Under the pieces are notes generated by a model, which was given only the letters and a program-made list of their open reading frames with translations, was not told where the DNA came from and did no database searches. Shown here piece by piece: positions 1 through 64,000 of a stretch of DNA of 64,000 nt. This DNA is from Candidatus Bathyarchaeota archaeon (lineage in GTDB: Archaea > Thermoproteota > Bathyarchaeia > Bathyarchaeales > Bathycorpusculaceae). The position numbers and the translations under genes are program-made. The stretch covers positions 96,001-160,000 of the forward strand of contig CAVTBV010000009.1 in NCBI GenBank assembly GCA_963733095.1, in the 5' to 3' direction. Positions within the stretch are counted from its first letter, which is position 1. Each line of letters begins with the position of its first letter.

Positions 1-155
1 TTCATTTCGGCGATGGCGGTCTTGCGGAAAGCACTCTCTACGATGGCGCCGTCTGTTCCTGTCACTTGGATGTGCTGCCACATGTATTGAATGCTGACTT
101 GGAGTTCGTGGGCTATGCCCTTGTTTAAAAAATCTAAAAGTTTTTGAGAAGCCAA
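1..155 (-). CDS. Ferritin/bacterioferritin-like protein, 5' part (runs off window)
   Basis: Manual translation from TTG at 155: MASQKLLDFLNKGIAHELQVSIQYMWQHIQVTGTDGAIVESAFRKTAIAEMK; ExxxxxQYxxxH and AxxEMx pattern of ferritin-like diiron proteins. Confidence 0.75.
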   Translation of the reverse strand, partial: MASQKLLDFLNKGIAHELQVSIQYMWQHIQVTGTDGAIVESAFRKTAIAEM

Positions 156-261
156 AATTTATCCCTACAAAAACTAAGTCAACTCAGTATAAATTGATTT
201 CTAAAGATCAAGGACTATATACAAAAGCCATAATAACTTAACCCTGCCAAAAGACCATAGG

Positions 262-738
262 GTGACAATCATGAAAACGTTGTTCGTTTGTTTTTCAAAT
301 CACCATAAGAACACGGAGAAAATCGCTTCAGCCTTGGCAATGACGCTCGACGCCGAAGTTAAAACACCCGCAGAAGTTGACCCAAATACGCTTGGTGGTT
401 ATGACTTTTTAGGGTTAGGTTCAGGTATTTGTTTTGGAAAAAACTACAAAGACCTACTTGATTTTGCCGACAAGTTACCTCAGGTAACTGACAAGAAAGT
501 TTTCATTTTCTCTACGAGTGGTCAAACGGGAAAGACTTCTAAATTCCACCAGAAACTGCGAGAAGAACTCCAATCTAAAGGCTATAGCATAGTTGGAGCG
601 TTTAATTGCGCAGGTTTTGACACTTATGGGGCAATCAAAATTTTTGGCGACGTGCAAAAAGGTCATCCCGACGAAGAGGACTTGAAGCGAGCTGAAGCTT
701 TTGCGTTAAGCCTCAAGCAACCGGTAGACGCATATTGA
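262..738 (+). CDS. Flavodoxin family protein
   Basis: SxHHKNTEKIA loop, YDFLGLGSGI, VFIFSTSG, GHPDEEDL..AEAFA. Confidence 0.85.
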   Translation: MTIMKTLFVCFSNHHKNTEKIASALAMTLDAEVKTPAEVDPNTLGGYDFLGLGSGICFGKNYKDLLDFADKLPQVTDKKVFIFSTSGQTGKTSKFHQKLREELQSKGYSIVGAFNCAGFDTYGAIKIFGDVQKGHPDEEDLKRAEAFALSLKQPVDAY

Positions 739-753
739 TCAAGAGGGATTATA

Positions 754-1311
754 ATGAAAACTCTGCTTGTTTATGGCACCAGATATGGCGCAACTGAAGG
801 CACCTCAGAAGAAATTGCCCAAGTTCTCCACGCGGAAGGCTTTGATGTCAGAGTCGTCAACTTGAAAGAAGAGAAAATTAAAGACATCGCCCAATACGAC
901 CTAATCATCGTGGGCAGCGGTTTACAGATGGGCAAATGGACAGGCGAAGCCGAAGATTTCCTCAAAAGATTCCAAAAAGAGTTACCTCAAAAGAAGCTTG
1001 CCATCTTTGCTTCAACCATGAAATCTGTTGCTCAACGCGAGGGAAAACAAGATGATTTGGCAAAAGAATACAAGATGAGCCTTGAGGATATTGTTGCAAA
1101 ATACGACTTACATCCTGTCGCAGAAGGCTTTTTCGGCGGAATCCTGGACTACAACAAGATGAATTTCATTTTTCGCAGAACCTTGGGTTTTTTAAAGCCA
1201 CAGCTTGAAAAAGATGGCTTCAAACAGACGCTACCTGGCGTTTACGAGTTGCGTGATTGGGAAGAAATCCGCGGATGGGCTAAAGAACTCGCCAATAAAG
1301 TGCGGTTGTAG
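754..1311 (+). CDS. Flavodoxin-domain protein (HemG/flavodoxin_5-like)
   Basis: YGTRYGAT FMN-phosphate loop, YDLIIVGSG, RDWEEIRGWA C-terminus. Confidence 0.85.
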   Translation: MKTLLVYGTRYGATEGTSEEIAQVLHAEGFDVRVVNLKEEKIKDIAQYDLIIVGSGLQMGKWTGEAEDFLKRFQKELPQKKLAIFASTMKSVAQREGKQDDLAKEYKMSLEDIVAKYDLHPVAEGFFGGILDYNKMNFIFRRTLGFLKPQLEKDGFKQTLPGVYELRDWEEIRGWAKELANKVRL

Positions 1312-1400
1312 TTGAGCGCTTTTCCCTTTTCTTGAACGCAGGCCTTTTATGTACAAGCGGTAAATAGGCATTCAAGTGAGGGGAAAATGGTAAAAAAATC

Positions 1401-1946
1401 TTGAAGATAATACTTGCATTGTTTGCAGTGTTGATTATAGTAGGCTTAGGCAGTATTAGCCTAATAATTTTGGATGCTGCCGGCAACCTCGCTACCGGCT
1501 CACAGACGCTTCCAAACGGCGCAGCTATTGGTAAAGCCTTGGTCGTTTATGACCCTGGTTTAAGTGGCAGCGCAAAAGATGTTGCCACAAAAATTGGCTA
1601 CAATTTGCAGTCATCAGGATACCATGTAGTTTTAGCGGGCATAAAAAGTTCAGCGGCAGCTGATACGTCGGGATACAGCGTAATTGTCGTTGGAGGCCCT
1701 ATCTACGTAGGCAAACCCGCGAGCACCGTGCAATCGTACTTAAACAGCTTTCACCCACTAGAGAATGCTATAGTAGGCGTCTTCGGTTACGGCAGCGTAG
1801 AAGTTTACGATGCTAACGCAGTCATGAATGATGTGGCTCCGCTTCCAAGCAACAGCTCATTAACACTCAACGCAGTAATAAAAGTGGTTTCAAGCGATAA
1901 CATGGATGTTAAATGCCAAACATTTGTAACTAACCTGCTGAGTTAA
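1401..1946 (+). CDS. Membrane-anchored flavodoxin-like protein
   Basis: N-terminal hydrophobic helix, ALVVYDPGLSGSA, YSVIVVGGPIYVG. Confidence 0.7.
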   Translation: MKIILALFAVLIIVGLGSISLIILDAAGNLATGSQTLPNGAAIGKALVVYDPGLSGSAKDVATKIGYNLQSSGYHVVLAGIKSSAAADTSGYSVIVVGGPIYVGKPASTVQSYLNSFHPLENAIVGVFGYGSVEVYDANAVMNDVAPLPSNSSLTLNAVIKVVSSDNMDVKCQTFVTNLLS

Positions 1947-2629
1947 ATTTTTATTTCAGCATTCTCATTTTTTATCGCTTCTTCAGTTTTCCTCTTGTTG
2001 CCTCTAATTATTGGGATGATGAATTCCAAAACTACGAGCAATAGGATAAGCCCAACAATCACTGGTAAGCCCCATGCATTATTCCTCAGAAAAAGAGTAA
2101 TCCATCCAAAATATGGGATGCGCATAACAACTTTGCCTATTACCATGTCTTGGGGAACGCCCTGTCCAGTAGTCCAGAGGGTATGAGAATCGTATTCTTG
2201 AGGTGTGACTGGCGTTGGCCATTTGTCGCCGCTGTTACCGTCACCTTTTGTCTGGAAGTATAGTGTGCCGTTGACTTCGTAGGTTGCAACTATACGGTGA
2301 ACGATTGGGGTGGCTGTAGGGTTCGTTGGGTTTTCGTAGACGATGATGTCGCTGTTGGGGTAGTTGGTGTTTAGGTCGGCTGGGTTTATTTTCTGGATGA
2401 TTATGATGTCGCCGATATGCAGGGTGTGGTCAAAGGGGTGGCTCCAGCCGTCACAAGCGCCGTCATAGGGAACGCACATGCTTCCACTTTCTACTACCCT
2501 CACCGGAACTCCGGTGCCTAGAACCAGTTGCAACCCAAAGAAGAAACCTAAAACTATTCCTATGATTATTGCGATAACTATTGCCGACTTGACGTACTCG
2601 TTTTTATGAATTCTTGTAACTATGCTCAA
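1943..2629 (-). CDS. sec11: Archaeal signal peptidase I (S26B), paralog 1
   Basis: VVESGSM catalytic Ser, GDII, IVHRIV catalytic His, TKGDGN; N- and C-terminal TM helices. Confidence 0.92.
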   Translation of the reverse strand: MSIVTRIHKNEYVKSAIVIAIIIGIVLGFFFGLQLVLGTGVPVRVVESGSMCVPYDGACDGWSHPFDHTLHIGDIIIIQKINPADLNTNYPNSDIIVYENPTNPTATPIVHRIVATYEVNGTLYFQTKGDGNSGDKWPTPVTPQEYDSHTLWTTGQGVPQDMVIGKVVMRIPYFGWITLFLRNNAWGLPVIVGLILLLVVLEFIIPIIRGNKRKTEEAIKNENAEIKI

Positions 2630-2750
2630 TGTCTTGCCTTCGCCTGATAGTTCTTATAGAGAAAAGAAAACACCATTAATAAACCACTTCTATCCTATAT
2701 TGCGAAAAAACTAGTCCTAACAAGCGTTAACCGAACCATTGCATAATTTC

Positions 2751-3455
2751 TTATGCATTCATATTTTCTGTTTCTGTCTCGGTAGTGGCATCTTTTTTTT
2801 CTCTAAGCAGGGGAATAACGAACTCAACAACCACCAACAAGAGTATGAGTACGATAACTAGTGGTAGACCCCACGAGTTTTCTCTCAAAAACAAGGTGAT
2901 CCAGCCAAACCAAGGAATACGCAGAATTACTTTTCCTTCGACAAGGTTCTGAGGAACCCCTTGTCCACCACTGTAGATGGTGTTTGAATCGTACATTGAA
3001 GGCGGTGGTATGGCGGGCCATTTTTGTTCGTTTCCGTCTCCTTTGGTTTGAAAGTACAGAGTGCCGTTGATGTTGTTGACGGCAACTATGCGGTGGACTA
3101 TGGGTGTATTGGCGGGGCTATTGGGGTTCTGGTAGACTATGATGTCGCTGTTAGGATAGTTTGTGTTCAGGTCTTTTGGGTCAACTTTTTGGATAATTAT
3201 TATGTCGCCTGTGTCGAGGGTTCGGTCAAAGGGGTGCTCTAAGGTTAGTAAGAATTCGTTCAAAGAGTAGGGGGGTCCAGTTATGAAATTAAGGGGAAGA
3301 CTCATGCTGCCGCTTTCTACAACCCTGACTGGAACTGCTGTGCCAAGAGCCAACTCTAAACCGAAGAAAAGCCCTAAAACCACTGCAATAACTATCCCGA
3401 TAACTACTGCCTGTTTGAAGTATTGGTTTCGCCGAATTCTTGTAACTATGCTCAA
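2751..3455 (-). CDS. sec11: Archaeal signal peptidase I (S26B), paralog 2
   Basis: Same motifs (VVESGSM, IVHRIV, TKGDGN); clearly similar to 1943-2629. Confidence 0.92.
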   Translation of the reverse strand: MSIVTRIRRNQYFKQAVVIGIVIAVVLGLFFGLELALGTAVPVRVVESGSMSLPLNFITGPPYSLNEFLLTLEHPFDRTLDTGDIIIIQKVDPKDLNTNYPNSDIIVYQNPNSPANTPIVHRIVAVNNINGTLYFQTKGDGNEQKWPAIPPPSMYDSNTIYSGGQGVPQNLVEGKVILRIPWFGWITLFLRENSWGLPLVIVLILLLVVVEFVIPLLREKKDATTETETENMNA

Positions 3456-3575
3456 TGTATTGCCTTCAGCAGTTTACCTCTTAAAGAGAATAAAAATACC
3501 ATTAATAAACTGCATTTCTTTTTTCTATACAGTAATAATGAAATAGGTCGCATCTGAATTTTCTTTTGGTGGGTT

Positions 3576-4772
3576 ATGCTTAGATCTAAATGGACCTCAA
3601 GGGCCTTCTTTCTTGTCCTATGCATAATGGGTTTGTTTGCGATTCTAAGCTCAACCATGTCAAAAACCCCGGTTCTAAAACCCTTCGCTACAAGCCTTGG
3701 AACCCCCGATGACCTGCTGGGAATAGTGGCTTCCGCATCAACCATCCCCGGCATACTAATCAGTTTACCCGCGGCCTCCCTTTCCGACATCTTTGGCAGA
3801 CGCAAGCTTCTTTTGTTTGCAGCTTTCGTTTTTGCCTCCGCTCCCTTCCTCTATTTAGGGGTTAATTCATGGTGGACGTTGGCGCTGGTTCGTTTCTACC
3901 ATGGCTTCGCAACAGCAATCTTTGTGCCTGTGGCTGAAGCCTCGATTGCAACGTTGTTTCCGACTAAACGTGGGGAACGTATTTCACTTTTTAATTCTGC
4001 CACCGCCCTTGGCAGAGCGTTGGCGCCGTTCTTAGGCGGTTACATACTTTTTGCAACAAACCAGAGTTTTTTCACCCTCTACGTTTCAGTCGGCATCGCC
4101 GGTGTAACAGCCTTTGTCATTGCATTGCTTTTCTTGGTTGAGAAGAGCGCTTTCACGACAGAGTCCGTGAATCTGGAAAAGTCGCCAAGAAAAATGTTTA
4201 GCGGATGGCTAACTATTATCAAAAACTCTAGCGTTTTAGGGGTTAGCTTCGTTCAAGCAGTGCAATACTATGTTTTTGGGTCAGTTGAGTTCTTCCTAGT
4301 TGGGTACCTTACCGATGTAGTGAAGTTGGATATTTTTTCTGTGGGAGTTATCACAGGCAGCGAGATAGTTGCGCTTGTTATTGCGCGTCCGTTGATTGGG
4401 CGAATCTCAGATAGGATGGGGCGAACAAAACCCATCGTTGCAGGTGTGGTTGCCAGTTGCGTTTTGGTTGCAGTAATCCCGTTCACAACACAGTTTCCCT
4501 TGCTGCTCTTGTTGGCGGTTGGTTATGGGGTTTCCTTTGCCACCGTGCTTTCGTCAACTTCGCCCATGGTTTGCGACCTAGTTCCTGCCACTTTGGTGGG
4601 TGCTTCTATGGGTTTCCTCTCAACCGTAATGGATATTGGTCAAACGCTTGGACCTATAGTCAGCGGAGTAATCTTCGCAACTAACCTTCGTTATACAGGC
4701 ATGTTTCTTTCCCTTAGCATCCTGCTGATAATTTCAAGCGGTATCTTTCTGTTGTCTAAGAAGAATAGCTAA
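3576..4772 (+). CDS. MFS transporter
   Basis: About 12 TM helices; LSDIFGRRK and ISDRMGRTK motif A. Confidence 0.92.
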   Translation: MLRSKWTSRAFFLVLCIMGLFAILSSTMSKTPVLKPFATSLGTPDDLLGIVASASTIPGILISLPAASLSDIFGRRKLLLFAAFVFASAPFLYLGVNSWWTLALVRFYHGFATAIFVPVAEASIATLFPTKRGERISLFNSATALGRALAPFLGGYILFATNQSFFTLYVSVGIAGVTAFVIALLFLVEKSAFTTESVNLEKSPRKMFSGWLTIIKNSSVLGVSFVQAVQYYVFGSVEFFLVGYLTDVVKLDIFSVGVITGSEIVALVIARPLIGRISDRMGRTKPIVAGVVASCVLVAVIPFTTQFPLLLLLAVGYGVSFATVLSSTSPMVCDLVPATLVGASMGFLSTVMDIGQTLGPIVSGVIFATNLRYTGMFLSLSILLIISSGIFLLSKKNS

Positions 4773-4786
4773 AAAACTAAATTTTC

Positions 4787-5452
4787 TCAGAATTGTTTGC
4801 TTTCGAACAAAATGAGTGCCCCTGCAAGAAGACTGACGGTAACTGCCGCTGCTAAACCGACGGTGAACAGGTTTGCGTCAGGTAGGTTAAGCAGAGTGGG
4901 AAAGAGGGGGATGACGGAGATTTGGTTTCCTCCGTAAATGACAAGTATTGCTCCGACGAGGACTGATGGTGAGGCGACGCCGATTAGTACTCCTGCTGAG
5001 CATGCGACAGCAACCATTGACAGGCTTATGGCTAAGGATTGGGCGGTGTCGTTGAAGACTGTTGCTGGAAGGGCACCTGAAGTAAAGAAATCTGCGGCTA
5101 CACCGACAAGGACAGCTATTAAACTTGCAACCGCAACACAAGAGTAAACTGAGAGAAATTTTGCGAGCATTAAGTCTCTGCGTTTTAGGGGTCTTATCAA
5201 GAACAACTCGTAAACATGCCTGTTCTTCTCGTTAATTATCGAGACTGTAAGCATGACTGCGGCTAGGGTTCCGGCGAGACTGGAAACCAAAAGCGCCGAG
5301 ATAACTGTGAAAGATATTGCCTGTCCAGTTGTGCTGACTTGGATGAAGCGGAACAAGAGGGCAATGACTGGTAAGCCTATCCAAAGGAAAAGCATCACCT
5401 TGGACTTGTAGAAGCCCCGCAACTCGTCAACGTAGAGCAGACTCAGTTTCAT
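4787..5452 (-). CDS. ABC-2 type permease
   Basis: Hydrophobic; EKNRHVYELFLIRPLKRRDLMLAKF; overlaps the ATPase gene. Confidence 0.8.
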   Translation of the reverse strand: MKLSLLYVDELRGFYKSKVMLFLWIGLPVIALLFRFIQVSTTGQAISFTVISALLVSSLAGTLAAVMLTVSIINEKNRHVYELFLIRPLKRRDLMLAKFLSVYSCVAVASLIAVLVGVAADFFTSGALPATVFNDTAQSLAISLSMVAVACSAGVLIGVASPSVLVGAILVIYGGNQISVIPLFPTLLNLPDANLFTVGLAAAVTVSLLAGALILFESKQF

Positions 5453-6411
5453 GCTTTCTCCTCCTTCTGAACGTAGTTAAGGTAAATTTCATCCAGCGAT
5501 GGCGACAGCATTGCTATTCTTCGGATGCGAATGCCCAATTTTACTATATTTGCCACTATGTCGTTGATTACTTGTTCCTCGTCTGTATCTTCAGAAAGAT
5601 AAACTAAAACTCTGCCCGGCGATGGCTGCTCAACCTTGCTGACATTCGCGATGGAGCTGAATTTTTGCCACTTGTCACTGACGTAGGAGAGGAGGACTTC
5701 GACGGTTTTTTGTTTGGATAGCTGAGATTTCAGCTCATTCATGGAGCCGACCATCTTGATTTTTCCTCGGCTGAGGATTCCGATTCGGTTGGCTACATCT
5801 TGGACATCGCTTAGGATGTGTGAGGAAAACAGGATGGTGGTGCCGTTCTTTGCGAGTTTTAGGACGATTTCTTTGAGTTGGTAACGGCTAAGTGGGTCGA
5901 GTCCGCCTAAGGGTTCATCCATAACCAACAGTTTTGGGTCATGAAGTAGCGCCTGTGCTAAACCCACTTTTTGGGTCATGCCGCCGGATAGCTGGGAAAT
6001 CTTTTTGTGACGAACCTCGCTCAACGACATCAATTCGAGGATTTTTGGTATGCGTTCCTCTACTTGTGCGTCGGTGATTCCTGAAAGTTTCCCGAACGTT
6101 TTTAGTGCATGATTAACCGTGCGCCACTCTTGGAACGCAACGTTTTGGGGAAGGTAACCAAGTAACTGGTGAGCTTCAAATTTCTGTTTAGGCACTTTGT
6201 ACCCGCCAATTTGGACTTCTCCCTGAAAATCGTTAATTAACCCAACCAAAATTTTCAGCGTAGTGGTTTTTCCTGCCCCGTTGGGACCGATGTACCCGAA
6301 GATTTCCCCTTCTTTAATGTCGAAAGATACGTTGTCTAGTGCTCGGAAGGTACCGTATTTTTTGGTTACCTCGCGAAGCACGACGCATGAGTTGAGGGAA
6401 TCCTGAGCCAT
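5449..6411 (-). CDS. ABC transporter ATP-binding protein
   Basis: GPNGAGKTT, LSGGM, LLVMDEP, SSH; start chosen at MAQDS (6411). Confidence 0.93.
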   Translation of the reverse strand: MAQDSLNSCVVLREVTKKYGTFRALDNVSFDIKEGEIFGYIGPNGAGKTTTLKILVGLINDFQGEVQIGGYKVPKQKFEAHQLLGYLPQNVAFQEWRTVNHALKTFGKLSGITDAQVEERIPKILELMSLSEVRHKKISQLSGGMTQKVGLAQALLHDPKLLVMDEPLGGLDPLSRYQLKEIVLKLAKNGTTILFSSHILSDVQDVANRIGILSRGKIKMVGSMNELKSQLSKQKTVEVLLSYVSDKWQKFSSIANVSKVEQPSPGRVLVYLSEDTDEEQVINDIVANIVKLGIRIRRIAMLSPSLDEIYLNYVQKEEKA

Positions 6412-6526
6412 TTCTTTACCAACCGCTATATTCAGATTATTTGGCGTTTTCCCTTTTATGTTCTTCGAATTGGTTTTGTGTAAAAATCCTTCGACCAAGC
6501 GGCTCCAACATCAAACTGATGTTCTT

Positions 6527-7855
6527 CTAAGTCCAGCCGATACTTTTCTTAAGTCCTCTAACTACGAAAGGAAACCCTAAGCTGAGCACCACTAAAACCA
6601 ACGCGGCATAATGGAACGCTTGAAAATAGGCTTCTATCGGTGCAGAAAACACGTTAAACGGGTAGTAAGTTACCGAATCCACGCCAAATGAAACAAACTT
6701 TAGCCATTTAATCAGGAATAGTGTACTTTCAAGCAGGGACGCAAACACCAAAACTGCTCCAAGCCCAACGAGAAATGGCTTAACGAAATGGTTCTTCCCT
6801 TTTCGATCTATCGACGCAATTAGCAAGCCGCCTTTATCCGCCAATGACGCTGCGAGTAAACAGAAAAACGGCAATGAAACATAGCTGTACTTGATAACGC
6901 TAACGTATGGCACAATTAGGTGGAATCCTAAAACCAAGAGTGTATTCAACCCTGCTACAACGGCGATGGTGGCTATGCAGAGGGCATCCCAGCGTAGAGT
7001 TTTTGCAAGGAGCCTTCTAAATGCAAGTGATAGCGCTAAAGAGAAGATTGCTGCCAAAAACAAAAACCACCCGGCGCTTTTAACCAGGACTGTGGGCCAA
7101 AACAGTGGGAAAGGGTTAGCTACTAGAACTGGATGTGTAAAGTCGGTACTAAAGTAAACTCCCAGAAAATTCTGGTTAGCAAAGCCTCCAAACCAAACCG
7201 CCTGCAAAATTAAGGTTGGGGCGAGAAAAATCAGTAAATCGCTCAGTTTGGGTTTTAGCAGTGTGTGCTTTTTCTCGAAAAAGATCATCACAAAAAGAGG
7301 AACCAGCATGAACACGGCGAACAACTTTGTCATCAGCGCTACAGCAAAAAAGACTCCTGCAACAGCCAGCAACTTTTGAGAATTTCTGCGAACAGCCAAA
7401 ATACCCGCAACCAAGAATAGCAAGCCGAAAAATAAGCTTTGGTTGTCTATGAGGAAGATTCTTGAGATGTAAACGTGCCAGGGAACGATGCCAAAGAGCG
7501 CTGCTGCCACAAGTCCTGTCCGTTTTCCATACAGTGCGCAGCCCAAAGCGTAGACGAGCATGACGCAGCCGAGTCCAAAAGCAGTTGCGATTCCTACCCC
7601 GTTTAGGTAGGATAAGCCGAATGCGTGGAATATGGGTGCATCCATGTAGAAGCCCATGGGCGGCTGGTTAATCATGAGTCCCGTTGTCACGAATGGAAAC
7701 CCACGTGTTACCACGTTTGAGGCAGCTTCAAACTCGAGTTGGGCGTCCCAGTTGGTGTAGGTGCCTGTGGAGGCTGCAACGAGGAAAGCGCCCAGTAAGA
7801 CTCCGACTAGTTGGTAGTGCGCGCCTACGAGCGCTCTAAAACTTTTCCAATCCAA
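6527..7855 (-). CDS. GT-C fold glycosyltransferase (GT39/ArnT/PMT-like)
   Basis: Polytopic; NWDAQLE, NQPPMG, SRIFLID, ALMTKL motifs. Confidence 0.8.
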   Translation of the reverse strand: MDWKSFRALVGAHYQLVGVLLGAFLVAASTGTYTNWDAQLEFEAASNVVTRGFPFVTTGLMINQPPMGFYMDAPIFHAFGLSYLNGVGIATAFGLGCVMLVYALGCALYGKRTGLVAAALFGIVPWHVYISRIFLIDNQSLFFGLLFLVAGILAVRRNSQKLLAVAGVFFAVALMTKLFAVFMLVPLFVMIFFEKKHTLLKPKLSDLLIFLAPTLILQAVWFGGFANQNFLGVYFSTDFTHPVLVANPFPLFWPTVLVKSAGWFLFLAAIFSLALSLAFRRLLAKTLRWDALCIATIAVVAGLNTLLVLGFHLIVPYVSVIKYSYVSLPFFCLLAASLADKGGLLIASIDRKGKNHFVKPFLVGLGAVLVFASLLESTLFLIKWLKFVSFGVDSVTYYPFNVFSAPIEAYFQAFHYAALVLVVLSLGFPFVVRGLKKSIGWT

Positions 7856-8302
7856 TCAAAGGTTCCCAGCATAGCATACTCTGACGCTGGCATTATAAAA
7901 TTTCCCAATCGCCCCCTCAAACATGTTTTCCGCGTGGCTATTTGCGTTCATAGAAGCCGTAAATCATAAATCTAAAAATCCCTGATTTGGCATCGGGAAA
8001 GATCGATGGCTCAAACAAGAACGGGCAGACCTGCAGTGATTTATGCGATCGTAGTTTGGATGGCGCTTAGCATAGTGAAAACTTGGTAAGAAACGAGAAT
8101 TGGTCAATGGTCAGGGTTCTTCCGATTAGCTTGTTCGCAAGGCTCCTTTTTTGAAGGCAATGTCTTCAACTGACTTAGTATAAGGTAAGTCTGACAGTAT
8201 TTTATTTTTTGTATTTTTATGTTCTAACCATTACCATTAGCTCAAACATGAAAAGGCTTTTTCCCTCTATGGCCCCAGGTTTTGGAGAGCCTTGATAAGC
8301 GA

Positions 8303-8593
8303 CTAATTTGCATTTGGCAGTTTCATTTTGCTTGCTGCAATTAGAACCTGCTCTGTTAAAGACTTCTCAAAAAAGTCAAGCCTATCTGAATCTTTGCATG
8401 TTTGCTTGTGTTTAGCTACATGATTTTTAATGGCCTTGTTCATAGCTTTCAAATCAGGGACTACCAAAATTCTTGTGCCGCATACGCATCTGACTGTGGG
8501 CATCCCTTTTTGATTTTTGGTGGGTTTGCTCTTGCGGTCTTGCCCTGAGGAGAAGTTAATTTCTTGGTAGTCTTTCTTTGTCATTCCCACCAA
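8303..8593 (-). CDS. Small hypothetical protein, possible Zn-binding
   Basis: CxCG...ILVVPDLKAM..AI.NHVAKH. Confidence 0.65.
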   Translation of the reverse strand: MVGMTKKDYQEINFSSGQDRKSKPTKNQKGMPTVRCVCGTRILVVPDLKAMNKAIKNHVAKHKQTCKDSDRLDFFEKSLTEQVLIAASKMKLPNAN

Positions 8594-8994
8594 CTCTTTT
8601 CAAGAGATTCTATATTGGTTTTAAATTTATATTAAAAGTTGTGATAGGCATAATACAATCACAAGTTAACAATTCTTTTTTTAGTTGTAGTTTTGGATTC
8701 ATTTTTGATTGTTGACAAGAGTTTTTAGCAACAAAAGGCTTGATTTCTTGAATCAAACAACCGATGAGTAGCTTCATTTTGCAAATTGGTCCTGCTCAGA
8801 GATACAAACACAACGGACTCATAGAGACGGCGCAGACAGACAATTTGTTTAAATGATACAGCTTAGAATTTTGTGATTTAATTGCCGATTGACTGGAAAC
8901 CAACAACGAGAAATACCAAAAGCTTATAACAAAAACGGCATATTTTTGCAGTTGAAAGACCACTCGCGAAATTGGAACAAACTGAGGTACGCCG

Positions 8995-9255
8995 GTGCGA
9001 CGATCAAAACTAGAAATATATGTTGATATCCTTAAGGCGTTAGCGCATACGGGACCGTTAAAGCTGACACACATAATAAACAAAGCCAATGTCAATGGTG
9101 TCGTTCTAACGGATTATTTGAACTTTCTAATTGAAAAAGGATTGGTAGTGGAACGAACTACTAAAAATCGGGGCACCGTTTTCGCAGTCACGCAACGTGG
9201 TGTAAATTTGCTAAAGATTTTCCGAGAAGTCACTCAAGTGCTAACTGCCCCATAA
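8995..9255 (+). CDS. Archaeal winged helix-turn-helix regulator
   Basis: RRSKLEIYVDIL...LKLTHIINKANVN...YLNFLIEKGLV...TQRG. Confidence 0.85.
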   Translation: MRRSKLEIYVDILKALAHTGPLKLTHIINKANVNGVVLTDYLNFLIEKGLVVERTTKNRGTVFAVTQRGVNLLKIFREVTQVLTAP

Positions 9256-9780
9256 GAAGCCCGAATCTACATAATGAGCGCTTTGTAGCTAAAAATTTCC
9301 CTAATGTCGGGAAGGCATTTTCCTATGGAGCTTTTTTGGAATTTGCCCAGGCATCTACCAACAATTCTTGCGGAGGCGCCACAAACTCGATAAGTTTAGC
9401 ATGCCTTTTCTTTTTTCGCGAGAACTCTTTGAGATCATGAGCTTGAAAATTTGGAAGGTTACACATGGTTCATCAATAAACTATCCGCAATTTCGGTTCT
9501 TATAATTATGTGCGTGTAGCCAAACAACAACAAACTATCTACTCAAGGTAAGTGAACAGTCATACTCCGATTATTTATTCTCCAAGTCCAGTTTCGAAGA
9601 TGCGGCGGATTTGGTGTTATGATTGCCGTGTGGTTCAGATGCAGTTTAAACAAACAAATGGCAGTGGGCATAAGCGCGCTTCTCGCATCAATATAGATTA
9701 ACTATCGCTTTCCTAAAAAATAATGACGGAATTAAATTGCCCAAAACTAATTGAAATTGTTAAGGCTTGATTTTTTTGGT

Positions 9781-9815
9781 TCAACACAATGCGAGGCTGA
9801 TATGCGCCCCTCTTT
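9781..9815 (+). repeat. 35-bp direct repeat, copy 1 (34/35 identical to 20698-20732)
   Basis: tcaacacaatgcgaggctgatatgcgcccctcttt, followed by cgtcggca as in copy 2. Confidence 0.9.
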
Positions 9816-9916
9816 CGTCGGCATCGATTATAAAATACGCGCGCATGAATATTTACCCGCATCTATTTATTTTTACACTGGAAAAAAAGTGTAGACCTCA
9901 AGTTTTCAGCAGGTCA

Positions 9917-10252
9917 TTATTTGTAATGGGTTAAAGCTACAATTAGCCCAATTATTGCGCCAAGTAAAACCAGCAAGCCGCCCAGTCCACCGCCGATGAA
10001 TCCCACAATTAACAGCACTATAGCCCAGACAAGAGTAGTGACGCTTTTTGCACCAATTACCGCTATGACGCCGCAGATTAACATTACAATTCCACTGTAC
10101 CCAAAAGAGTAGACACTCCAATAGAAGAATGATGGTCCTCCGAATCCTATTGAAAGTAAACTCAGCAGCCCAAAGATTACCAAAAGAATGCCACCGACAA
10201 GCGCTAAGATATAAGCCACTTGCCCTAAAGAAGTTCGAGCCATTTTATCCAT
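9917..10252 (-). CDS. Small Gly-rich membrane protein
   Basis: About 4 hydrophobic segments. Confidence 0.7.
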   Translation of the reverse strand: MDKMARTSLGQVAYILALVGGILLVIFGLLSLLSIGFGGPSFFYWSVYSFGYSGIVMLICGVIAVIGAKSVTTLVWAIVLLIVGFIGGGLGGLLVLLGAIIGLIVALTHYK

Positions 10253-10475
10253 TCACCTCCTACCTGGATTACTTGTTGAGTGCAGTCAAAAGAGTCGGTT
10301 GTTTTGCCTTTCTTCTTTTTTTGCAGTGCCACTTTTTTGTAGGCTTCCGATATAAAATTAACACATGAAATAATCTCAAACCTCCGTCATTTTCTTATTA
10401 CCGCGAATTCTAGTGTTTATCTCACCTGCACTCAATGATTTCCAGTAGTTTCCTAAAGAAAAGAAAGTTTTTTGC

Positions 10476-10802
10476 TTATGATAATACGAAGCCGATAACA
10501 AAACCAACAACGAGCCCTAATCCTAGCGGCAGCATACCCATGAGAAGTACTCCATATTGTATTGCTATGGGACCGTATGTGTCTGCAATGCCTTTTAAGG
10601 CGCCAAGACTTAAACCGAAAAATCCAAAGTAAGCAACTACGACCAGTATAATGGCCGCTATAATCGCGATCTTCAGCATCTTGTGTACTAGATAGCCCAC
10701 GATAAGTCCGATAACAAATGGAATAATCATCAAAATTAATGGTGGAATACCGCCGATGCTTCCAGAGGTAATAAAATTAATAACTTGATCTATTGCACCC
10801 AA
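10476..10802 (-). CDS. Small membrane protein (FUN14-like)
   Basis: FVIGLIVGYLVHKMLKIAII...YFG...GLVVGFVIG. Confidence 0.65.
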   Translation of the reverse strand: MGAIDQVINFITSGSIGGIPPLILMIIPFVIGLIVGYLVHKMLKIAIIAAIILVVVAYFGFFGLSLGALKGIADTYGPIAIQYGVLLMGMLPLGLGLVVGFVIGFVLS

Positions 10803-10945
10803 AATTCACAACTCCAGACAAGTTACTTAGCGGTTCAAATTACTTATAAGCTAGTGTTGCTGTGCTCCTACAGTCACACAGCTATTTTTCCAAATGGTCC
10901 AATACTCATGCAAGTAAGAATAGTTGTTTAAGTTGGTTTTTGATA

Positions 10946-11380
10946 ATGGCTGCTCCAGATGATATAAAAAATATTCTTGGTTCAAACGAAAAGGTTGAGC
11001 TGTACATTGAAGAAAAAATTTATCATCCTCGAATTAACATTGAATCTGTGATAATTACTAATGAACGGATAATTTTTCGGCATCCTCATGCGCTTGGTTT
11101 GAAGAAGGATTACACCGATTACAGTTACAGAGACATCACAAACGTAACGTTGGACAAAGGAATATTGCGTTCAACCATCAAACTTGCACTTAAACACATG
11201 GAAGGATCGAAGGGAAGCCAGCAAGAAGGAGAAATTCTAGATTTAGGTAACTTGCCAAACGACCTTGCAGAAGAAAGATATGGTATCATCAGAGAAAATA
11301 TTGGCAAATTCCAATCGCCTTTTTCAACTGGTTATGCTAACATTCCAAACGCGGAAGCCGCGGGTTCAAATCCCTCCTAA
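10946..11380 (+). CDS. Bacterial-type PH-domain protein
   Basis: ILGSNEKV...IITNERIIF...YSYRDITNV.LDKGILRSTI; start chosen at MAAPDD. Confidence 0.75.
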   Translation: MAAPDDIKNILGSNEKVELYIEEKIYHPRINIESVIITNERIIFRHPHALGLKKDYTDYSYRDITNVTLDKGILRSTIKLALKHMEGSKGSQQEGEILDLGNLPNDLAEERYGIIRENIGKFQSPFSTGYANIPNAEAAGSNPS

Positions 11381-11392
11381 TGCGGGTTCAAA
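11354..11392 (+). repeat. tRNA T-arm-like fragment plus partial tandem copy
   Basis: gaagccgcgggttcaaatccc then gcgggttcaaa; overlaps the last codons (AAGSNPS) of the PH gene. Confidence 0.55.
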
Positions 11393-11524
11393 CCAAATAA
11401 CGAAAGTTTGTGGTTGGTGCATGACAGTCACAATATCTTATCTATCAAGCAGCCTATACTGTGTATTAAGAAATTGTATTGAGGCTTGAATAACTTAATG
11501 CAGTAAAATCAATGAAAGAAACAC

Positions 11525-13219
11525 GTGTGTTTAATGCAAAAGGAAGCAAAATTAAACTTGAACAAGAAAATATCAACAACTCTGCTCATATCAATTCTCT
11601 TAGCAAGCATTATAATTTTTGTGCTCCTTGGACCGGTAGAAATGGTCAAAGCAGACAACCAAAACAATAATTCAAACGGAGCCTCCACCTCTTGGCCAAT
11701 GTTCCATTCGGACCCAACTCATAGTGGTACAGGAACTGGCGGTCCATTACTTAATCCAACAGTACTATGGAAGTACAATACTTTTGCTGATGATTCAGGT
11801 CATGTTTATTCTTCTCCCGCTGTTGAAAATGGAGTCGTTTTCGTAAGCTCTTGGGATTTCAAAATCGTTTCCAAGAGTGTAGTCACAAATTACGGCAACC
11901 TCTATGCATTAAACGCTTCTAACGGCGACAAAATCTGGAACTGCTCAGTCGGACCAGTTACCTATTCTTCTCCTGCAGTTAAAAACGGGATTGTTGTAGT
12001 AGGTTCTTCGAGCGGTAACATTTCGGCAGTGAATGCTACTGATGGTAATCTTCTTTGGGCATACCAAACTGGCAGCAGCATTGAATCTTCTGCTGCAATC
12101 GTCAAAGACATAGTTTACATAGGGTCATTAGACGGCAATGTTTACGCTTTGAATCTTTTAACTGGTGTGAAAGTTTGGAACTCCACTATTGGCGCTGTCT
12201 ATTCCTCTCCTGCAGTTGTTAACAATGTAGTGTACGCTTGTTCTAACAATGGAGATTTCTGCGCTCTGAATGCCACTAATGGTGACCAAATCTGGAATTA
12301 CACCAGTCAAATATATTCCAACCATGGAAATTATCTCTACTCTTCTCCAGCAATCGCCAACGGCATGGTATACATGGGCTCGTATAATAATGACGCCTTT
12401 GCTTTGAACGCCACAAATGGAAAGTTAATTTGGAAGTACGCTACGGGCAGTGAAATTGCTTCATCTCCAGCAGTAATAAAGGGTATAGTTTACATAGGTT
12501 CATATGACGGCAATGTTTACGCTTTAAATGCCACCAACGGAGCAAAAATCTGGAGCATCTATCTCAACCAGATTGGTTGGTCGTCTCCCGCGGTTGCTAA
12601 CAATGTATTGTACATTGGATCAGAAGATGGTAATGTTTACGCAGTAAACGCTTTCAACGGTGCAGAACTTTGGAGTTACGATACTGGCAGTCTTCAACTT
12701 GATTCGTCTCCAGCGGTGGTTAATGGTATCGTCTACATTGGTTCATCGAATGGGTACGTTTACGCTTTTGGCACTCCTACACCTATTGTAACACCACCTC
12801 CAAGCCCAACTCCAATAATGACAGACCCCACTGCGACACCAACACCACCAAATCCAACACCAACGCCTATACCAACGGCTACATCCACTCCTCTCCCAAC
12901 CCCAACCGTAACTCCAATCCCTAACTTTACCGATCAAACATCGGCATCTACTCCTACGCCTTCACCGACCCCGACAACTACCTCAACACCTATTCCTATA
13001 TCCGACCCCACTCCTACTTCGACAGCTGCTACTACTCAGACATCTTCATCAACAGCTACAAACACTTCTACAGTTTCACCTATTCAATCCCACTCGCTCG
13101 CAGGAGTTGAAACGGATATTCTTCCTCATGAAGTCTTCTATTCCATTGCAGCCACAATCATAGCAGCCATTGCAGTCACAACGATAATAATACTCAGAAA
13201 AAAGAAAATAGAGCTTTAA
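11525..13219 (+). CDS. Secreted, C-terminally anchored PQQ-like (BamB-type) beta-propeller protein
   Basis: Signal peptide, WPMFH, repeated SSPAV..G.VYIGS.DG.VYALNA..G..IW blades, Pro/Thr linker, TM plus KKK tail. Confidence 0.9.
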   Translation: MCLMQKEAKLNLNKKISTTLLISILLASIIIFVLLGPVEMVKADNQNNNSNGASTSWPMFHSDPTHSGTGTGGPLLNPTVLWKYNTFADDSGHVYSSPAVENGVVFVSSWDFKIVSKSVVTNYGNLYALNASNGDKIWNCSVGPVTYSSPAVKNGIVVVGSSSGNISAVNATDGNLLWAYQTGSSIESSAAIVKDIVYIGSLDGNVYALNLLTGVKVWNSTIGAVYSSPAVVNNVVYACSNNGDFCALNATNGDQIWNYTSQIYSNHGNYLYSSPAIANGMVYMGSYNNDAFALNATNGKLIWKYATGSEIASSPAVIKGIVYIGSYDGNVYALNATNGAKIWSIYLNQIGWSSPAVANNVLYIGSEDGNVYAVNAFNGAELWSYDTGSLQLDSSPAVVNGIVYIGSSNGYVYAFGTPTPIVTPPPSPTPIMTDPTATPTPPNPTPTPIPTATSTPLPTPTVTPIPNFTDQTSASTPTPSPTPTTTSTPIPISDPTPTSTAATTQTSSSTATNTSTVSPIQSHSLAGVETDILPHEVFYSIAATIIAAIAVTTIIILRKKKIEL

Positions 13220-13235
13220 GAAAAAAGAGAAAATG

Positions 13236-13271
13236 CGGGTGATATATCCACTTTCGACGGGATTCAATTCC
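13236..13271 (+). repeat. Composite att-like site A (palindromic arm + 9 nt + degenerate T-loop)
   Basis: cgggtgatatatccactt-tcgacggga-ttcaattcc. Confidence 0.75.
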
Positions 13272-13596
13272 AACTTTGATTGGAAAAAGCTGAGGATTCG
13301 CCCTCGATCCCAAGTTAAGTAAGTTACTCCGACTCCAATTCCGAACTTTCTGCATGCCAAGTTTACTCAATTGTAAGGCCTCAGTCAAAAAATCGAAAAA
13401 TTAAGGTCTTTCTGAAAATCCGTCCAGAAAAAATCCACTTGGGAACAAGCTGCCGGGAATAAAGTAACGCAGGAATTGGTATTCGTCGAATGCCGTAAAT
13501 ACACCTCTGAATAGCCTATCTTTGTTATTCCTTTAAAAAAACTACCCAAATCAAGAATTATGAAAATGCGAATCGGAAAACATAAAAAAAGGGTTT

Positions 13597-13646
13597 TGGT
13601 TGAAATCTCTTTCAGGGCGCAGGATCAAATCCCTCCCCGCCCGCCA
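13597..13646 (+). repeat. Composite att-like site D (degenerate arm + 9 nt + tRNA 3' end with CCA)
   Basis: tggttgaaatctctttca-gggcgcagg-atcaaat-ccctc-cccgccc-g-cca. Confidence 0.7.
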
Positions 13647-13843
13647 CAAGAAAATCTGTATCCGCAGTCACGACAGGAGTACAGCTGAACATTCCCTTTT
13701 TGTGTCTGTCTTTTTCCGTCTTTGTAGTTTCTCTGACTGCCACACTCGGGGCATGTTACCTTTGGTTTGATATAATTACCGTTGAGAACATCCTTTGAGA
13801 TGATTTTTCCACAATGTGGACAATTGAAGACTTTTTGTTACAT
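13625..13843 (-). pseudogene. Zn-ribbon gene fragment (InsA-like / integrase N-terminal-like)
   Basis: ATG-TAA, then QKVFNCPHCGK...VTCPECGSQRNYKDGKRQTQKGNVQLYSCRDCGYRFS; reads into site D. Confidence 0.65.
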
Positions 13844-13897
13844 GCTTGTTCATCCCGTATTTTTTGCCAAGTATGCCCAAAGAAAAATGGGGTTTTG

Positions 13898-13944
13898 CGA
13901 GTGAAACCTCTTCTCTTCCTGGGTTCAAATCCCCCCCCAGTCCA
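13898..13944 (+). repeat. Composite att-like site E (degenerate arm + 8 nt + tRNA-Ala-like 3' end)
   Basis: cgagtgaaacctcttctc-ttcctggg-ttcaaat-ccccccccagtcca. Confidence 0.65.
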
Positions 13945-14228
13945 CTTCAACATCAATTTTCTGATTCACAGTGTTCTAATAAAATCAAATCCAACATCAC
14001 CCGCAAAAACGTGTTAGTGCGCAGGTGTAAAAGTCTCTAACGCAGCGAATTAAGAGAAAAGAGGGTTTTCTGAGGCTCTGGACTTCATGGAGAAAAGAGC
14101 GAAATGCAGAAACGCTCTTCAACTATGACAAGGTGAATATCATCCAAAGCCTACTCAGCCCCATTTATTTCTCCGCTGTTTCTTTAAACAAAAAAAGGGA
14201 AAGGTGTTTGTTGTTTGGTTACTTTTGT

Positions 14229-16877
14229 TTATGCTCGTTTCTTTATGACTATCAATGCAAGTATTGCCCCGACTATTGCGATTGCAACAATAATTCCTGT
14301 TATTCCGGGCAGTATGTATGTGTCAGCCATTGAATGTGTTGGTTCTTGAGTTGACGCTGGGGTTGCTGCTGCGTCTACTGCAAACGATGTTTCTGCAGAT
14401 GATCCATAATATGAGTTTGAGCCTGCAAAGGTTGCTATGACAGTGTATTTGCCGGTGATATCAGGTGTCCATTGTAGGCTGTAGGCTCCGCTTGCGTCGC
14501 TGACTGTGTTTCCAATACTGCGGTAGTTACCGTTTGAATCGATAACCGCGATGCTGATTGGGACGCCTGTTGTGTTTGTCGGTTTATCTTGCTGCATGTA
14601 CACGTATTCCATCCATAGCTTCATGCTTGCGTCAGATACACATGGCACTCCATTGGGGAATTTTGCTGCTTGCTCTTCTTGTGTTGTTCCTGCAGCGATA
14701 TCGCTGACTGTGCCTCGTATTACTAGGCTTTGGCCTTGAGTAACTGCAGCTAATGGTGCATCAACTGTTAGTTTGCTGGCGCCTTTGCCAACTGAGTAGA
14801 CTTGCATGTCATAGATGTTTAGGTATGTGAAGTATCCGTCTGCAACAATGTCGTACTGGCCAACGTACATGCCTGTGCCCATTCCAGTGAGAGTCCAGAT
14901 TTCTTCGCCTGTGGTGGCATTTAAGCATCTGTATTGTGCGTCTTTGTAGAGTGGTTGGTTTGGTGAATGCTCTGTTGTTCCGACGTAGACTTTTCCGTCA
15001 GCGATGACGTCTATGAATAAGGGGTAGTGGCTATAGACTGTGTTTTCGCCTGAGTATGTACTGTTGCCTTCTCCGCCTCTGCCATAACTCCACAGCAAGT
15101 CACCTGTTGCGTCATTATAGCAGTAGACTATACCGTCGTAACCTGCAGCGTACAGATTACCATACGCACTAAGTGTGTCTCTTCTCAGGGTATCCCATTC
15201 TACTACGGGTGTTTTTGCAGTCCAGAGGTGGTTTCCGTTGTCAAGGCTGAAGCCGTTGAATTCTAGGGTTTCTTTATCTTCTGTGACAAAGGTATTTGCA
15301 ATTGAATCAACTGCTACAAGTACTCTGGTTACGTTGCTGTCGGCTGGTGCATAATACTTTGTCCATAGAACGCTGCCTGCGCTGTTGGGGTCTATTTTTA
15401 CCAAGGTTATATTTGCGCCGGAGCTTTCTGCTCTTGGACCAGCTCCCAAGTTACCTTGGAGGAGGAGTAATTTGTCACCGACAATTACGTCTCTATAGAT
15501 AGTCCAGCCTTGTCCTGTAAGCGATGATACGGATACGTTCCAATCGTACATGCGGGAGTCGGTTGCATTGAAAGATGATGTCGGGTACCAGTTGCCTGCT
15601 CCAATCTGGCCTGCTGATAGTTGAGTATATTTTGATGAGTTCCATTCGCTCAGGTAATACGTGGGGTTTGATGTAGTGCCGAGGTTTGTCAATGAGTAAA
15701 TAAGGTATTCGCCACTCGGACCTGCTGCTGATGCGCCGTTTGCAGAGTTAGCTGCTAAAGTGGCAGATGCGGCTGATCCTGAAGGAACGTTAGTTAGGCT
15801 CATTCCGGTGAGTACGCCTGTTCTAGCATCATATGCTCTCCAGACTGTTCCGAGACCAGTCACTGTGGTTGTTGCTATTAGTAGACCGTTGGGTAATACA
15901 CCATGTTGGTTTCCATCTTCGTAGGCGTACAGGTAGCCGAAGCTTGGTACTATAGATACGCCTGTTGCGGTTGTGTTGATGCGCCAATTTTCTTTGCCTG
16001 TTTGCAGGTCTACTGAAACGTAGTCTCCGCCGCTGCCTGAGTTGCCATATGGTTCTTGATAGAAGAGGTTTCCCTGCATAACGATAGCGTTACTGAAGCG
16101 GGGATTGTATGAGCTGCCTGTGTAATATCCTTCACCTAGGTTTGTGGTTGAAGTCCCGCCGACAACCCCGCCAAATTGCAATGGTTTGGTCCACATAACA
16201 TGTGAAGTCTCAGGTCCTGATCCATCTTTCTGGTATCTACCGTAACCTGAACCACCTGTAGCGGTAGCACCTGTGCGGATGTAGGGTCCATTTAGCCAGT
16301 TGGAGGATATTAAGAACCAGTCCGAGTTTTCACCGTTTATTGGTCTACTCCAGTATTCGCTTGGAAGAGCAGCGCTTGGCGATATACCTTCAGTTTGTTC
16401 TTCCTGCACAGTTAGTTTCGTTACCGCTTGCGCAGGCTGATAGACGTCGTTTTGATAGGGACCGCTCCAGGTGTGTGTTTGTCCAGCATAGTTGAAAGTC
16501 ATGGTATAGGTTCCTACTGTATCAGGGGTAAACGAGTATGATTGTATGCCTGTTGTATCTTGAACTACAGCCCAAGTTTCAGTCTTGCTTGTCCCGTCCG
16601 GTTGAGTAATAGTCAATGTGTAGTCATGTCGACGAACGTCGTTGGTCACCAACGCACCATTTAAGGGTATATCAACCCACATGTAAATGTACACTGTCTG
16701 ACCAATCCCCACAGGATTTGGAGCAGCAGATACATAAGCGTATGATTTAATGTCCCAAGCAGGTGTATGTCCACTAGCAGTAGATAGAGTCGTCAATGGA
16801 ACAGCAATGGATACTACTAGAAACAACGTAATAATTGACAGTGCCTTTTTCGATAATGTATTTTTTTGTAGATTCAT
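14229..16877 (-). CDS. Large cell-surface beta-propeller/Ig-like protein (PQQ-like repeats), membrane anchored
   Basis: Start chosen at MNLQK; signal peptide, PNPVGIGQ, LPSEYWSRPI, EHSPNQPLY, C-terminal Ig-like domain, TM plus KKR; paralog of 38182-40881. Confidence 0.88.
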   Translation of the reverse strand: MNLQKNTLSKKALSIITLFLVVSIAVPLTTLSTASGHTPAWDIKSYAYVSAAPNPVGIGQTVYIYMWVDIPLNGALVTNDVRRHDYTLTITQPDGTSKTETWAVVQDTTGIQSYSFTPDTVGTYTMTFNYAGQTHTWSGPYQNDVYQPAQAVTKLTVQEEQTEGISPSAALPSEYWSRPINGENSDWFLISSNWLNGPYIRTGATATGGSGYGRYQKDGSGPETSHVMWTKPLQFGGVVGGTSTTNLGEGYYTGSSYNPRFSNAIVMQGNLFYQEPYGNSGSGGDYVSVDLQTGKENWRINTTATGVSIVPSFGYLYAYEDGNQHGVLPNGLLIATTTVTGLGTVWRAYDARTGVLTGMSLTNVPSGSAASATLAANSANGASAAGPSGEYLIYSLTNLGTTSNPTYYLSEWNSSKYTQLSAGQIGAGNWYPTSSFNATDSRMYDWNVSVSSLTGQGWTIYRDVIVGDKLLLLQGNLGAGPRAESSGANITLVKIDPNSAGSVLWTKYYAPADSNVTRVLVAVDSIANTFVTEDKETLEFNGFSLDNGNHLWTAKTPVVEWDTLRRDTLSAYGNLYAAGYDGIVYCYNDATGDLLWSYGRGGEGNSTYSGENTVYSHYPLFIDVIADGKVYVGTTEHSPNQPLYKDAQYRCLNATTGEEIWTLTGMGTGMYVGQYDIVADGYFTYLNIYDMQVYSVGKGASKLTVDAPLAAVTQGQSLVIRGTVSDIAAGTTQEEQAAKFPNGVPCVSDASMKLWMEYVYMQQDKPTNTTGVPISIAVIDSNGNYRSIGNTVSDASGAYSLQWTPDITGKYTVIATFAGSNSYYGSSAETSFAVDAAATPASTQEPTHSMADTYILPGITGIIVAIAIVGAILALIVIKKRA

Positions 16878-16922
16878 TTGTTTTTTTCTCCTTTTGTGGC
16901 TTAATGTTTGTAAATATAACAG

Positions 16923-16949
16923 TAATAAGGCTGGCTCACCTATCGTGAG
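16923..16949 (-). promoter_or_regulatory. Palindromic operator CTCAC-N5-GTGAG beside a TATA-like box, copy 1
   Basis: taataag-gctg-gctcacctatcgtgag, about 50 bp upstream of the surface-protein start. Confidence 0.6.
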
Positions 16950-17126
16950 TACAAAATTCAGCCATAGTTCCACAAAAAGAGGCAAAGAAGAAAAATATAA
17001 ATCAAAGACAACAACGAATAACGATGCATTAGTGTACGATTGTAGAAATTGTCTTTTTATTTTTGATTTTCTAGCAGACTCATTTTTTTCCTTCTTTTTA
17101 TGAACCTTTAAACATGTAAGAAGCGC

Positions 17127-17153
17127 TAATAAGCTTCGCTCACTTATCGTGAG
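17127..17153 (-). promoter_or_regulatory. Palindromic operator CTCAC-N5-GTGAG beside a TATA-like box, copy 2
   Basis: taataag-cttc-gctcacttatcgtgag; same spacing as copy 1. Confidence 0.6.
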
Positions 17154-17322
17154 CTCGAAAAACCGTTTATTGGCTAATCTTCACCGAGTATTTTGCCAGC
17201 TACCTTTTTGTAACTGGCGTCAAAGAGAGGATGCCAATAAGTCACACAAATCTGTCGTAAGTATAAAATATTAAGTAAACTATACGAGATTGTTAAAGAT
17301 ACACTAATGGTGAATTTACACG

Positions 17323-18015
17323 ATGGACCCTTATGCTTATCAAACATTCCGAGTTATCTATGAAGTTACTTCGGCTATTTTTTGTTTTGTTCTTGTAAGA
17401 TTCATGATTAAACCCTACCAGATCACTAAGGAGAGTCGATACCTTGGACTGCCTCTCGGATTTGGGTTTCTTGGAGCAACCTACGCTTTATCTTCCTTTG
17501 TTTACTTCAAACCATATTTTTTTGGCAGTGGAACAATATATTTTCAACTCGTAGTAAGAACTTTCGCATTTATTTTTCTGTGCGTTACTTATTATTTTTC
17601 AAGGAAAAGTGGCGATAGTAGAAGGCTCTGGAATACTACTTTGGCTTTATTAATTATCGCTTTTGTAGCTTTATTTCTGCTCGTTACTATTCCTAATGTT
17701 GCTCTACCTAGTTATCAGCTTACAAGTACCTTTACCAGATTCTTCAATCTAATTTGCATCGCTTATCTTTGTGCCCACACTCTTAGAAGCCATATAGAAA
17801 AGCCCGATCCAGAAACGCTTTGGATCCCATTTGGTTATTTTCTTCTGGGAATAAGCCAGTATTCACTAATCATTTATTCTATAGACAATAGTATGTCTGC
17901 GTGGTGGGGGGCACTGGCAATTCGTTGGGTAGGTCTAGCCGTGTTTCTTTTTGTCACAATCAAATCTTTTTACGGCAACAAAAAGAGGAGAATAAATGAA
18001 ACAAATCGCACGTAG
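17323..18015 (+). CDS. Polytopic (about 7 TM) membrane protein, possible sensor
   Basis: About seven hydrophobic segments; overlaps the downstream wHTH gene. Confidence 0.75.
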   Translation: MDPYAYQTFRVIYEVTSAIFCFVLVRFMIKPYQITKESRYLGLPLGFGFLGATYALSSFVYFKPYFFGSGTIYFQLVVRTFAFIFLCVTYYFSRKSGDSRRLWNTTLALLIIAFVALFLLVTIPNVALPSYQLTSTFTRFFNLICIAYLCAHTLRSHIEKPDPETLWIPFGYFLLGISQYSLIIYSIDNSMSAWWGALAIRWVGLAVFLFVTIKSFYGNKKRRINETNRT

Positions 18016-18274
18016 AGACAGAATGAAAATTTATGGCGACCTTTTGTCAATATTGTACGCCGAAAGTAGAGAAGAAAAAATAGTGTTAACGCATGTTCAA
18101 GTACAGATTAGAGTTCCTTTTGATAGGTTAAAAACTTACATATCAGAACTTAATGATTTAGGCTTAATTGAGGATCAGACTTCGCTTAAGCTTACAGAAA
18201 AAGGTAAACAGTATATCATTGAATACAAGAAAGTTCTTGATTTTATGAAACGCATGGGCGTAGCCTACCGGTAG
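17996..18274 (+). CDS. Archaeal winged helix-turn-helix regulator
   Basis: RRDRMKIYGDLL...LTHVQ...LKTYISEL..LGLI...LTEKGKQY. Confidence 0.85.
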   Translation: MKQIARRDRMKIYGDLLSILYAESREEKIVLTHVQVQIRVPFDRLKTYISELNDLGLIEDQTSLKLTEKGKQYIIEYKKVLDFMKRMGVAYR

Positions 18275-18718
18275 ACAATACCAAAATAGTTGAATCAATG
18301 AATGATACTACTACTCTATAACCGATACTTTGAATTTTATGGATTTAGAGGAAGGTACATTGGTTAAGCTCTGCGTATTTATTGGGGAGGTCAGAGTAGA
18401 AAGACCTCACTTACTGATAGGTTTGTTTTTGTGATGGGTTGTTTTAGGATGACAGTATTTGTTCTGCTTTTTGTTCGTCAAAATTGTGTTTAGACAGTAG
18501 CTTGTGCCATTCGAGGTGAGCGCAAAGTAAGTATCGGGTGATTCTTGTAAAACCCCAATTCGTTGGCAAACATAACTCGCTCTTGACTCTTGCCCATGGA
18601 ACATATAAAATGAAGTAAGAGTTAGCATTAAAAATGGGAATTGCGGGTGTACACTTCACTATTAGTTAGCTTTTGAGATAGTTTGATATACCACACAAAA
18701 CATGTGGAGTGTGGTTGA

Positions 18719-20095
18719 ATGAATTTGAGTGAACAAACGTTCCTTGACTCAGTATCAAACCCAAAAACAAAAAAATGCTACAGATACGGACTAAAAATAT
18801 TCTGCCAATGGTACGGACAAACAGCAGAACAAATCCTTGAACTAAGAAAAGACGACCTAACACAGCGCGTCGGGGAAAACCTGATTGAATACCGAAACCG
18901 AGCATCAAGATTTGAAAAAGAAATAGAAAAATTCCACACATACCTTTCAACAACAAAAAGCATCAACACCGCAAGAGTCCAAACATTAGGAATAAGACAA
19001 CTCTTCAGATACTATGAAATGCCTATGCGCTTTAGAAATGGAAGCAAGATAGCTAAAACCGTCAAAACAACCAAAAACTTTCCCCTAACAATCGAACACG
19101 TACGGAAAATGTTTGACGTAGCAAACCTAAGAGAAAGAGTAATTCTGAGCACCGCTACTGATTTAGGCTTAAGAATAGGCGATTTCATGAACCTCAAAAA
19201 ATCAGACTTACCTTCATTAAATCAAGAATCGCCCATTTCCTTTGAAATAATGACTGAAAAAGAAAACGTTTTAGCTTGTGGATTCTTAAGCGAAGAAACA
19301 GTTGACCTTCTTAAAATCTATCTTCCAACATTAGACCACAAAAAAGATAATCCCTACCTTTTCCCTTCAAACGGAAACAGAAGCATATCAGACGAATGGT
19401 TAAACCGTCTGCTACAGAACTTAGCAAACAAAGCAAAAATAAACTTAAACGGCAAAAGAGTAACCTTTCACTGCTTTAGAAAAATGTTCCTCTCAGCATC
19501 CATTGACAGCGGAATAGGCTTAACAGCTGGTAAAAAATTGTGCGGAAAAACAATAGCCCAATCAGACGACACATACCTAACCGTCGTTAACCTCAAATCA
19601 AAATTCCTACAAATCAAGAAATTCTTAACCATTAAAGAACAGCCAAACCTTGAAATAGAGCAAATTGAACCCTTAAAAAATGCGATAACTAAGCTTCAAA
19701 GCGATTTAACAGAGCAAAAGCTAATTACTTCTGTAATTTCTGAGGCGCAAAACAATAGAATTAAAGACATTGAAAAGAAACTTTTTTCCGTACAGCCTGA
19801 TGTGGAATGGGAGAAATATCTTTCAGAACATCCAGACGAATTTGAACGATTTGAAAAACAACATGAAGAACGTCTGAAATGGGGAAAAGAGCATCCAGAA
19901 GTCGTTAAAAAGCAAACAGAGCAAATTGACAAGAAATTTAGAGAATATGAAAAATGGCGAGAACAACATCCAGAATTAAAAGAACAAGAAGAAAAAACAT
20001 ATGTTGAACATCTTGAAGACCGAATAGTTGAATTAGAAAAAACTCTGCAAGAGCTTGCAGACTTTGTTAGAAAAAGACCAGAAGGAAATACTTGA
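18719..20095 (+). mobile_element. Tyrosine recombinase/integrase with C-terminal coiled-coil extension
   Basis: GLRIGD (R), TEKE (K), HCFRK (HxxR), LCGK, DDTY (Y nucleophile); N-terminal core-binding domain. Confidence 0.92.
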
Positions 20096-20133
20096 GTGGA
20101 TTTTAAAAGCAGAAGGAGGAGAATTAATTATTC

Positions 20134-20682
20134 ATGTCAAACCAGTCAAAGCCAAGTAACTCTTGCAAACCAACTAAGAAGCCGCCTCGCCCAATTCCTA
20201 AAAATAGGTTTCCCGAAGGCATTCAATTATGTAAAGACAATATTGCCGACTTCTTAAGTGATGCCCGCAATGTTTTAGCCAACGGTAAACCCTACCATGC
20301 CTATATCTTGTTTGAATTTGCCTTAGAAGAATTTGGTAAAATAATTATGCTAAAAGAAGCAAGAGACGACCCAAACAATAAAACTAATGCAGCGCAAGTT
20401 CCTGAGCATGTTTTTACTAACCATCGGGGTAAATGCGATAAGGCGATTGATGTTTTAGGTACGGATTTAAAAACCCTCTACAATGGTATCTGGGCTAAAG
20501 GTATATGGGCACCAGGCATTTGGGGAGAAAGCGAGGTAGAAGTGGGTCATAACACGCGACTAAAGTGTGCCTTCGTTGATTATCTCAATAACAACTGGAC
20601 TATTGGCGACAACGCAATCACAAAAAGCAACTTGACCAGTTTAATAGAAAAATTGGATGCCCGCACCAAATTGGAGAAATAG
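20134..20682 (+). CDS. AbiV-family (HEPN-like) abortive-infection/toxin protein
   Basis: N...FLSDA..L...ALEEFGK...NHRGK...RLKCAFVD matches the AbiV motif pattern. Confidence 0.72.
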   Translation: MSNQSKPSNSCKPTKKPPRPIPKNRFPEGIQLCKDNIADFLSDARNVLANGKPYHAYILFEFALEEFGKIIMLKEARDDPNNKTNAAQVPEHVFTNHRGKCDKAIDVLGTDLKTLYNGIWAKGIWAPGIWGESEVEVGHNTRLKCAFVDYLNNNWTIGDNAITKSNLTSLIEKLDARTKLEK

Positions 20683-20697
20683 CCATTAAAGGACTTG

Positions 20698-20732
20698 TCA
20701 ACACAATGCGGGGCTGATATGCGCCCCTCTTT
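20698..20732 (+). repeat. 35-bp direct repeat, copy 2
   Basis: tcaacacaatgcggggctgatatgcgcccctcttt. Confidence 0.9.
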
Positions 20733-20746
20733 TCTTTTCGTCGTCG

Positions 20747-21058
20747 GCAAAAAAGCCCCGAACATCAGCCCAACGGGTGACACGCTTAAATGTTGGAAAT
20801 TTGCAGCAAATTTACAACTTTTAAGCGTTTCATTCGGGGCTTTTTTGCAGTAGTAACCAAAAACAACCGTCTGGTGTAGCATCAACAACAAACGGTCGAT
20901 TATCACAATGCGGTTCTTGACTGCGTTGCCCTCACAATGTAGGGCAACATAGGCAAACAAAGGTGCTCTGCGACATTTCCGCACATACGGCAATGTCCAG
21001 AGCACAGCAACCAACCGTTAACCATTGGATAGCGGAACCGTCGGGGCGAACCAACGGT
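20747..21058. ncRNA. Highly structured non-coding region (candidate ncRNA or ssDNA origin)
   Basis: Perfect 16-bp inverted repeat 20747-62/20833-48 enclosing hairpin 20782-20828; further hairpins 20866-96, 20925-48, 20963-21005, 21015-35, 21037-58. Confidence 0.55.
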
Positions 21059-21286
21059 CGCCACGATAAAAGCAAAAATAGTGTTAAGGCTTAATTCTGC
21101 AAACCAAAAGAAGCACGGCAAGAGAATTTAAAAGAATAGACAAGTTCTCATAGCTTAGGTCGTTCGTCGTCGTCTTCACTTGATATAATAACACAAATCT
21201 CGACATGAAACAATGGATAATATGTGTGTAAAATAAGACATAAATTGAGGAAATGGGATAGGGTATTGTGATGGTTGAAGCATACT

Positions 21287-21430
21287 TTGAAAGTCTTATT
21301 GAAAGTAACTACCACTGAGAACGGTTCTCGAATTTGCAGTGTTCCTATGAAGAGATTAAAACAGTTGACTTCTGGTCGTAAGTTGGTTTGGTCTTTGGAA
21401 GGGGAATGGCTTGTTTTGGAGTCGTGTTGA
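21287..21430 (+). CDS. 47-aa AbrB/MazE/SpoVT-like protein, copy 1
   Basis: MKVLLKVTTTENGSRICSVPMKRLKQLTSGRKLVWSLEGEWLVLESC (TTG start); many synonymous differences from copy 2. Confidence 0.65.
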   Translation: MKVLLKVTTTENGSRICSVPMKRLKQLTSGRKLVWSLEGEWLVLESC

Positions 21431-21580
21431 TTGAAGGTAGTTTTGAGGATTTCTAAGAAGGGGAGTCAAGGTGGTTTTCATGTTGGCAGTGTTCCTATGA
21501 AAAGGCTGAAGCGGTTGGCTTCTGGTCGTCAACGCTTTTGGAAGCTTGAAGGAGATAGTTTGGTTCTTCAATCTTCTTGA
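21431..21580 (+). CDS. 49-aa AbrB/MazE/SpoVT-like protein, copy 2
   Basis: MKVVLRISKKGSQGGFHVGSVPMKRLKRLASGRQRFWKLEGDSLVLQSS (TTG start right after the TGA of copy 1). Confidence 0.65.
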   Translation: MKVVLRISKKGSQGGFHVGSVPMKRLKRLASGRQRFWKLEGDSLVLQSS

Positions 21581-21795
21581 TTCTACCAAAAATATGAAAA
21601 GAAATAAAAAAAAATAGATTTTATACCTTATCTCTCTCCATTTAAACCTATCTCATGGACTCAGAAAAACAAATACTGAAGGATTTCCATTTGAGAAAGT
21701 GGATATGTTTGACATTTTCTCACAACAACCTAAACTGAATTTAGTCAAGAGACTTTGACAAGCATATTTTTTAGGTAGGTTAAACCAGTGGTTAA

Positions 21796-22551
21796 GTGAT
21801 TGCTATGGGCAAGAAAGCAGTTGCTGTAGGAATAATTCTCGTTATTCTGTCATTATCTTTACCTTTAGCATTTGGGTATTTTGAAACCAATATTATAGAT
21901 ACCTCATGGACTGGCAGTGCTACACAATTTTTGAATAATGCACAACCTTATCCACAATGGAAAGACGAATACACTCTGAATGCTTACACCATAACTCTGT
22001 TTGAAAATGGGACAAGCACTTTTGTTAATGCTACTAATGGAGATAGCTTTTCTTCTTATCTTCTAAATGTAATGACAAGAGCTGACAGTCAGATGAGCTC
22101 CGTGAGTGATGCTTTTGTTAATAATGTAACTCAGAATGATAAGGTAGTTTATTTACGAAGCAGATTGGGCACTAACTTTGCTCAGGCAGGAATTTTTGTT
22201 TGGGATACATATTTTGTATTGGAAGATAACCTGTATCAAGGGAGTTTAAAGGGAACAATATTCATAGAGCATGATTCTGACAATGTACGCACATGGCAGC
22301 ATTGGGCTATACTACTAGGGCAAAGCCCTACACCTAGTCCTACACCTGTTCCAACTCAAAACCCTACACCAACACCAACTTCTCAACCCACAGCTAACCA
22401 AAATAATTCACCTACACAAAACCCAACAGCCAATCCCACTCCAACTCCTACCATTCCAGAGTTTTCTTGGTTTATTATTTTGCCTTTGTTCCTTGCAATA
22501 CTCTCTATTGTTGTCCTAATTAGAAAGAGAAAAGTACCTTTGATAAAGTGA
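21796..22551 (+). CDS. Secreted surface protein with Pro/Thr linker and PEF-CTERM-like sorting signal
   Basis: Signal peptide; PTPTIPEFS + TM + RKRK. Confidence 0.8.
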   Translation: MIAMGKKAVAVGIILVILSLSLPLAFGYFETNIIDTSWTGSATQFLNNAQPYPQWKDEYTLNAYTITLFENGTSTFVNATNGDSFSSYLLNVMTRADSQMSSVSDAFVNNVTQNDKVVYLRSRLGTNFAQAGIFVWDTYFVLEDNLYQGSLKGTIFIEHDSDNVRTWQHWAILLGQSPTPSPTPVPTQNPTPTPTSQPTANQNNSPTQNPTANPTPTPTIPEFSWFIILPLFLAILSIVVLIRKRKVPLIK

Positions 22552-22628
22552 AAGCCTTTTATTTAATAATCACATTAGCAATGTTGGTATATCAATAGCT
22601 TTAGAAATCAAACTAATAATAAAGTGTT

Positions 22629-22675
22629 CGGGTGATATCTCCACTTGAACGTAGGTTCAAGTCCCACCCCGCCCG
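22629..22675 (+). repeat. Composite att-like site B (arm + 9 nt + tRNA 3' end)
   Basis: cgggtgatatctccactt-gaacgtagg-ttcaagt-cccac-cccgccc-g. Confidence 0.8.
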
Positions 22676-22823
22676 TTTTGAGTCGAGGGATTATTTTCGT
22701 TTTCTGAATGATAAGACCTTCTCTTCCTACTATACCCCAAGATTTTGAAAGGTCTTGCGTACATAGCAGCATCAAAAAGGATATAAAGAGAGACTGACGA
22801 CCTCAACTCAGGAGATAAACCCG

Positions 22824-23138
22824 ATGCCATTTTGCAATAAATGTGGAAAAGAGATATCTGATGATATGAAATTCTGCCCAAATTGCGGAACGCCCATTGG
22901 AATGGAGGAAGAGAGCTTTTCTGTTTCCTCTGAAGACTTGGTCCAGAAAGTCAAAGAATTGTTTCATGAAGGAAATGTCAGGCGAATAACTATAAAGAGC
23001 TAAGAAGGCAAAACTCTGCTCGACATTCCCGTTACAGTCGGAGTTATAGGAATTGTCCTAGTTCCCTGGCTTGCCGCGATTGGAGCCATAGCGGCTTTAG
23101 CTACGAATTGCACTATAGTGGTTCAAAGGCAGAAATGA
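22824..23138 (+). pseudogene. Zinc-ribbon + DUF4342-like protein with an in-frame TAA
   Basis: MPFCNKCGK...FCPNCG...DLVQKVKELFHEGNVRRITIKS*EGKTLLDIPVTVG...AIAALATNCTIVVQRQK; stop at 23001-23003. Confidence 0.8.
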
Positions 23139-23487
23139 GTTAAAAGCAAAAGGTCTTCCACGAATCGGGCGCCATAGGATAAGTCAGATTCAAAAATAAT
23201 TATTGTATTTTATACGTTCTGATGATAAGATATTTTCCGGAAGGACCTTCCTCTATGGGGCCCAGATTTTGGAGGCCTTGGTGCCGCCTTTTGCTTTATA
23301 ACAGCGTACGTTGCAGGATCCATGGGCATTTTATGCACTTAAACACATACACTTATAAGCTGTGTATGCACTTATGTACTAATGTGAATAAGCGGGGACA
23401 AAACATGACAAACAGAAAAATCGAATACACAAATTGGTTACTCGCTTATTTCAACAATATCTAACCAGCAAAAAGAAGTGACTAAAA

Positions 23488-23631
23488 TTGGGCCGCATCA
23501 ACGTTGACATCTCAGACGACTTAGAAAAACAGCTCAGATTAAAAACCGTAGAGCAATTCGGAGGCAAAAAAGGCGACTTATCCAAAGCGGTCCAAGAAGC
23601 AGTAAAAACATGGGTCGAAATAAACCAATAA
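23488..23631 (+). CDS. 47-aa ribbon-helix-helix (CopG/Arc-like) regulator
   Basis: MGRINVDISDDLEKQLRLKTVEQFGGKKGDLSKAVQEAVKTWV (TTG start). Confidence 0.75.
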   Translation: MGRINVDISDDLEKQLRLKTVEQFGGKKGDLSKAVQEAVKTWVEINQ

Positions 23632-23792
23632 AGTCGTCCCTCCTCAAACCATCAATAACTATATTATAAGAAGCCTAGGTAAAAGGCCCGGGTAAGCCAG
23701 CTAGCCTGGAACACCTCACATGAGGATTATGGGCAATCTAGCTGCAAAAACCCTTTTTAGAATGTTTTCCAAGCAAACAACGATAATCTCTT

Positions 23793-24017
23793 TTAGCTGT
23801 TACCTTTCGGTACATTATTAGCAAGTTCGCTTTCGCTTCTTAATTGTCGTTTTAGATAAGCAACTACTTCAAAACTTTGATTAATTTGAAGCGCAACAAT
23901 AGAAACCAATTCCCACCCATCTAAACCATATTTATTCAACAACTCTTCTTGTGTTTTGACACCGGCATCCAGGATTCCTTTCACCAAAGCTATTGAGACA
24001 TACTCCCATTTTGTCAT
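23793..24017 (-). CDS. DUF4177-like protein
   Basis: MTKWEY...LNKYGLDGWELVSI...AYLKR. Confidence 0.75.
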   Translation of the reverse strand: MTKWEYVSIALVKGILDAGVKTQEELLNKYGLDGWELVSIVALQINQSFEVVAYLKRQLRSESELANNVPKGNS

Positions 24018-24733
24018 GTTTGAACCTCTAACAACATTATTTTTCTCTAGAACTGAATTAACCAAGTAGTATTTTTCTTTTGAGGTTTATTTAGTTGAGA
24101 TACAGAAGACGTCAAAAACCCCTAAAAAGCGGGTCGGATGGAATTAAGAGACTTTGGCGCAACCAATTTTTGGAAAGAAAATAAAAACCCCTGCAGCAAC
24201 TACTTATCGAGAACGAAGAAACCAAGAACCCTGAAGACACACGGACCAAAATACATATTCCTTTTGAAAAATATTCTATCATGGTAAACAATAAAAGAAG
24301 TGTATAACAAGATGGAAATCATGAAAAAATCGATAAACGTCACAAATGGAGAAGAACCCCCTAACCCTAAACCAAACCCTAACCCTCAGCCAAATCCAAT
24401 CCCAAATCCAATTTAGTAAGAGCTTTTGCTTCATCTATGAATCCTATGAATCTTAAAACCTGAAGGATGTAAGCGTCATTGCCCTCACCAAATCCGGGCT
24501 ACCTTCCTTTAACTGTAATTTACTGCTGAACGAGTTTAGCAGCATAGACTTATAGCAGAGGAATTGTGCTGACTTAGTAGACGCAGGCATAGCATTTTTG
24601 GTTGTCGCGCGTAACTCGGCAGTGATAGGGAATCCCGCGGGGTATGGACGTAGACGCACTATAGTAGTCCACGAAGAACACCACGATTAATATCATTAAC
24701 GTGAAAAGATTACAATTAAAAAAAGGGAATATG

Positions 24734-24780
24734 CGGGTGATATATCTACTTTGCGAGGGGTTCAAATCCCGCCCGGTCCA
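24734..24780 (+). repeat. Composite att-like site C (arm + 9 nt + tRNA-Ala-like 3' end)
   Basis: cgggtgatatatctactt-tgcgagggg-ttcaaat-cccgc-ccggtcc-a; CCGGTCC-A fits the G3:U70 acceptor of archaeal tRNA-Ala. Confidence 0.82.
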
Positions 24781-24972
24781 TAAAGCGATCCAAACCCTGC
24801 AGAGTTCAAAACCTATTGCGGATTTATACCGTTTGAGATGTGGGACTGAGGCTTAGGACCACGCGGCAATTTCAATATTACTCTTCGTATTATGCGATGA
24901 TTAAAAAAAGAAATAGGGTGTAGGCGTAGTACCTTTGCAGGTTGCCCTCCCTTGTGCTTCAGATAAGCCAAT

Positions 24973-25542
24973 CTATTTGGGAGGAGGGGCTACTTGGGTT
25001 GCAGTTATTTTTCGGTGATAGAATCTGGCGGCAATGCTTAATCCTGTGGCGACGAAAGCCAAGTAGAAGGGCCAATTGAGAGCGGCTGAGACGTTAACGC
25101 TGGTGTTTGAATTTTGACGAGTAATTGTAGTTGCACCGATCAGAGGCAAACTGAAGCCTCCCAAGGATTGTGCTATTAGAGGTAAAGCAACTATTACTGC
25201 AATAAACGCTACGAGTATGTACAGTGGTTTTTTGTATCCAAATCCCAGTAGATGCTTTGAGTAAGGCGCAGTTGGTTTTACGGAGTAGATCGTTAGTGCT
25301 ATTCCGCCTGCCAGCAGGGTAAGTAAGCATGCTATGTTCAAGGCCAAAATCAAGGGTATTGCAACTGAAGTCCCAGAAATTGAAAGGTTAACGTTAACTG
25401 GAGAGAAATCAACCTGAGCATTCACTGGGGTTCCGGCCATGAACTGCCACCATGGAACAAATAGCGAAATAACAACCAGCAACAAAGTTGAAATTCCTGC
25501 AGCCAACGCAATAAAATTAATTTTGGTTTGCATCATAATCAC
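24973..25542 (-). CDS. Hypothetical membrane protein
   Basis: About 4 TM helices; SLFVPWW motif. Confidence 0.7.
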   Translation of the reverse strand: MIMMQTKINFIALAAGISTLLLVVISLFVPWWQFMAGTPVNAQVDFSPVNVNLSISGTSVAIPLILALNIACLLTLLAGGIALTIYSVKPTAPYSKHLLGFGYKKPLYILVAFIAVIVALPLIAQSLGGFSLPLIGATTITRQNSNTSVNVSAALNWPFYLAFVATGLSIAARFYHRKITATQVAPPPK

Positions 25543-25543
25543 C

Positions 25544-26203
25544 TTAACTTATTATTTCGATGTTACCGATATCCTGTGGTGACGAGCCCAAGTTTGTTAC
25601 GCCATTAACAGTAATTGCACCGTTAATTACTGAAACGTCCACTGATGAGAAACCGCTGTAGTTCTGGGCTAAGTCAGCTTGACCTTCTTGTGTCAAAGCA
25701 CCCGAAACAGTTACAGAAACAGTTTGACCAGAACGAACCGTGACAGGGGCATTGTTGAGGCTTAAAGTTCCCAATTGATATTGATCCGCTGTGATTTCAA
25801 CTGCTCCACCCAATGAATTTATCGTCGCATCTTGGTTATCATTGTTGGTTATACTGAAGGTTAACGTTATCGTATTTTTAGACGTGTCAATTTGTCCGCT
25901 AATGAAAGATGGGTTTAATCTGTTTGAAGAAATATCATTGTTGTTATTGTTATCCCCGTTATTTCCATTGCCGTTATTGTTGTCGCCATTTGGGGCGGTG
26001 ACGATGTTTTGATTATTATTGCTGTTCACGCTGTTGCCATTATTATTGGAGTTATCGTTGTTGTCCGAATGCATGAGTTGTTGCAGTTGAGGAGTGACTA
26101 CCATTTGGGGCAAATTATCAAGGTGCATTACCACCACTGCTCCAATTGGTCCTAAAACGCATCCAATGCTAATTAACGCCAGAACAATACGTAACACTTG
26201 CAT
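25544..26203 (-). CDS. Membrane-anchored hypothetical protein with Asn-rich linker and beta-rich domain
   Basis: N-terminal TM, poly-Asn tract, beta-sandwich-like C-terminus. Confidence 0.7.
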   Translation of the reverse strand: MQVLRIVLALISIGCVLGPIGAVVVMHLDNLPQMVVTPQLQQLMHSDNNDNSNNNGNSVNSNNNQNIVTAPNGDNNNGNGNNGDNNNNNDISSNRLNPSFISGQIDTSKNTITLTFSITNNDNQDATINSLGGAVEITADQYQLGTLSLNNAPVTVRSGQTVSVTVSGALTQEGQADLAQNYSGFSSVDVSVINGAITVNGVTNLGSSPQDIGNIEIIS

Positions 26204-26743
26204 CTTAGCTCATCTTCTCGTAAGCCACGATATTTTCATTATCCAACATTTTAAATCATCAAAAAATATCAACCTTCTCCAATTAATTATGACTTATGAA
26301 TTGGCAATTCATGTTCATACCTTGGATAAATTCATCCTAGGTTAAATGAGCCAGAAAGGACTCATCCGGAGAAACTTGAACCGCTTCAGGGCAAATCCTC
26401 TTTTTAGATCTTTAGGCAAAAACATGATCGAGACAAAAAATTGGCTGTTATTTCCAGGGACTCGTTTTCTTTATGGCAAGGTGCAGATTATTTTTTTTGA
26501 CCTCTCCAAGCTGAACACATGGCTGCTACAACGCCGAATTTGGCTGCTATTATGAAAACTTCTCTTAGCGCTAAAATGAAAGGATTAGCTATGCTCTTGA
26601 GGGAAATAGTTGTCACTAATGTCAGAGCTATATGGTAAGAATATTGAATGCCGACTGAGATTTAGATAATAATTTAAATAAGTAACCACTTGAGAAACAA
26701 AATTCTAATATTAAGCATTGCAGTGTGTTTATCAAACACCCGT

Positions 26744-26821
26744 GGGCCGGTCGTCTAGCCTGGTTAGGACGTTGGCTTTACGAGCCAAAGGTCGCCGGTC
26801 CGAGTCCGGCTCGGCCCACCA
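26744..26821 (+). tRNA. tRNA-Val(TAC), intronless, CCA encoded
   Basis: Acceptor GGGCCGG/TCGGCCC-A-CCA; anticodon arm TTGGC-TTTACGA-GCCAA; T arm GCCGG-TCCGAGT-CCGGC. Confidence 0.95.
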
Positions 26822-27069
26822 TTCTTTTCATAAAAGGCTTATTCCTTGGTACTGAAGACAAATCCGATGTTGTTCTGAAGAAAAGGTTCCCTTGAATTCA
26901 ATTGCTATGACCTAACCATGAGAACAAATATTTGAGTAACCATAAATGGCTATTCAGGGTCTCTAAGGTAAGCGGTTTAGACGTCTGTATTGCGAATGAA
27001 GATCATTTCCTTGAGAGTAAGAAATGGGCGAGGAAGGAAAAAGAAGATGGAAGTTATCAATGAAATGCT

Positions 27070-27867
27070 TTAATTCGCAGTTATTAAGTTGTCTTTCAGT
27101 TTCGTTCTCCGTCTATAGGCCAAAATAGTTGCTGTAAGTATGAATGTGATGACGGCGGCTACTGCAGGTATTGTTACTTGGTCCAAGTTTATTGATTGTG
27201 GGTTTGCAGTTTGTTGATTGGGTGTTGGTTCAATTTCGGTATTGTTTAATAAAGGAGCAGTCAAGTTCGGAGTGGGGCTACTTGTCGCAGGTTCAGGACT
27301 GGGGGTTGAGACGGAAGTTGGCATAGGCGGATTTACCTTGCCATTGAAGTCGCTAAGTACACTTCTTGGTACGCCGCCGTCAACTGATATTGACACTGGG
27401 TCGAAAACGACATCATTGCTCATCGATATTGAGACAATCTGGGAAATCCACGATGCTCCATTGTATCCAGGTAACACTAATCGGAGCCCCTCAAGTAGTT
27501 GTTCACCGTTTTTTTGGTAAGCTATTATCGTTTGGGGCGAATTCGCTACCTGGATTGGTATAGCAATTGCATATGAGTCTGCGGCCACGAATTGTATTGA
27601 GATAACATCAGAACTGACTTCTGTTTGGTTTAGTAGGTATTTGAGTTGTATTCCTCCCCATTCGCCGTTTGTTACCAGATTGCCGTAGCAGTAGAGGTCA
27701 GCGTATACAGTTGTTTTTGGCATTCCAGCAAGTTGTTGATCTGTGAAGTTGTAGGTTGTGCCTGATAGGTTTGTTATTTTGAGAGTTTCAACTGCAGCTG
27801 AGACTGGAGTGAGTGTCGTAATCAATATTGCAGCTATTGCGAAGGTTAATGGGAATTTATATTTCAT
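27070..27867 (-). CDS. Surface-anchored molybdopterin-oxidoreductase (sulfite oxidase-like) domain protein
   Basis: LYCYG...WGGIQL..LL...F.AADSY...IIAYQKNGEQL...LRLVLPG..G..WI; PT linker and TM. Confidence 0.75.
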   Translation of the reverse strand: MKYKFPLTFAIAAILITTLTPVSAAVETLKITNLSGTTYNFTDQQLAGMPKTTVYADLYCYGNLVTNGEWGGIQLKYLLNQTEVSSDVISIQFVAADSYAIAIPIQVANSPQTIIAYQKNGEQLLEGLRLVLPGYNGASWISQIVSISMSNDVVFDPVSISVDGGVPRSVLSDFNGKVNPPMPTSVSTPSPEPATSSPTPNLTAPLLNNTEIEPTPNQQTANPQSINLDQVTIPAVAAVITFILTATILAYRRRTKLKDNLITAN

Positions 27868-28148
27868 CTAAACCGCTCTAATTATTATGTGACACACGTC
27901 ATATTCTTAAACTCTTCTCAAAACCAACAAGCCTAATACTCAAAAAGTTTTGCAGCAACTTCGGTAAATTATTGATTCTAGTCGGCGAAGTTCAATGTTG
28001 TATATTTGGTTATTGATCAAAAAGTCAATGGATTTTCTAAATTTCTAATTACTAAACCCATTTCAACATTATTTAATGACAAAGCAGGTGAACAGATTGG
28101 AAAAAGCTATGAACTTCCATTGTGAATTAGATGTAGAGGGACAACGTA

Positions 28149-28634
28149 TTGATAACAAAAATTCTTGTGGGTGTAGATGGTTCTAAAAACTCGGAAAAGG
28201 CTTTAGATTCAGCTCTTGAAATCGCTGACAAGTTTTCTGCCTCAGTTCTAATTCTCAACGTTTTCCAGCCACCTCCAGAATCTGGGTACCAGGCAAACGT
28301 GTTTTCGCAGTTTCCGACGTCTGGGTATCCTCAAGATACAATCGGTGACCAGTCGAATTTGTCCTCCTTTATCAACGACCTTCGAAAAATGCATGAAGTA
28401 GTTTTGTCCAAAGCCGCTGAAAGGGCAATTAAACTAAAACCAATGATTAAAATTACCACTGAACTCAAAGAAGGAAACACTTCGTCCCAGATAGTTGCAA
28501 CAGCTGCAAATGGCGGTTTTGACTTAATAGTTTTAGGCCATTTGGGGGAAAGTGAAATCAAGGAATTCCTTCTTGGTAGCACAAGCGAAAGAGTTGTCCA
28601 CCAAGCAAAATGCGCCGTGCTAATTGTCAAATGA
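28149..28634 (+). CDS. Universal stress protein
   Basis: KILVGVDGS, DLIVLG, LLGSTSERVV..AKCAVLIVK. Confidence 0.93.
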   Translation: MITKILVGVDGSKNSEKALDSALEIADKFSASVLILNVFQPPPESGYQANVFSQFPTSGYPQDTIGDQSNLSSFINDLRKMHEVVLSKAAERAIKLKPMIKITTELKEGNTSSQIVATAANGGFDLIVLGHLGESEIKEFLLGSTSERVVHQAKCAVLIVK

Positions 28635-28699
28635 TTTGAACTGAAAATTTCAATAAAAAATAAAGTAGGAAGTTGAGGCAAATTATCTGTTAAAGAAAT

Positions 28700-29331
28700 T
28701 TAGTTTAACGGATAATCCGACGATTTTGTTTCAGGGCGACAGTATAACAATGCAGGGAGAAAAAAAACAATCATAACGAATCTCTTGGAGATGGATATGT
28801 TATGATGACAGCAGCATGGCTTTCTGCACTATTCCCAGAATATCATATAAAATTCTTGAATCGTGGGATTGGTGGAAATCGAGTTAGAGACCTTAAAGAA
28901 TCGCTGGAAAAAAGACTGTTTAGATCTAAGACCCAATTTAGTTTCAATATTGGTAGGTGTCAACGATATTAATTGGAAACCATCCACAAATGAGAGTTTC
29001 CGGTCATATTACACAAGTATTCTTGAGTAGACCCAGCAATCACACTGCCAAATAGTCCTTAGAACCATTCCTTGTTGAATCTAACAGCAGACTTGCCGAA
29101 CTTAAAGAAAAGTTAAACAAAAAAATAGATGTAGTCAGAGAATTATCCAGCGAATTTGAGAGGCTAAACTGATTCCGTTAAACGATATTTTCAAGAAAGC
29201 CTGCCTTAAAAGCGAACCTTCGTTTTGGTCGCTTGATGGAGCACCCAACTCTCGCAGGACGCGCTTTAATTGCACAATCATGGATCAAATACGTGGCGGA
29301 AGATCCGCAATGGATATCTGAATCTAGCTAA
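28700..29331 (+). pseudogene. SGNH/GDSL hydrolase pseudogene
   Basis: Blocks ILFQGDSIT, FLNRGIGGNRV and SILVGVND lie in shifting frames with stops; start approximate. Confidence 0.8.
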
Positions 29332-29518
29332 ATATTGTACTAATGCTGTCAGAAAGTTGTCTTAAGCCCGCGCGCGGAAAGTCGATTAAAGAAGAAATTT
29401 TTGGTTTTGGGCTCAATTTGGGCAGAATTTAGAAAATCACTAATAAGCTAATCAAACTGTTCTACACTAATTCCTCATAAATTAAGGCAAAAATCGTACA
29501 GTTGCACAGAAAAAGGAT

Positions 29519-30964
29519 TTGAAGTCAAAAATGTTACATCTGACAAGACGCAAAAAATTAATCCTGGCAGTAGTAATCGCTGCCGCAGCGATTCTGGGTC
29601 TTTCCAGTTTTTCGTCTATGGTTCATTCTGAAACTGCTGATACCACCCTTACTTTGCCATACACAATAAATACGTATGGTGCCGCATGGGCTGGCACTAT
29701 CGCTTTTGATGTGTCGGGGCCGGGAGATGCTGATTATTTGGTTGTTATGGACACCAACGGAACCGTGCTTAACATGCGTGAGTCCACGACTGCTTATGGT
29801 GGGTCTTCCTACAACATTGCCCCCGACACTTTGCTGTTTCAGGGCGAACCTCAAGTGAATAATGTTAGCTCTGCACCTGTCTTTGCAACCCATATCTGGA
29901 ACTTCGTAGATAACATCACACAGGATTTTCCCAACGTTGAAGGCCACCATGACATCCAATATGACCCAGACAACGACACTTTCCTTGTCTTGCAGGACTA
30001 TACCAGAGACATCAACGGCACATCCGTGCTCTTCGATAAGATTCTTCAACTCGACGCTGCAGGCAACACCCTGTGGAGCTGGGACACCTATGACCATATA
30101 CCTCTAAGTGAAGCTTCACCATTTAACGAAACCTCGACACTCAGTGACGGGCAAGTTGTGTCAGATTTTACTCATGCTAATACCCTTGACTGGGACTACA
30201 ACCAAGGCATTATTTACTTAAACATCCGCAACACCAACACATTCTACAAGATCGATCAAACCACAGGGGATATAATCTGGGCATGCGGTGAATTTGGCAA
30301 TTTTACTCTCCTCGATGACAGCGGCAACGCGGTTTCCAGTTTGTGGTACCACAGCCATGACGTCAAAGAAGTAGCTCCAGACGTTTTCACCATGTTTAAC
30401 AATGACTATAACAACAACACTAATCCTGATGACTGCCGAAGTAGCTTACTAGAGTTAACGCTTAACGAAACAAGCATGACGGCGTACGTGAACTGGAGCT
30501 GGGAAGCACCCAAACAATACTGGAACAGCTATGGAGGAGCAACCGTCATTTTACCCAACGGTGATTACCTTGGAGACTTCGGCGATCCCAACCACCAATT
30601 TACGCAAAACCAGTCTTGGGACTTCAACAACACGGGCGCTGTACTGGTTGAAGTGAACCCTGGAGGGCAAATTGTTAGAACCTGGACATTTCCAGTAGGC
30701 TGGTACAGCTACCGCGTCACGGCAGTAACCGACTTTACCCTTTCCCCTTATGCGAGTCCATCCCCAACTACCAACCCAACCACATCCCAGAACACACCAA
30801 CTCCAACAGCCTCGCCGACTCCAACCCAAGGGTCCAAGAATCCCTCCACAAACATCACTGACTATTCTGTTGCCGCAATCATCGCAATAGCAATAATGAT
30901 CGCATTAGCCGCTACCATCTATCTGCGAAAAATCAAACACAAAACCGCGTTAAGCAACAAATGA
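29519..30964 (+). CDS. Arylsulfate sulfotransferase (ASST)-like surface protein
   Basis: HHD, DFTHANT, HSHDV, FNN motifs; signal peptide, PT linker, TM anchor. Confidence 0.8.
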   Translation: MKSKMLHLTRRKKLILAVVIAAAAILGLSSFSSMVHSETADTTLTLPYTINTYGAAWAGTIAFDVSGPGDADYLVVMDTNGTVLNMRESTTAYGGSSYNIAPDTLLFQGEPQVNNVSSAPVFATHIWNFVDNITQDFPNVEGHHDIQYDPDNDTFLVLQDYTRDINGTSVLFDKILQLDAAGNTLWSWDTYDHIPLSEASPFNETSTLSDGQVVSDFTHANTLDWDYNQGIIYLNIRNTNTFYKIDQTTGDIIWACGEFGNFTLLDDSGNAVSSLWYHSHDVKEVAPDVFTMFNNDYNNNTNPDDCRSSLLELTLNETSMTAYVNWSWEAPKQYWNSYGGATVILPNGDYLGDFGDPNHQFTQNQSWDFNNTGAVLVEVNPGGQIVRTWTFPVGWYSYRVTAVTDFTLSPYASPSPTTNPTTSQNTPTPTASPTPTQGSKNPSTNITDYSVAAIIAIAIMIALAATIYLRKIKHKTALSNK

Positions 30965-31090
30965 TACCCTAAAACAATTCACTGGCACGGATCGTTGTTA
31001 AAACTCCAATTTTTATGAACATAAATCAAAAACAACGATAACAGCAGTCTCTACTTAATGCTTGAAAAATAAAAAAAGAGTTAAAAAAGG

Positions 31091-32365
31091 TCACTTATGG
31101 CGTTTTCTTAGCGCAACTGCGATGGCAGCAACGATTACCACAACTATGACTACTGCTGCGATTATGTAGTAGGTTGTGTAAGATACTCCCGTGCCTGTAC
31201 CGCTTCCGTTTTGTCCTAATGCATAGAATATGCCGTCGTAGGCGCCGAAGTAAGCAACTCCGTTAACGACTGCTGGTGAAGAGTAGATATTGTCATTGGT
31301 TTGGTAGCTCCAGATTTGGTCGCCATTTTGCGCATTGACTGCGTAGGCTGTGTTGCCCAACGTAGATGTTACGTATACCGTGTTGCCGATGACTGCTGGA
31401 CCCGTGGTTATTCCTTCGTTAGCTGTGAATGTCCATTTCTGTGCGCCCGTTGCTGCTTCTAATGCATAGAGTTTATGGTCAAAAGCGCCACCGGTGTAGA
31501 TTACGCCGTTGGCAAAAGCAGGCGAAGCCTGAACGCATTGGTCATAACCAGTTGAGACCTTCCAGACTAAAGCGCCGTTGTCAGCGTTTAACGCGTATGT
31601 GTTGTTATCAAAGCTGCCGATGAAAACTTTGCCGTCCGCTACAACAGGCGAGGACGCAACAACGCTTTCTGTTGCGAAACTCCATTTTTGGACACCCGTT
31701 GAAGCATCGACCGCATAAGTGTTGTTATCATATGAACCAAAATACACAACACCGTTCACAACCGCGGGAGCAGAGGTAACGAATCCACCTGTGGTAAAAT
31801 TCCAAATGGGCATTCCAGAAGTCTCGTCTATTGCCCAAAGTTTGTTGTCGTTTGAACCTGCATAGACTACGCCATTTGCAATCGTTGGGGGACCTTCAGC
31901 ATCGCTGCCGGTAATGCATTTCCAAACTTGGTCGCCCGTGGTGGCATTCAATGCATAGATGGCGTGGTCGTCTGAACCGACAAAAACCAGACCGTCAGCA
32001 ACCGCGGGAGACGTGTATATTTTAGCGCTGGCTGAGAAGTTCCAGATTTTTGTTCCATCCTTAGCATTCAGAGCATAGAGGTCGTTGTTTGAAGTGTTAA
32101 AGTATCCTTTGTCGGAAGAAGTAAAGTAGACTACGCCGTTGACTATCGCTGGGGAAGATAGCACCCATCCGTTTGTGTTGAAAGTCCAGAGAGTCTGGTT
32201 TGTGCTGGGTCCATTAGCATCAACATAGCCAGTGTGTGCTACGTCATGGTGGAACATCGGCCAAGATTCATCGCCTTGAGCGTTAACAGTGATTGAAACC
32301 GATAAAATAGCTGATAAGCAGAGAATTGTCAAAGTTAATACCGCATAAAATTTTTTCATAAACAA
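31091..32365 (-). CDS. Secreted, anchored PQQ-like (BamB-type) beta-propeller protein
   Basis: WPMFHHD..HTG, repeated SSPA...G.VY.GS.D...YAL blades; paralog of 11525-13219. Confidence 0.9.
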   Translation of the reverse strand: MFMKKFYAVLTLTILCLSAILSVSITVNAQGDESWPMFHHDVAHTGYVDANGPSTNQTLWTFNTNGWVLSSPAIVNGVVYFTSSDKGYFNTSNNDLYALNAKDGTKIWNFSASAKIYTSPAVADGLVFVGSDDHAIYALNATTGDQVWKCITGSDAEGPPTIANGVVYAGSNDNKLWAIDETSGMPIWNFTTGGFVTSAPAVVNGVVYFGSYDNNTYAVDASTGVQKWSFATESVVASSPVVADGKVFIGSFDNNTYALNADNGALVWKVSTGYDQCVQASPAFANGVIYTGGAFDHKLYALEAATGAQKWTFTANEGITTGPAVIGNTVYVTSTLGNTAYAVNAQNGDQIWSYQTNDNIYSSPAVVNGVAYFGAYDGIFYALGQNGSGTGTGVSYTTYYIIAAVVIVVVIVAAIAVALRKRHK

Positions 32366-32544
32366 TCAACTTACTATGTACAACTAGCTGTCTTTTGGAT
32401 TTATATATTGCCCCTGAAACGTAAGGGCTTTTAGTTTTTTAATTTTGGTTGTTGGGTGTGTGCAGTCACATATTTTTAATAACTATCCAATCGCTAAGGT
32501 ACTTGTTTTATGCCTGTCCGATTTTATGTCGGAGGTGAATGTTT

Positions 32545-32715
32545 ATGACTGAAAATAATGACTGTTCTGATTGCAAGAGCACAGCGCCCCGAGTGACTGT
32601 TCCTGAGCCTGAAATGACCAAGGACAAAAAATTCAAGTGCCCCATCGACCAAGAAGTTTACGATAACCGCCATGATTACAAGACGCACTGCAAAGAAGAA
32701 CATGATGTCCTATAA
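32545..32715 (+). CDS. 56-aa C2H2-like Zn-finger peptide
   Basis: MTENNDCSDC...FKCPIDQEVYDNRHDYKTHCKEEHDVL; SD-like ggaggtga upstream. Confidence 0.65.
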   Translation: MTENNDCSDCKSTAPRVTVPEPEMTKDKKFKCPIDQEVYDNRHDYKTHCKEEHDVL

Positions 32716-32775
32716 ACGTGTAAACTACAATTTGACTAAAGTTGTGAATAGGTCCTGTATGGAGCGCATGGCTGC

Positions 32776-32931
32776 CTAACGGATTGCTTCATCTATTTTT
32801 TGGTCACGTTTTGTTCGGGTGACTTCTTTGAATAGTTCCAAGCATTCTTCTTTTGTTGGCGCCTCAATGCCTATACTGCCATAGGCACCTATGTCGATTC
32901 TGTATTTTCTTTTGTCTTCACTTTGGCTCAT
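32776..32931 (-). CDS. 51-aa hypothetical protein
   Basis: MSQSEDKRKYRIDIGAYGSIGIEAPTKEECLELFKEV...; purine-rich leader. Confidence 0.5.
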   Translation of the reverse strand: MSQSEDKRKYRIDIGAYGSIGIEAPTKEECLELFKEVTRTKRDQKIDEAIR

Positions 32932-32979
32932 TTTAGCCCCTCTCCCCTTTCAATAGAGTTCAATTATCCATGTACACAA

Positions 32980-33762
32980 TTATAAGGTTAATGTATGATC
33001 ACTCAGTAAATCGAGGCTCTTTTTAGCATTAAAAACCACAAAAACCGAATTCCTCAGATACCTGCCCATAATCCCGACCAAACCAGCAGCGTTAGTTCCA
33101 AGTTTACAAGTAAGAGCATGCTCAAACATCCCCAAAGTCTCAACGTCAATCACATCCCGAGTCAACCGAGTTCGCTCAAGCACGTTATCGATCATTTCCT
33201 TTGAGGCGCCCAAAATGATTAGCCTATCCAAAAGAGACAACTGCCAAGCATGAAGCTTCTCAACCTGCTCCTCAGAAAGTTCAGCCTGAAACTCTTCAAC
33301 TTCACCAGTAATTGGGGGAACCGGTTTTATGCTTAATGGGGCGCGTTCCGCCAAAGCAAAAGTTTCTGCGATTTTTTTCAAATCAGCTTTTCTACCCTCG
33401 AATAGCTGAGCTTGCAAAGAAGCCAAAGAAACAGTTGCCAAAACTATTTTGGGTTCAAAAATCCCAACATCCACAACCAACTCTTGCTTGCCAAAGTCAA
33501 CCTTAGAAACATACCCTCTAAGCACAGGATAGTTTTTGGCGTTTTCAAGGCTTACGGGGCAGGTGCCTATTTCCCTTTTGATGTAGCTTTTGGCTACGGC
33601 TTCGTCTTCACCTGAAAGCGAAACCTGAATCCACCTATTCGCCGGGTTTGTTAAAACTTGAACTTCAACGTCTAGATTTTCAAACTGGTTTTTGAGTAAT
33701 TCATCTATTTGCTTTGCTTGCCCAAGGTTGGAGGCTTTAACTAGTAAAGTTAATGTTGTCAT
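32980..33762 (-). CDS. DUF2110-family conserved archaeal protein
   Basis: SGEDEAVA..YI..EIG, LGMFEHALTCKLGT.AAGL; in the TFE operon. Confidence 0.75.
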   Translation of the reverse strand: MTTLTLLVKASNLGQAKQIDELLKNQFENLDVEVQVLTNPANRWIQVSLSGEDEAVAKSYIKREIGTCPVSLENAKNYPVLRGYVSKVDFGKQELVVDVGIFEPKIVLATVSLASLQAQLFEGRKADLKKIAETFALAERAPLSIKPVPPITGEVEEFQAELSEEQVEKLHAWQLSLLDRLIILGASKEMIDNVLERTRLTRDVIDVETLGMFEHALTCKLGTNAAGLVGIMGRYLRNSVFVVFNAKKSLDLLSDHTLTL

Positions 33763-34289
33763 GGTTTGGTTCCTAGTAGACTGGTTATTTCTTCATGCAG
33801 CTTTCTAACTCTATCTGCTGCTTCAAACTTATTTTTCTTCTGCAGCCGGGCAATCTCCAATTCAATCGGAGCCCGTTTTGATCTATCGATTAGCTTGTCG
33901 GCGTAACAAACAACCTTCTCCTCCAGCGTTTGAGGAGCATAGATGTCTCTTGGCCAGCCAAACTTTGCTGCTTCTTGGGCGGTGATTCCGGCGCCGACAT
34001 GCCGCTTAATTATGTTGATTACGGGTTCTGGTAAGCCCATATTTTGGGCTATTTGTGCTCCGACCAATGAGTGGTCAACGCCATGGGTTTTTGATCGTCC
34101 GAGATCATGCAAAAGTGCACCCGCCTCAACCAACGGAATGTCAATTTTATAGCCTTTCTCTTCAAGTTTGCCTGCAGTTTCCACAGCCAAGCCCGCAACG
34201 GCTACACAGTGGCGTATAACTTGGGGTGGACAGTGGTTTTTGCAGAGAAGTTCAATAGCTTGCTCCCTGCTCGGAAGCCTGCTACTCAC
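33759..34289 (-). CDS. HD-domain phosphohydrolase (TIGR00295-like)
   Basis: VIRHC, LLHDLGR, RHVGAGI, PQTLEEKVVCYAD. Confidence 0.9.
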   Translation of the reverse strand: MSSRLPSREQAIELLCKNHCPPQVIRHCVAVAGLAVETAGKLEEKGYKIDIPLVEAGALLHDLGRSKTHGVDHSLVGAQIAQNMGLPEPVINIIKRHVGAGITAQEAAKFGWPRDIYAPQTLEEKVVCYADKLIDRSKRAPIELEIARLQKKNKFEAADRVRKLHEEITSLLGTKP

Positions 34290-34794
34290 CCAGTTCCTTC
34301 CTTAAAATCTCAACTTTCTCTGAAAGTCTACTTATCATTCTATCGTTTTCAAAATGCACCAGATTTTTACCGCACGTGGAACAATGGAACACCAGTTCAA
34401 CGGCTTCTTCGAACGGAACCCGTTTGCATTCCGGGCTGTCGCAATAATAGAAGTCATGGTTTCTTTCGTACTCTAATCGGACATTGAGTTTTTCTAAAAC
34501 ACGCCTTTTCTGGCTTAAAATGAAGCCTTCAAGTTGGTCGGGCTGCAGTTTCCAATGAAAAATAAACCATCCAGTTTTTGGGTCACGTGTCCTTCGCAGA
34601 CTAACAAGAGAATGGTCATAGAGTTTGTAGAGGATTTTGCGGACTGAATTGAGTCGGATGCCTGTTTTATTCGCGATTTCATCATCCGTTATCTCTTCTA
34701 CGCCTTTGAGATGAGATATAAGTTGTACTGCTTCTTCTCCACCTAACGCCAAAGCCACTTTCGTTAAGGTTGAATCATCAATAGTCGATAACAT
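34282..34794 (-). CDS. tfe: Transcription factor E alpha
   Basis: ITDDEIA..VRKILYKL...TGWFIFHW wHTH plus Zn ribbon. Confidence 0.95.
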   Translation of the reverse strand: MLSTIDDSTLTKVALALGGEEAVQLISHLKGVEEITDDEIANKTGIRLNSVRKILYKLYDHSLVSLRRTRDPKTGWFIFHWKLQPDQLEGFILSQKRRVLEKLNVRLEYERNHDFYYCDSPECKRVPFEEAVELVFHCSTCGKNLVHFENDRMISRLSEKVEILRKELGE

Positions 34795-34856
34795 ACTCTA
34801 CTTTTCCTTTTTATACCCATAATATTGGAACATGCTGGAATAAAACCCTTCCCAAA

Positions 34857-35456
34857 TCAATAAGGTAAATTCACGTTGTTGGTGTGGCTTCTGATTTCTT
34901 TGCCTCTCTCTTTGGGGACAATTTCGATCTTGGCTTTATCAAAGGGTTTACCTAATTCTTTGCCTTCAAAGTAACGGTCCAAAAAAATGGCAAGCGAGGA
35001 ACACTCCGAATGCGGCTGATTTCCAACCGCCACATTAAAGTCTGAGACCTCGCTTGAGTAAAATTCGCCGGGAACCTTCTGGCTTCCCATAAGAAGCATC
35101 ACGTCCTTGTTTGAGGCTTTGATTCTTTTCATTACATCGCTGGTTTGGATATTTTCGCCATAAGCTGTCAAGTGGACTATGACTCCGCCTTTAGCTTTCC
35201 ATTCGCGCACGGCTCTTTTCCAGGGCGTTCCCATCTCAAAATAAAAGTTTCCGCCCCACGTTTTGGTAATTTTGGTGACGGTTTCCTGGATGTGCGAGTC
35301 GAGCGAGTCTGAGAGTATAAAGCCTGATGCACAAAGTGCACGGGCGGTTAGGGCAACATGAGTGGTTAACCTTACGTCGCGCTGTGGTCTGTGACCCCAT
35401 CGTAGCACAAAAATCTGGGGCGCCTCATTGGGCTGGGATGATTTGGAATCTTCCAT
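34857..35456 (-). CDS. trm56: tRNA (cytidine-56-2'-O)-methyltransferase
   Basis: GHRPQRDVRLTTHVALTARA, VHLTAYG, GSQKVP, VGNQPHSE. Confidence 0.95.
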   Translation of the reverse strand: MEDSKSSQPNEAPQIFVLRWGHRPQRDVRLTTHVALTARALCASGFILSDSLDSHIQETVTKITKTWGGNFYFEMGTPWKRAVREWKAKGGVIVHLTAYGENIQTSDVMKRIKASNKDVMLLMGSQKVPGEFYSSEVSDFNVAVGNQPHSECSSLAIFLDRYFEGKELGKPFDKAKIEIVPKERGKEIRSHTNNVNLPY

Positions 35457-36693
35457 TTAACTCTTCCACTTTTCTTCTGACTTGCTCAACCAACGACGGG
35501 GCAGATTCAAAAACCACTTCAACCGTCTCATTAGTAAAGATCTCTTTTTCAATGTGCGTTTTTTGGTGAACCCAAGAGATAAAAGGCATTGCCTTGCCTG
35601 TTAACGGGACAGAAAACTGGGCTTGCTGATAGTTTTCTAGGATTCGCAGAATTTGTTTTCTTAATTCATCAAGGTTTGTTTGGCATTTAGCTGAGAGGAG
35701 GATTGGGTTTTTGACTTTGTCTTTGAGGGCTTCAAGTTTCTGTTGTTGGGCGTCGGGGGTTAGTTTGTCGATTTTGTTTAGGGCTGTTATGGTTGGTATG
35801 TCGCATGCGCCGAGGCGCTCGATTGTTTCGAGGCAAACGTCGTTTTTCTTCTCGATTGTTTCGATAGGCTCGTTTAAGTCTATTAAGATAATTATCAGAT
35901 CGGAGAAGATGGTTTCTTCGAGGGTTGAATGGAATGCTTCAATGAGTGATATGGGTAAGCGGTCGATGAAGCCTACAGTATCTGTGATGAGGAATTTGCG
36001 GTTTGAGAACTCCACCATCCGCGTTGTGGTTGAAAGCGTTGTAAATAAGGCGTTGTCCACTTCGACTGTGTCCTGCGTTAATGCGTTGAAAAGGCTGCTT
36101 TTTCCAGCGTTAGTGTATCCTGCAAGCGAAACAGTGAGAAAACCAAGCTCTGTTCTTCTTTCCCGTTGCAGAATTCTTTTTTCCCGAACATGCTCGAGTT
36201 TTTTGAGGATAGTTTGAACTTGTCGTTTTATGGCGTCTCTGTAAACGTCTGCTTCGTAAGCGCCAAGACCCATGAAGCCTGGTTGTTCGCTACCTTTGGA
36301 TAAGCGCACTTTTTCTCTAGCGTGTTTTAGTTCATTTCGCACTATTGCCAGCTGTATTTGCAGTTGCGCTTCGGTTGTTGTGGCACGTTTTGTGAAGATT
36401 TCTAAGATAAGTTGGAAGCGGTCGATGACTTCGACTTTGGTTGCTTTTGCAAGGTTGTAGACTTGTGTTGTGCGGAGTTGGTTATCAAAAATTACTTTTG
36501 TTGCGCCGGTTTCCTCGACCATTCGGGATAATTCTTCGACTTTGCCCGTGCCAATCTGGTAACGTGAGTCGGGGGGGCGGGTCTGCTCCATCGTGCCGAC
36601 AACGGTGTAGCCAGCAGCTTGGGCTAATGCTTTGAGTTCATCTAAGGTTGACTCTTCACGGTTCAGTCTGCGTTGAGCTATGATGGCTTTCGT
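35425..36693 (-). CDS. hflX: GTPase HflX (coding frame extends 5' of the first ATG at 36591)
   Basis: GYTNAGKS, LFTTL, DTVGF, NKID; upstream in-frame KAII...LDELKALAQAAGYTVV; start uncertain. Confidence 0.92.
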   Translation of the reverse strand, partial: TKAIIAQRRLNREESTLDELKALAQAAGYTVVGTMEQTRPPDSRYQIGTGKVEELSRMVEETGATKVIFDNQLRTTQVYNLAKATKVEVIDRFQLILEIFTKRATTTEAQLQIQLAIVRNELKHAREKVRLSKGSEQPGFMGLGAYEADVYRDAIKRQVQTILKKLEHVREKRILQRERRTELGFLTVSLAGYTNAGKSSLFNALTQDTVEVDNALFTTLSTTTRMVEFSNRKFLITDTVGFIDRLPISLIEAFHSTLEETIFSDLIIILIDLNEPIETIEKKNDVCLETIERLGACDIPTITALNKIDKLTPDAQQQKLEALKDKVKNPILLSAKCQTNLDELRKQILRILENYQQAQFSVPLTGKAMPFISWVHQKTHIEKEIFTNETVEVVFESAPSLVEQVRRKVEELNGRFQIIPAQ

Positions 36694-37244
36694 TTTGTGG
36701 GCTCCTCCCCGCTGTTCTTAAATTCGACGAGGTCCCCTAAAGTCATTTCTTCATTTGCAGCTGCCCTATGAACTTGAGTGGTGGATTTTTCGTCCGCTAT
36801 TGGAACCATCAACTGGATTCTGAGAGCATGCTCCAGCTTGCTGGCTAACTGGTTATTGGGCGCCACCTTGCCTGTTTCGATGTGTCTAAGCAATGAGGCT
36901 TTTTCGTTGATTTTTTTGCCCAAATCTTCGTGGCTTAGGGCAAGCTTTTCTCTTGCAACCCGAATCTTTCCTGCGAACCCATCGACGAGTTCCGTGGTAA
37001 GTTGCACTTGAGTGATAGGTGGCTTTTTCAGAATAACTGGGAGGTGCATCGTTGATTTGGTTGAAGATGAAGATGGGTAACTGGTTACAGTGGTTCTTTG
37101 GGGCGCAGCAGGGAAATCTGCTACTTCATGCAGGATTACTTTTCCATGTTTGGAACACTCTAAACAGACGGTTAATCTGGCTCCTTCAATAACTGCTTTT
37201 ACTGGTTCATCATGTATTTTGCGTCCACAAACTTCACATCTCAA
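36678..37244 (-). CDS. mbf1: Archaeal multiprotein bridging factor 1
   Basis: CEVCG...IEGA.LTVC..C Zn ribbon, HTH, TLGD C-terminus. Confidence 0.93.
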   Translation of the reverse strand: MRCEVCGRKIHDEPVKAVIEGARLTVCLECSKHGKVILHEVADFPAAPQRTTVTSYPSSSSTKSTMHLPVILKKPPITQVQLTTELVDGFAGKIRVAREKLALSHEDLGKKINEKASLLRHIETGKVAPNNQLASKLEHALRIQLMVPIADEKSTTQVHRAAANEEMTLGDLVEFKNSGEEPTKRKPS

Positions 37245-37324
37245 GAAACGTCACCTTTCACTGTGTTTATTATGTTGTTGTGTTTATACTTGTCGAAACA
37301 ACACCCCCTAAACGATGATGATGC

Positions 37325-37792
37325 ATGGAAGACAACTTGGCTAAAATAAGGAGCATTGCGGATTACCAATTTGGTAAGGGCGTAGGTGCACTCCTGTTTC
37401 CCGACAACATTGAAATCCAATATTCTCCGCGGACAGGCAGAATACGCTACATTAACCTCGACGGCGAGCGGTTGGCTACGTTGCGCCCCACCGACGGCGT
37501 GCTTTCATTAAGCCTCAAAGCCGCCCAGTTTATGGCACAAAGCACTCCTTTCGCCAAATGCTTTGTTACTGTTAAAAATGATGTTTCCAAGTTCATTGCT
37601 GCAGGAGGCGACGTTTTTGCAGTTCATGTTGTTAAGGTTGATGAGGAAGTAGGTGCCAAAGACGAAGTCATAGCACTCGACGAGAACGGGCAAGTTTTAG
37701 CAGTTGGACGCACCGTCCTCTCCAGCGACGAAATTAAAGCTTTCAAAACAGGAGTAGCCGTCAAGGTCAGACACGGTAGCCAGAAAAGTTAA
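37325..37792 (+). CDS. PUA-domain protein (archaeosine TGT C-terminal-like)
   Basis: IADYQFG.G, ATLRPTDG, DVFA.HV, GVAVKVRHG. Confidence 0.88.
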   Translation: MEDNLAKIRSIADYQFGKGVGALLFPDNIEIQYSPRTGRIRYINLDGERLATLRPTDGVLSLSLKAAQFMAQSTPFAKCFVTVKNDVSKFIAAGGDVFAVHVVKVDEEVGAKDEVIALDENGQVLAVGRTVLSSDEIKAFKTGVAVKVRHGSQKS

Positions 37793-38181
37793 ATTATCAC
37801 CTGTTTCGTTTTGGTTCAACTTAAAGCCAAGAAGACCTTATTTATTAAAATGGGTTTCAATGATTCTATACTGTCGCAAAATTAAAAAATGCATATAATC
37901 CATTACTTTTTTGGCTTTTATAGGGATCCGAATGGATTCATAGTTGAGAGTTTTTATTTCTCGATTTGAAAACCTAACCATCGCGAGATGTCAAGTTAAT
38001 TTTAACTAATTTGCAAAAAGCTACAGGACGAATTTACGGTGTACCCTGCCACTTTTATACTTTTCCAAAACTATTTAAATTTAAACATTCTATCTATAAA
38101 AGGTTGAGAAAAGCTATTTTCTGAAATTTTTTTTACACTTTCTCAACTAAAAATAAAAAATGAAAGGAAGAAAAAAACAAA

Positions 38182-40881
38182 ATGAATATGCGAAATCTAA
38201 CGAACAAAAATAGCGCTATTTTAGTCATTGTGCTTATGATCGTTTCAATGGTATCAGTAATTGCATCACAAACAGGAAATGTGCAGGCCGCAAATACTAT
38301 TCCAACATATGCGTACATTAACGTAGCTCCTAACCCCTGCGGCGTTGGTCAAACAGTGACAGTTAACTTCTGGCTTGCTGTACCAAACGCAGACCAAGAG
38401 CTTGTCACAAACATGACAGTTCTTATAACTCATCCAGATGGAACCACTGAGACACTTGGACCATTTACCTCAGATCTAACTGGCGGCACATATACTCATT
38501 ACACTCCAAACTCACTGGGTAACTATTCATTCCAATTCATATACGGCGGACAAACACTCATCGGAGCCCCTAACGCTTTCGGAGGCCCTACATTTGCAGG
38601 ATACGTTAACCTACCGAGCAAAAGTGCACCCGTAACTCTTTTAGTGCAACAAAGTCCAGCGACCGGCATTCCATTTACTCCACTTCCATCAAACTGGTGG
38701 CAGACTCCAATTAACGCTGAAAACGTTCAAAATTGGGCTTCCATAGGTGGAGGATGGATGGGATACGCTGCAAACACTTTCGCAATAACAGGCGGATATA
38801 ATGCTACCGGCAACTATAACCCATACACTACGGCCCCAACCACCGCCCATATACTTTGGACGAAGCCTTGGTGTATAGGAGGCGTAGCTGGTAGAGAACT
38901 TGGAAATGACGAACAAAACAGCGCATTTTGGACAACCTCGCAGTACAACCCCAAATTTGCGCCAGTCATAATGAACGGCATACTATACTCAACATGGTAC
39001 ACTACTACCACAAGCAGTCAACAAGGAATTATGGCCACAAACTTGTATACTGGAGCAACTATGTGGGTAATAAACACAACTAATCCACTAAGATGCGGTA
39101 TGATGGTCAACTTTGAAAACATAAACCAATATGGCGTTGTTGGTCCATATATCATTGCCCAAGAGGGCGGCGGTGGCATATTTGGCGGTGGAACAATCAA
39201 CTGGCTATTGTATGATGCCATGACAGGACAATACCTCTGCAAAATTGCCAACGCTCCAAGTTTCGTTTTCCTTGGTCAAGACGCGAATGGAAACATTATT
39301 GGTTATGCATTCAACAACACTGCTGGCACAATGCTCGCATACCCTAACGGACGATTTGGTGCGTTCGGCAATCCAATTCCTGGAGTATCCTATACCATTA
39401 AGAACACCACTACCTATGGACCCGCTTTGGAAATGTTCAACTTGACAGCAGCTATGCAGCAAACCGCTTTGAACTGGGGGATCTCACAAGGCACCGTATA
39501 TCAGTGGCAAGACGGACTAGAGTGGGTTGTTCAATCATTACCCCCTGTTGTTAACGGCATTGTCACGACAGGTCTGGGCACTTCTGCTTTCGGCTATTCA
39601 GCGTGGTCAGGTGATACGCTAGTCATGACTACCGGTGCAACTTCTGTCCAAGAAAACCTAGGATGGCAAGTCGAAGCAGGCTTTAGCACAAAAGATGGCT
39701 CATTGTTGTGGATACAAAACAGGACCGGAGGCGTATTCTCGCCTTTCACAAGAACAAACGGTCCGCCTTCAGCAGCAGCAGGAGTCTACGTTGAAATAAA
39801 CTTTGCAACATATGACATGGAGGCTTTCTCTCTAGCTACAGGTCAAAAAGTATGGGAAAATAGCCTCAACGTGCCAATGGCTAACGGTAAAATGCCAAAC
39901 ACCTACGACGAGTACGGCTTCCGATGTGTCCCAGACACAACCAACGGCGTATTGTACACTTGGGCATTAGGCGGAGATGTTTGGGCTGTTAACCTTACGA
40001 ATGGCGACATCATTTGGTCCTTTAGTACTGAACAGGTTAATGGAGATGCAGGCACTGAAACACCCTACGGTATCTACCCAATATGGGTCTTCTCTTGCGA
40101 AGCTTTGGCTGGTAGCCCGAGCCCAATACTATATCTCTCTGAAGGTCACGAATACAGTCCACCACTATTCCACAACGCACATAGATTTGCACTAAATGGC
40201 ACAACTGGAGAACTAATTTGGAGCAATCTTGCTTTCGACGACACGGCAACAGCAGTAGCATACGGCGTATTGACGACATTCAACTCCTACGACGGACAGA
40301 TTTACGCTTACGCCAGAGGACCAAGCCAAACAACAGTTAGCGCACCACAGCTCGGTGTAACAACCGCTACACCCGTGACAATTACGGGTTCAGTAACTGA
40401 TGTCTCTGCAGGATCACAGCAAGAGGCAGTTGCAGCAAACTTCCCCAACGGATTACCCTGTGTTTCCGATGACAGCATGACTCATTTCATGGAATCCGTA
40501 TATGAGCAACAGGAAATGCCACATAACATCACTGGAGTCCCAGTAACAATATCTGTTACTGACTCTAACGGCAACTACAGAGATATCGGCACTGCTATGA
40601 GCAATGCATATGGTACATACAGCTTAACTTGGACCCCTGATATTCCAGGTGATTACACCGTTACTGCAACTTTTGAAGGGACAGGAGGCTATTATCCATC
40701 ATCGGCAGCAACTGCTTTCTACGCCAGCGAATCAACGGCGGCAACTCCAGGGCCAACAGCATCCACTTCAAACTTAGCAACGATATCAGATCTAATGACC
40801 TACATAATCGGTGCAGCAATCGCAATAATTATAGTAATCGTCATAGTTGGCATTGTAATAGTGACGCGGCTCAAAAAGTAA
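38182..40881 (+). CDS. Large cell-surface beta-propeller/Ig-like protein (PQQ-like repeats)
   Basis: Paralog of 14229-16877 (PNPCGVGQ, LPSNWWQTPI, HEYSPPLF, FPNGLPCVSD); TM plus basic tail. Confidence 0.88.
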   Translation: MNMRNLTNKNSAILVIVLMIVSMVSVIASQTGNVQAANTIPTYAYINVAPNPCGVGQTVTVNFWLAVPNADQELVTNMTVLITHPDGTTETLGPFTSDLTGGTYTHYTPNSLGNYSFQFIYGGQTLIGAPNAFGGPTFAGYVNLPSKSAPVTLLVQQSPATGIPFTPLPSNWWQTPINAENVQNWASIGGGWMGYAANTFAITGGYNATGNYNPYTTAPTTAHILWTKPWCIGGVAGRELGNDEQNSAFWTTSQYNPKFAPVIMNGILYSTWYTTTTSSQQGIMATNLYTGATMWVINTTNPLRCGMMVNFENINQYGVVGPYIIAQEGGGGIFGGGTINWLLYDAMTGQYLCKIANAPSFVFLGQDANGNIIGYAFNNTAGTMLAYPNGRFGAFGNPIPGVSYTIKNTTTYGPALEMFNLTAAMQQTALNWGISQGTVYQWQDGLEWVVQSLPPVVNGIVTTGLGTSAFGYSAWSGDTLVMTTGATSVQENLGWQVEAGFSTKDGSLLWIQNRTGGVFSPFTRTNGPPSAAAGVYVEINFATYDMEAFSLATGQKVWENSLNVPMANGKMPNTYDEYGFRCVPDTTNGVLYTWALGGDVWAVNLTNGDIIWSFSTEQVNGDAGTETPYGIYPIWVFSCEALAGSPSPILYLSEGHEYSPPLFHNAHRFALNGTTGELIWSNLAFDDTATAVAYGVLTTFNSYDGQIYAYARGPSQTTVSAPQLGVTTATPVTITGSVTDVSAGSQQEAVAANFPNGLPCVSDDSMTHFMESVYEQQEMPHNITGVPVTISVTDSNGNYRDIGTAMSNAYGTYSLTWTPDIPGDYTVTATFEGTGGYYPSSAATAFYASESTAATPGPTASTSNLATISDLMTYIIGAAIAIIIVIVIVGIVIVTRLKK

Positions 40882-41208
40882 CGCAGGTTCAAAAACAAAT
40901 AAAATCTCACTTTCTCTTTTTTTAGTAAAACGACCAAAAAATAGAAATCAATCTTGGATCTCAGATTGCTACAAGTATTCCTCGCTCTTTTGTCACTGCA
41001 ATTATGAAAAATAAAATGGTGTTTGTATGGTTATAAAAAAAATATGAAAGATGCAATCGGGATAATGAAAACTGACTATAGATATGTTTGTTAGATGGAT
41101 GAACCCAACTTTTGTTGGAATACAAACCTTATTTTGCGTTCTTAAAATCATTGTCATAAGGTTAAGTATATCAAGTTCTAGCGCAGAATACTTTGTGGTG
41201 TAACCTCT

Positions 41209-41577
41209 ATGCATAAACGCATGAATCCCAGAGAGCAAAAACGTATGATGCAACGCATGGGCATGAACATGGACTCCGTAGCCTACGTCCAACAAGTCAT
41301 CATCCGAACAGCAGACAAAGACATAGTTATCGATGAGCCTGAGGTGGCTATTTTGCAGGTTCAGGGACAGAAAATGTACCAAGTCATCGGTGGACAAGTC
41401 AGCGAACAAGCACCTTCACAAATAGGTGCTCCTATGGCGGCGGCTAAACCAGCCTTCAGTGAAGAAGACGTGCAACTCGTCGCGGACCAAACGGGCAAAA
41501 GCCTCGAAAAAGCCAAAGAAGCACTCCAAGAATGCGGCGGCGACCTAGCTAAAGCAATTCTATTGCTCCAGTCTTAA
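41209..41577 (+). CDS. nac: Nascent polypeptide-associated complex protein
   Basis: MNPREQKRMMQRMGM, EEDVQLVA.Q, GDLAKAILLL UBA domain. Confidence 0.95.
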   Translation: MHKRMNPREQKRMMQRMGMNMDSVAYVQQVIIRTADKDIVIDEPEVAILQVQGQKMYQVIGGQVSEQAPSQIGAPMAAAKPAFSEEDVQLVADQTGKSLEKAKEALQECGGDLAKAILLLQS

Positions 41578-41743
41578 CGTTATTTTCCCCATTGTTTTTG
41601 GCATTTCAGCTCTACTCAGTCATAATTGGAGCCGAACAGAGGTCTATGTTGAAACCATATAGGGGTAAACTTTTCACTAAGGCGGGCAGGTCAGTAATGA
41701 TTTTCTTTAAGCCGTTAGGGCGTTTAAAATAGGTTCTTTGTCT

Positions 41744-42055
41744 TTAGATCACGTATGTTTCCTGGATGGTTACCAAACCGTCGTCGCCAATAATCTGCTT
41801 CAAATCTGGCAGTAACGGTTCAAGCTTTTCTTGAGTATCCACAACTTCAATAATCAGGGGCATGTTCACTGTTACACCTTCAATGTGCAGCGTTGACTTG
41901 CCACGTTTGCCAAACCCGTTCACGCCCGTCCAAACGGTTGCGCCTTCAATTCCAGCTTTCATCAGACAATCTATAATAAGTGCCTGAAGACGTTTGCCTC
42001 CCACTTCATCGTTCTTTTTTATTCTTATGGTTAGGTCCCACATTTTTTGTCTCAA
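41744..42055 (-). CDS. DUF190 PII-like protein
   Basis: GIEGATV..G..GFG, MPLIIEVVD; typical crcB partner. Confidence 0.9.
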   Translation of the reverse strand: MRQKMWDLTIRIKKNDEVGGKRLQALIIDCLMKAGIEGATVWTGVNGFGKRGKSTLHIEGVTVNMPLIIEVVDTQEKLEPLLPDLKQIIGDDGLVTIQETYVI

Positions 42056-42441
42056 TGCATAAACCTCGCTATAATTTCGTCACCAAGCAGTTTGCCGCCA
42101 AATATCGCGCCCAAAGACAATCCCACATTTGCTAAGATATTTAGTGCCATTAGGCTAAAACGGTTTGCGTCGGCGAGGTTGCTGGTTTCCAAAGCGAAAG
42201 AAGACATCGTAGTGAAGGAACCACAGAAACCGACTGCTGCAAGCAGAGTGTATTGGGGTTCCAAGTTTAACCCGACCGACAAAACAGAGAAGAGCCCCAG
42301 AATGAAGCTGCCTAAAACGTTCACGACTAAAACGTTAACGGGCAACCCATAAATCGCCACTGGCGACTCAACGAGTCGGTAACGTAAAAAAGCTCCAACT
42401 ATAGCGCCTACTGCCAAGAGACCAAACTCGATCCACTTCAT
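42052..42441 (-). CDS. crcB: Fluoride channel Fluc/CrcB
   Basis: GAIVGAFLRY, VNVLGSF, GFCGSFTTMSSF; start at MKWIE. Confidence 0.95.
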   Translation of the reverse strand: MKWIEFGLLAVGAIVGAFLRYRLVESPVAIYGLPVNVLVVNVLGSFILGLFSVLSVGLNLEPQYTLLAAVGFCGSFTTMSSFALETSNLADANRFSLMALNILANVGLSLGAIFGGKLLGDEIIARFMH

Positions 42442-42466
42442 ATGCTTACCTTCCAACTTCTTGTAG

Positions 42467-42530
42467 GTAGGCATTATCAGCATCCACTTGGCTGCGGTTT
42501 TGGCGTTTGCCACGGCTAATGCCATAGCCC
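42467..42530 (-). ncRNA. Fluoride (crcB) riboswitch
   Basis: Minus strand GGCTATGGCATTAGCC...AAACCGC...GCTGATAATGCCTAC fits the consensus GGNGATGRNNNYCNCC...AACYGC...GCTGATRRNNYCTAC; directly upstream of crcB. Confidence 0.9.
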
Positions 42531-42667
42531 GATTTTCTGAGCAATTCTATGTTATTAAAACTTTATCGAGTAAAAACAAAAATCGTATCTTCCGATAAGC
42601 CGTTTGCTTTTGGGAATGAGCTAATCCTATATATTAGCAGATTTAATATTCAAAGTGGATTAGAAAA

Positions 42668-43594
42668 ATGGCTTCCCAAAACTCCGACATAGCCGTAGTT
42701 GGACACTTATCAATCGACACCATCCTGTTGCCAAGCAGAACCAAGCCGTTTGTAGTTTTGGGCGGTGCAGCGACCTACGCCTCGTTTGCCGCAAGACGCC
42801 TCGACGCCACCGCTTCAGTTATCAGCAAAGTTGGCGGCAACTTCCCAGAAGCATACTTGTGGTGGCTGAGTCAAGAAGGCATCGACGTTTCGGCTGTAAC
42901 AAAAATTGATGATGAACCCTCGACCTGTTTTGAGCTTGCCTACAGCAAAGACCTCTCGAACCGAACATTGACACTTAAAAGCAAAGGACCCGCCTTAACC
43001 GCTGAGGATGTACCCAAAGACTTCCATGCCAAAGCCATCCATATTGCACCTATTGCAAACGAAATCCCCTACGAACTCGTAGAGCGCCTCAAGAGTCGCG
43101 CGGATGTTTTGTCAGTTGACCCTCAAGGTTTAATTCGAAGCTTCGACGAAGCAGGAAATGTATCCGAAAATGCCATCGTTGACAACCAGATTTTTAGTTT
43201 AGTCAACATTTACAAGTCATCAACGAACGAACTTTTCGCTTTAACTGGCGAGTCAGAGCTCAAACCAGCAATAAAAGTGATTCATGATGTTGGAGTTGAA
43301 ACCGTCATTGTGACCTTGGGTGCAAAAGGTTCCATGCTATCCGTCGAAGGCGCCCAATACCACATTGAAGCCTGCCCTTCGCAGGTTCTGATTGACCCAA
43401 CAGGCGCAGGAGATGTCTTCATCAGCAGTTTCCTAACGGAATACCTCCGCGGGAAAGATTCATTGTGGTGTGCCAGTGTTGGCTCCGCTGCAGCTTCCTG
43501 CGTTGTGGAGGGATTGGGTTCCACTTATTTTGGTAAGAAAGAAGAGATTTATCGGAGAGCCAATTCTTTATATGAAAAGAAAGTTAAGCAATAA
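42668..43594 (+). CDS. PfkB-family carbohydrate/nucleoside kinase
   Basis: GGAATY, VTLGAKGS, DPTGAGDVF. Confidence 0.92.
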   Translation: MASQNSDIAVVGHLSIDTILLPSRTKPFVVLGGAATYASFAARRLDATASVISKVGGNFPEAYLWWLSQEGIDVSAVTKIDDEPSTCFELAYSKDLSNRTLTLKSKGPALTAEDVPKDFHAKAIHIAPIANEIPYELVERLKSRADVLSVDPQGLIRSFDEAGNVSENAIVDNQIFSLVNIYKSSTNELFALTGESELKPAIKVIHDVGVETVIVTLGAKGSMLSVEGAQYHIEACPSQVLIDPTGAGDVFISSFLTEYLRGKDSLWCASVGSAAASCVVEGLGSTYFGKKEEIYRRANSLYEKKVKQ

Positions 43595-43631
43595 TGGCGT
43601 ATGTAACCTGTTAACTTGAGAGGCTTGGATT

Positions 43632-43832
43632 ATGGGACGTATCGATAAAGGTGTAAAATGTAGCGTTTGCGGGAAGGACGCTGAGCGTTCGTTGTCAGTT
43701 GCTAAAGTTAAAGCTGCCGGATTAAACGTTGGCAGTGCAGATAAACGTGCTTACCTCTGTAAAGACCACTACAAAGAGTTCAAGAAGAAAACCAAGAAAG
43801 ATAAGACTCTTGACAAGTGGCGCTACGGTTAA
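43632..43832 (+). CDS. Small basic Zn-binding protein
   Basis: CSVC...AERSLS...YLCKDHYKEFKK. Confidence 0.8.
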   Translation: MGRIDKGVKCSVCGKDAERSLSVAKVKAAGLNVGSADKRAYLCKDHYKEFKKKTKKDKTLDKWRYG

Positions 43833-43847
43833 AACGAGGCATTTACC

Positions 43848-45755
43848 ATGCGGATTTTACAGTTACACTCAAACTTTATAGTTTTCAAACCAATCGAAAA
43901 AGAAATCAACATAGCCGAAGACGCCGAAAATGTGGAGACCCGCATTGAAGACGTCGTCGTTTTGTTCACTGCCATCGAAGAAGGAGACAACTCAGCCATG
44001 GCGCAAAAAGCCATCAACGACGTTCGGGCTTTTTTGGGCAAACTCAAAGTAAACCGCATCCTCATCTACCCATTTGCACATCTGAGCAGCGACCTCTCCC
44101 AACCTTCAGAGGCATTAAAAATCATCAAGGAAATGGAAGCCTACGCCAAAGAGAAGGGCATAGAAACTTACCGTGCACCCTTCGGCTGGAACAAACAATT
44201 CACCATATCAATCAAGGGACATCCGCTCGCTGAACAGGCACGTAGCTACGCTCCAACACAGGTAGCGGCGTCAACAGAGCCTATAGCTCCATGCGAGGGC
44301 AAAAAAGAAGAAGAAGAACCCGTCTCCGCAGCCCTCAAAGCCGAAGACACCATGAAATCCTACTGGCACATCCTCCAAACCGACGGCTCACTTGTGCCAA
44401 TCGAAGAATTTAAGTTCAAAGGACATACCAACCTGCAGAAATTCTCCAATTACGAAATCAAGAAAACACGCGCAGTTACCGTTATGCCCCCACACGTGCC
44501 GCTCATGAAACGTCTGGAAATCGCAGATTACGAGCCAGGAAGCGACCCGGGCAACATCCGCTGGTACCCCAAAGGGCGCATGATAAAATCGCTCCTCGAA
44601 CAGTATGTCACCCTCAAAGTGGCAGAGTATGGCGGCATGGAAGTCGAAACTCCGCTCATGTACGACTTCAACCATCCAAGCCTTAAAAGCTACCTGAACC
44701 GGTTCCCTGCACGCCAATATGTCCTCAAATCCGAGGATAAGGAGCTTTTCTTGAGGTTTGCAGCGTGTTTTGGTCAGTTCCTTATGGCGCACGATGCACA
44801 ATTCAGCTATAAACAAATGCCAATTAAACTCTACGAACTCACGCGCTACAGTTTCCGACGAGAAAAAAGCGGCGAAGTCGTCGGATTAAAACGTCTGCGT
44901 GCGTTCACTATGCCAGATTGCCATGCCTTCTGCACTGACCTTGAACAAGCTAAAAAAGAGTTCATGATCAGATTCAATCTCTGCATCGATGTGTTGAGTA
45001 ACATCGGTTTAGTCAAGGACGATTACGAGATTGCTATGCGCTTCACCAAAGACTTCTATTCGGAGCACAAAGACTTCATAACTGAGTTAGCCACGGCTTT
45101 TGGTAAGCCCATCTTAGCTGAAGTCTGGAATGAACGCTTCTTCTACTTTGCCTTGAAATGGGACCTCAACTTCATAGACAACCAAGATAAAGCCGCAGCG
45201 CTAAGCACAGACCAAATAGACGTCGAGAACGCCAAACGCTACGAAATAACCTTCGTTGACGAGAAGGGCGAGAAGCAGTATCCTTTGATTCTTCACTGTA
45301 GCCCAAGTGGCGCCATCGAACGAGACATCTATGCATTGCTTGAAAAGGCTTACCGAGAACAGATGGCAGGTAAAGCACCGATGCTTCCAATTTGGCTCTC
45401 ACCAACCCAAGTGCGGCTGATTCCGATTTCAGATAAATTCCTCGACAAAATGGAGGAATTAGCTAAACAAATCAGCGGCCACTGCATCCGCGTGGACATA
45501 GACGACTCAGCCTCAACATTGCAAAAGAAAATCCGTGAAGCCGAACAAGAATGGATACCCTACATCATCGTTGTCGGCGACAAAGAAATCGAGTCAGGTA
45601 CGCTTTCAGTGCGTGTTCGCGAGCTTAAGGGTCAACAGCAAAAAATGACTGCTGAACAGTTGATTGCGATTGTGTCGGAGAAAATCGCCGGCAAACCCTA
45701 CAAGCCCCTGCCCCTACCAATGAATCTCTCGAAGCGCCCCCAGTTCCACGGTTAA
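43848..45755 (+). CDS. thrS: Threonyl-tRNA synthetase (archaeal type)
   Basis: MRILQLH editing domain, YPFAHLS, LRFAACFGQF, FRREKSGE, LHCSPSGAIER. Confidence 0.97.
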   Translation: MRILQLHSNFIVFKPIEKEINIAEDAENVETRIEDVVVLFTAIEEGDNSAMAQKAINDVRAFLGKLKVNRILIYPFAHLSSDLSQPSEALKIIKEMEAYAKEKGIETYRAPFGWNKQFTISIKGHPLAEQARSYAPTQVAASTEPIAPCEGKKEEEEPVSAALKAEDTMKSYWHILQTDGSLVPIEEFKFKGHTNLQKFSNYEIKKTRAVTVMPPHVPLMKRLEIADYEPGSDPGNIRWYPKGRMIKSLLEQYVTLKVAEYGGMEVETPLMYDFNHPSLKSYLNRFPARQYVLKSEDKELFLRFAACFGQFLMAHDAQFSYKQMPIKLYELTRYSFRREKSGEVVGLKRLRAFTMPDCHAFCTDLEQAKKEFMIRFNLCIDVLSNIGLVKDDYEIAMRFTKDFYSEHKDFITELATAFGKPILAEVWNERFFYFALKWDLNFIDNQDKAAALSTDQIDVENAKRYEITFVDEKGEKQYPLILHCSPSGAIERDIYALLEKAYREQMAGKAPMLPIWLSPTQVRLIPISDKFLDKMEELAKQISGHCIRVDIDDSASTLQKKIREAEQEWIPYIIVVGDKEIESGTLSVRVRELKGQQQKMTAEQLIAIVSEKIAGKPYKPLPLPMNLSKRPQFHG

Positions 45756-45848
45756 TAAAGCCGCTGTAAATGAATCGTATGTATCATTGGGGTAAACTAT
45801 ATCAAACATTGGACAATATGAAACAGTCATCCAAGGAGTGGAAAACAA

Positions 45849-46733
45849 ATGACCAGCGAATTACAAGTCTACATAGATGGTGAATTCTACCCTAAATCAC
45901 AGGCTAAAATCTCCGTCTACGACCACGGTTTCCTCTATGGCGATGGCGTTTTTGAGGGAATCCGCGCGTACAATGGGGTCGTTTTCAAGCTCAAAGAACA
46001 CCTTGACCGATTGTATTGCAGCGCACAAGCCATTATGCTTCAAATACCCTTAACAAGACAGGAAATGGCAAAAGCCGTAGTTGAAACCCTGCGCAAGAAC
46101 AAGATGAAAGACTCATACATCCGCTTGGTCGTGTCCCGAGGCATTGGCGATTTAGGATTGGACCCCCGCAAATGTCCCAAACCAACAATCATAATCATAA
46201 CCGACATCATAAACATCAAAGCAGGTAGCGCCAAAGAAGTCGGCATCACAACCATGTTCAGCTGGGTCCGCAGAAACCCCGTTGACGCCACAACCCACGA
46301 GATAAAATCACTCAACTACCTAAATAGCGTGCTTGCAAAGATTGAAGCGAACGCATGCGGAGTCGACGAAGCCATCTGCCTAGAAGAGAGCGGCTGCATA
46401 GCAGAAGGCGTCGGAGAAAATATCTTCATAGTTAAGGACGGAGAAGTCTTTACGCCGCCTACTTCAACAGGCGCTCTTGCAGGCATCACCGCAGATGTCG
46501 TCTCTGAACTTTGTGCAAAACTCGACCTTGACCTTATCATAACTAACCTGACTCCGTTCATGCTCTTTACTGCAGACGAAGCATTCTTCACCGGAACCGC
46601 CATGGAAATGGTGCCCATCCGCGAAGTCAATAAACGCATAATCGGCAACGGCAAACCTGGACCAATCACAAAGAAGTTGATGGTTGAGTTCCAGAAAGCA
46701 ATCGAAGACCCAAAAAACGGCACAAAAATCTAA
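45849..46733 (+). CDS. ilvE: Branched-chain amino acid aminotransferase
   Basis: LYGDGVFEGIRAY, KSLNYLN, EG.GENIF, L.GIT, ADEAFFTGT. Confidence 0.95.
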   Translation: MTSELQVYIDGEFYPKSQAKISVYDHGFLYGDGVFEGIRAYNGVVFKLKEHLDRLYCSAQAIMLQIPLTRQEMAKAVVETLRKNKMKDSYIRLVVSRGIGDLGLDPRKCPKPTIIIITDIINIKAGSAKEVGITTMFSWVRRNPVDATTHEIKSLNYLNSVLAKIEANACGVDEAICLEESGCIAEGVGENIFIVKDGEVFTPPTSTGALAGITADVVSELCAKLDLDLIITNLTPFMLFTADEAFFTGTAMEMVPIREVNKRIIGNGKPGPITKKLMVEFQKAIEDPKNGTKI

Positions 46734-46738
46734 GTTTA

Positions 46739-47977
46739 TTAGCCGTATCCCACGTGGCTGCGGTTTTCTTTCTTTTGTTTCTTCTTCATGAACTGTTCTA
46801 GGCTGTTGAAAGCTTCTTCGAGTTCTTCGCAGGGTGGCAAGAAAACTATTCTGGCGTGCTCTTTACCGTAGATTGGGTCGAAGCCTGAACCGTTGACGAT
46901 TAACACGCCCGTTTCTTTGAGCAGTTCCACCACGAAATCCATATCCGTTTTCCATCTGGTGCCGACGTCGCGGATTTTCGGGAAGATGTAGAATGCGCCT
47001 TCAGGTTTTGTGGCGCTGATGCCTTCTATTTCGTTTATGCGTTTCCATGCGTAGTCTCGTCTTTCTTTGAGGCGGTCAACGATGTCTTTGACGAAGTCTT
47101 GGGGGCCGTCAAGTGCTGCGGCTCCTGCAATTTGGACGGGTGTGTTTGCGCATAGGCGGATTCGGCATTGTTTCTCCACACCGAGCTTTAGGTCGTCGAG
47201 TTGCTTGCGCTCGCCCCTGAAGTACATGTAACCTAAGCGCCAACCAGTCATCTGGTACACTTTTGAAAATCCGTTCAACCCCACCACCGGCACATCCTTG
47301 GCAAGGTGTGCGGTGCTTACGAATGGTTTCTCGTAAGTTAACTGGTCATAAATCTCGTCGGAAAGCACAGGCAGGTTATGTTCGCCTGCGATGTCGAGCA
47401 TTTCCTTGATGCATTTTTCGCTATAAACAGAACCAGTGGGATTGTTGGGGTTAGTGATTACGATAGCGCGAGTTTTGGATGAGATTTTGCTGCGTAGATC
47501 ATCGATGTTTGGCACCCAACCCTCTTTTTCGATGGTTTCATACGCTACTGGGGTACCTTCAAAGAATTTGGTGTAAGAAATGTAGGGTGGATAAGTTGGT
47601 CCTGGAAAGAGGATTTCGTCGCCCTTCTCAACCAGCGCCGCCAGAATCATCTGGATACCTTCCGAGATGCCTTCAGTGATGAGCACGTTGTTGGCGGTTA
47701 TATCTACGTCGTTGACTCTTTTTTCTTTACGCACTATAGCTTCTCGAAGTTCCACTCTGCCTTCAGAAGGTGAATAGTAGTTGTCGTCACAATCGATTGC
47801 TTTGCATAGGGCATCTTTGACGTATTGGGGCGTTTTAAAGTCGAATGCGGCTGGGTCGCCGATGTTTAGGTAATAGATTTTTTTGCCGTTCTTGATAAGT
47901 TCTTGAGTGTGAACTATAACGTCTCGTATGGCATACTCGATGTTGCTTGCCCTTTTTGTGACCTTAACGTGCTCCAA
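46739..47977 (-). CDS. Class I/II PLP aminotransferase (alanine aminotransferase-like)
   Basis: IEYAIRD, LNIGDP, NPNNPTG, SDEIYD, GFSK...TGWRLG. Confidence 0.92.
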   Translation of the reverse strand: MEHVKVTKRASNIEYAIRDVIVHTQELIKNGKKIYYLNIGDPAAFDFKTPQYVKDALCKAIDCDDNYYSPSEGRVELREAIVRKEKRVNDVDITANNVLITEGISEGIQMILAALVEKGDEILFPGPTYPPYISYTKFFEGTPVAYETIEKEGWVPNIDDLRSKISSKTRAIVITNPNNPTGSVYSEKCIKEMLDIAGEHNLPVLSDEIYDQLTYEKPFVSTAHLAKDVPVVGLNGFSKVYQMTGWRLGYMYFRGERKQLDDLKLGVEKQCRIRLCANTPVQIAGAAALDGPQDFVKDIVDRLKERRDYAWKRINEIEGISATKPEGAFYIFPKIRDVGTRWKTDMDFVVELLKETGVLIVNGSGFDPIYGKEHARIVFLPPCEELEEAFNSLEQFMKKKQKKENRSHVGYG

Positions 47978-48189
47978 GCTATGTTACCTGTACCCAACAC
48001 ACTTGATAGCCCAAAAAATAAATCTTCCGAACAACAACCCTACTCAACCCCTTCGAAGTCAGAATTTTTTTTGTGAACTATCCTATTAGGAACTCATTGT
48101 AGAAACTATAGAGGGTAGGTCAGTATTGCGCTGAATACTTGTTCTAAACACATTTTTATTTCCCAATCCCATAAATTACAAACGGAGTT

Positions 48190-50019
48190 TTGGTGAATAC
48201 AATGCGGGGATGGACAGGTTTTTTCCTGAAAGCAGATTTAAGTAAAAGCCACGCCACAGCTGAGCAATACAGCAAAGATTTGGCTTTGAATTTTTTGGGC
48301 GGAAGGGGCTTTGCAATCAAGATTCTCTGGGACACCCTCAAATCGGGAACTGACCCCCTCTCACCCGAAAACAAACTAATCTTTGCCACCGGACCATTAA
48401 CGGGCATTGGGTTGCCTAACAGCGGCAAACTAGTCATCGCATCAAAAAGCCCCTTAACCGGCGGTTACGGCGACGGCAACTCTGGTAGTTGGGCAGCTGT
48501 GAACATACGCAAAGCCGGCTACGACGCCCTCGTCATCGAAGGTAAAGCATCCAAACCCGTCATATTACACATAAAAGATAAAATATGTGAGTTTCTGGAC
48601 GCCTCCGATTTGTGGGGCAAAAGCTCCTTTGAAGTCGAAGAGCAGCTGAGAAAAAAATATTCCAAGTTAGCAGGCATTGTATCCATCGGACCTGCGGGTG
48701 AAAACCTCGTCAAATTCGCCACAGTCGTTTCCCAAAACGGGCGCTCAGGCGGTCGACCGGGAATGGGCGCAGTCATGGGCTCCAAGAATCTTAAAGCCAT
48801 CGTAGTCGAAGGAACCCAACCAATCCCACTAGCATACCCCGACGAGATGAAGCGACTGGCTGTAGATGGCTACAAGGAGCTTTTAGCTAAACCCGTCTAC
48901 AGTTTCTGGAAACGACAAGGCACAATGTCAACTGTTGAGTGGTGCCAAGAAAACAGTTGCCTGCCCACGTACAATCACAGGCAGGGCGTTTTTGATAAAG
49001 CGGAAGGAATAAGCGGCTTTGCCATGGAGAAGATGAAGGTTTCTAACCGTGGATGCCCCCAGTGCAACATGACCTGCGGCAACGTCGTTAAAGACAGCGA
49101 AGGGCAAGATTCCGAGTTGGATTATGAGAACGTGGTTATGCTGGGTTCTAACATAGGTGTAGGCGACCTTACACAGGTCGCTACCCTCAACCGTCTGGCG
49201 GACGAATTCAGCTTTGACAGCATTTCTCTTGGGAGCGTTATCGGGTTTGCGATGGAAGCTTCCGAGAAAGGGCTTATTCCCGAGAAGATTGGGTGGGGCG
49301 ACTTTGAAGCAATTAGGGCGTTGATTAACGATATTGCTTACAGGCGCGGTTTAGGGGCTGTTTTAGCTGAAGGCGTCCGCTCTGCATCCGCAGCAATAGG
49401 TAAGGGCTCTGGCGATTGGGCGATGCATGTTAAGGGCTTAGAAGTCTCGGCTTACGACTGCCACATTGCACCCGGCATGGCGTTGGCGTACGGAACCAAC
49501 TCGATTGGCGCTCACCATAAAGACGCTTGGATAATCATATGGGAACAAAAAGCCGGACGAGAAAAATACGACGAAGCAAAAGTCAACCACCTAATCCAGA
49601 CCCAAATCCTCCGCGGAGGAATCTTTGAAGCCTTAACCGTTTGCCGTTTTCCCCATGGCTCCTTGGGCTTTGAGTTTGAATGGTACCAAAAGTACCTGCG
49701 GGCGTCAACTGGGCAGGAATTTTCTATGGCACAGCTAAACCAGATTGGCGACCGAATTCTCAATTTAATCCGTGCTTTCTGGGTGCGAGAATACGGGGAA
49801 AAGTGGAGTCGAAATTTGGATGTTCCACCCATGCGATGGTTCAAAGAACCCTTAACCGATGGTCCCCTCAAGGGCGCCGTGCTTGACCTTGAAAAATACA
49901 ACATGATGCTGGACATTTACTATCAGAAACGCGGTTGGGACCGAGGGGGAGTTCCCAAAAAAGAAACCCTGGAAAAATTAGGGTTGGCTGATGGGGCAAG
50001 TCAGCTTAAGTTGCGCTAA
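48190..50019 (+). CDS. aor: Tungsten aldehyde:ferredoxin oxidoreductase family
   Basis: KSPLTGG, IGPAGENLV, GMGAVMGSKNLKA, CPQCNMTC, YENV. Confidence 0.93.
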   Translation: MVNTMRGWTGFFLKADLSKSHATAEQYSKDLALNFLGGRGFAIKILWDTLKSGTDPLSPENKLIFATGPLTGIGLPNSGKLVIASKSPLTGGYGDGNSGSWAAVNIRKAGYDALVIEGKASKPVILHIKDKICEFLDASDLWGKSSFEVEEQLRKKYSKLAGIVSIGPAGENLVKFATVVSQNGRSGGRPGMGAVMGSKNLKAIVVEGTQPIPLAYPDEMKRLAVDGYKELLAKPVYSFWKRQGTMSTVEWCQENSCLPTYNHRQGVFDKAEGISGFAMEKMKVSNRGCPQCNMTCGNVVKDSEGQDSELDYENVVMLGSNIGVGDLTQVATLNRLADEFSFDSISLGSVIGFAMEASEKGLIPEKIGWGDFEAIRALINDIAYRRGLGAVLAEGVRSASAAIGKGSGDWAMHVKGLEVSAYDCHIAPGMALAYGTNSIGAHHKDAWIIIWEQKAGREKYDEAKVNHLIQTQILRGGIFEALTVCRFPHGSLGFEFEWYQKYLRASTGQEFSMAQLNQIGDRILNLIRAFWVREYGEKWSRNLDVPPMRWFKEPLTDGPLKGAVLDLEKYNMMLDIYYQKRGWDRGGVPKKETLEKLGLADGASQLKLR

Positions 50020-50026
50020 CCGCAGG

Positions 50027-51469
50027 TTAGTAAGACCTAGCGAAGTAAGCTGTTTCCTTACCTTTCTCTCCACAAACGATGCAGTTGCTTGTCGGCTGCT
50101 CGATTTGGAAGGGTCGAATGCGAATGGTGGCGCCTGTTTCATCCTTTACCTTGGCTTCGCAGTCCGCGCTCCCACACCATGCTGCCTTGATGAACCCGCC
50201 TTTTTCCTCCAACACCTTCTTGAATTCATCGTAGCTTTGCACCGTAGAGGTTTCTTCCTGTAGGATAGTTTTGGCTTTGGCAAGCATGTTATCTTGGATT
50301 TCCTGAAGCAGCTTCTCCACGGTTGTCGGGATGTCTGCCTCTTTAACTGGGGTTTTCTGGCAAGTGTCTCGTCGTACCATCACTACTTGTTCTTGTTTTA
50401 AGTCGCGTGGACCGAGTTCTATGCGTATTGGGATGCCTTTTAGTTCCCACTGGTGGAATTTCCAGCCAGGAGTGTATTCGTTTCGGTCATCTAAGATTAC
50501 GCTGATGCCTTTGGCTTTGAGGGACGCCTCGATATGCTTAGTTTTCGCGGCGATTGCTTCGGCTTCTTGACCCTTGAACGGTATTGGAACGATAACAACC
50601 TGTGTCGGCGCAACTTTGGGCGGCATGATTAAGCCTTTGTCATCGCCGTGAACCATAATCATAGCGCCAATAAGCCGCGTGGTTATGCCCCAGCTGGTCT
50701 GCCAAACGTAGTGGTCCTGTTTATCTTCACCTATGAATTTTACATCGAACACTTTAGCAAAATGTTGACCCAAGTTATGGCTTGTCCCCATCTGCAACGC
50801 TTTCCCATCAGGCATGATGGATTCGAGCGCTGTGGTGTAGAGGGCGCCAGCAAACTTTTCGCTGTCACTCTTGGTGCCGATGACCACAGGGATGGCTAAG
50901 TAATTTTCTATCAAGTCTTTGTACATGTTTAGGGCATACATGACTTCAGCTTCGGCTTCCTCAGCGGTTGTATGGGCTGTGTGTCCTTCTTGCCAGAGAA
51001 ATTCGCGGGTACGCAAAAACAGCTTCGTCGCCTTGGTTTCCCAACGAACAATGTTGCACCACTGGTTAATCTTCAGGGGCAGGTCTCGCCAGCTCCGAAT
51101 CCACTTGCTAAACATGGCGTACATGATGGTTTCGCTTGTGGGGCGAACAGCAAGTTTCTCTTCAAGAGGGGTATCTCCTCCTTGCGTTATCCATGCGACT
51201 TCTGGAGTGAAACCTTCGAAATGTTCGGCTTCTTTTTTAAGGAAAGCTTCAGGTATGAACATTGGGAAGTAGGTGTTCCGGTGGCCTGTGGCTTTGATTT
51301 TTTGGTTGACGACTTCTTGGATTTTTTCCCAAACTGCGTAGGCGTCTGGGCGGATAATCATGCATCCTTTCACCGGCGCGTAATCGGCAAGTTCAGCTTT
51401 CAAGACGACTTCAACGTACCATTCGCTAAAATCTTCACATTTCTTTACGGTTACTCCAGTATCAGACAT
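50027..51469 (-). CDS. proS: Prolyl-tRNA synthetase (archaeal/eukaryotic type)
   Basis: RPTSET, FLRTREFLWQEGHT, GTSHNLGQHF, FARSY. Confidence 0.97.
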   Translation of the reverse strand: MSDTGVTVKKCEDFSEWYVEVVLKAELADYAPVKGCMIIRPDAYAVWEKIQEVVNQKIKATGHRNTYFPMFIPEAFLKKEAEHFEGFTPEVAWITQGGDTPLEEKLAVRPTSETIMYAMFSKWIRSWRDLPLKINQWCNIVRWETKATKLFLRTREFLWQEGHTAHTTAEEAEAEVMYALNMYKDLIENYLAIPVVIGTKSDSEKFAGALYTTALESIMPDGKALQMGTSHNLGQHFAKVFDVKFIGEDKQDHYVWQTSWGITTRLIGAMIMVHGDDKGLIMPPKVAPTQVVIVPIPFKGQEAEAIAAKTKHIEASLKAKGISVILDDRNEYTPGWKFHQWELKGIPIRIELGPRDLKQEQVVMVRRDTCQKTPVKEADIPTTVEKLLQEIQDNMLAKAKTILQEETSTVQSYDEFKKVLEEKGGFIKAAWCGSADCEAKVKDETGATIRIRPFQIEQPTSNCIVCGEKGKETAYFARSY

Positions 51470-51674
51470 GAGGATTCTCTTCTTGCATTTGTATTCCTGC
51501 ATCTGTATATAAAACCGTAACGGGAACAACTTGCCAAATCAACAGTAAACAACTTGTTTTCCAATTTAACTCATCTTTCTATTACGATTGGACTGCAAGC
51601 TTGAGGATGTATTGTGTTTTCTGAGACAAGCAGTTAAACTTAACAGTGATTATCTATATTTCTTTGAGAATGAA

Positions 51675-52066
51675 ATGATACCTGGTCAGACGACAAAACA
51701 AAGGTTAAAGAATCTTCTTCTGTACCCTTTGCTGGTTTACCTTATCATCTCCGTCGAGATTGCTGTTTTTGTTGCATTGGGTCTTGAGACGGATACACTC
51801 TGGGTATGGGTTGTAACCACTGGCTTTGTGACAGCCTTGTTGATTGTTTTTGCTGCGAAGGCTAAACCCTCGGCATAAAGGAGGGGCTGGTTTTTGGGCT
51901 TGTTTGGGCGAGCGTGTTTCTTTTATTGGATATGCTGATAGTAGCACTGCCGTTCACAGGCTTGGTTTATTTTATGGACTTTAGAATTTGGATTCCATAC
52001 CTTCTAAGTATCCTAATTCTATCATCTACTGGAAAACTGGTTGAAAACAGACAGAGCACTCAATAG
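51675..52066 (+). pseudogene. Membrane protein with an apparent frameshift near 51873
   Basis: ORF stops at AKPSA*, but an adjacent frame continues IKEGLVFGLVWASVFLLLDMLIV...RIWIPYLL to TAG at 52066. Confidence 0.6.
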
Positions 52067-52163
52067 TTGAATGCGATTTGCCTGAAAGCTTAAAAAAATG
52101 AGGAAAAGCCCCAAAAAGACCTAAATATCGTTTTCCAATTGACTAAACAAAAAAAGAAAAAGG

Positions 52164-52319
52164 CTATTTTTTGAAGAGACCCTTCTTCTCAGGGTAGTCT
52201 TTGCATTCATAGATTCGCAGTTGTCTTTGCGGCTCTATGCGACAGCGTTTGCGCGCGTTCTTACGCCTCAAAAGCGGCGCCAATTGAAAGAAGGGGCATT
52301 TGGAACAGAGTGTGCTCAT
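52164..52319 (-). CDS. 51-aa Cys-containing basic peptide
   Basis: MSTLCSKCPFF...KRCRIEP...YECKDYPEKKGLFKK; directly after the ABC permease. Confidence 0.5.
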   Translation of the reverse strand: MSTLCSKCPFFQLAPLLRRKNARKRCRIEPQRQLRIYECKDYPEKKGLFKK

Positions 52320-52331
52320 TTTTCTCTGATC

Positions 52332-53525
52332 CTACCTTGTCATCATCCGTCTGAACACTGGCATTGCAATTGCTATCATGACTACGCCGAACACTATCAG
52401 TACGATGAGATCTGTAGATATCTGTGGTATACCTGCACCGAGCACCATGACTTTTCGTAGAGCGTCGGAAGCATAGGTTAGTGGCAGTACTTTGCTTATG
52501 TCCTGCATGTACCATGGCATCTGCTGTATTGGGAAGAACACTCCAGATAGGAACATCATTGGGAACATCAGTGTCATCATGAGCATCTGTGCGGTTTCTT
52601 GGTCTTTGGTGAATGACGTTATGACTATGCCTAAGCCAACGAAGCTAAACACGCCCAGCAACAGCAACGCAAACACTAGCAACAAGCTGCCCTGTATGGC
52701 GACCCCGAATATTCCGATGGCTAACCCCAAGATTATGAGACCTTGGATTAAGCCTCGGGCCGTCTGCGCTCCAGTCTTGCCAAGCAGAATCGATAGTCTG
52801 TTAACTGGCGCAACCATCATGCCGTCCATTGTTCCAATTTCTTTCTCCTGTGAAATTGCAACTGGAAGCCCTGTCATAACGCTCATCATGACGGTCATAG
52901 CCATTATGCCTGGGGCGATGAAGTCAAAGTAGCTTGGGTGACCTGAAACTACACCTTGAGTTTGTATGCTGTAAGGCTGTACGACTGCAAGCGGATTGGG
53001 TGCATTCAACGGCAAAACGTTGTTGACAGCAGTCTGTTGACCCATAGCATTGAAAATAGTCATTAAGACGCCTTGGATGGTTGCGGATATTTGTGGGTTA
53101 GATTCGTCACTGATGATTATGAGGGTACCTTGCTGTCCAGATGCCATGCTTTGGCTGAAGTTGCTGGGTAAAACGATGCCGCCTTCAAGTTCGCCTCTCT
53201 GCACCTTGTCTTTGAGGTCTGCTGTGGTGTTTATATTGGTGATTATGAGGGCGTGGGTTTGGTTGTTGATTTGTTGTAAACCCGTAATGAAACTTTGGCT
53301 TGCAGTAAAGTTGCCGTTAAAGCCTGAATCCTCGTTGACTAATCCAACTTGCAAGTTGCTAACTGTACCATTAGATGGATAGATGAATCCAACCATAACC
53401 ATCATGAACAACGGCATGACGATTAAGAGCACTAATCCGAGTCGGTTGCGGAATAGTTCCGTTAAGTCTTTTTTAGCAATTCTAAAGCTATGCTGTAAAA
53501 TAGTTTGTGCGGTCATGTCTATCAC
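52332..53525 (-). CDS. ABC-2 type permease
   Basis: FIAPGIMAM, EKEIGT, FLSGVFFPI..MP, LPLTYA. Confidence 0.93.
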   Translation of the reverse strand: MIDMTAQTILQHSFRIAKKDLTELFRNRLGLVLLIVMPLFMMVMVGFIYPSNGTVSNLQVGLVNEDSGFNGNFTASQSFITGLQQINNQTHALIITNINTTADLKDKVQRGELEGGIVLPSNFSQSMASGQQGTLIIISDESNPQISATIQGVLMTIFNAMGQQTAVNNVLPLNAPNPLAVVQPYSIQTQGVVSGHPSYFDFIAPGIMAMTVMMSVMTGLPVAISQEKEIGTMDGMMVAPVNRLSILLGKTGAQTARGLIQGLIILGLAIGIFGVAIQGSLLLVFALLLLGVFSFVGLGIVITSFTKDQETAQMLMMTLMFPMMFLSGVFFPIQQMPWYMQDISKVLPLTYASDALRKVMVLGAGIPQISTDLIVLIVFGVVMIAIAMPVFRRMMTR

Positions 53526-54565
53526 CTTACTCTGCTTCGAGCTGCACCAAACCTTGGTCCATGCTCCTGCTTGATTTTCTGGTCTGCGCTGTCTCTTACT
53601 TCGTGTCCTGTAATATGCAGGAATATGTCTTCAAGAGAAGGCTGCAGATTCGCCATTGAAGTTATCTTTCCATTTGTCTTTCTGATTGAATTAATAATAG
53701 AGTCGAAAGCTTCTTCGCCGTGCACTATAACGTGCAGGGTTGTAGAGTTTTCTTGGGTTACCGCATCTGCGCAGCTGAGCGATTTTACGGTGGCTACCAT
53801 GTTGGGTGTTAGGTTTGCTACTTCAAGTTTAATTATCATGGTGTCTCCGCCTGAAATTATTTTTTTAAGATTAGTCGAAGTGTCGAGCGCTATGATTTTT
53901 CCGTGGTCCACGATAGCTATGCGGTCGCAGAGCAAGTCAGCGTCAAGCATCATGTGTGTAGTTATTATTACAGTGGTTCCGTTTTCTTGGTTGAGTTTTC
54001 TCACGAACTCCCTGATTTCCACTGACGACTGAGGATCTAAACCCAACGTTGGCTCATCGAGAAATAGTACTTGAGGCATGTTGAGTAAGGCGCGGACAAC
54101 GTTCATTCTTTGGCGCATGCCGGTTGAGAACGTGCCAACTTGAGAGTCCTTGAACTTGGTTAGTTGAACAAGCTCCAGTAAGTCGTCGATTCTTTTGTTT
54201 AATGTGTCTTTTGGGATGTTGAAGAGGCTGCCAAAGAACCAGAGGTTCTCTTTAGCGGTTAAACGGTTGTAAATGATCATTTTTTCTGATACGATGCCGA
54301 TTAGCTTGCGCACTTCCATGTCGTTCTTTACGGTGTCGTATCCGCCGATGGTGGCCGTTCCCTTTGTGGGTCTGGACAGTGTGGAGAGCATTCGCAGTGT
54401 GGTGCTTTTGCCTGCTCCGTTGGGACCTAGTAACCCGAAGATTTCGCCTTTTTTGACATCGAATGAGATGTCATCAACAGCTGTGAACTTGTTGAACATC
54501 TTTGTTAGGTGGTCAACTTGGATGATGGATTCGTTTGCCATTTTTGATTCTCCGTTAATTTGCAA
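53522..54565 (-). CDS. ABC transporter ATP-binding protein (DrrA-like)
   Basis: GPNGAGKST, FSTGMRQR, LDEPTLGLD. Confidence 0.94.
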   Translation of the reverse strand: MQINGESKMANESIIQVDHLTKMFNKFTAVDDISFDVKKGEIFGLLGPNGAGKSTTLRMLSTLSRPTKGTATIGGYDTVKNDMEVRKLIGIVSEKMIIYNRLTAKENLWFFGSLFNIPKDTLNKRIDDLLELVQLTKFKDSQVGTFSTGMRQRMNVVRALLNMPQVLFLDEPTLGLDPQSSVEIREFVRKLNQENGTTVIITTHMMLDADLLCDRIAIVDHGKIIALDTSTNLKKIISGGDTMIIKLEVANLTPNMVATVKSLSCADAVTQENSTTLHVIVHGEEAFDSIINSIRKTNGKITSMANLQPSLEDIFLHITGHEVRDSADQKIKQEHGPRFGAARSRVR

Positions 54566-54634
54566 TATTATTCAGTGCAATATATAGCGGTAAAATATAA
54601 GTATTACCCATTTACAATATAGTTTTGAAAGCAA

Positions 54635-55228
54635 ATGGCAACCGAAACAGACGACAAGACAACCGCAAACTGGATGAAAGAAGCCCAAAAAGGCATCATA
54701 CGCATGGGCGTACTGATCCTCATAAACAAAAAACCCAGCCACGGCTACGAAATCATGAAAGAAATCAACAGCCGAACAAAAGGCTTCTGGCAACCCACAG
54801 CAGGCGGAGTCTACCCAATCCTGCGAGACCTCGAAAAATCAGGATACATAAAAGGACACTGGGAAACCCAAAAGAACCGACGCCTCAAAGTCTACCAAAT
54901 CACCGAATCAGGCGAACAAATCCTAAGAAAAGCCATCCTAAAACAAACAGAAATCACCAACAACATCGGCAACCTTTTTCGAGAATTCGCCCGAGACGTC
55001 CTAAACATCGAATTGGAAAATTGGTCCGTGCCAAACATGCCATCACCGCTATCGCCTTTTCTTGGAGAAAAAATTGGCAGTGAATGCAACATCAAACAGT
55101 TAGAGCACCAACGAAAACATCTATCCGATACGGTAAAGACAATGCGGAACCGCCTAAAACTTCTCGATAGAAGAATTGCCGAAATCAAAAAAGAAGAAAA
55201 AAGCGATTCTTCAACTGTACCATCTTAG
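54635..55228 (+). CDS. PadR-family transcriptional regulator
   Basis: HGYEIMKEI...G.VYPIL..LE..GYI...YQITESG; divergent from the ABC operon. Confidence 0.92.
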   Translation: MATETDDKTTANWMKEAQKGIIRMGVLILINKKPSHGYEIMKEINSRTKGFWQPTAGGVYPILRDLEKSGYIKGHWETQKNRRLKVYQITESGEQILRKAILKQTEITNNIGNLFREFARDVLNIELENWSVPNMPSPLSPFLGEKIGSECNIKQLEHQRKHLSDTVKTMRNRLKLLDRRIAEIKKEEKSDSSTVPS

Positions 55229-55347
55229 ATGAATTGTGAAACCGTTATTTTGCGACTGCCCGGAGAGTAGGCATATGGCAGTATGGAAAGCTGCCTTTAG
55301 TTGGTGTAAAGAATTAAATCTGTGACTGCCTACTTTCTTAGAAGAGT

Positions 55348-55680
55348 GTGAAAAGCTTGTTCCGCGTTAGAGTCAACAAAATCGAATCTACCCGCGACTT
55401 AGACGGTAACATGGGAAAAAGAATCGAACTTCTTGAAGAACGAGAAGTAAATCCTTACATAGTAAGACCCCAATCCGATGAAGCAAAAATGGCCCAAGAC
55501 ATCATGCAAGCACTTCAAACCCAAATGCCCTTCCTACCGCAACGCACGCAGATGGCGACACCGAAAATTATTCTATTCTTAACCGAGCACGAATACGACA
55601 GCTTAGGCATAAATTTTGACGTTAACCAAGTCTACGAGGTAGCTTTGGAGAACCAATCTATAAGGTTTAGGAAAGTTTAA
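55348..55680 (+). CDS. Arcadin-1 family protein
   Basis: RVNKIES..D..G..GKRIELLEE...PKIILFLTEHEY..LG..FDVNQVYEV. Confidence 0.7.
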   Translation: MKSLFRVRVNKIESTRDLDGNMGKRIELLEEREVNPYIVRPQSDEAKMAQDIMQALQTQMPFLPQRTQMATPKIILFLTEHEYDSLGINFDVNQVYEVALENQSIRFRKV

Positions 55681-56023
55681 GCAGCTCACTTCTCATTTGT
55701 GCCAGCGCAGGATGCTTTGGGTGAAAAGACAAGACAAACATCATGCTCTTCAATGCACTGCTTATTTCTTTTAAGCCCGACATTTTTCCCTCATCACAGT
55801 ATAGTGGAATTGGCTCTTCTCCATCGAACTCTTCATAGTACACATAAATCGGAGATTGTGCCCTCTCGAAGCGTACCATTTCAAATTCTAAGTTTAGCCG
55901 CTTAGCCATTTCTTTGGCGGCAGTTCTAACAGACTCCAATCGCTCCCTGCCTGGAACGCCAGTTGAGGCATAAACCATCAGTTTCCCACAATTTTCCTTA
56001 AACATAATAACCACAAATGACAA
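55667..56023 (-). CDS. Conserved hypothetical protein
   Basis: PIYVYYE...IPLYCD...MMFVLSFHPKH. Confidence 0.7.
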   Translation of the reverse strand: MSFVVIMFKENCGKLMVYASTGVPGRERLESVRTAAKEMAKRLNLEFEMVRFERAQSPIYVYYEEFDGEEPIPLYCDEGKMSGLKEISSALKSMMFVLSFHPKHPALAQMRSELLKLS

Positions 56024-56187
56024 TCAGTGAAAAACTCTTTTAAAGCAACTTAGCAAACGACAACTTTTGGTAGCAGAGGGATAAGTGAAAGTGAACCAGT
56101 ATAACCTCCAAATTGTTGCTGTGAAAGGGTAACCACAACAGCTTAAATGCTTAACGAAAATTCCTGTTTTAATTAGAAGGTTAAACA

Positions 56188-56616
56188 ATGGTTGTTGGCG
56201 AGAAATTATGGGAAGGCAAAGGCAAAAGTGAAGGTCTGGGCTTAATAAAATCCATCGGAATGGAAGGCATAAAGTCCATTTATTCGTGGTCTGCTGAAAT
56301 GAAAGGCGTGGGACAAGCAAAAGACTTTGACGGCAACATACACGTAACAGCTAAGATGAAGAGTCCGATTAAGGGCACAACTGCGGCTAAAGATCAAGGA
56401 ATATTCATGATGAAAACCGGAGATATGTGTGTGGTGAAAGGTTTCGATTTGATGAAAATGATAATGGGAAGCAATCTAACGGCAGTAGGATTATGGAGCT
56501 TCATGACAATATCCGAGAAACTTTTCTGGCTGAACAACACAATTGCCATAGTCACTTTTGAAGCACAAGACCCAATGTGGATGGAATCCAAAATAACAAT
56601 CTATGAATGGAAGTAA
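56188..56616 (+). CDS. Hypothetical beta-rich protein
   Basis: GEKLWEGKGK...KL.WLNN...IYEWK. Confidence 0.7.
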   Translation: MVVGEKLWEGKGKSEGLGLIKSIGMEGIKSIYSWSAEMKGVGQAKDFDGNIHVTAKMKSPIKGTTAAKDQGIFMMKTGDMCVVKGFDLMKMIMGSNLTAVGLWSFMTISEKLFWLNNTIAIVTFEAQDPMWMESKITIYEWK

Positions 56617-57092
56617 TTAAAGAGCTGAATTTTATGCAGGAACACGAAGGTTGGCATATGCCTGAATGGTGGTGCCGAGACAAAAGGCCCTCCAACGATA
56701 AAGTATACTTTGAAAACATGTGCAGAGTTATTTTTCAAGCAGGCTTAAACTGGCAAGTAATAGACAAAAAGTGGTCAACGACAAAGAAGGATTTTGCAGA
56801 TTTTGATATCCATGAAGTTGCTAACTTTACCAACACTGACGTTGAAAGACTCATGAGAGACCCGGGAATCATAAGAAACAGAGGCAAAATTAAAGCAATT
56901 ATACAAAACGCACAGAACTTCTTAGCCATAGAAAAGAAGTCTGGGTCATTCCAAAAATACCTCGATAGCCTAGATAAAACAAAAAACTATGCAAACGTCG
57001 TCAAGGATTTGGTCAACAAATTCAAGTGGTTAGGTCCACCTTCAGCGAGCCTTTTCTTATACACCGTGGGCGAAAAAATAGAGCCATGGTAA
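56607..57092 (+). CDS. tag: DNA-3-methyladenine glycosylase I
   Basis: FQAGLNW, LMRDPGIIRNRGKIKA, FKWLGP. Confidence 0.88.
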   Translation: MEVIKELNFMQEHEGWHMPEWWCRDKRPSNDKVYFENMCRVIFQAGLNWQVIDKKWSTTKKDFADFDIHEVANFTNTDVERLMRDPGIIRNRGKIKAIIQNAQNFLAIEKKSGSFQKYLDSLDKTKNYANVVKDLVNKFKWLGPPSASLFLYTVGEKIEPW

Positions 57093-57159
57093 ACAACTCC
57101 TTTTTCCCTTTTTGTTTAAACTATATTTTTAAACCCTATATTCCCTTTTAATTCGAAGA

Positions 57160-57438
57160 ATGTGTATGAAGGTTAGAGCACACTTATTTGTTTCTGGGCG
57201 AGTTCAGGGCGTTTTTTTTAGACAGAGCACTCTAATTGAGGCGCAATACTTGGGCGTTACCGGTTGGGTGCGAAATCTGATGGATGGGCGGGTGGAAGCG
57301 GTTTTTGAAGGTGAAGAACACGCGGTTAAAATGCTCGTTAACTATTGCCGCAGTGGTCCTCCTGCTGCAAGAGTGAATAATCTGGATGTCAGTTATGGCT
57401 CTTTTAAAGGCGAATTTTCAAATTTCACTGCGCTTTAA
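57160..57438 (+). CDS. acyP: Acylphosphatase
   Basis: VSGRVQGVFFR, GWVRNL.DGRVEA. Confidence 0.95.
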   Translation: MCMKVRAHLFVSGRVQGVFFRQSTLIEAQYLGVTGWVRNLMDGRVEAVFEGEEHAVKMLVNYCRSGPPAARVNNLDVSYGSFKGEFSNFTAL

Positions 57439-57443
57439 TTTCG

Positions 57444-57935
57444 TTACGCTTTTTTCTTGGGTACCCTAAAATGCGAATCTTTCCCTAAGCTAATGTATTC
57501 TCCGCCCATACCGCGCACGGCAGAAGCAATCTTTGCAAAATTCTCGGACCCCAAAAACTGCTTGGGCTTGATGATGATATAGTCGCCTTTTTCGTCGAAG
57601 CTTAGTCTGGCTTCAAGTTCTTCAGGGAAGGACATGCGGATGTCGTCAATGGATCTTTGTTTTGAGGGTTCAGTCGGCGGAGCCATAACAGGTGCTGATG
57701 GCTTGGGTTCTGCAATTGAAGATGGTATAGTAACTGTTTTAGACTGTGTAATTTGTCCAACTGCAAGTGACTTTAATGATGCAGAAACCGACCGCAACTC
57801 TTCTGAAATTTGATTCAAACTGATAGTAATTTCCTCAACTCTTCCTAGCAACTGATTTAATTTATCCTTGTCACTGCTCACAAAGCTCCCTCTTAAACTC
57901 CTAAATAATCCCAGAAGCTTATTAATTGTTTGCAA
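57444..57935 (-). CDS. Hypothetical protein (coiled coil, Pro linker, small alpha/beta domain)
   Basis: KPKQFLGSENFAKIA..VR.MGGEYIS.GK.SHFRVP; start uncertain. Confidence 0.7.
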   Translation of the reverse strand: MQTINKLLGLFRSLRGSFVSSDKDKLNQLLGRVEEITISLNQISEELRSVSASLKSLAVGQITQSKTVTIPSSIAEPKPSAPVMAPPTEPSKQRSIDDIRMSFPEELEARLSFDEKGDYIIIKPKQFLGSENFAKIASAVRGMGGEYISLGKDSHFRVPKKKA

Positions 57936-57960
57936 ACCAACCAGTTAGTGAAGAAACTGC

Positions 57961-58995
57961 ATGATTGAAATTGATGGAAGTCAAAAAAGCGGAAGCGGCA
58001 CGATTCTTCGCTTATCCGTAGCCATGGCAGCAATCATCCAACAGCCTCTCCATATAACTAACATAAGGCAGAGCCGTCCTCAACCAGGCTTAAAACCTCA
58101 ACATCTTGAAGCCGTATTGACCGCAGGCAAACTTTGCAACGCCAAAATCGAAGGCGCAAAATTGGGTTCGAGGGAGCTTTGGTTTATGCCTCAGGAAATT
58201 AAAGGAGGCAAAATTGAAGCTTTGATCGAAACTGCAGGAAGCATACCCATGCTACTGTTGGCAGCTTTGCCTATTTGTCTGTTTGCCAAGAACCCTGTGC
58301 GTTTGCATGTTGAAAAGGGCGGAACAGACACAATTCATGCTCCAACTATCAATTACCTGCGTTTTGTGTTCTTTCCAGCACTAAGGCAGATGGGGATTGA
58401 ATCTGACTTGACGGTTCAGAAATATGGTTATTACCCCAAAGGCATGGGCGAGGCAACCTTAGAGGTTAAACCAAACCCCCAACTAAAAGCCGTAACTTTT
58501 AAAAGCTTTGGGAACTTGAAGAGCATTAATGGTATTTCTGTATGCACTTTTCTGGCTGATAGGCAGGTGGCTGAGCGGCAAGCAAAAGCAGCAAAGGATT
58601 ACCTCGCCCAAAACGGTTACAAAGCCGACATTCAAGTTGTAAACGACCAGTCAAACCCGATTCAAAAAGGCAGTTCAATCGTTCTGTGGGCTGAAACCGA
58701 CACGGGCATCATCATTGGTGCCGACTCCATAGGGGAGCTTAGGAAAATGAGTGAGGCAGTGGGAAAGGAAGCTGCGCAAAGGCTAATCGATGAGTTGTCT
58801 TTCAAGCCCACAGTGGACGTTTTCCTCGCCGACATGCTTATTCCCTACATGGCGCTGGCACAGAGTAAATCAGTTTATCTGACAAGAACAATCTCTGAGC
58901 ATATCGACTCGAACATTTGGCTTACTGAAAAAATGTTAAACGTTAAATTCATCATCGAAAAAATAAACAACCTCTACAGAATAGAAAAAAGCTGA
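57961..58995 (+). CDS. rtcA: RNA 3'-terminal phosphate cyclase
   Basis: IEIDGS...G.ILR, RPQPGLKPQH, GYYPKG.G, EHI.SN. Confidence 0.93.
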   Translation: MIEIDGSQKSGSGTILRLSVAMAAIIQQPLHITNIRQSRPQPGLKPQHLEAVLTAGKLCNAKIEGAKLGSRELWFMPQEIKGGKIEALIETAGSIPMLLLAALPICLFAKNPVRLHVEKGGTDTIHAPTINYLRFVFFPALRQMGIESDLTVQKYGYYPKGMGEATLEVKPNPQLKAVTFKSFGNLKSINGISVCTFLADRQVAERQAKAAKDYLAQNGYKADIQVVNDQSNPIQKGSSIVLWAETDTGIIIGADSIGELRKMSEAVGKEAAQRLIDELSFKPTVDVFLADMLIPYMALAQSKSVYLTRTISEHIDSNIWLTEKMLNVKFIIEKINNLYRIEKS

Positions 58996-59001
58996 ATATC
59001 C

Positions 59002-60072
59002 ATGCCTAAACCGTCAGTCTGCATTAAAGTTCCAAAAACAAGCGGCGAAAAAACCATTTCGTTATTAACAAAGTTTGGGCTTGCAGACAAAACTCTGGTT
59101 ATTCAACGAGACGAAGATAGCCTCTGCATTCCCTTGGTTCGGGAACCTGAAGGCATTGAGTTGGCAACGCTGAATAGTCAAAATCCAAAATTCGCAGTCT
59201 ATACAGCTGTTTTCAGCGAGAAGCAGCTTCCCCCTGAAACCCTCACCCAAGCCCTCCAAGAAAAATTGCCCCCTGATTTACTTGCCAAAGTTCCTCAAGC
59301 CTTCGACATCATAGGCAACATAGTCATACTCGACATTCCACTACAACTCAAACCCTACCAGAACCTGATTGGCGAGGCAATTCTGCAAACCCAAAAAAAC
59401 GTTAAAACCGTCCTTGCGAAAGCAAGCGACATAAGCGGCGTTTTTCGTGTGCGCAACTACGACTATATCGCTGGTGAACATAAAACCCAAACAATCCACC
59501 GCGAATTCGGTTGTCAATACCATGTCGACATGGCAAAAGCGTATTTTTCTCCAAGGCTATCGCATGAACATGAGCGGGTGGCGGCTCAGGTTCAGGATGA
59601 CGAAGTGGTGGCGGATTTGTTTGCTGGAGTTGGACCATTCGCTGTGCTTATTGGTAAGCGGAATCCGACTGTGAAGGTTTATGCTGTGGACCTAAACCCT
59701 GATGCGGTAGAGTTGCTCAAGGTTAACGTTCGAGTTAACAAGGTTGACGGTAACGTTTATCCTGTTCTCGGCAACGCCAGAGAAGTCGCTCAAACCAAAC
59801 TGAGAGCCTCAGTTGACCGAGTCATCATGAATCTGCCTGAAACAGCCATAGAATTCGTCGACGTAGCCTGCAACGCAATCAAGCCCCAGGGCGGAGTGGT
59901 GCATTTTTATGGGTTTGTCCGTGCACCTGACTCGATAGAGAACCTAAAGCAACGCTTCTCGGATTTGGTGGAGAAGAATGTGCGACGGGTCGAGGAGTTT
60001 CTTCTTGCAAGGAGTATTCGTGAGACTGCTCCTTTTGAGTCGCAGGTTGTTTTAGACGCCAAAATCAGTTAA
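59002..60072 (+). CDS. trm5: tRNA m1G37 methyltransferase, Trm5/Met10 family
   Basis: YFSPRL..E, DLFAGVGPF, RVIMNLP. Confidence 0.9.
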   Translation: MPKPSVCIKVPKTSGEKTISLLTKFGLADKTLVIQRDEDSLCIPLVREPEGIELATLNSQNPKFAVYTAVFSEKQLPPETLTQALQEKLPPDLLAKVPQAFDIIGNIVILDIPLQLKPYQNLIGEAILQTQKNVKTVLAKASDISGVFRVRNYDYIAGEHKTQTIHREFGCQYHVDMAKAYFSPRLSHEHERVAAQVQDDEVVADLFAGVGPFAVLIGKRNPTVKVYAVDLNPDAVELLKVNVRVNKVDGNVYPVLGNAREVAQTKLRASVDRVIMNLPETAIEFVDVACNAIKPQGGVVHFYGFVRAPDSIENLKQRFSDLVEKNVRRVEEFLLARSIRETAPFESQVVLDAKIS

Positions 60073-60500
60073 GTTTCAACGGTTAGCGTTATTTTGATTT
60101 TTTGGCTAGAGTCCTGTAGTTTCTTGACGAGCGCTCTTGGTAAATCAACTGCGGATTTGTCAGCACAAATCGCCAACGTTCTCTGGCAGATATAGTCGCT
60201 TTTCCTGATTACTATATCAGTTGCATGGCACAAACAGAGCTTAGGGGAGCCGCATGCCCTGATTTCTTCTCTGAGGTCGTCTGCTTCGATAGTGACGGTG
60301 ACCTTTGCGTTTGGCTTTTGAAGTTCCTCTTTGAATTTGTCGCTTAAATCTACAACCGATTTGTCAGTTGCCATTGCAACTATGCAGTCACCGTTCTTTG
60401 AAACATGAATATCCTTAGTAAACATCAGCGTGGTGGGGTGGACTGCCTGAATATTTGCATGTCCTATTCCCCAGAATGTTTCAAATACTTTTTTGCTCAC
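60069..60500 (-). CDS. DUF371-family protein
   Basis: GH.NI.A.HPTT..FTKD...GDCIV, VIRKSDY...RTL. Confidence 0.85.
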   Translation of the reverse strand: MSKKVFETFWGIGHANIQAVHPTTLMFTKDIHVSKNGDCIVAMATDKSVVDLSDKFKEELQKPNAKVTVTIEADDLREEIRACGSPKLCLCHATDIVIRKSDYICQRTLAICADKSAVDLPRALVKKLQDSSQKIKITLTVET

Positions 60501-60511
60501 TTACTCGTCAC

Positions 60512-61474
60512 TTACTCGTTAACCTCGATTGAATCTACTTTGCCATCGCCGTCCAAATCAAACCCGTGAACAGCAACTGCAAAGGTATCTTCTCCCTTAT
60601 ATTTTTCGAGGGTTTTCTTCCAAAAATTCGTCAACGCCAACACACATGCTTTGGTTCCTACCGCTTTGTTACCAGCCAAAACCACGATGCGTTTGGTGTT
60701 GTCCCAAGGATTCACGATCTTAGCCACAACACCCCAAACATCCGAAGTGTAAACCTGCCCCGTTTTCTTCGACGACAAACCGCCAAGCAAAAACCCTTGC
60801 CCCGAGGATTGCATGATGAACTTGATGGGTAAATATTCGTTGACTTCCTGCGTTAGCAGGTTGGTTCCTGGACCGCCGACGAGTATAAGGTTGTTTTTTT
60901 CCTCCTTCTCCACCTTCACGTCAACGTCCAACTTTACCGCAAATTCGGTTGGCATCTTGGCGAATTGCCCCAAGAAAAGTGCTAAATGAGCTGAGTAGTG
61001 GCCGTCTCTGGCGCTGGTTTTAAAAGGTCCATGAGGCTGCGGACTGCCTACTACAATTTTTCCGTCAAAGATGTCGTGATTTATGAATTCTTGGAAGAAT
61101 TTCTGCAGCGGCTCATCGAGGCTTAGGGTGCAAATGTTCTGGATATGTTTGTAGCCTTGAGGAAACTCTATTCCAAACGCTGGTGAGACGGTTCTGTAGT
61201 ATTTTGCTGTTGCGCCCTTCTTTTTTTCTTCCTTGACAACAGTTATGGCTCCTGCTTTTGCGAGTTTTCGTATGTGGTAGTATATTTTTTGTTCGTGCAT
61301 GCCGAGTTGTTTGGCGACTTCAAGGGGGTACATTTCTTTTTTTGAGAGTAGAGTGAGGATTTTCCAGCTGAGGCCGCCGAGTATGTTTTTGAGTTTTTGG
61401 GAGTCGGTTAGGATGATGATTTCTTTGGCTTCTTGGGTGTTGCCGTTGTCTTGGAGGAGGAGTTTTTTTTGCAT
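60512..61474 (-). CDS. ArsR-like HTH regulator with C-terminal (S-layer-associated-like) domain
   Basis: MYPLEVAKQL...YYHIRKL..AG; IVVGSPQPHGP, NLILVGGPGTN. Confidence 0.8.
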   Translation of the reverse strand: MQKKLLLQDNGNTQEAKEIIILTDSQKLKNILGGLSWKILTLLSKKEMYPLEVAKQLGMHEQKIYYHIRKLAKAGAITVVKEEKKKGATAKYYRTVSPAFGIEFPQGYKHIQNICTLSLDEPLQKFFQEFINHDIFDGKIVVGSPQPHGPFKTSARDGHYSAHLALFLGQFAKMPTEFAVKLDVDVKVEKEEKNNLILVGGPGTNLLTQEVNEYLPIKFIMQSSGQGFLLGGLSSKKTGQVYTSDVWGVVAKIVNPWDNTKRIVVLAGNKAVGTKACVLALTNFWKKTLEKYKGEDTFAVAVHGFDLDGDGKVDSIEVNE

Positions 61475-61701
61475 GTTAATCTTAGGGACTAAAGATGCAG
61501 GTACTATAAAAAATTTCTTTATAACGGTATGTACACTTCTGTTGTGGGCTTAGGTGCAGGTATCGGTTTGTCCGTACAAACAGCAATAAGCACTAACAAA
61601 AAATTTTTAGCGGTCAAACTCTAATATTAAAAATACTTATTAACAAAACTTACGCTCATCCATAATATCGCAATAGTTATGACGCGAAGGCTTAGAAAAA
61701 C

Positions 61702-63531
61702 ATGTGCGGAATTTTTGGCTGTATTTTAAAAGAAGGCAACGCTGCCCCCCTAATCCACTCTTCCCTTAAACGTCTTGAATACCGAGGATACGACTCCGTC
61801 GGGATAGCAACCATCTCTGGTGGAAAAATTTTTGTTAAAAAAGACTCGGGAAAAATCGACGAAGTCGACCGAATCGTCAACCTCGACGACATGCTGGGTA
61901 GCGTAGGAATTGGTCACACCCGCTGGGCTACCCACGGTGCCCCCTTAAAAGTCAACTCTCACCCCCACATAGACTGCACAGGCGAAATCGCAGTTGTCCA
62001 CAACGGCATAATAGAAAACTTTATGGAACTCAGAACTGAACTGGAAAACCTCGGTCACAAATTTGTCTCAAAAACAGACACAGAAGTAATGCCGCATCTA
62101 ATCGAAGAAACCCTAAAACAAAACCCTAAATTAACCCTCCAACAAGCCGTGATGGATAGCCTCAAACGCATAGAAGGCTCCTACGCATTCGCCATAATCT
62201 CCACACGTGAACCAGACAAGATAATCTGCGCCCGAAACGAAAGCCCTCTTGTTTTAGGAATCAACGGCAAGGGCGTCTTCTGCGCCAGCGACATTCCAGC
62301 GTTTTTGGAAGTAACCAACAAAGCCGTCATGATAAACAACGGAGAACTCGTTATCCTCACGGCTGGGGGCTACGAAATCCGCAAAATCGCCGATAACAGC
62401 CTCATTACACGCGACCCCATAACTGTGGAGTGGACCGCAGAGATGGCGGTAAAGCAAGGGTACCCGCATTTTATGATTAAAGAAATCCATGAACAACCCG
62501 AAACCCTCCGCAACACTCTGCGTATCCAGGACCACTACTTGGATCTGCTCTCAACTTTTCTTGACCGGGCCAACGAAGTTTTCTTGGTTGCATGCGGAAC
62601 AAGCTACCACGCATGCCTGGCAGCTTCATATATGTTCTCTAAACTGGCCTTTTTACCCGCCTACCCAGTTTATGCTTCCGAGTTTTTAGAACAATATGGC
62701 AAATCCGTTAACATCGACAGCACCATATTGGCTGTGAGTCAATCAGGCGAAACTGCAGATACAATTGCCGCTGTGTCTTGTGCACAGCAACGAGCGGCAA
62801 CCGTGCTAAGCTTGACTAACGTAATCGGCTCAACTATGACTCGTATTTCCCGAGTATATATCGGAACGCAGGCAGGTCCAGAAATCGGCGTTGCCGCAAC
62901 CAAAACCTTCACCTCTCAACTTTCTGTCTTAGCCCAACTCGCTTTGAAGTTGTCAAAGAAACGGGGGAAAATCTCTCAAGATGAAATCGATAGCCTAGAA
63001 GAGAACCTCAAAAAGATGCCTGAAGACGTCGACACGATTGTTCGAACACAGGAGGAAAAGATTAAGCAAATCGCCAAAAAATACGCGGTTTCTAAGGTGT
63101 TCTTCTTCCTTGGGAGGGGCATCAGCACCGCCACCGCGTTTGAAGGTCGACTCAAACTCATGGAAATCGCCTACATCCCATCCATCGCGTTCCCAGCAGG
63201 TGAAAGCAAACATGGACCCATCAGCCTAATCGAAAACGGTTTCCCAGTCGTATTCATATGCCCAAGAGACGACACCCACAAAACAGTAATCGGCAACATA
63301 ATGGAGATGAAAGCCCGAGGCGCCCACATAATCTCAGTTATCGAGGAAGGCGATGAAGAAATCAAGTCTTTATCGGAAGAATACATCGAGGTTCCAAAGG
63401 GTATTCCAAGTGTGCTCTCGCCAATTCCTTTTGCGGTTCCACTTCAGTTGCTGGCATATTATGTGTCTTTGGAGAAAGGCGTTAACCCTGACATGCCCCG
63501 GAACTTGGCAAAGTCGGTTACCGTAAAGTAA
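61702..63531 (+). CDS. glmS: Glutamine-fructose-6-phosphate aminotransferase
   Basis: MCGIFG, GHTRWATHG, SQSGETADT, PRNLAKSVTV. Confidence 0.98.
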   Translation: MCGIFGCILKEGNAAPLIHSSLKRLEYRGYDSVGIATISGGKIFVKKDSGKIDEVDRIVNLDDMLGSVGIGHTRWATHGAPLKVNSHPHIDCTGEIAVVHNGIIENFMELRTELENLGHKFVSKTDTEVMPHLIEETLKQNPKLTLQQAVMDSLKRIEGSYAFAIISTREPDKIICARNESPLVLGINGKGVFCASDIPAFLEVTNKAVMINNGELVILTAGGYEIRKIADNSLITRDPITVEWTAEMAVKQGYPHFMIKEIHEQPETLRNTLRIQDHYLDLLSTFLDRANEVFLVACGTSYHACLAASYMFSKLAFLPAYPVYASEFLEQYGKSVNIDSTILAVSQSGETADTIAAVSCAQQRAATVLSLTNVIGSTMTRISRVYIGTQAGPEIGVAATKTFTSQLSVLAQLALKLSKKRGKISQDEIDSLEENLKKMPEDVDTIVRTQEEKIKQIAKKYAVSKVFFFLGRGISTATAFEGRLKLMEIAYIPSIAFPAGESKHGPISLIENGFPVVFICPRDDTHKTVIGNIMEMKARGAHIISVIEEGDEEIKSLSEEYIEVPKGIPSVLSPIPFAVPLQLLAYYVSLEKGVNPDMPRNLAKSVTVK

Positions 63532-63627
63532 CTTCATTTCTCTCTCTTTTCTGTAGTTTGTTTTTCAGAAATAGAAAGTTGGCTCAATCGACAAAATTTT
63601 TAAGTGTAAATCGGGTAGTTTTAACCT

Positions 63628-63771
63628 ATGAGTGATATCTTGACCCAAGATGCAATACTGAGTGCAACTCTTCTAAAAGCATGTGTTGTCTGTGGGCACC
63701 CAAGAGGCGCCCATCAACAAGACCAACAATGCACCATCAAAGGATGCACCTGCCAAAAATTCACCCCATAG
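63628..63771 (+). CDS. 47-aa Cys/His-rich Zn-binding peptide
   Basis: CVVCGHPRGAH...CTIKGCTCQKF. Confidence 0.6.
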   Translation: MSDILTQDAILSATLLKACVVCGHPRGAHQQDQQCTIKGCTCQKFTP

Positions 63772-63777
63772 ATTGGA

Positions 63778-64000
63778 TTAGCCGAACCATTTTTCCAACG
63801 AAACCTTTCCCTTCTGCTTCTTTGTGCCCGCAGTCATCCGTTCCAAGGATTTTTTAATTCGTTCTTCGCCGAATTCTTTTTCGCGGATCATAAAATCGAT
63901 TAAACCTGCTTCGTCGGGCTCTTTCCACTCTATCTTGTACTTGTCGGTGACTTTTGGGCATAGGAAGATTTGTTGTATTTCTTCTATTTTGTTTGCGAAG
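63778..64000 (-). CDS. fen: Flap endonuclease 1, C-terminal part
   Basis: IFLCPKVTDKYKIEWKEPDEAGLIDF...F.EERI...SLEKWFG with a PIP-box-like tail. Confidence 0.9.
   Translation of the reverse strand, partial: FANKIEEIQQIFLCPKVTDKYKIEWKEPDEAGLIDFMIREKEFGEERIKKSLERMTAGTKKQKGKVSLEKWFG

Follow-up and report, generated by a model that had tools for sequence, protein, structure and literature searches.

Composite sites in a variable island

The window analyzed here is a 64,000-nt stretch of the genome of a Candidatus Bathyarchaeota archaeon. It contains a variable island (about 7900–26690) whose right-hand boundary is an intact tRNA-Val(TAC) gene. Within the island lie five sites that, by inspection, combine a palindrome of 13–17 nt with a tRNA T arm. 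As the first-pass annotation had described, all of them are on the + strand, at 13236 (site 1), 13597 (site 2), 13898 (site 3), 22629 (site 4) and 24734 (site 5). The features discussed are listed below.

13221–13275, + strand: site 1; A-tract 13221–13233, arm 13235–13253, T-loop-like TTCAATT 13263–13269
13583–13650, + strand: site 2, degenerate; A-tract 13583–13590, arm-like sequence 13598–13613, ATCAAAT 13624–13630, then the tRNA-Arg(CCT) 3′ end including CCA
13625–13837, − strand: stand-alone zinc-ribbon gene relic of ~65 aa, between sites 2 and 3
13880–13954, + strand: site 3; A-tract/GGGG 13880–13893, arm of the subfamily GCGAGTGAAACCTC 13897–13911, T-loop 13924–13930
18630–18649, + strand: left half of site 4; A-tract, GGG, AATTGC and GGGTG, from alignment with the uninterrupted homologue in the relative G003
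18650–22629, + strand: integrase element of 3.98 kb, inserted in the arm of site 4
18651–18693 and 22585–22627: imperfect inverted ends of the element, 43 nt, flanked by the GGGTG repeat
18719–20095: integrase ORF of 458 aa, within the element
20134–20682: AbiV-like HEPN gene, within the element
21796–22551: further ORF, within the element
22630–22675, + strand: right half of site 4; GGGTG and the remainder of the arm, T-loop TTCAAGT 22656–22662, then an Arg-like acceptor strand
24720–24780, + strand: site 5; A-tract 24719–24725, arm 24733–24751, T-loop 24761–24767, then a putative tRNA-Ala(CGC) 3′ end
26744–26821, + strand: tRNA-Val(TAC), intact, the sole tRNA gene of the window

The sites have a left side that belongs to the element and a right side that belongs to the host. 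The left side is a conserved, non-coding arm of ~40 bp with an A-tract, a G-run and a short palindrome, which is centred on GATATC or GTGA..TCAC and lies ~9 nt upstream of the T-loop. The right side is composed of the T-loop, the 3′ strand of the T-stem, the acceptor strand and up to ~12 bp of tRNA flank. Exact matches to the arm consensus occur three times (13236, 22629 and 24734) against 0.06 expected by chance, and three matches were reached in none of 100 shuffled sequences. Sites 2 and 3 are degenerate members of the arm family. The arm profile finds site 1 with E = 2.8e-9 and recovers site 3 with E = 0.0008, and site 2 is too degenerate for it. Site 2 shows 86% identity over 65 nt to a paralogous site on another contig (C15, 30564–30500), and it lies within a module kept in seven other genomes, whose copies show the arm more clearly.

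Two of the sites had been placed closely after the stop codon of a surface-protein gene. This is correct only for site 1, which lies 16 nt downstream of the same-strand stop (13217–13219) of a PQQ-propeller surface protein gene (11525–13219); between site 3 and the stop of an opposite-strand gene (14229–16985) there are ~280 nt. The right side of site 1 is not tRNA-derived, despite its T-loop-like TTCAATT. Arrays not bounded by a cognate tRNA do exist. The tRNA-Val(TAC) gene is non-cognate to every site, and it was rejected as the anchor of the island since neither its 5′ nor its 3′ end has left a remnant in the rest of the window. An inverted core block lies beside tRNA-Val in two relatives (G054 and G022).

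Host tRNA fragments and the integrase element in site 4

We compared the 3′ fragments of the sites with the host tRNA set. The fragment of site 2 is identical over 24 nt to the tRNA-Arg(CCT) gene on contig C14. The right part of site 3 is the 3′ end of tRNA-Ala(TGC) followed by 10 nt of the flank of that tRNA, which gives a shared core of 35 bp. The 3′ end of site 5 probably comes from tRNA-Ala(CGC), and its acceptor strand CCGGTCC-A implies a G3:U70 pair; this assignment stays tentative because contig C7 ends within the cognate gene. The fragment of site 4 has no exact match among the host tRNAs, and its T arm resembles that of Leu(TAA). The proposal that four of the sites continue into tRNA 3′ ends is borne out by exact host matches for two, is probable for a third and lacks such a match for site 4. 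Likewise, a cognate tRNA gene is missing from the window, as had been claimed, but the Arg(CCT) and Ala(TGC) genes are present on other contigs of the same genome. Across the genome, the host tRNAs matched by site fragments, flank included, are Arg(CCT), Ala(TGC) and Leu(CAG/TAG). The 3′ ends of several tRNAs are found attached, at the T arm, to a single arm family.

The position of the junction was examined by counting T-stem pairs in the 21 of 36 arm matches whose T-loop fitted the search pattern. The sites form on average 2.86 of 5 pairs and one of the 21 is fully paired, compared with a mean of 4.67 and full pairing in 37 of 42 tRNA genes. Since the T-stems are broken, the junction falls within the T arm, in agreement with the imperfect 5′ pairing seen at first pass, and the sites are not tRNA-like genes. 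The stretch identical to the cognate tRNA begins at GGGTTCAAATCC. Among 24 non-tRNA look-alikes of a T-arm and 3′ end in the genome, 14 have an upstream arm of family 1, 1b or 2 (judged by inspection). A split or permuted tRNA or a mini-tRNA was rejected, as the apparent 5′ acceptor pairing occurs only in Leu-type copies, and the tRNA genes that seemingly have no 5′ end are genes with D-loop introns. All five are genuine scars of recombination that join an arm of ~40 bases, inside the T arm, to the tails of various host tRNAs.

The 3.98-kb insertion has split site 4, and the copy at 22629 is its right half; an uninterrupted homologue of the site is found in the relative G003. The GGGTG at 18645–18649 is the duplicated crossover of the element. 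Its 458-aa ORF is a tyrosine recombinase (PF00589, 43.1 bits versus a cut-off of 27.1) and reaches the cut-off of no NCBIfam Xer or integron model. A paralogous integrase element lies on contig C13. In 25 related integrase loci, judged by inspection, a half-arm lies ~90 nt upstream of the integrase in 17, a matching right junction is seen in eight and the joined attP arrangement in two. A second, unrelated integrase family therefore takes the arm itself as its attB, with crossover at GGGWG, and has split site 4. This integrase had been suggested for assays on tRNA T-loop substrates; it is not the enzyme behind the T-loop junctions, because the element that encodes it is bounded by inverted ends of its own, with GGGTG in the arm as the crossover.

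Public reads that share words with the region come from only two wetland runs, as low-depth contigs (shares 0.35 and 0.05). In one of them, run X1, the cover is near zero over 18416–22321, the integrase element, with both flanks covered, and no contig bridges the gap. One joint from 14170 to 19427 was rejected as not credible, its shorter side being 23 letters long.

Distribution of the sites and the candidate T-loop recombinase

The complete composite (A-tract, G-run, GATATC-centred palindrome, ~9 nt, T-loop and tRNA 3′ end) is present in ~27–36 copies in the 2.8-Mb genome; with a profile made from 22 arm copies, 27 matches are obtained at E ≤ 0.023 and 36 at E ≤ 0.5. With up to two mismatches, the arm pattern matches 26 times in the genome versus once for the reversed control, and it is found in 18 of the 24 congeners sampled and, beyond this family, in 6 of 16 genomes of the order. 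All 30-odd site contexts taken from relatives show the same layout.

Ordinary tRNA-anchored arrays occur in this genome and in its relatives, which contradicts the initial view of a system peculiar to a locus away from tRNA genes. Downstream of the tRNA-Leu(TAG) gene of this genome, sites with Leu fragments lie at +5.2 and +6.5 kb. The tRNA-Leu(TAA) gene is followed by a convergent zinc-ribbon integrase and then, 17.6 kb away, by a family-2 arm with a Leu(TAA) fragment. In each of the relatives G003 and G016, two sites follow tRNA-Ala(TGC). No partner repeat at an intact cognate tRNA exists in the window; tRNA-bounded arrays of this kind are those found elsewhere in the genome and in these two relatives. 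The arrays have three to six sites, and each of their segments (0.3–8 kb) carries one to three ordinary cellular genes, including those for surface proteins, transporters and enzymes, and no integrase. Single arrays combine fragments of several types, namely Arg, Ala and Arg-like in the window, and Ala, Leu and others in C9:256947–267303; a Cys site lies within a Leu(TAA)-bounded island. Synteny breaks were expected to fall on the sites, and at least one does: site 3 shares its right flank with the relative G060, where the left side is unrelated. A near-identical 435-nt duplicate (n = 1) has the arm and the right side in common and differs on the left; a simple model that ties the arm to the left segment does not predict this.

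The zinc-ribbon relic between sites 2 and 3 is homologous to the N-domain of tRNA-adjacent tyrosine integrases and aligns with the N-termini of six to seven such integrases of the genome. It is antiparallel to the tRNA fragment and terminates at the fragment end, and the window copy has a stop at codon 2. Two complete examples of this ORF abutting a tRNA fragment are present in the genome (in the window and at C9 264527–264664), a third start at 267335 is cut by the end of contig C9, and seven relatives have the same arrangement. The stop of the ORF varies between genomes (TGA, TAG or TAA), and its position is the same in them. The five longer homologues in the database all terminate there too, as expected of a stand-alone gene.

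The T-loop recombinase is most likely a member of the zinc-ribbon tyrosine integrase family that is convergent with tRNA genes, and the palindrome is likely to be a binding site for the zinc-ribbon N-domain of the integrase or for the stand-alone zinc-ribbon protein. Since no zinc-ribbon integrase lies inside any family-1 array examined, the link between enzyme and site is drawn from one family-2 example and from domain homology. The 20 PF00589 matches include none in C9:224581–233400, C9:256900–267371 or C7:83400–86100, and the 19 kb surrounding the G003 and G016 arrays yielded none either. Within the sequence searched, no family-1 arm accompanies the full-length zinc-ribbon integrases at tRNA-Phe (C5) or the one at C16:18.7 kb. 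One convergent integrase adjoins tRNA-Ala(TGC) at the end of contig C16, where the contig end leaves its C-terminal half. At the end of C9, the start of the zinc-ribbon ORF lies ~35 nt from an arm with an Ala(TGC) fragment; if the two contigs adjoin, they would make up a complete element of tRNA, zinc-ribbon integrase and family-1 arm. Neither the low-depth contigs from reads nor IMG/VR showed a family-1 element in an excised or episomal attP form. In the latter, the arm scan matched four contigs, of which two are classed as proviruses, one has the arm at the contig end and one is probably coding, with no clear episomal attP and one weak integrase match only.

Origin of the arrays and comparison with known systems

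The sites are probably attR/attP-type junctions of tRNA-targeting integrative elements endemic to Bathyarchaeia, which have been accreted and reshuffled into arrays without integrase genes. In the order of events that we infer, a tyrosine recombinase would cross over within GGTTCRAATCC. This sequence is nearly identical in most tRNAs; thus, elements with a single arm could recombine with many tRNAs and with older scars. Repeated integration, loss of integrase genes and site-by-site recombination would then lead to arrays of 0.3–8 kb cargo segments, and some arrays, that of the window included, would have been displaced from their cognate tRNA. Because the arm is conserved across the order, unlike mere scars, this explanation needs active source elements, which were not found.

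An active integron-like platform is a possible but rather doubtful alternative, in which the arm and T-loop would be the equivalent of attC, a trans-encoded integrase would excise circles, tRNA T-loops or any site would stand in for attI, and the arrays would grow and shuffle. The short, integrase-free segments, the mixed fragments and the arm conservation described above agree with it, and the order of arm A with T-loop and Arg fragment, zinc-ribbon ORF, and arm B with T-loop, Ala fragment and native Ala flank fits a small circle inserted in an older scar. However, no circle junction or alternative join appears in the low-depth contigs, the only reads available, and no integron-type integrase is seen: with TIGR02249, whose cut-off is 265 bits, three zinc-ribbon integrases score 19–48 bits and the 458-aa integrase gives no match. 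Cargo genes are also in both orientations, and no promoter role was found for the arm: a divergent ORF starts at 7 of 36 sites compared with 4.6 ± 2.1 at random positions, so the arm was also rejected as an outward promoter of the opposite-strand neighbour. Tandem integration, decay and rare rearrangement can also yield every pattern seen. We regard a tRNA-based cassette system as similarly tentative; here, the arm and T-loop would form a cassette site that docks at any tRNA T-loop or scar, a zinc-ribbon integrase aided by a stand-alone zinc-ribbon protein would be supplied in trans, and the second family would use the arm as its dedicated landing pad in a two-tier nested arrangement. If true, such a system would stack and shuffle surface-protein and metabolic genes.

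Remnants of an SSV/pT26-2-type 'suicidal' integrase, with the att site inside the integrase gene, the zinc-ribbon ORF as Int(N) and the arm as the start of Int(C), are improbable. The antiparallel ORF that stops exactly at the fragment end, in seven relatives as well, would suit this reading, and a matching geometry is described for pT26-2 in the available part of that report (PMC7253208). Yet no ORF reads through att into an integrase in the 42 arm matches of the genome and all loci taken from relatives, the reverse strand of the arm meets a T-tract within ~25 codons, and no Int(C) starts at any arm. The conserved stop codon of the zinc-ribbon ORF, with no fused homologue found, and arm substitutions that are not concentrated at third codon positions also oppose it. 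Similarly, we rejected the arm as a Shine–Dalgarno sequence and start of a + strand gene, since the 42 ORFs from the arm are 1–52 aa long except for one HTH gene fusion, and in the relatives none of the from-arm ORFs is an integrase. A functional RNA or cis-regulatory module spread by duplication (a tRNA-like 3′-end processing signal, terminator or promoter) is very unlikely. The palindrome beside a T arm, the A/T tract, the high conservation of the arm and the position of site 1 just past a stop codon could point to such a module, but ARAGORN and Rfam give no tRNA or RNA family call at any site, single-sequence folds of the sites, with their broken T-stems, have no structure in common, and the sites stand in no consistent relation to neighbouring genes on either strand; no rule emerged for a same-strand gene ending just upstream of the arm. 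Moreover, the fragments carry genomic tRNA flank and not a CCA-ended mature sequence, and the arm is precisely targeted by the integrase element.

In integrons, the integrase IntI acts on attI, which lies next to intI, and on the attC sites of cassettes, which are folded (R″-L″...L′-R′ bottom-strand hairpin). The arrays described here resemble them as series of short gene segments, most without their own recombinase, that each end in an imperfect-palindrome site. In contrast to integrons, there is no IntI-type integrase, the site is a duplex hybrid of arm and tRNA 3′ end and not a folded attC, the cargo is in both orientations and the anchor is a tRNA gene and not attI. Cossu et al. (2017) reportedly observed chromosomal rearrangement between tRNA-like sites by the integrase Int-pTN3; a similar relaxed-specificity recombination between like tRNA segments could displace arrays from their tRNA and invert blocks, as with the core block beside tRNA-Val in G054 and G022. 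'Gene capture' in archaeal chromosomes is said to have been described by She et al. (2001).

Further parallels are found in archaea. Thaumarchaeota, Thermococcales and Sulfolobales have tandem arrays of tyrosine-recombinase elements in tRNA genes and, as far as the available parts of the two sources describe them, the att core is the 3′ part of the tRNA gene as here, the site is re-used to form arrays, integrase genes are lost after integration and cargo is captured in the chromosome (PMC6563490, PMC8371274). Our arrays differ in that one conserved, non-coding arm of ~40 bp is common to sites of many tRNAs across the order, that tRNA types are mixed within arrays which can sit far from the cognate tRNA, and that a second integrase family has the arm as its attB. 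For integrases of the pT26-2 family, which are directed at many tRNAs, the authors surmise the conserved T stem-loop to be the core site; the available part of the report also describes, like here, an integrase-related ORF antiparallel to the tRNA and abutting att, and hybrid sites from successive events (PMC7253208). Unlike in pT26-2/SSV-type elements, there is no split integrase gene here, the zinc-ribbon ORF stands alone with a conserved stop and a non-coding arm extends beyond the att site. In the literature covered, supplements being outside its scope, neither the arm nor integration targeted at it was found to be described.

Bathyarchaeia, an abundant and uncultured group, gain genes in ways that are almost unknown. 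The signature described here marks dozens of acquisition junctions per genome and so provides a direct map of the accessory genome, which is rich in surface proteins here. The 458-aa integrase family, with a clean pair of occupied and empty sites and a 5-bp crossover, is a candidate for biochemistry and possibly a tool for these organisms. Finally, the signature helps to find the recombinases responsible and to ask whether tRNA T-loops are a general docking site.

Arm sites in the window and beyond

The five composite sites on the + strand near 13236, 13597, 13898, 22629 and 24734 (sites 1–5) are present as the first-pass annotation claimed. The exact 18-nt arm occurs in three copies in the window against 0.06 expected, and three or more matches arose in none of 100 shuffles. 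Site 3 counts as a degenerate member, which the arm profile finds at E = 0.0008; site 2 is too degenerate for the profile, has a paralogue on contig C15 with 86% identity, and lies within a module kept in seven other genomes. The arms belong to a large family that is not confined to this locus and extends through the genome and the order. Allowing up to two mismatches, the arm pattern matches 26 times in the own genome (2.84 Mb, 16 contigs, with the window at C9:96001-160000) versus once for the reversed control. Of 24 sampled congeners, 18 have it, as do 6 of the 16 genomes taken from the order's other families. A profile made from 22 copies finds 27 places in the own genome at E ≤ 0.023, a number that rises to 36 at E ≤ 0.5. 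All contexts read, in this genome and its relatives, share one layout: an A-tract, a G-run, TTTGC and the palindromic arm GCGGG(T/A/G)GAYATCTCCAY, followed after 6–9 nt by GGTTCRAATCC and a variable acceptor-like strand. Two more arm subfamilies have the same design; the GCGAGTGAAAYC type includes sites 2 and 3, and that with the TGGCGATATCGCCA palindrome has three copies.

Several variants of the site were also observed. Five minus-strand copies in the own genome (C3 3584, C7 85256, C9 265513, C13 28759 and C13 19671) stop inside the T-loop (GGGTTCGA) and continue into a common module of ~50 nt, which contains a GCAAC..GTTGC hairpin followed by a tRNA 5'-end-like stretch. At C7 85256, a T-loop without an arm but with an Arg-like tail follows 450 nt on, as if another small element sat in the T-loop. 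A 435-nt duplicate with 97% identity is found at C7 59262 and C7 83463 (minus strand) and at L065:5960-6500; it begins 16 nt 5' of the arm, ends at an inverted A-tract/G-run motif and contains an antisense ORF of ~57 aa, and the left flanks are unrelated. A second composite, with the arm variant GGGAGACATCRCCACT and a conserved 24-nt box (AGGGTATGTTCC.CCGAAC...), is located at C16 58639 in the own genome and at L085 9944 and L086 7823 and 2809; in the relative G016, it often lies ~90 nt 5' of a canonical site.

tRNA origin of the 3' pieces

The 3' pieces were traced to tails of host tRNAs. Site 2 has 24 nt in common with the tRNA-Arg(CCT) gene, including the encoded CCA, and a 35-bp core links site 3 to tRNA-Ala(TGC). 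Since 10 nt of this core are genomic flank, the fragments derive from DNA and not from mature tRNA. The site 5 tail is probably that of tRNA-Ala(CGC), an assignment made by acceptor complementarity with G3:U70 because the gene itself is cut by a contig end. Site 1, however, carries no tRNA part, and the site 4 tail, in which the acceptor strand is Arg-like and the T arm resembles that of Leu(TAA), has no exact match among the host tRNAs. The only tRNA gene in the window is Val(TAC) at 26744-26821, as previously stated.

Identity to the cognate tRNA starts at GGGTTCAAATCC. The imperfect T-stem pairing noted earlier was borne out: comparing the five bases 5' of the loop with the five 3' of it, the sites average 2.86 of 5 pairs (1/21 fully paired) and tRNA genes 4.67 of 5 (37/42). 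The tRNA and Rfam models gave no call at any site, and single-sequence folds of the sites had no structure in common. Rather than RNA genes, the sites are hybrid junctions of DNA, and the junction is located in the T arm. Host tRNAs also contain non-canonical introns; in the tRNA-Arg(CCT) and tRNA-Leu(TAA) genes (C14:4966-5100, minus strand; C14:10340-10474) they are long and lie in the D-loop region, and both genes are missed by ARAGORN, with Rfam matching model positions 10-63 only.

Integrases and the zinc-ribbon ORF

Features of the integrase element at site 4 and of the interval between sites 2 and 3
18719-20095, tyrosine recombinase ORF inside the 3.98-kb unit
18651-18693 and 22585-22627, imperfect inverted ends of 43 nt, the top inverted repeat of the region
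18645-18649 and 22630-22634, GGGTG flanking the inverted ends
13625-13837, minus strand, zinc-ribbon ORF aligning to integrase zinc-ribbon N-domains

The 22629 site is the right half of a site split by the 3.98-kb unit. A half site (A-tract, GGG, TTGC, GGGTG) lies to the left of the unit, and the remaining arm and T arm lie to the right; contig C13 holds a paralogue of the element with the same junctions. By our reading of 25 related integrase loci, a half-arm precedes the integrase start by ~90 nt in 17, the right junction ..CTTC-GGGWG-ATATCTCC occurs in 8, and the ends are joined in an attP arrangement in 2. In the relative G003, the split site has a homologue without the interruption, which aligns to both window junctions. 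From the ends, the junctions and this homologue, it follows that the 18719-20095 integrase makes its crossover within the arm, at GGGWG, and not at the T-loop. It is part of a different element that landed in the arm. Its relatives are all from Bathyarchaeia MAGs.

At two loci with relatives of this 458-aa integrase (L054 and L047, one contig being labelled Heimdallarchaeota), the right-end motif is directly joined to GGGAG and the left end, ~90 nt 5' of the integrase, an attP arrangement that points to a circular or tandem form. In the window element, an AbiV-like HEPN gene (20134-20682; PF18728, E = 2.9e-11) is a possible defence cargo. Immediately right of site 4 is a ~1-kb module (22740-23781) with a zinc-ribbon/DUF small protein, frameshifted in the window and 104 aa long on C15; the module recurs at no fewer than six places, including directly 3' of tRNA-Cys (C10) and inside the tRNA-Val duplication of the relative G060.

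The candidate T-loop enzymes are tyrosine integrases with an N-terminal IS1/IS1595-like zinc ribbon, which number six or seven in the own genome among 20 tyrosine-recombinase matches. Several face a tRNA gene convergently (Phe, Pro, Leu-TAA and Ala-TGC, the last cut by a contig end). One contig holds an ordinary pair, in which tRNA-Leu(TAA) and a zinc-ribbon integrase are followed at 17.6 kb by a family-2 arm with a Leu(TAA) fragment; the pair encloses a Cys-type site.

The ORF at 13625-13837 is antiparallel to the Arg fragment and terminates exactly there. Seven other genomes have the unit of arm-T-Arg fragment, zinc ORF and arm-T-Ala fragment; the stop, which is TGA, TAG or TAA, falls at the same codon, and all five longer database homologues terminate at this point. 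Because of this conserved stop position and these homologues, the ORF represents a stand-alone gene of ~65 aa rather than half of a split integrase. The window copy is broken by a stop at codon 2.

Synteny, arrays and interpretation

The island at ~7900-26690 interrupts a block colinear with G060 up to 7888. In G060, a hybrid tRNA-Val comes next, in which a foreign tail is joined at the T-loop, then 4.85 kb and an intact tRNA-Val. The two copies lie at L070 (G060:C14) 11079-11157 and 16007-16084, orthologous to the window tRNA-Val locus; in the first, the shared sequence comprises ~45 nt of flank 5' of the gene and the first two-thirds of the gene itself and gives way at the T-loop to the foreign tail, which is accompanied by a correspondingly altered 5' acceptor strand. 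G060 keeps the right flank of site 3, but its arm there is a different one and the left side is unrelated, so at least one synteny break falls on a site, as the first-pass annotation would have it. The own tRNA-Ala(TGC) gene and site 3 share the core only; the native neighbour of the gene is on another contig, which implies rearrangement between sites. In G054 and G022 (L071, L072), the block homologous to 1-7600 has the opposite orientation with respect to tRNA-Val/Usp, from which ~12 kb of unrelated DNA separate it. Within the genus, this locus is a hotspot of rearrangement. A fluoride riboswitch (Rfam RF01734, 39.6 bits versus a gathering score of 34) lies at 42461-42538 on the minus strand.

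The inter-site segments contain ordinary genes without an integrase: an ABC transporter, a SOUL protein, PNPOx, a PLP decarboxylase, a GltD-like oxidoreductase and large PQQ/Ig surface proteins. Classical tRNA-anchored arrays also occur: the own tRNA-Leu(TAG) is followed by Leu-fragment sites at +5.2 and +6.5 kb; tRNA-Ala(TGC) is followed by two sites in both G003 and G016, with no integrase within 19 kb of either array. Fragments of more than one type occur together in other arrays (C9:256947-267303 and the window). Active, integron-like exchange of such segments as cassettes is a possible but less probable reading; public reads for the region comprise low-depth contigs only. A family of tRNA-targeting integrative elements is the best-supported reading of the sites. 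In the main texts of the literature, we found no description of an order-wide shared arm, of a stand-alone zinc-ribbon gene at an att site or of a second integrase family targeting the arm itself. Elements that target tRNA genes fit what is known of archaea, in which repeated use of att sites is described as a source of arrays (PMC6563490, PMC8371274), and the T stem-loop is surmised in one paper to be the core site of promiscuous integrases (PMC7253208). The conserved arm and tRNA tail would constitute the attP of these elements, and crossover in the near-universal T-loop would make many tRNAs, as well as older scars, usable as targets. Accretion, integrase loss and site-by-site recombination may then have produced the arrays.

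Follow-up and report, generated by a model that had tools for sequence, protein, structure and literature searches.

A conserved, structured non-coding region of integrating elements in Bathyarchaeia, most likely a replication-origin region

In rolling-circle plasmids a single-strand origin is placed 5' of the nick site, functions in one orientation, and is swapped as a cassette between plasmids with unrelated Rep proteins (a subject of reviews by Khan and by del Solar). As regards the nick site, an extract of PMC5031790 gives an origin consensus of pC194/pUB110 that contains CTTATCTTGATA, and the origin of phiX174 is annotated at the A that follows CTTG. In phage G4 and RSF1010 ssiA, priming on ssDNA takes place at sites with GCGAAGC-type mini-hairpins, according to an extract of PMC13037366. 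The signals of this kind known so far (GCGNAGC/GCGNNAGC, at the complementary-strand origin of G4 and at ssiA) are bacterial and are recognised by the primases DnaG or RepB'. SIRV1 ORF119 (PDB 2X3G), the Rep of an archaeal virus, is described in a passage of PMC4187194 as a Rep of the superfamily II fold whose substrate is a linear genome with hairpin ends. Type III toxin-antitoxin systems (ToxIN, AbiQ/antiQ, CptIN) combine an abortive-infection-type gene with a structured non-coding stretch, the antitoxin being an array of short direct repeats in tandem. In integrons, attC sites close every cassette at its 3' end as imperfect palindromes with R''-L''...L'-R' boxes, and carry the R''/R' consensus RYYYAAC/GTTRRRY.

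The region described here recalls each of these systems in part. It lies in a window of 64,000 nucleotides, by which we mean the whole stretch of DNA analysed, from genome G000; C13, C2 and C3 are contigs of that genome, while L-numbers denote other loci and G-numbers other genomes. The conserved unit runs from about 20700 to about 21194 on the + strand (Table 1). In our view it belongs to a plasmid-like element of Bathyarchaeia that integrates, in which it forms a conserved non-coding module and most likely the replication-origin region. As in the origins of pC194/pUB110 and phiX174, copies in Bathyarchaeia have a CTTG|ATA-type motif; as in rolling-circle origins, complete relatives have a Rep-fold gene on the same strand just downstream, and a hairpin-rich stretch lies 5' of the motif on the putatively nicked strand. 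Unlike those plasmids and phages, however, the element resides in an archaeal host, occurs in integrated form with a tyrosine integrase of its own, and in most copies has no Rep. Further, at about 400 nt the structured part exceeds that of those origins, the Rep-fold protein falls outside the Pfam Rep families, and the roles of Rep and nick site are here read from sequence and a structure model. We know of no sequence that the region has in common with ssoA, ssoU, ssoT or ssoW.

The G4 and RSF1010 signals are matched by a core at a hairpin tip, on one strand and by the presumed replication start, in 19 of the 31 copies, but the window copy is without this hairpin. ORF119 is the best structural match of the Rep-fold protein; unlike ORF119, the proteins of Bathyarchaeia have extra regions, and the gene is absent from the window's genome. 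A tyrosine recombinase, single cargo genes bounded by a short repeated site and one-strand folding are shared with integron attC. In contrast to attC, box A is conserved in sequence over about 27-35 nt, the R''/R' consensus is not seen in box A by eye, and the long structured part is present once per element and not once per cassette.

Table 1. Features of the window in and around the structured region.
Feature	Position	Strand	Remarks
Lone box A and first bases of domain B	9784..9834	+	10.9 kb upstream; BLAST 97% over 35 nt; nhmmer E 7.7e-07
Conserved end and promoter region 5' of integrase	18642..18718	+	sharp onset of homology among four type-1 integrase loci
Tyrosine integrase "type 1", 458 aa	18719..20095	+	Pfam PF00589, E 5e-11
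HEPN_AbiV gene	20134..20682	+	variable cargo between integrase and box A; Pfam PF18728, E 2.9e-11
Box A, ACAATGCGGGGCTGATATGCGCCCCTC	20703..20729	+	5-bp inverted arms around 8-nt spacer; candidate recombination core
GGGGC / GCCCC hairpin	20710-20714 / 20723-20727	+	read in sequence
Domain B	20747..20848	+	perfect 16-bp outer stem around near-palindromic hairpin 20778-20832
Perfect 16-bp inverted repeat of domain B	20747-20762 / 20833-20848	+	
Enclosed 27-nt arms of domain B	20778-20804 / 20806-20832	+	89% complementary
Extra hairpin AACCGTC...AACGGTCG	20865..20899	+	linker preceding box C; long-linker copies only
Box C, ACAATGCGGTTCTTGACTGC, plus hairpin GTTGCCCT (20925-20932) / AGGGCAAC (20941-20948)	20905..20948	+	most conserved part
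Hairpin D, long variant	20963..21005	+	near-same hairpin in L033 and L038
Two further hairpins	21010..21062	+	specific to window copy; no counterpart in most relatives
Second AACCGTC...AACGGTCG stem	21036-21060	+	
Nick-site-like motif CTTCACTTGATATAATAACAC	21174..21194	+	3' end of conserved unit
Two short ORFs in tandem, of 51 and 49 aa	21275..21580	+	in place of relatives' Rep-fold gene; no Pfam/PADLOC match

In the window the region follows an AbiV gene. A first-pass annotation, made from the sequence alone, had called this gene AbiV/HEPN, correctly: the ORF matches PF18728 with 44.2 bits (gathering cut-off 27.1) over profile positions 4-148 of 155 and is a member of the family. Zero PADLOC models matched the ORF. 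Each hairpin named in that annotation can be located, both AACCGTC...AACGGTCG stems included, and the folding of either strand far surpasses that of shuffled controls (z -6.8 to -9.0), a comparison it had proposed. A structured region thus exists as described, but not with the extent of about 360 nt and the start 15 nt after the AbiV stop; the first hairpin begins 28 nt after the stop.

Conservation is uneven along the unit. Box A is near-invariant in 23/23 aligned copies, and box C has a 23-nt core with little or no variation across 30 copies in alignment. Domain B is where the family varies and covaries, its stems elsewhere changing sequence yet remaining paired; the window's domain B has an atypical apex, without the family's P2 stem with GCTGAAA loop. 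Hairpin D has a short GAGCGGACTCGCAAGACCGCGC form in most copies. At the position of the two hairpins specific to the window copy, most relatives have other hairpins and a GCGAAGC mini-hairpin. In addition, extra lone copies of box A (about 32-36 nt, with sharp edges) are found upstream of full copies in L021, L022, L042, L033, L036 and the window; the lone site in the window recurs, same flanks included, in G077, a different genus.

When folded as RNA, 20683-21080 reaches -145 kcal/mol on the + strand, compared with -102.5±6.3 for shuffles (z -6.76; 0/100 shuffles as good), and -161 kcal/mol on the - strand, compared with -116.6±6.2 (z -7.20), the window's own copy being slightly better folded on the - strand. 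When 20695-21210 is folded as DNA the z values are -9.04 (+ strand) and -7.49 (- strand). We further drew a structure by hand on 15 short-class copies and scored covariation on it: 91.4% of 729 cells are paired, while slid partners give 38-44%, and double changes occur at 9 pairs, versus 4.3±1.3 in shuffles (0/500 shuffles equal). There are 50 G-T cells and 16 A-C cells, or 24 and 16 once two near-invariant G-T columns are dropped. By alifold, the consensus structure has -41.9 kcal/mol for the + strand versus -33.3 for the - strand, and the + strand folds better in 13/15 copies with DNA parameters and in 9/15 with RNA parameters. The preference of the structure for the + strand is modest; the favoured strand is the one with the nick-like motif, as a lagging-strand origin requires.

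No known RNA family accounts for the structure in Rfam: zero families reach their gathering threshold within the region, and with E<=10 allowed there are just chance-level miRNA and snoRNA models (11-24 bits, with gathering scores of 40-180). Three identities that we considered were rejected. The SRP RNA lies at C2:127992-128306 (152 bits), the only RNaseP_arch match (24.5 bits) is on C3, and for a tRNA-like box C, ARAGORN finds only a tRNA-Val at 26744, the sole tRNA found.

Near the 3' end of the unit, many copies show a GCGAAGC mini-hairpin and then a motif of the CTT(A/T)(A/C)CTTG(A/T)(T/C/A)A type. CTTCACTTGATATAATAACAC agrees with the phiX174 origin CAACTTGATATTAATAACAC at 17/20 positions with one gap (hand count; 17-18/20 for the C13 and window copies), and by this alignment a cut in the window motif would fall between 21182 and 21183. 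CTTG[ATC][ATC]A is present in 16/31 copies (regular expression, 290 nt downstream of hairpin D), and the orientation of the structure relative to the CTTG motif is constant in every copy that has it. In L048 and L032 the motif reads CTTATCTTGATA, the same as in the pC194/pUB110 consensus, and the terminal motif is also found just 5' of Rep homologues that have no boxes A-D (L082, L087). The GCGAAGC-type core forms the tip of a GC-rich hairpin; [C/G]CGAAG[C/G] is on the + strand in 19/31 copies and its complement in 3, and CTTG follows within 5-50 nt in 15/31. The mini-hairpin is absent from both the window copy and the C13 copy. Two side observations concern the motif: in L048 an 81-nt perfect tandem duplication, left out of the evidence because its phase is not fixable, starts at CTTGATA, and in PMC6098607 CTTGATA is present only within a primer.

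Among the flanking proteins, integrase is the sole widely common one (10/33 loci). The type-1 integrase sits either upstream of the region in the same direction or downstream and convergent to it. That of the window is 80-81% identical to the integrases adjoining the copies at C13, L022 and L021, and when these four loci are aligned they are near-identical from TGCGGGTGTACAC through the integrase ATG, while the flanks farther upstream are unrelated.

A second family of flanking proteins recurs in 4/33 loci (L072, L021, L046, L048); its members are 285-400 aa long and encoded on the same strand as the region. In L072 the integrase, the cis region and this gene (ORF 4822-5679) fall within about 2.7 kb: 14 nt after the integrase stop, with no cargo between, box A begins, and the other boxes through D, the motif and the gene follow. 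An AlphaFold model of the protein (pLDDT 68 overall, >85 over about residues 40-150) aligns with SIRV1 ORF119 (2x3g) in VIA-align at Z 10.0, with an rmsd of 2.7 Å over 108/116 residues and 15% sequence identity; the next match is at 7.1, and parvovirus NS1 (6.9) and AAV Rep (6.4) follow. Foldseek with the same model finds further Rep domains weakly, none at E<=0.001, and the clear match comes from VIA-align alone. The protein has no sequence match in Pfam, PHROG or PDB and no relatives in IMG/VR. We call it the Rep-fold protein. The family has an invariant Tyr (position 162 of alignment A5) and an invariant His, the latter a single conserved His with no clear HUH pair. Its members are 24-36% identical among themselves, and the structured region adjoining them is conserved far better.

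Rep and structure coincide rarely, which counts against an origin. A Rep profile matches 12/151 genomes and the structure model 10/151, with G048 alone in the overlap, and a search of the other Rep loci for box C-D, with filters off, found none. By our own tally Rep is directly downstream in 2 of about 20 loci with at least about 1.5 kb of downstream sequence, to which L046 with its shorter contig can be added; the Rep of L048 is upstream. The whole genome G000 contains no Rep homologue. Since all three copies there are without a Rep gene, and the window copy is without the mini-hairpin as well, the G000 copies are probably orphan, non-autonomous remnants.

The window and C13 copies have common flanks at both sides, with 83% identity between window 21174-21582 and C13:15435-15029. 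The position that AbiV has in the window is filled at C13 by an ORF of 172 aa, unrelated and on the opposite strand. In general, cargo of defence type clusters on the box A side among the loci: AbiV, NERD, DUF4145, HamA plus helicase, and TIR. Synteny with the congener G165 breaks off near 18274 and is lost from there to the tRNA-Val at 26744; the same-genus genomes are too rearranged for an empty site to be defined beyond these break points. A comparison of the left island edge (18200-18760) with 20683-27000 gave chance 11-mers only and no att repeats.

We used the pattern of the box C core as the query to collect the family. Genome contigs yielded 11 loci, of which 9 bear Bathyarchaeota or Bathyarchaeia in their titles, and metagenomes yielded 28; many contigs end within about 100 nt of the pattern, as is expected of a repeat. 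In total 31 distinct copies were gathered from Bathyarchaeia MAGs and metagenomes, and the three in the window's genome are divergent from one another. The distribution is sporadic: a model of box C-D matches 10/151 family genomes, each at least 85% complete, and the 10 congeners among them give a single weak match (G081, 21.4 bits). In IMG/VR the box C pattern is absent and no relatives of the family were found. The 24 sequencing runs listed as sharing words with the region each hold <=0.13 of them, and are soil, sediment, peat, riverine or unspecified metagenomes; none is recorded as an RNA run and their kind is presumed to be DNA, so that they bear on expression in neither direction. In literature searches on plasmids and integrases and on rolling-circle and HUH topics, such elements of Bathyarchaeia are not described, which at the level of titles is weak evidence of absence.

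The family itself, its conservation and covariation, its neighbours and its sporadic occurrence are directly observed; from them we infer Rep activity, a nick position, action as ssDNA and a role for box A, which could combine as follows. The element would integrate by its tyrosine recombinase, and complete relatives would carry a rolling-circle Rep-type initiator. Box A, which directly follows the integrase or a cargo gene, is the probable recombination site, and AbiV would be exchangeable cargo inserted between integrase and box A. Rep may nick at the CTTG|ATA-type motif, from which leading-strand synthesis would start. Once the + strand is displaced as ssDNA, domain B, box C, hairpin D and the other hairpins would fold, and the folded strand could serve as the lagging-strand (single-strand) origin at which host enzymes prime the complementary strand. 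The reading we favour, at slightly less than an even chance, is that the region is in this way the cis part of an integrated rolling-circle element: box A would be a possible recombination site, the hairpins a structured origin for the lagging strand, and the terminal motif the nick site for the leading strand. Of the features that such an origin should have, a nick-site sequence on the displaced strand is indicated by likeness of sequence only; conserved structure on that strand, in fixed orientation to the motif, is present, with the modest strand preference noted above. Against the origin, in addition to the rare coincidence with Rep, the modest strand signal and the absence of the family from IMG/VR, the mini-hairpin is missing from the window and C13 copies, the Rep-fold protein has one conserved His in place of a clear HUH pair, an RNA would account for the G-U-like pairs and the conserved loops just as well, and the AT-rich motif could be an archaeal TATA-type promoter of the downstream gene.

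The main rival is a new structured ncRNA of about 300-450 nt, transcribed from the + strand and carried by mobile elements, which we consider possible but on balance doubtful. Its function could be, for example, to regulate replication, copy number or expression of the integrase, or it could arise by processing of the upstream gene's 3' UTR. The stems covary, the loops GCUGAAA and UCGCAA are conserved, and G-U pairs are frequent; boxes A and C have a common leader that varies jointly within each genome (ACAATGCGG, ACATAGCGG, CTTGCGG); many copies have A/T-rich, TATA-like hexamers (read by eye) about 25-35 nt 5' of box A, and TTTT often lies 3' of hairpin D. Most copies are, further, without a nearby Rep gene, and the region outlasts the Rep proteins in conservation. 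However, box A often begins 10-20 nt past the stop of unrelated genes (the integrase in L072, AbiV in the window, a 205-aa ORF in L048), too close for a promoter common to the copies to fit in between; Rfam has no matching family, the loci have no conserved partner protein in common, and the unit ends in features of a DNA-type origin, namely the mini-hairpin and the nick-like motif. One can tentatively think of an undescribed class of large structured RNA, specific to integrating elements of Bathyarchaeia and defined by boxes A and C, a three-way junction and the two loops; it would take part in replication or recombination of the element, for instance by priming or as a guide-like cofactor of integrase or Rep. 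The most specific RNA proposal, that of the first-pass annotation, was a structured RNA neutralising the AbiV/HEPN toxin in the style of type III toxin-antitoxin systems. The region is strongly structured and adjoins the AbiV-family gene on the same strand, but an AbiV homologue stands beside 1/31 copies only (tblastn over 94 loci, flank Pfam), and the annotation's own counter-evidence is found as far as integrases are concerned, as the region co-occurs with them regardless of AbiV. A second AbiV gene in G000 (C13:88217-88681, 43% identical to that of the window) has no such region beside it by BLAST and nhmmer of the genome and tblastn of the loci. Unlike type III antitoxins, the region lies downstream instead of upstream of the gene, whose slot holds unrelated genes in other copies, and there is no tandem array: Tandem Repeats Finder (19900-21900, minimum score 30) reports only an A-rich 10-mer at 21588-21616, repeats being otherwise scattered two-copy matches. 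Nor is AbiV known to have the ToxN/AbiQ fold. The antitoxin is thus scarcely credible, and of the annotation's fallback, an ssDNA origin or oriT, the ssDNA-origin part fits better than the RNA partner in view of the integrase, the Rep-fold protein, the nick-like motif, the mini-hairpin and the strand.

Box A invites another explanation, in which the region is chiefly an attP-like attachment region, with box A as crossover core and box C and the other conserved stretches as accessory binding sites. Box A has the shape of a tyrosine-recombinase core (inverted arms, 8-nt spacer), resembles box C, and directly follows the integrase gene in L072; related Rep elements have tRNA sequence at the equivalent position, in L077 a 3' fragment that separates integrase from Rep and is typical of att sites, in L076 and L078 a complete tRNA immediately ahead of Rep; and sharp-edged lone copies flank single cargo genes, NERD in L021 and a 129-aa ORF in L022. 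Double-stranded binding sites would, however, leave the covarying long hairpins and the three-way junction of domain B unexplained. The type-1 integrase is found on either side, the integrase-proximal end of the element is a different sequence, and element-free genomes have no box A-like target; the box A pattern (<=2 mismatches) matches 3/151 genomes only, so a widespread chromosomal target was rejected as well. We therefore think this unlikely as the main function. It is more improbable still that the region is a chromosomal ncRNA gene which mobile elements use as integration target, in the manner of tRNA or tmRNA genes. Integrases at either end of the region, defence-type genes clustering on its box A side and the tRNA genes in the equivalent slot next to Rep would agree with this, but the region is sporadic, with one weak match among 10 congeners, has three divergent copies in G000, and in the window and C13 shares both flanks, as parts of one element do.

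What these readings imply differs. If the region is an RNA, it would be a new large ncRNA class outside Rfam, and its partner would be a tyrosine recombinase element instead of AbiV. The case also illustrates that a type III antitoxin should not be read into structure next to an Abi gene until the travelling companions of that structure have been checked. The region marks a family of small integrating elements with variable defence-type cargo by box A and, in complete members, a Rep-fold initiator that has so far gone unannotated. Bathyarchaeia are, to our knowledge, abundant and largely uncultured archaea in which plasmids are almost unknown. If the region is indeed a replication origin, the family would offer a candidate for the lagging-strand origin in archaea, together with a nick site and, in L072, a minimal replicon of about 2.7 kb, and a replicon of the L072 type could seed genetic tools for Bathyarchaeia.

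The hairpins that the first-pass annotation had listed 3' of the AbiV stop codon are all found in the sequence, and the non-coding region that they form (box A, domain B, box C and hairpin D, in 5'-3' order) folds far better than dinucleotide shuffles on each strand. The z-scores (+ strand, then - strand) are -6.76 and -7.20 with RNA folding, and -9.04 and -7.49 with DNA folding. The window's own copy as RNA folds slightly better on the - strand, as had been suspected from the C-A mismatches. A search of Rfam with the region gave no family match.

Features of the window at the hairpin-rich locus and elsewhere
Feature	Position	Strand	Remark
Tyrosine integrase	18719-20095	+	ORF
HEPN_AbiV family protein	20134-20682	+	ORF
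Hairpin-rich region	~20700-21194	+	boxes A to D
Small ORF, 51 aa	21275-21430	+	tandem, similar to the next
Small ORF, 49 aa	21431-21580	+	tandem, similar to the previous
tRNA-Val (TAC)	26744-26821	+	right edge of ~8 kb genome-specific island
Lone 35-nt piece of region	9781-9815		BLAST against own genome
Lone box A and first bases of domain B	9784-9834	+	near-identical flanks on both sides in another genus (L014, G077:C136 ~15033-15090)
Repeat, ~1 kb	22740-23781		copies on contigs C15 (88%), C10 (84%), C13 (77%)
PQQ/beta-propeller and Ig-like surface protein, large	14229-16985	-	strongly expanded paralogue family, dozens of 64-88% DNA matches across contigs
PQQ/beta-propeller and Ig-like surface protein, large	11525-13219	+	same family
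Fluoride riboswitch (crcB motif, RF01734)	42461-42538	-	39.6 bits, gathering score 34

The window lies on contig C9 of a Bathyarchaeia genome (G000), in which a BLAST search with the region gave two more full copies, on contigs C13 (~15400-15800) and C2 (~39150-39650). Box A (ACAATGCGGGGCTGATATGCGYCCCTC) and box C (ACAATGCGGTTCTTGACTGCGTTGCCCT...AGGGCAAC) are common to all three; between the boxes the hairpin sequences diverge while the hairpin form is kept. Using a degenerate box C pattern, we collected the family from three collections. Of 11 loci from the GTDB species genomes, nine are titled Bathyarchaeota or Bathyarchaeia, one is on a 2.4-kb contig from a Pirellulales bin, and one is a chance-looking match within a Streptomyces coding sequence. 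The JGI metagenomes gave 28 loci, including one chance-like (L041), and IMG/VR gave none. In many loci the pattern stands no more than ~100 nt from a contig end, which is what a multi-copy repeat would give.

Partial and rearranged forms also occur. The lone box A in the window and in L014 could be what an old att site left behind, or a mobile segment common to the two. In L025/L016 (CP070714.1, ~5700-6500 of L025) box C-D stands without box A between inverted-repeat arms of ~85 nt and adjoins what by eye appears to be a tRNA-gene 3' end. In L048 (364-532) an 81-nt sequence is perfectly repeated in tandem (2.1 copies), starting at the CTTGATA motif where the structured region ends.

For the structure we used 15 "short-class" copies, which align well. 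It consists of a box A hairpin, a long stem P1, a stem-loop P2 with a GCTGAAA loop, a small P3, two box C hairpins and hairpin D. Standard pairs fill 91.4% of 729 cells. Sliding the 3' partners by 1-3 columns lowers this to 38-44%, a control that is generous because the structure was drawn from the same 15 sequences. Stronger evidence comes from the pairs changed on both sides: there are nine, against 4.3±1.3 in shuffles, and none of 500 shuffles reached that number. Those in P1, P2 and P3, such as GTCG/CGAC to ATTG/CAAT, outweigh the slid control. The + strand is moderately favoured: G-T cells number 50 against 16 A-C cells (24 against 16 once two near-invariant G-T columns are removed), the alifold consensus energies of the + and - strands are -41.9 and -33.3 kcal/mol, and copy by copy the + strand folds better in 13 of 15 under DNA parameters and in 9 of 15 under RNA parameters.

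The first-pass annotation had proposed that the region is an RNA antitoxin of AbiV, next to which it lies. However, tblastn of the AbiV protein over 94 loci and the genome gave matches solely at the window's own locus and at a second HEPN_AbiV gene of this genome (C13:88217-88681, 43% identical), beside which there is no copy of the region; the antitoxin is not supported and is the least probable reading we considered. Elsewhere the slot adjoining box A holds a 172-aa ORF of no known kind (C13), NERD (L021), DUF4145 and a 129-aa ORF (L022) or HamA and a helicase (L027); in L028 a TIR is nearby, and in L072 the slot is empty, with 14 nt between the integrase stop and the start of box A. AbiV is incidental cargo.

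When the flanking ORFs of 33 loci were clustered, the sole widely common family was integrase (10 loci), which is also nearby at all three copies of this genome. Type 1 (window, C13, L022, L021; 80-94% identity) lies upstream in the same direction in the window and C13, and downstream and convergent in L021 and L022; type 2 is found at C2 and L026. Co-occurrence with integrases regardless of AbiV, named at the outset as speaking against the antitoxin, is where the data point, and so is the fallback of a ssDNA origin of an integrated element.

A covariance model of box C-D matched 10 of 151 family genomes (at least 85% complete), with strong scores only in G000 (three copies), G157, G048 and G112; ten congeners gave one weak match (G081, 21.4 bits). 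Box A with at most two mismatches is found in 3 of the 151. Synteny with the congener G165 is broken between ~18274 and the tRNA-Val, a repeat of which was looked for at the island's left edge and not found. Since it is sporadic and synteny is lost, the region belongs to the accessory, mobile part of the genome and not to its core genes.

In the 290 nt that were scanned 3' of hairpin D, 16 of 31 distinct copies match the pattern CTTG[ATC][ATC]A, and by eye about five others have apparent variants. In many copies such a motif marks the end of the conserved unit, a likeness to the phiX174 and pC194/pUB110 origins. The window's motif (21174-21194) agrees with the phiX174 origin at 17 of 20 positions, counted by hand, and the C13 motif at 18 of 20; in NC_001422, from which it was taken, this origin is annotated at the A after CTTG. 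CTTATCTTGATA of L048 and L032 is as in the pC194/pUB110 ori consensus given in PMC5031790. Just 5' of the motif a [C/G]CGAAG[C/G] core lies on the + strand in 19 of 31 copies and as its complement in three, and CTTG follows it by 5-50 nt in 15 of 31. According to a 2026 review (PMC13037366), mini-hairpins of this kind (GCGNAGC) are found where ssDNA is primed in phage G4 and at RSF1010 ssiA. The GCGAAGC mini-hairpin is absent from the window's and C13 copies.

A second recurrent flanking family is an unannotated protein of 285-400 aa (L021, L046, L048, and L061 inside L072). It has no sequence match in Pfam, PHROG or PDB, and each of the 22 homologues in the databases is labelled "hypothetical". 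Its alignment shows an FMTLT-like block and invariant Glu, His and Tyr, a pattern we take to be Rep-like. The core of its AlphaFold model is confident, and VIA-align over 48,161 chains placed SIRV1 ORF119 (2x3g) first (Z 10.0, rmsd 2.7 Å, 108 of 116 residues), with the next match at 7.1, parvovirus NS1 at 6.9 and the AAV Rep nuclease domain at 6.4; Foldseek found the same folds weakly. SIRV1 ORF119 is a Rep with a superfamily II fold, according to PMC4187194. In L072 integrase, box A to D, a GC-rich hairpin, CACTTAACTTGATAATATAT and the Rep-fold gene follow on a single strand. In the window and C13 the two small tandem ORFs, common to both, stand at the Rep position; the second has 87% DNA identity to C9:40176-40348, and family searches with them gave no match. 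CTTCACTTGAT lies upstream of Rep homologues that lack boxes A-D too (L082, L087).

In six further loci (L076-L081, from G136, G091, G017, G169, G072 and G148) homologues of this protein, preceded by CCCTTTTTCTTGCTGTGA, lie directly 3' of a tRNA gene or tRNA 3' fragment; L077 runs from the integrase C-terminus through the tRNA fragment to Rep. These loci look like members of one family of elements, with Rep and integrase, that integrate at tRNAs within the same archaeal family.

In rolling-circle replication, as outlined in PMC5714925, the double-strand origin is where Rep nicks, and the single-strand origin of the displaced strand is where host enzymes prime. On this scheme box A would be a recombination site, the structured stretch a lagging-strand origin and the terminal motif the nick site. 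Against an origin, the Rep profile is found in 12 of 151 genomes, with the structure also present in G048 alone, and the box C-D model with filters off gave nothing at other Rep loci. No Rep homologue was found in G000, and the missing mini-hairpin of the window's and C13 copies, like the small ORFs that they have in place of Rep, also speaks against an origin. Further, Rep directly follows a tRNA gene or 3' fragment in L076-L078, with the L077 fragment between integrase and Rep, so that the structured region fills the slot of its relatives' attachment site. Single cargo genes are flanked on both sides by lone copies of box A, which suggests that this box, at least, takes part in recombination. 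That the region is mainly an att region is unlikely. The AT-rich motif could be a promoter instead, and a new structured ncRNA of the element is possible, if doubtful. A targeted host RNA gene is very improbable.

The hairpin array is real and is part of a cis module, conserved and covarying, that integrating elements of Bathyarchaeia carry. Tentatively, with a chance somewhat short of even, it may be the replication or recombination region of a rolling-circle-type element, orphaned in this genome.
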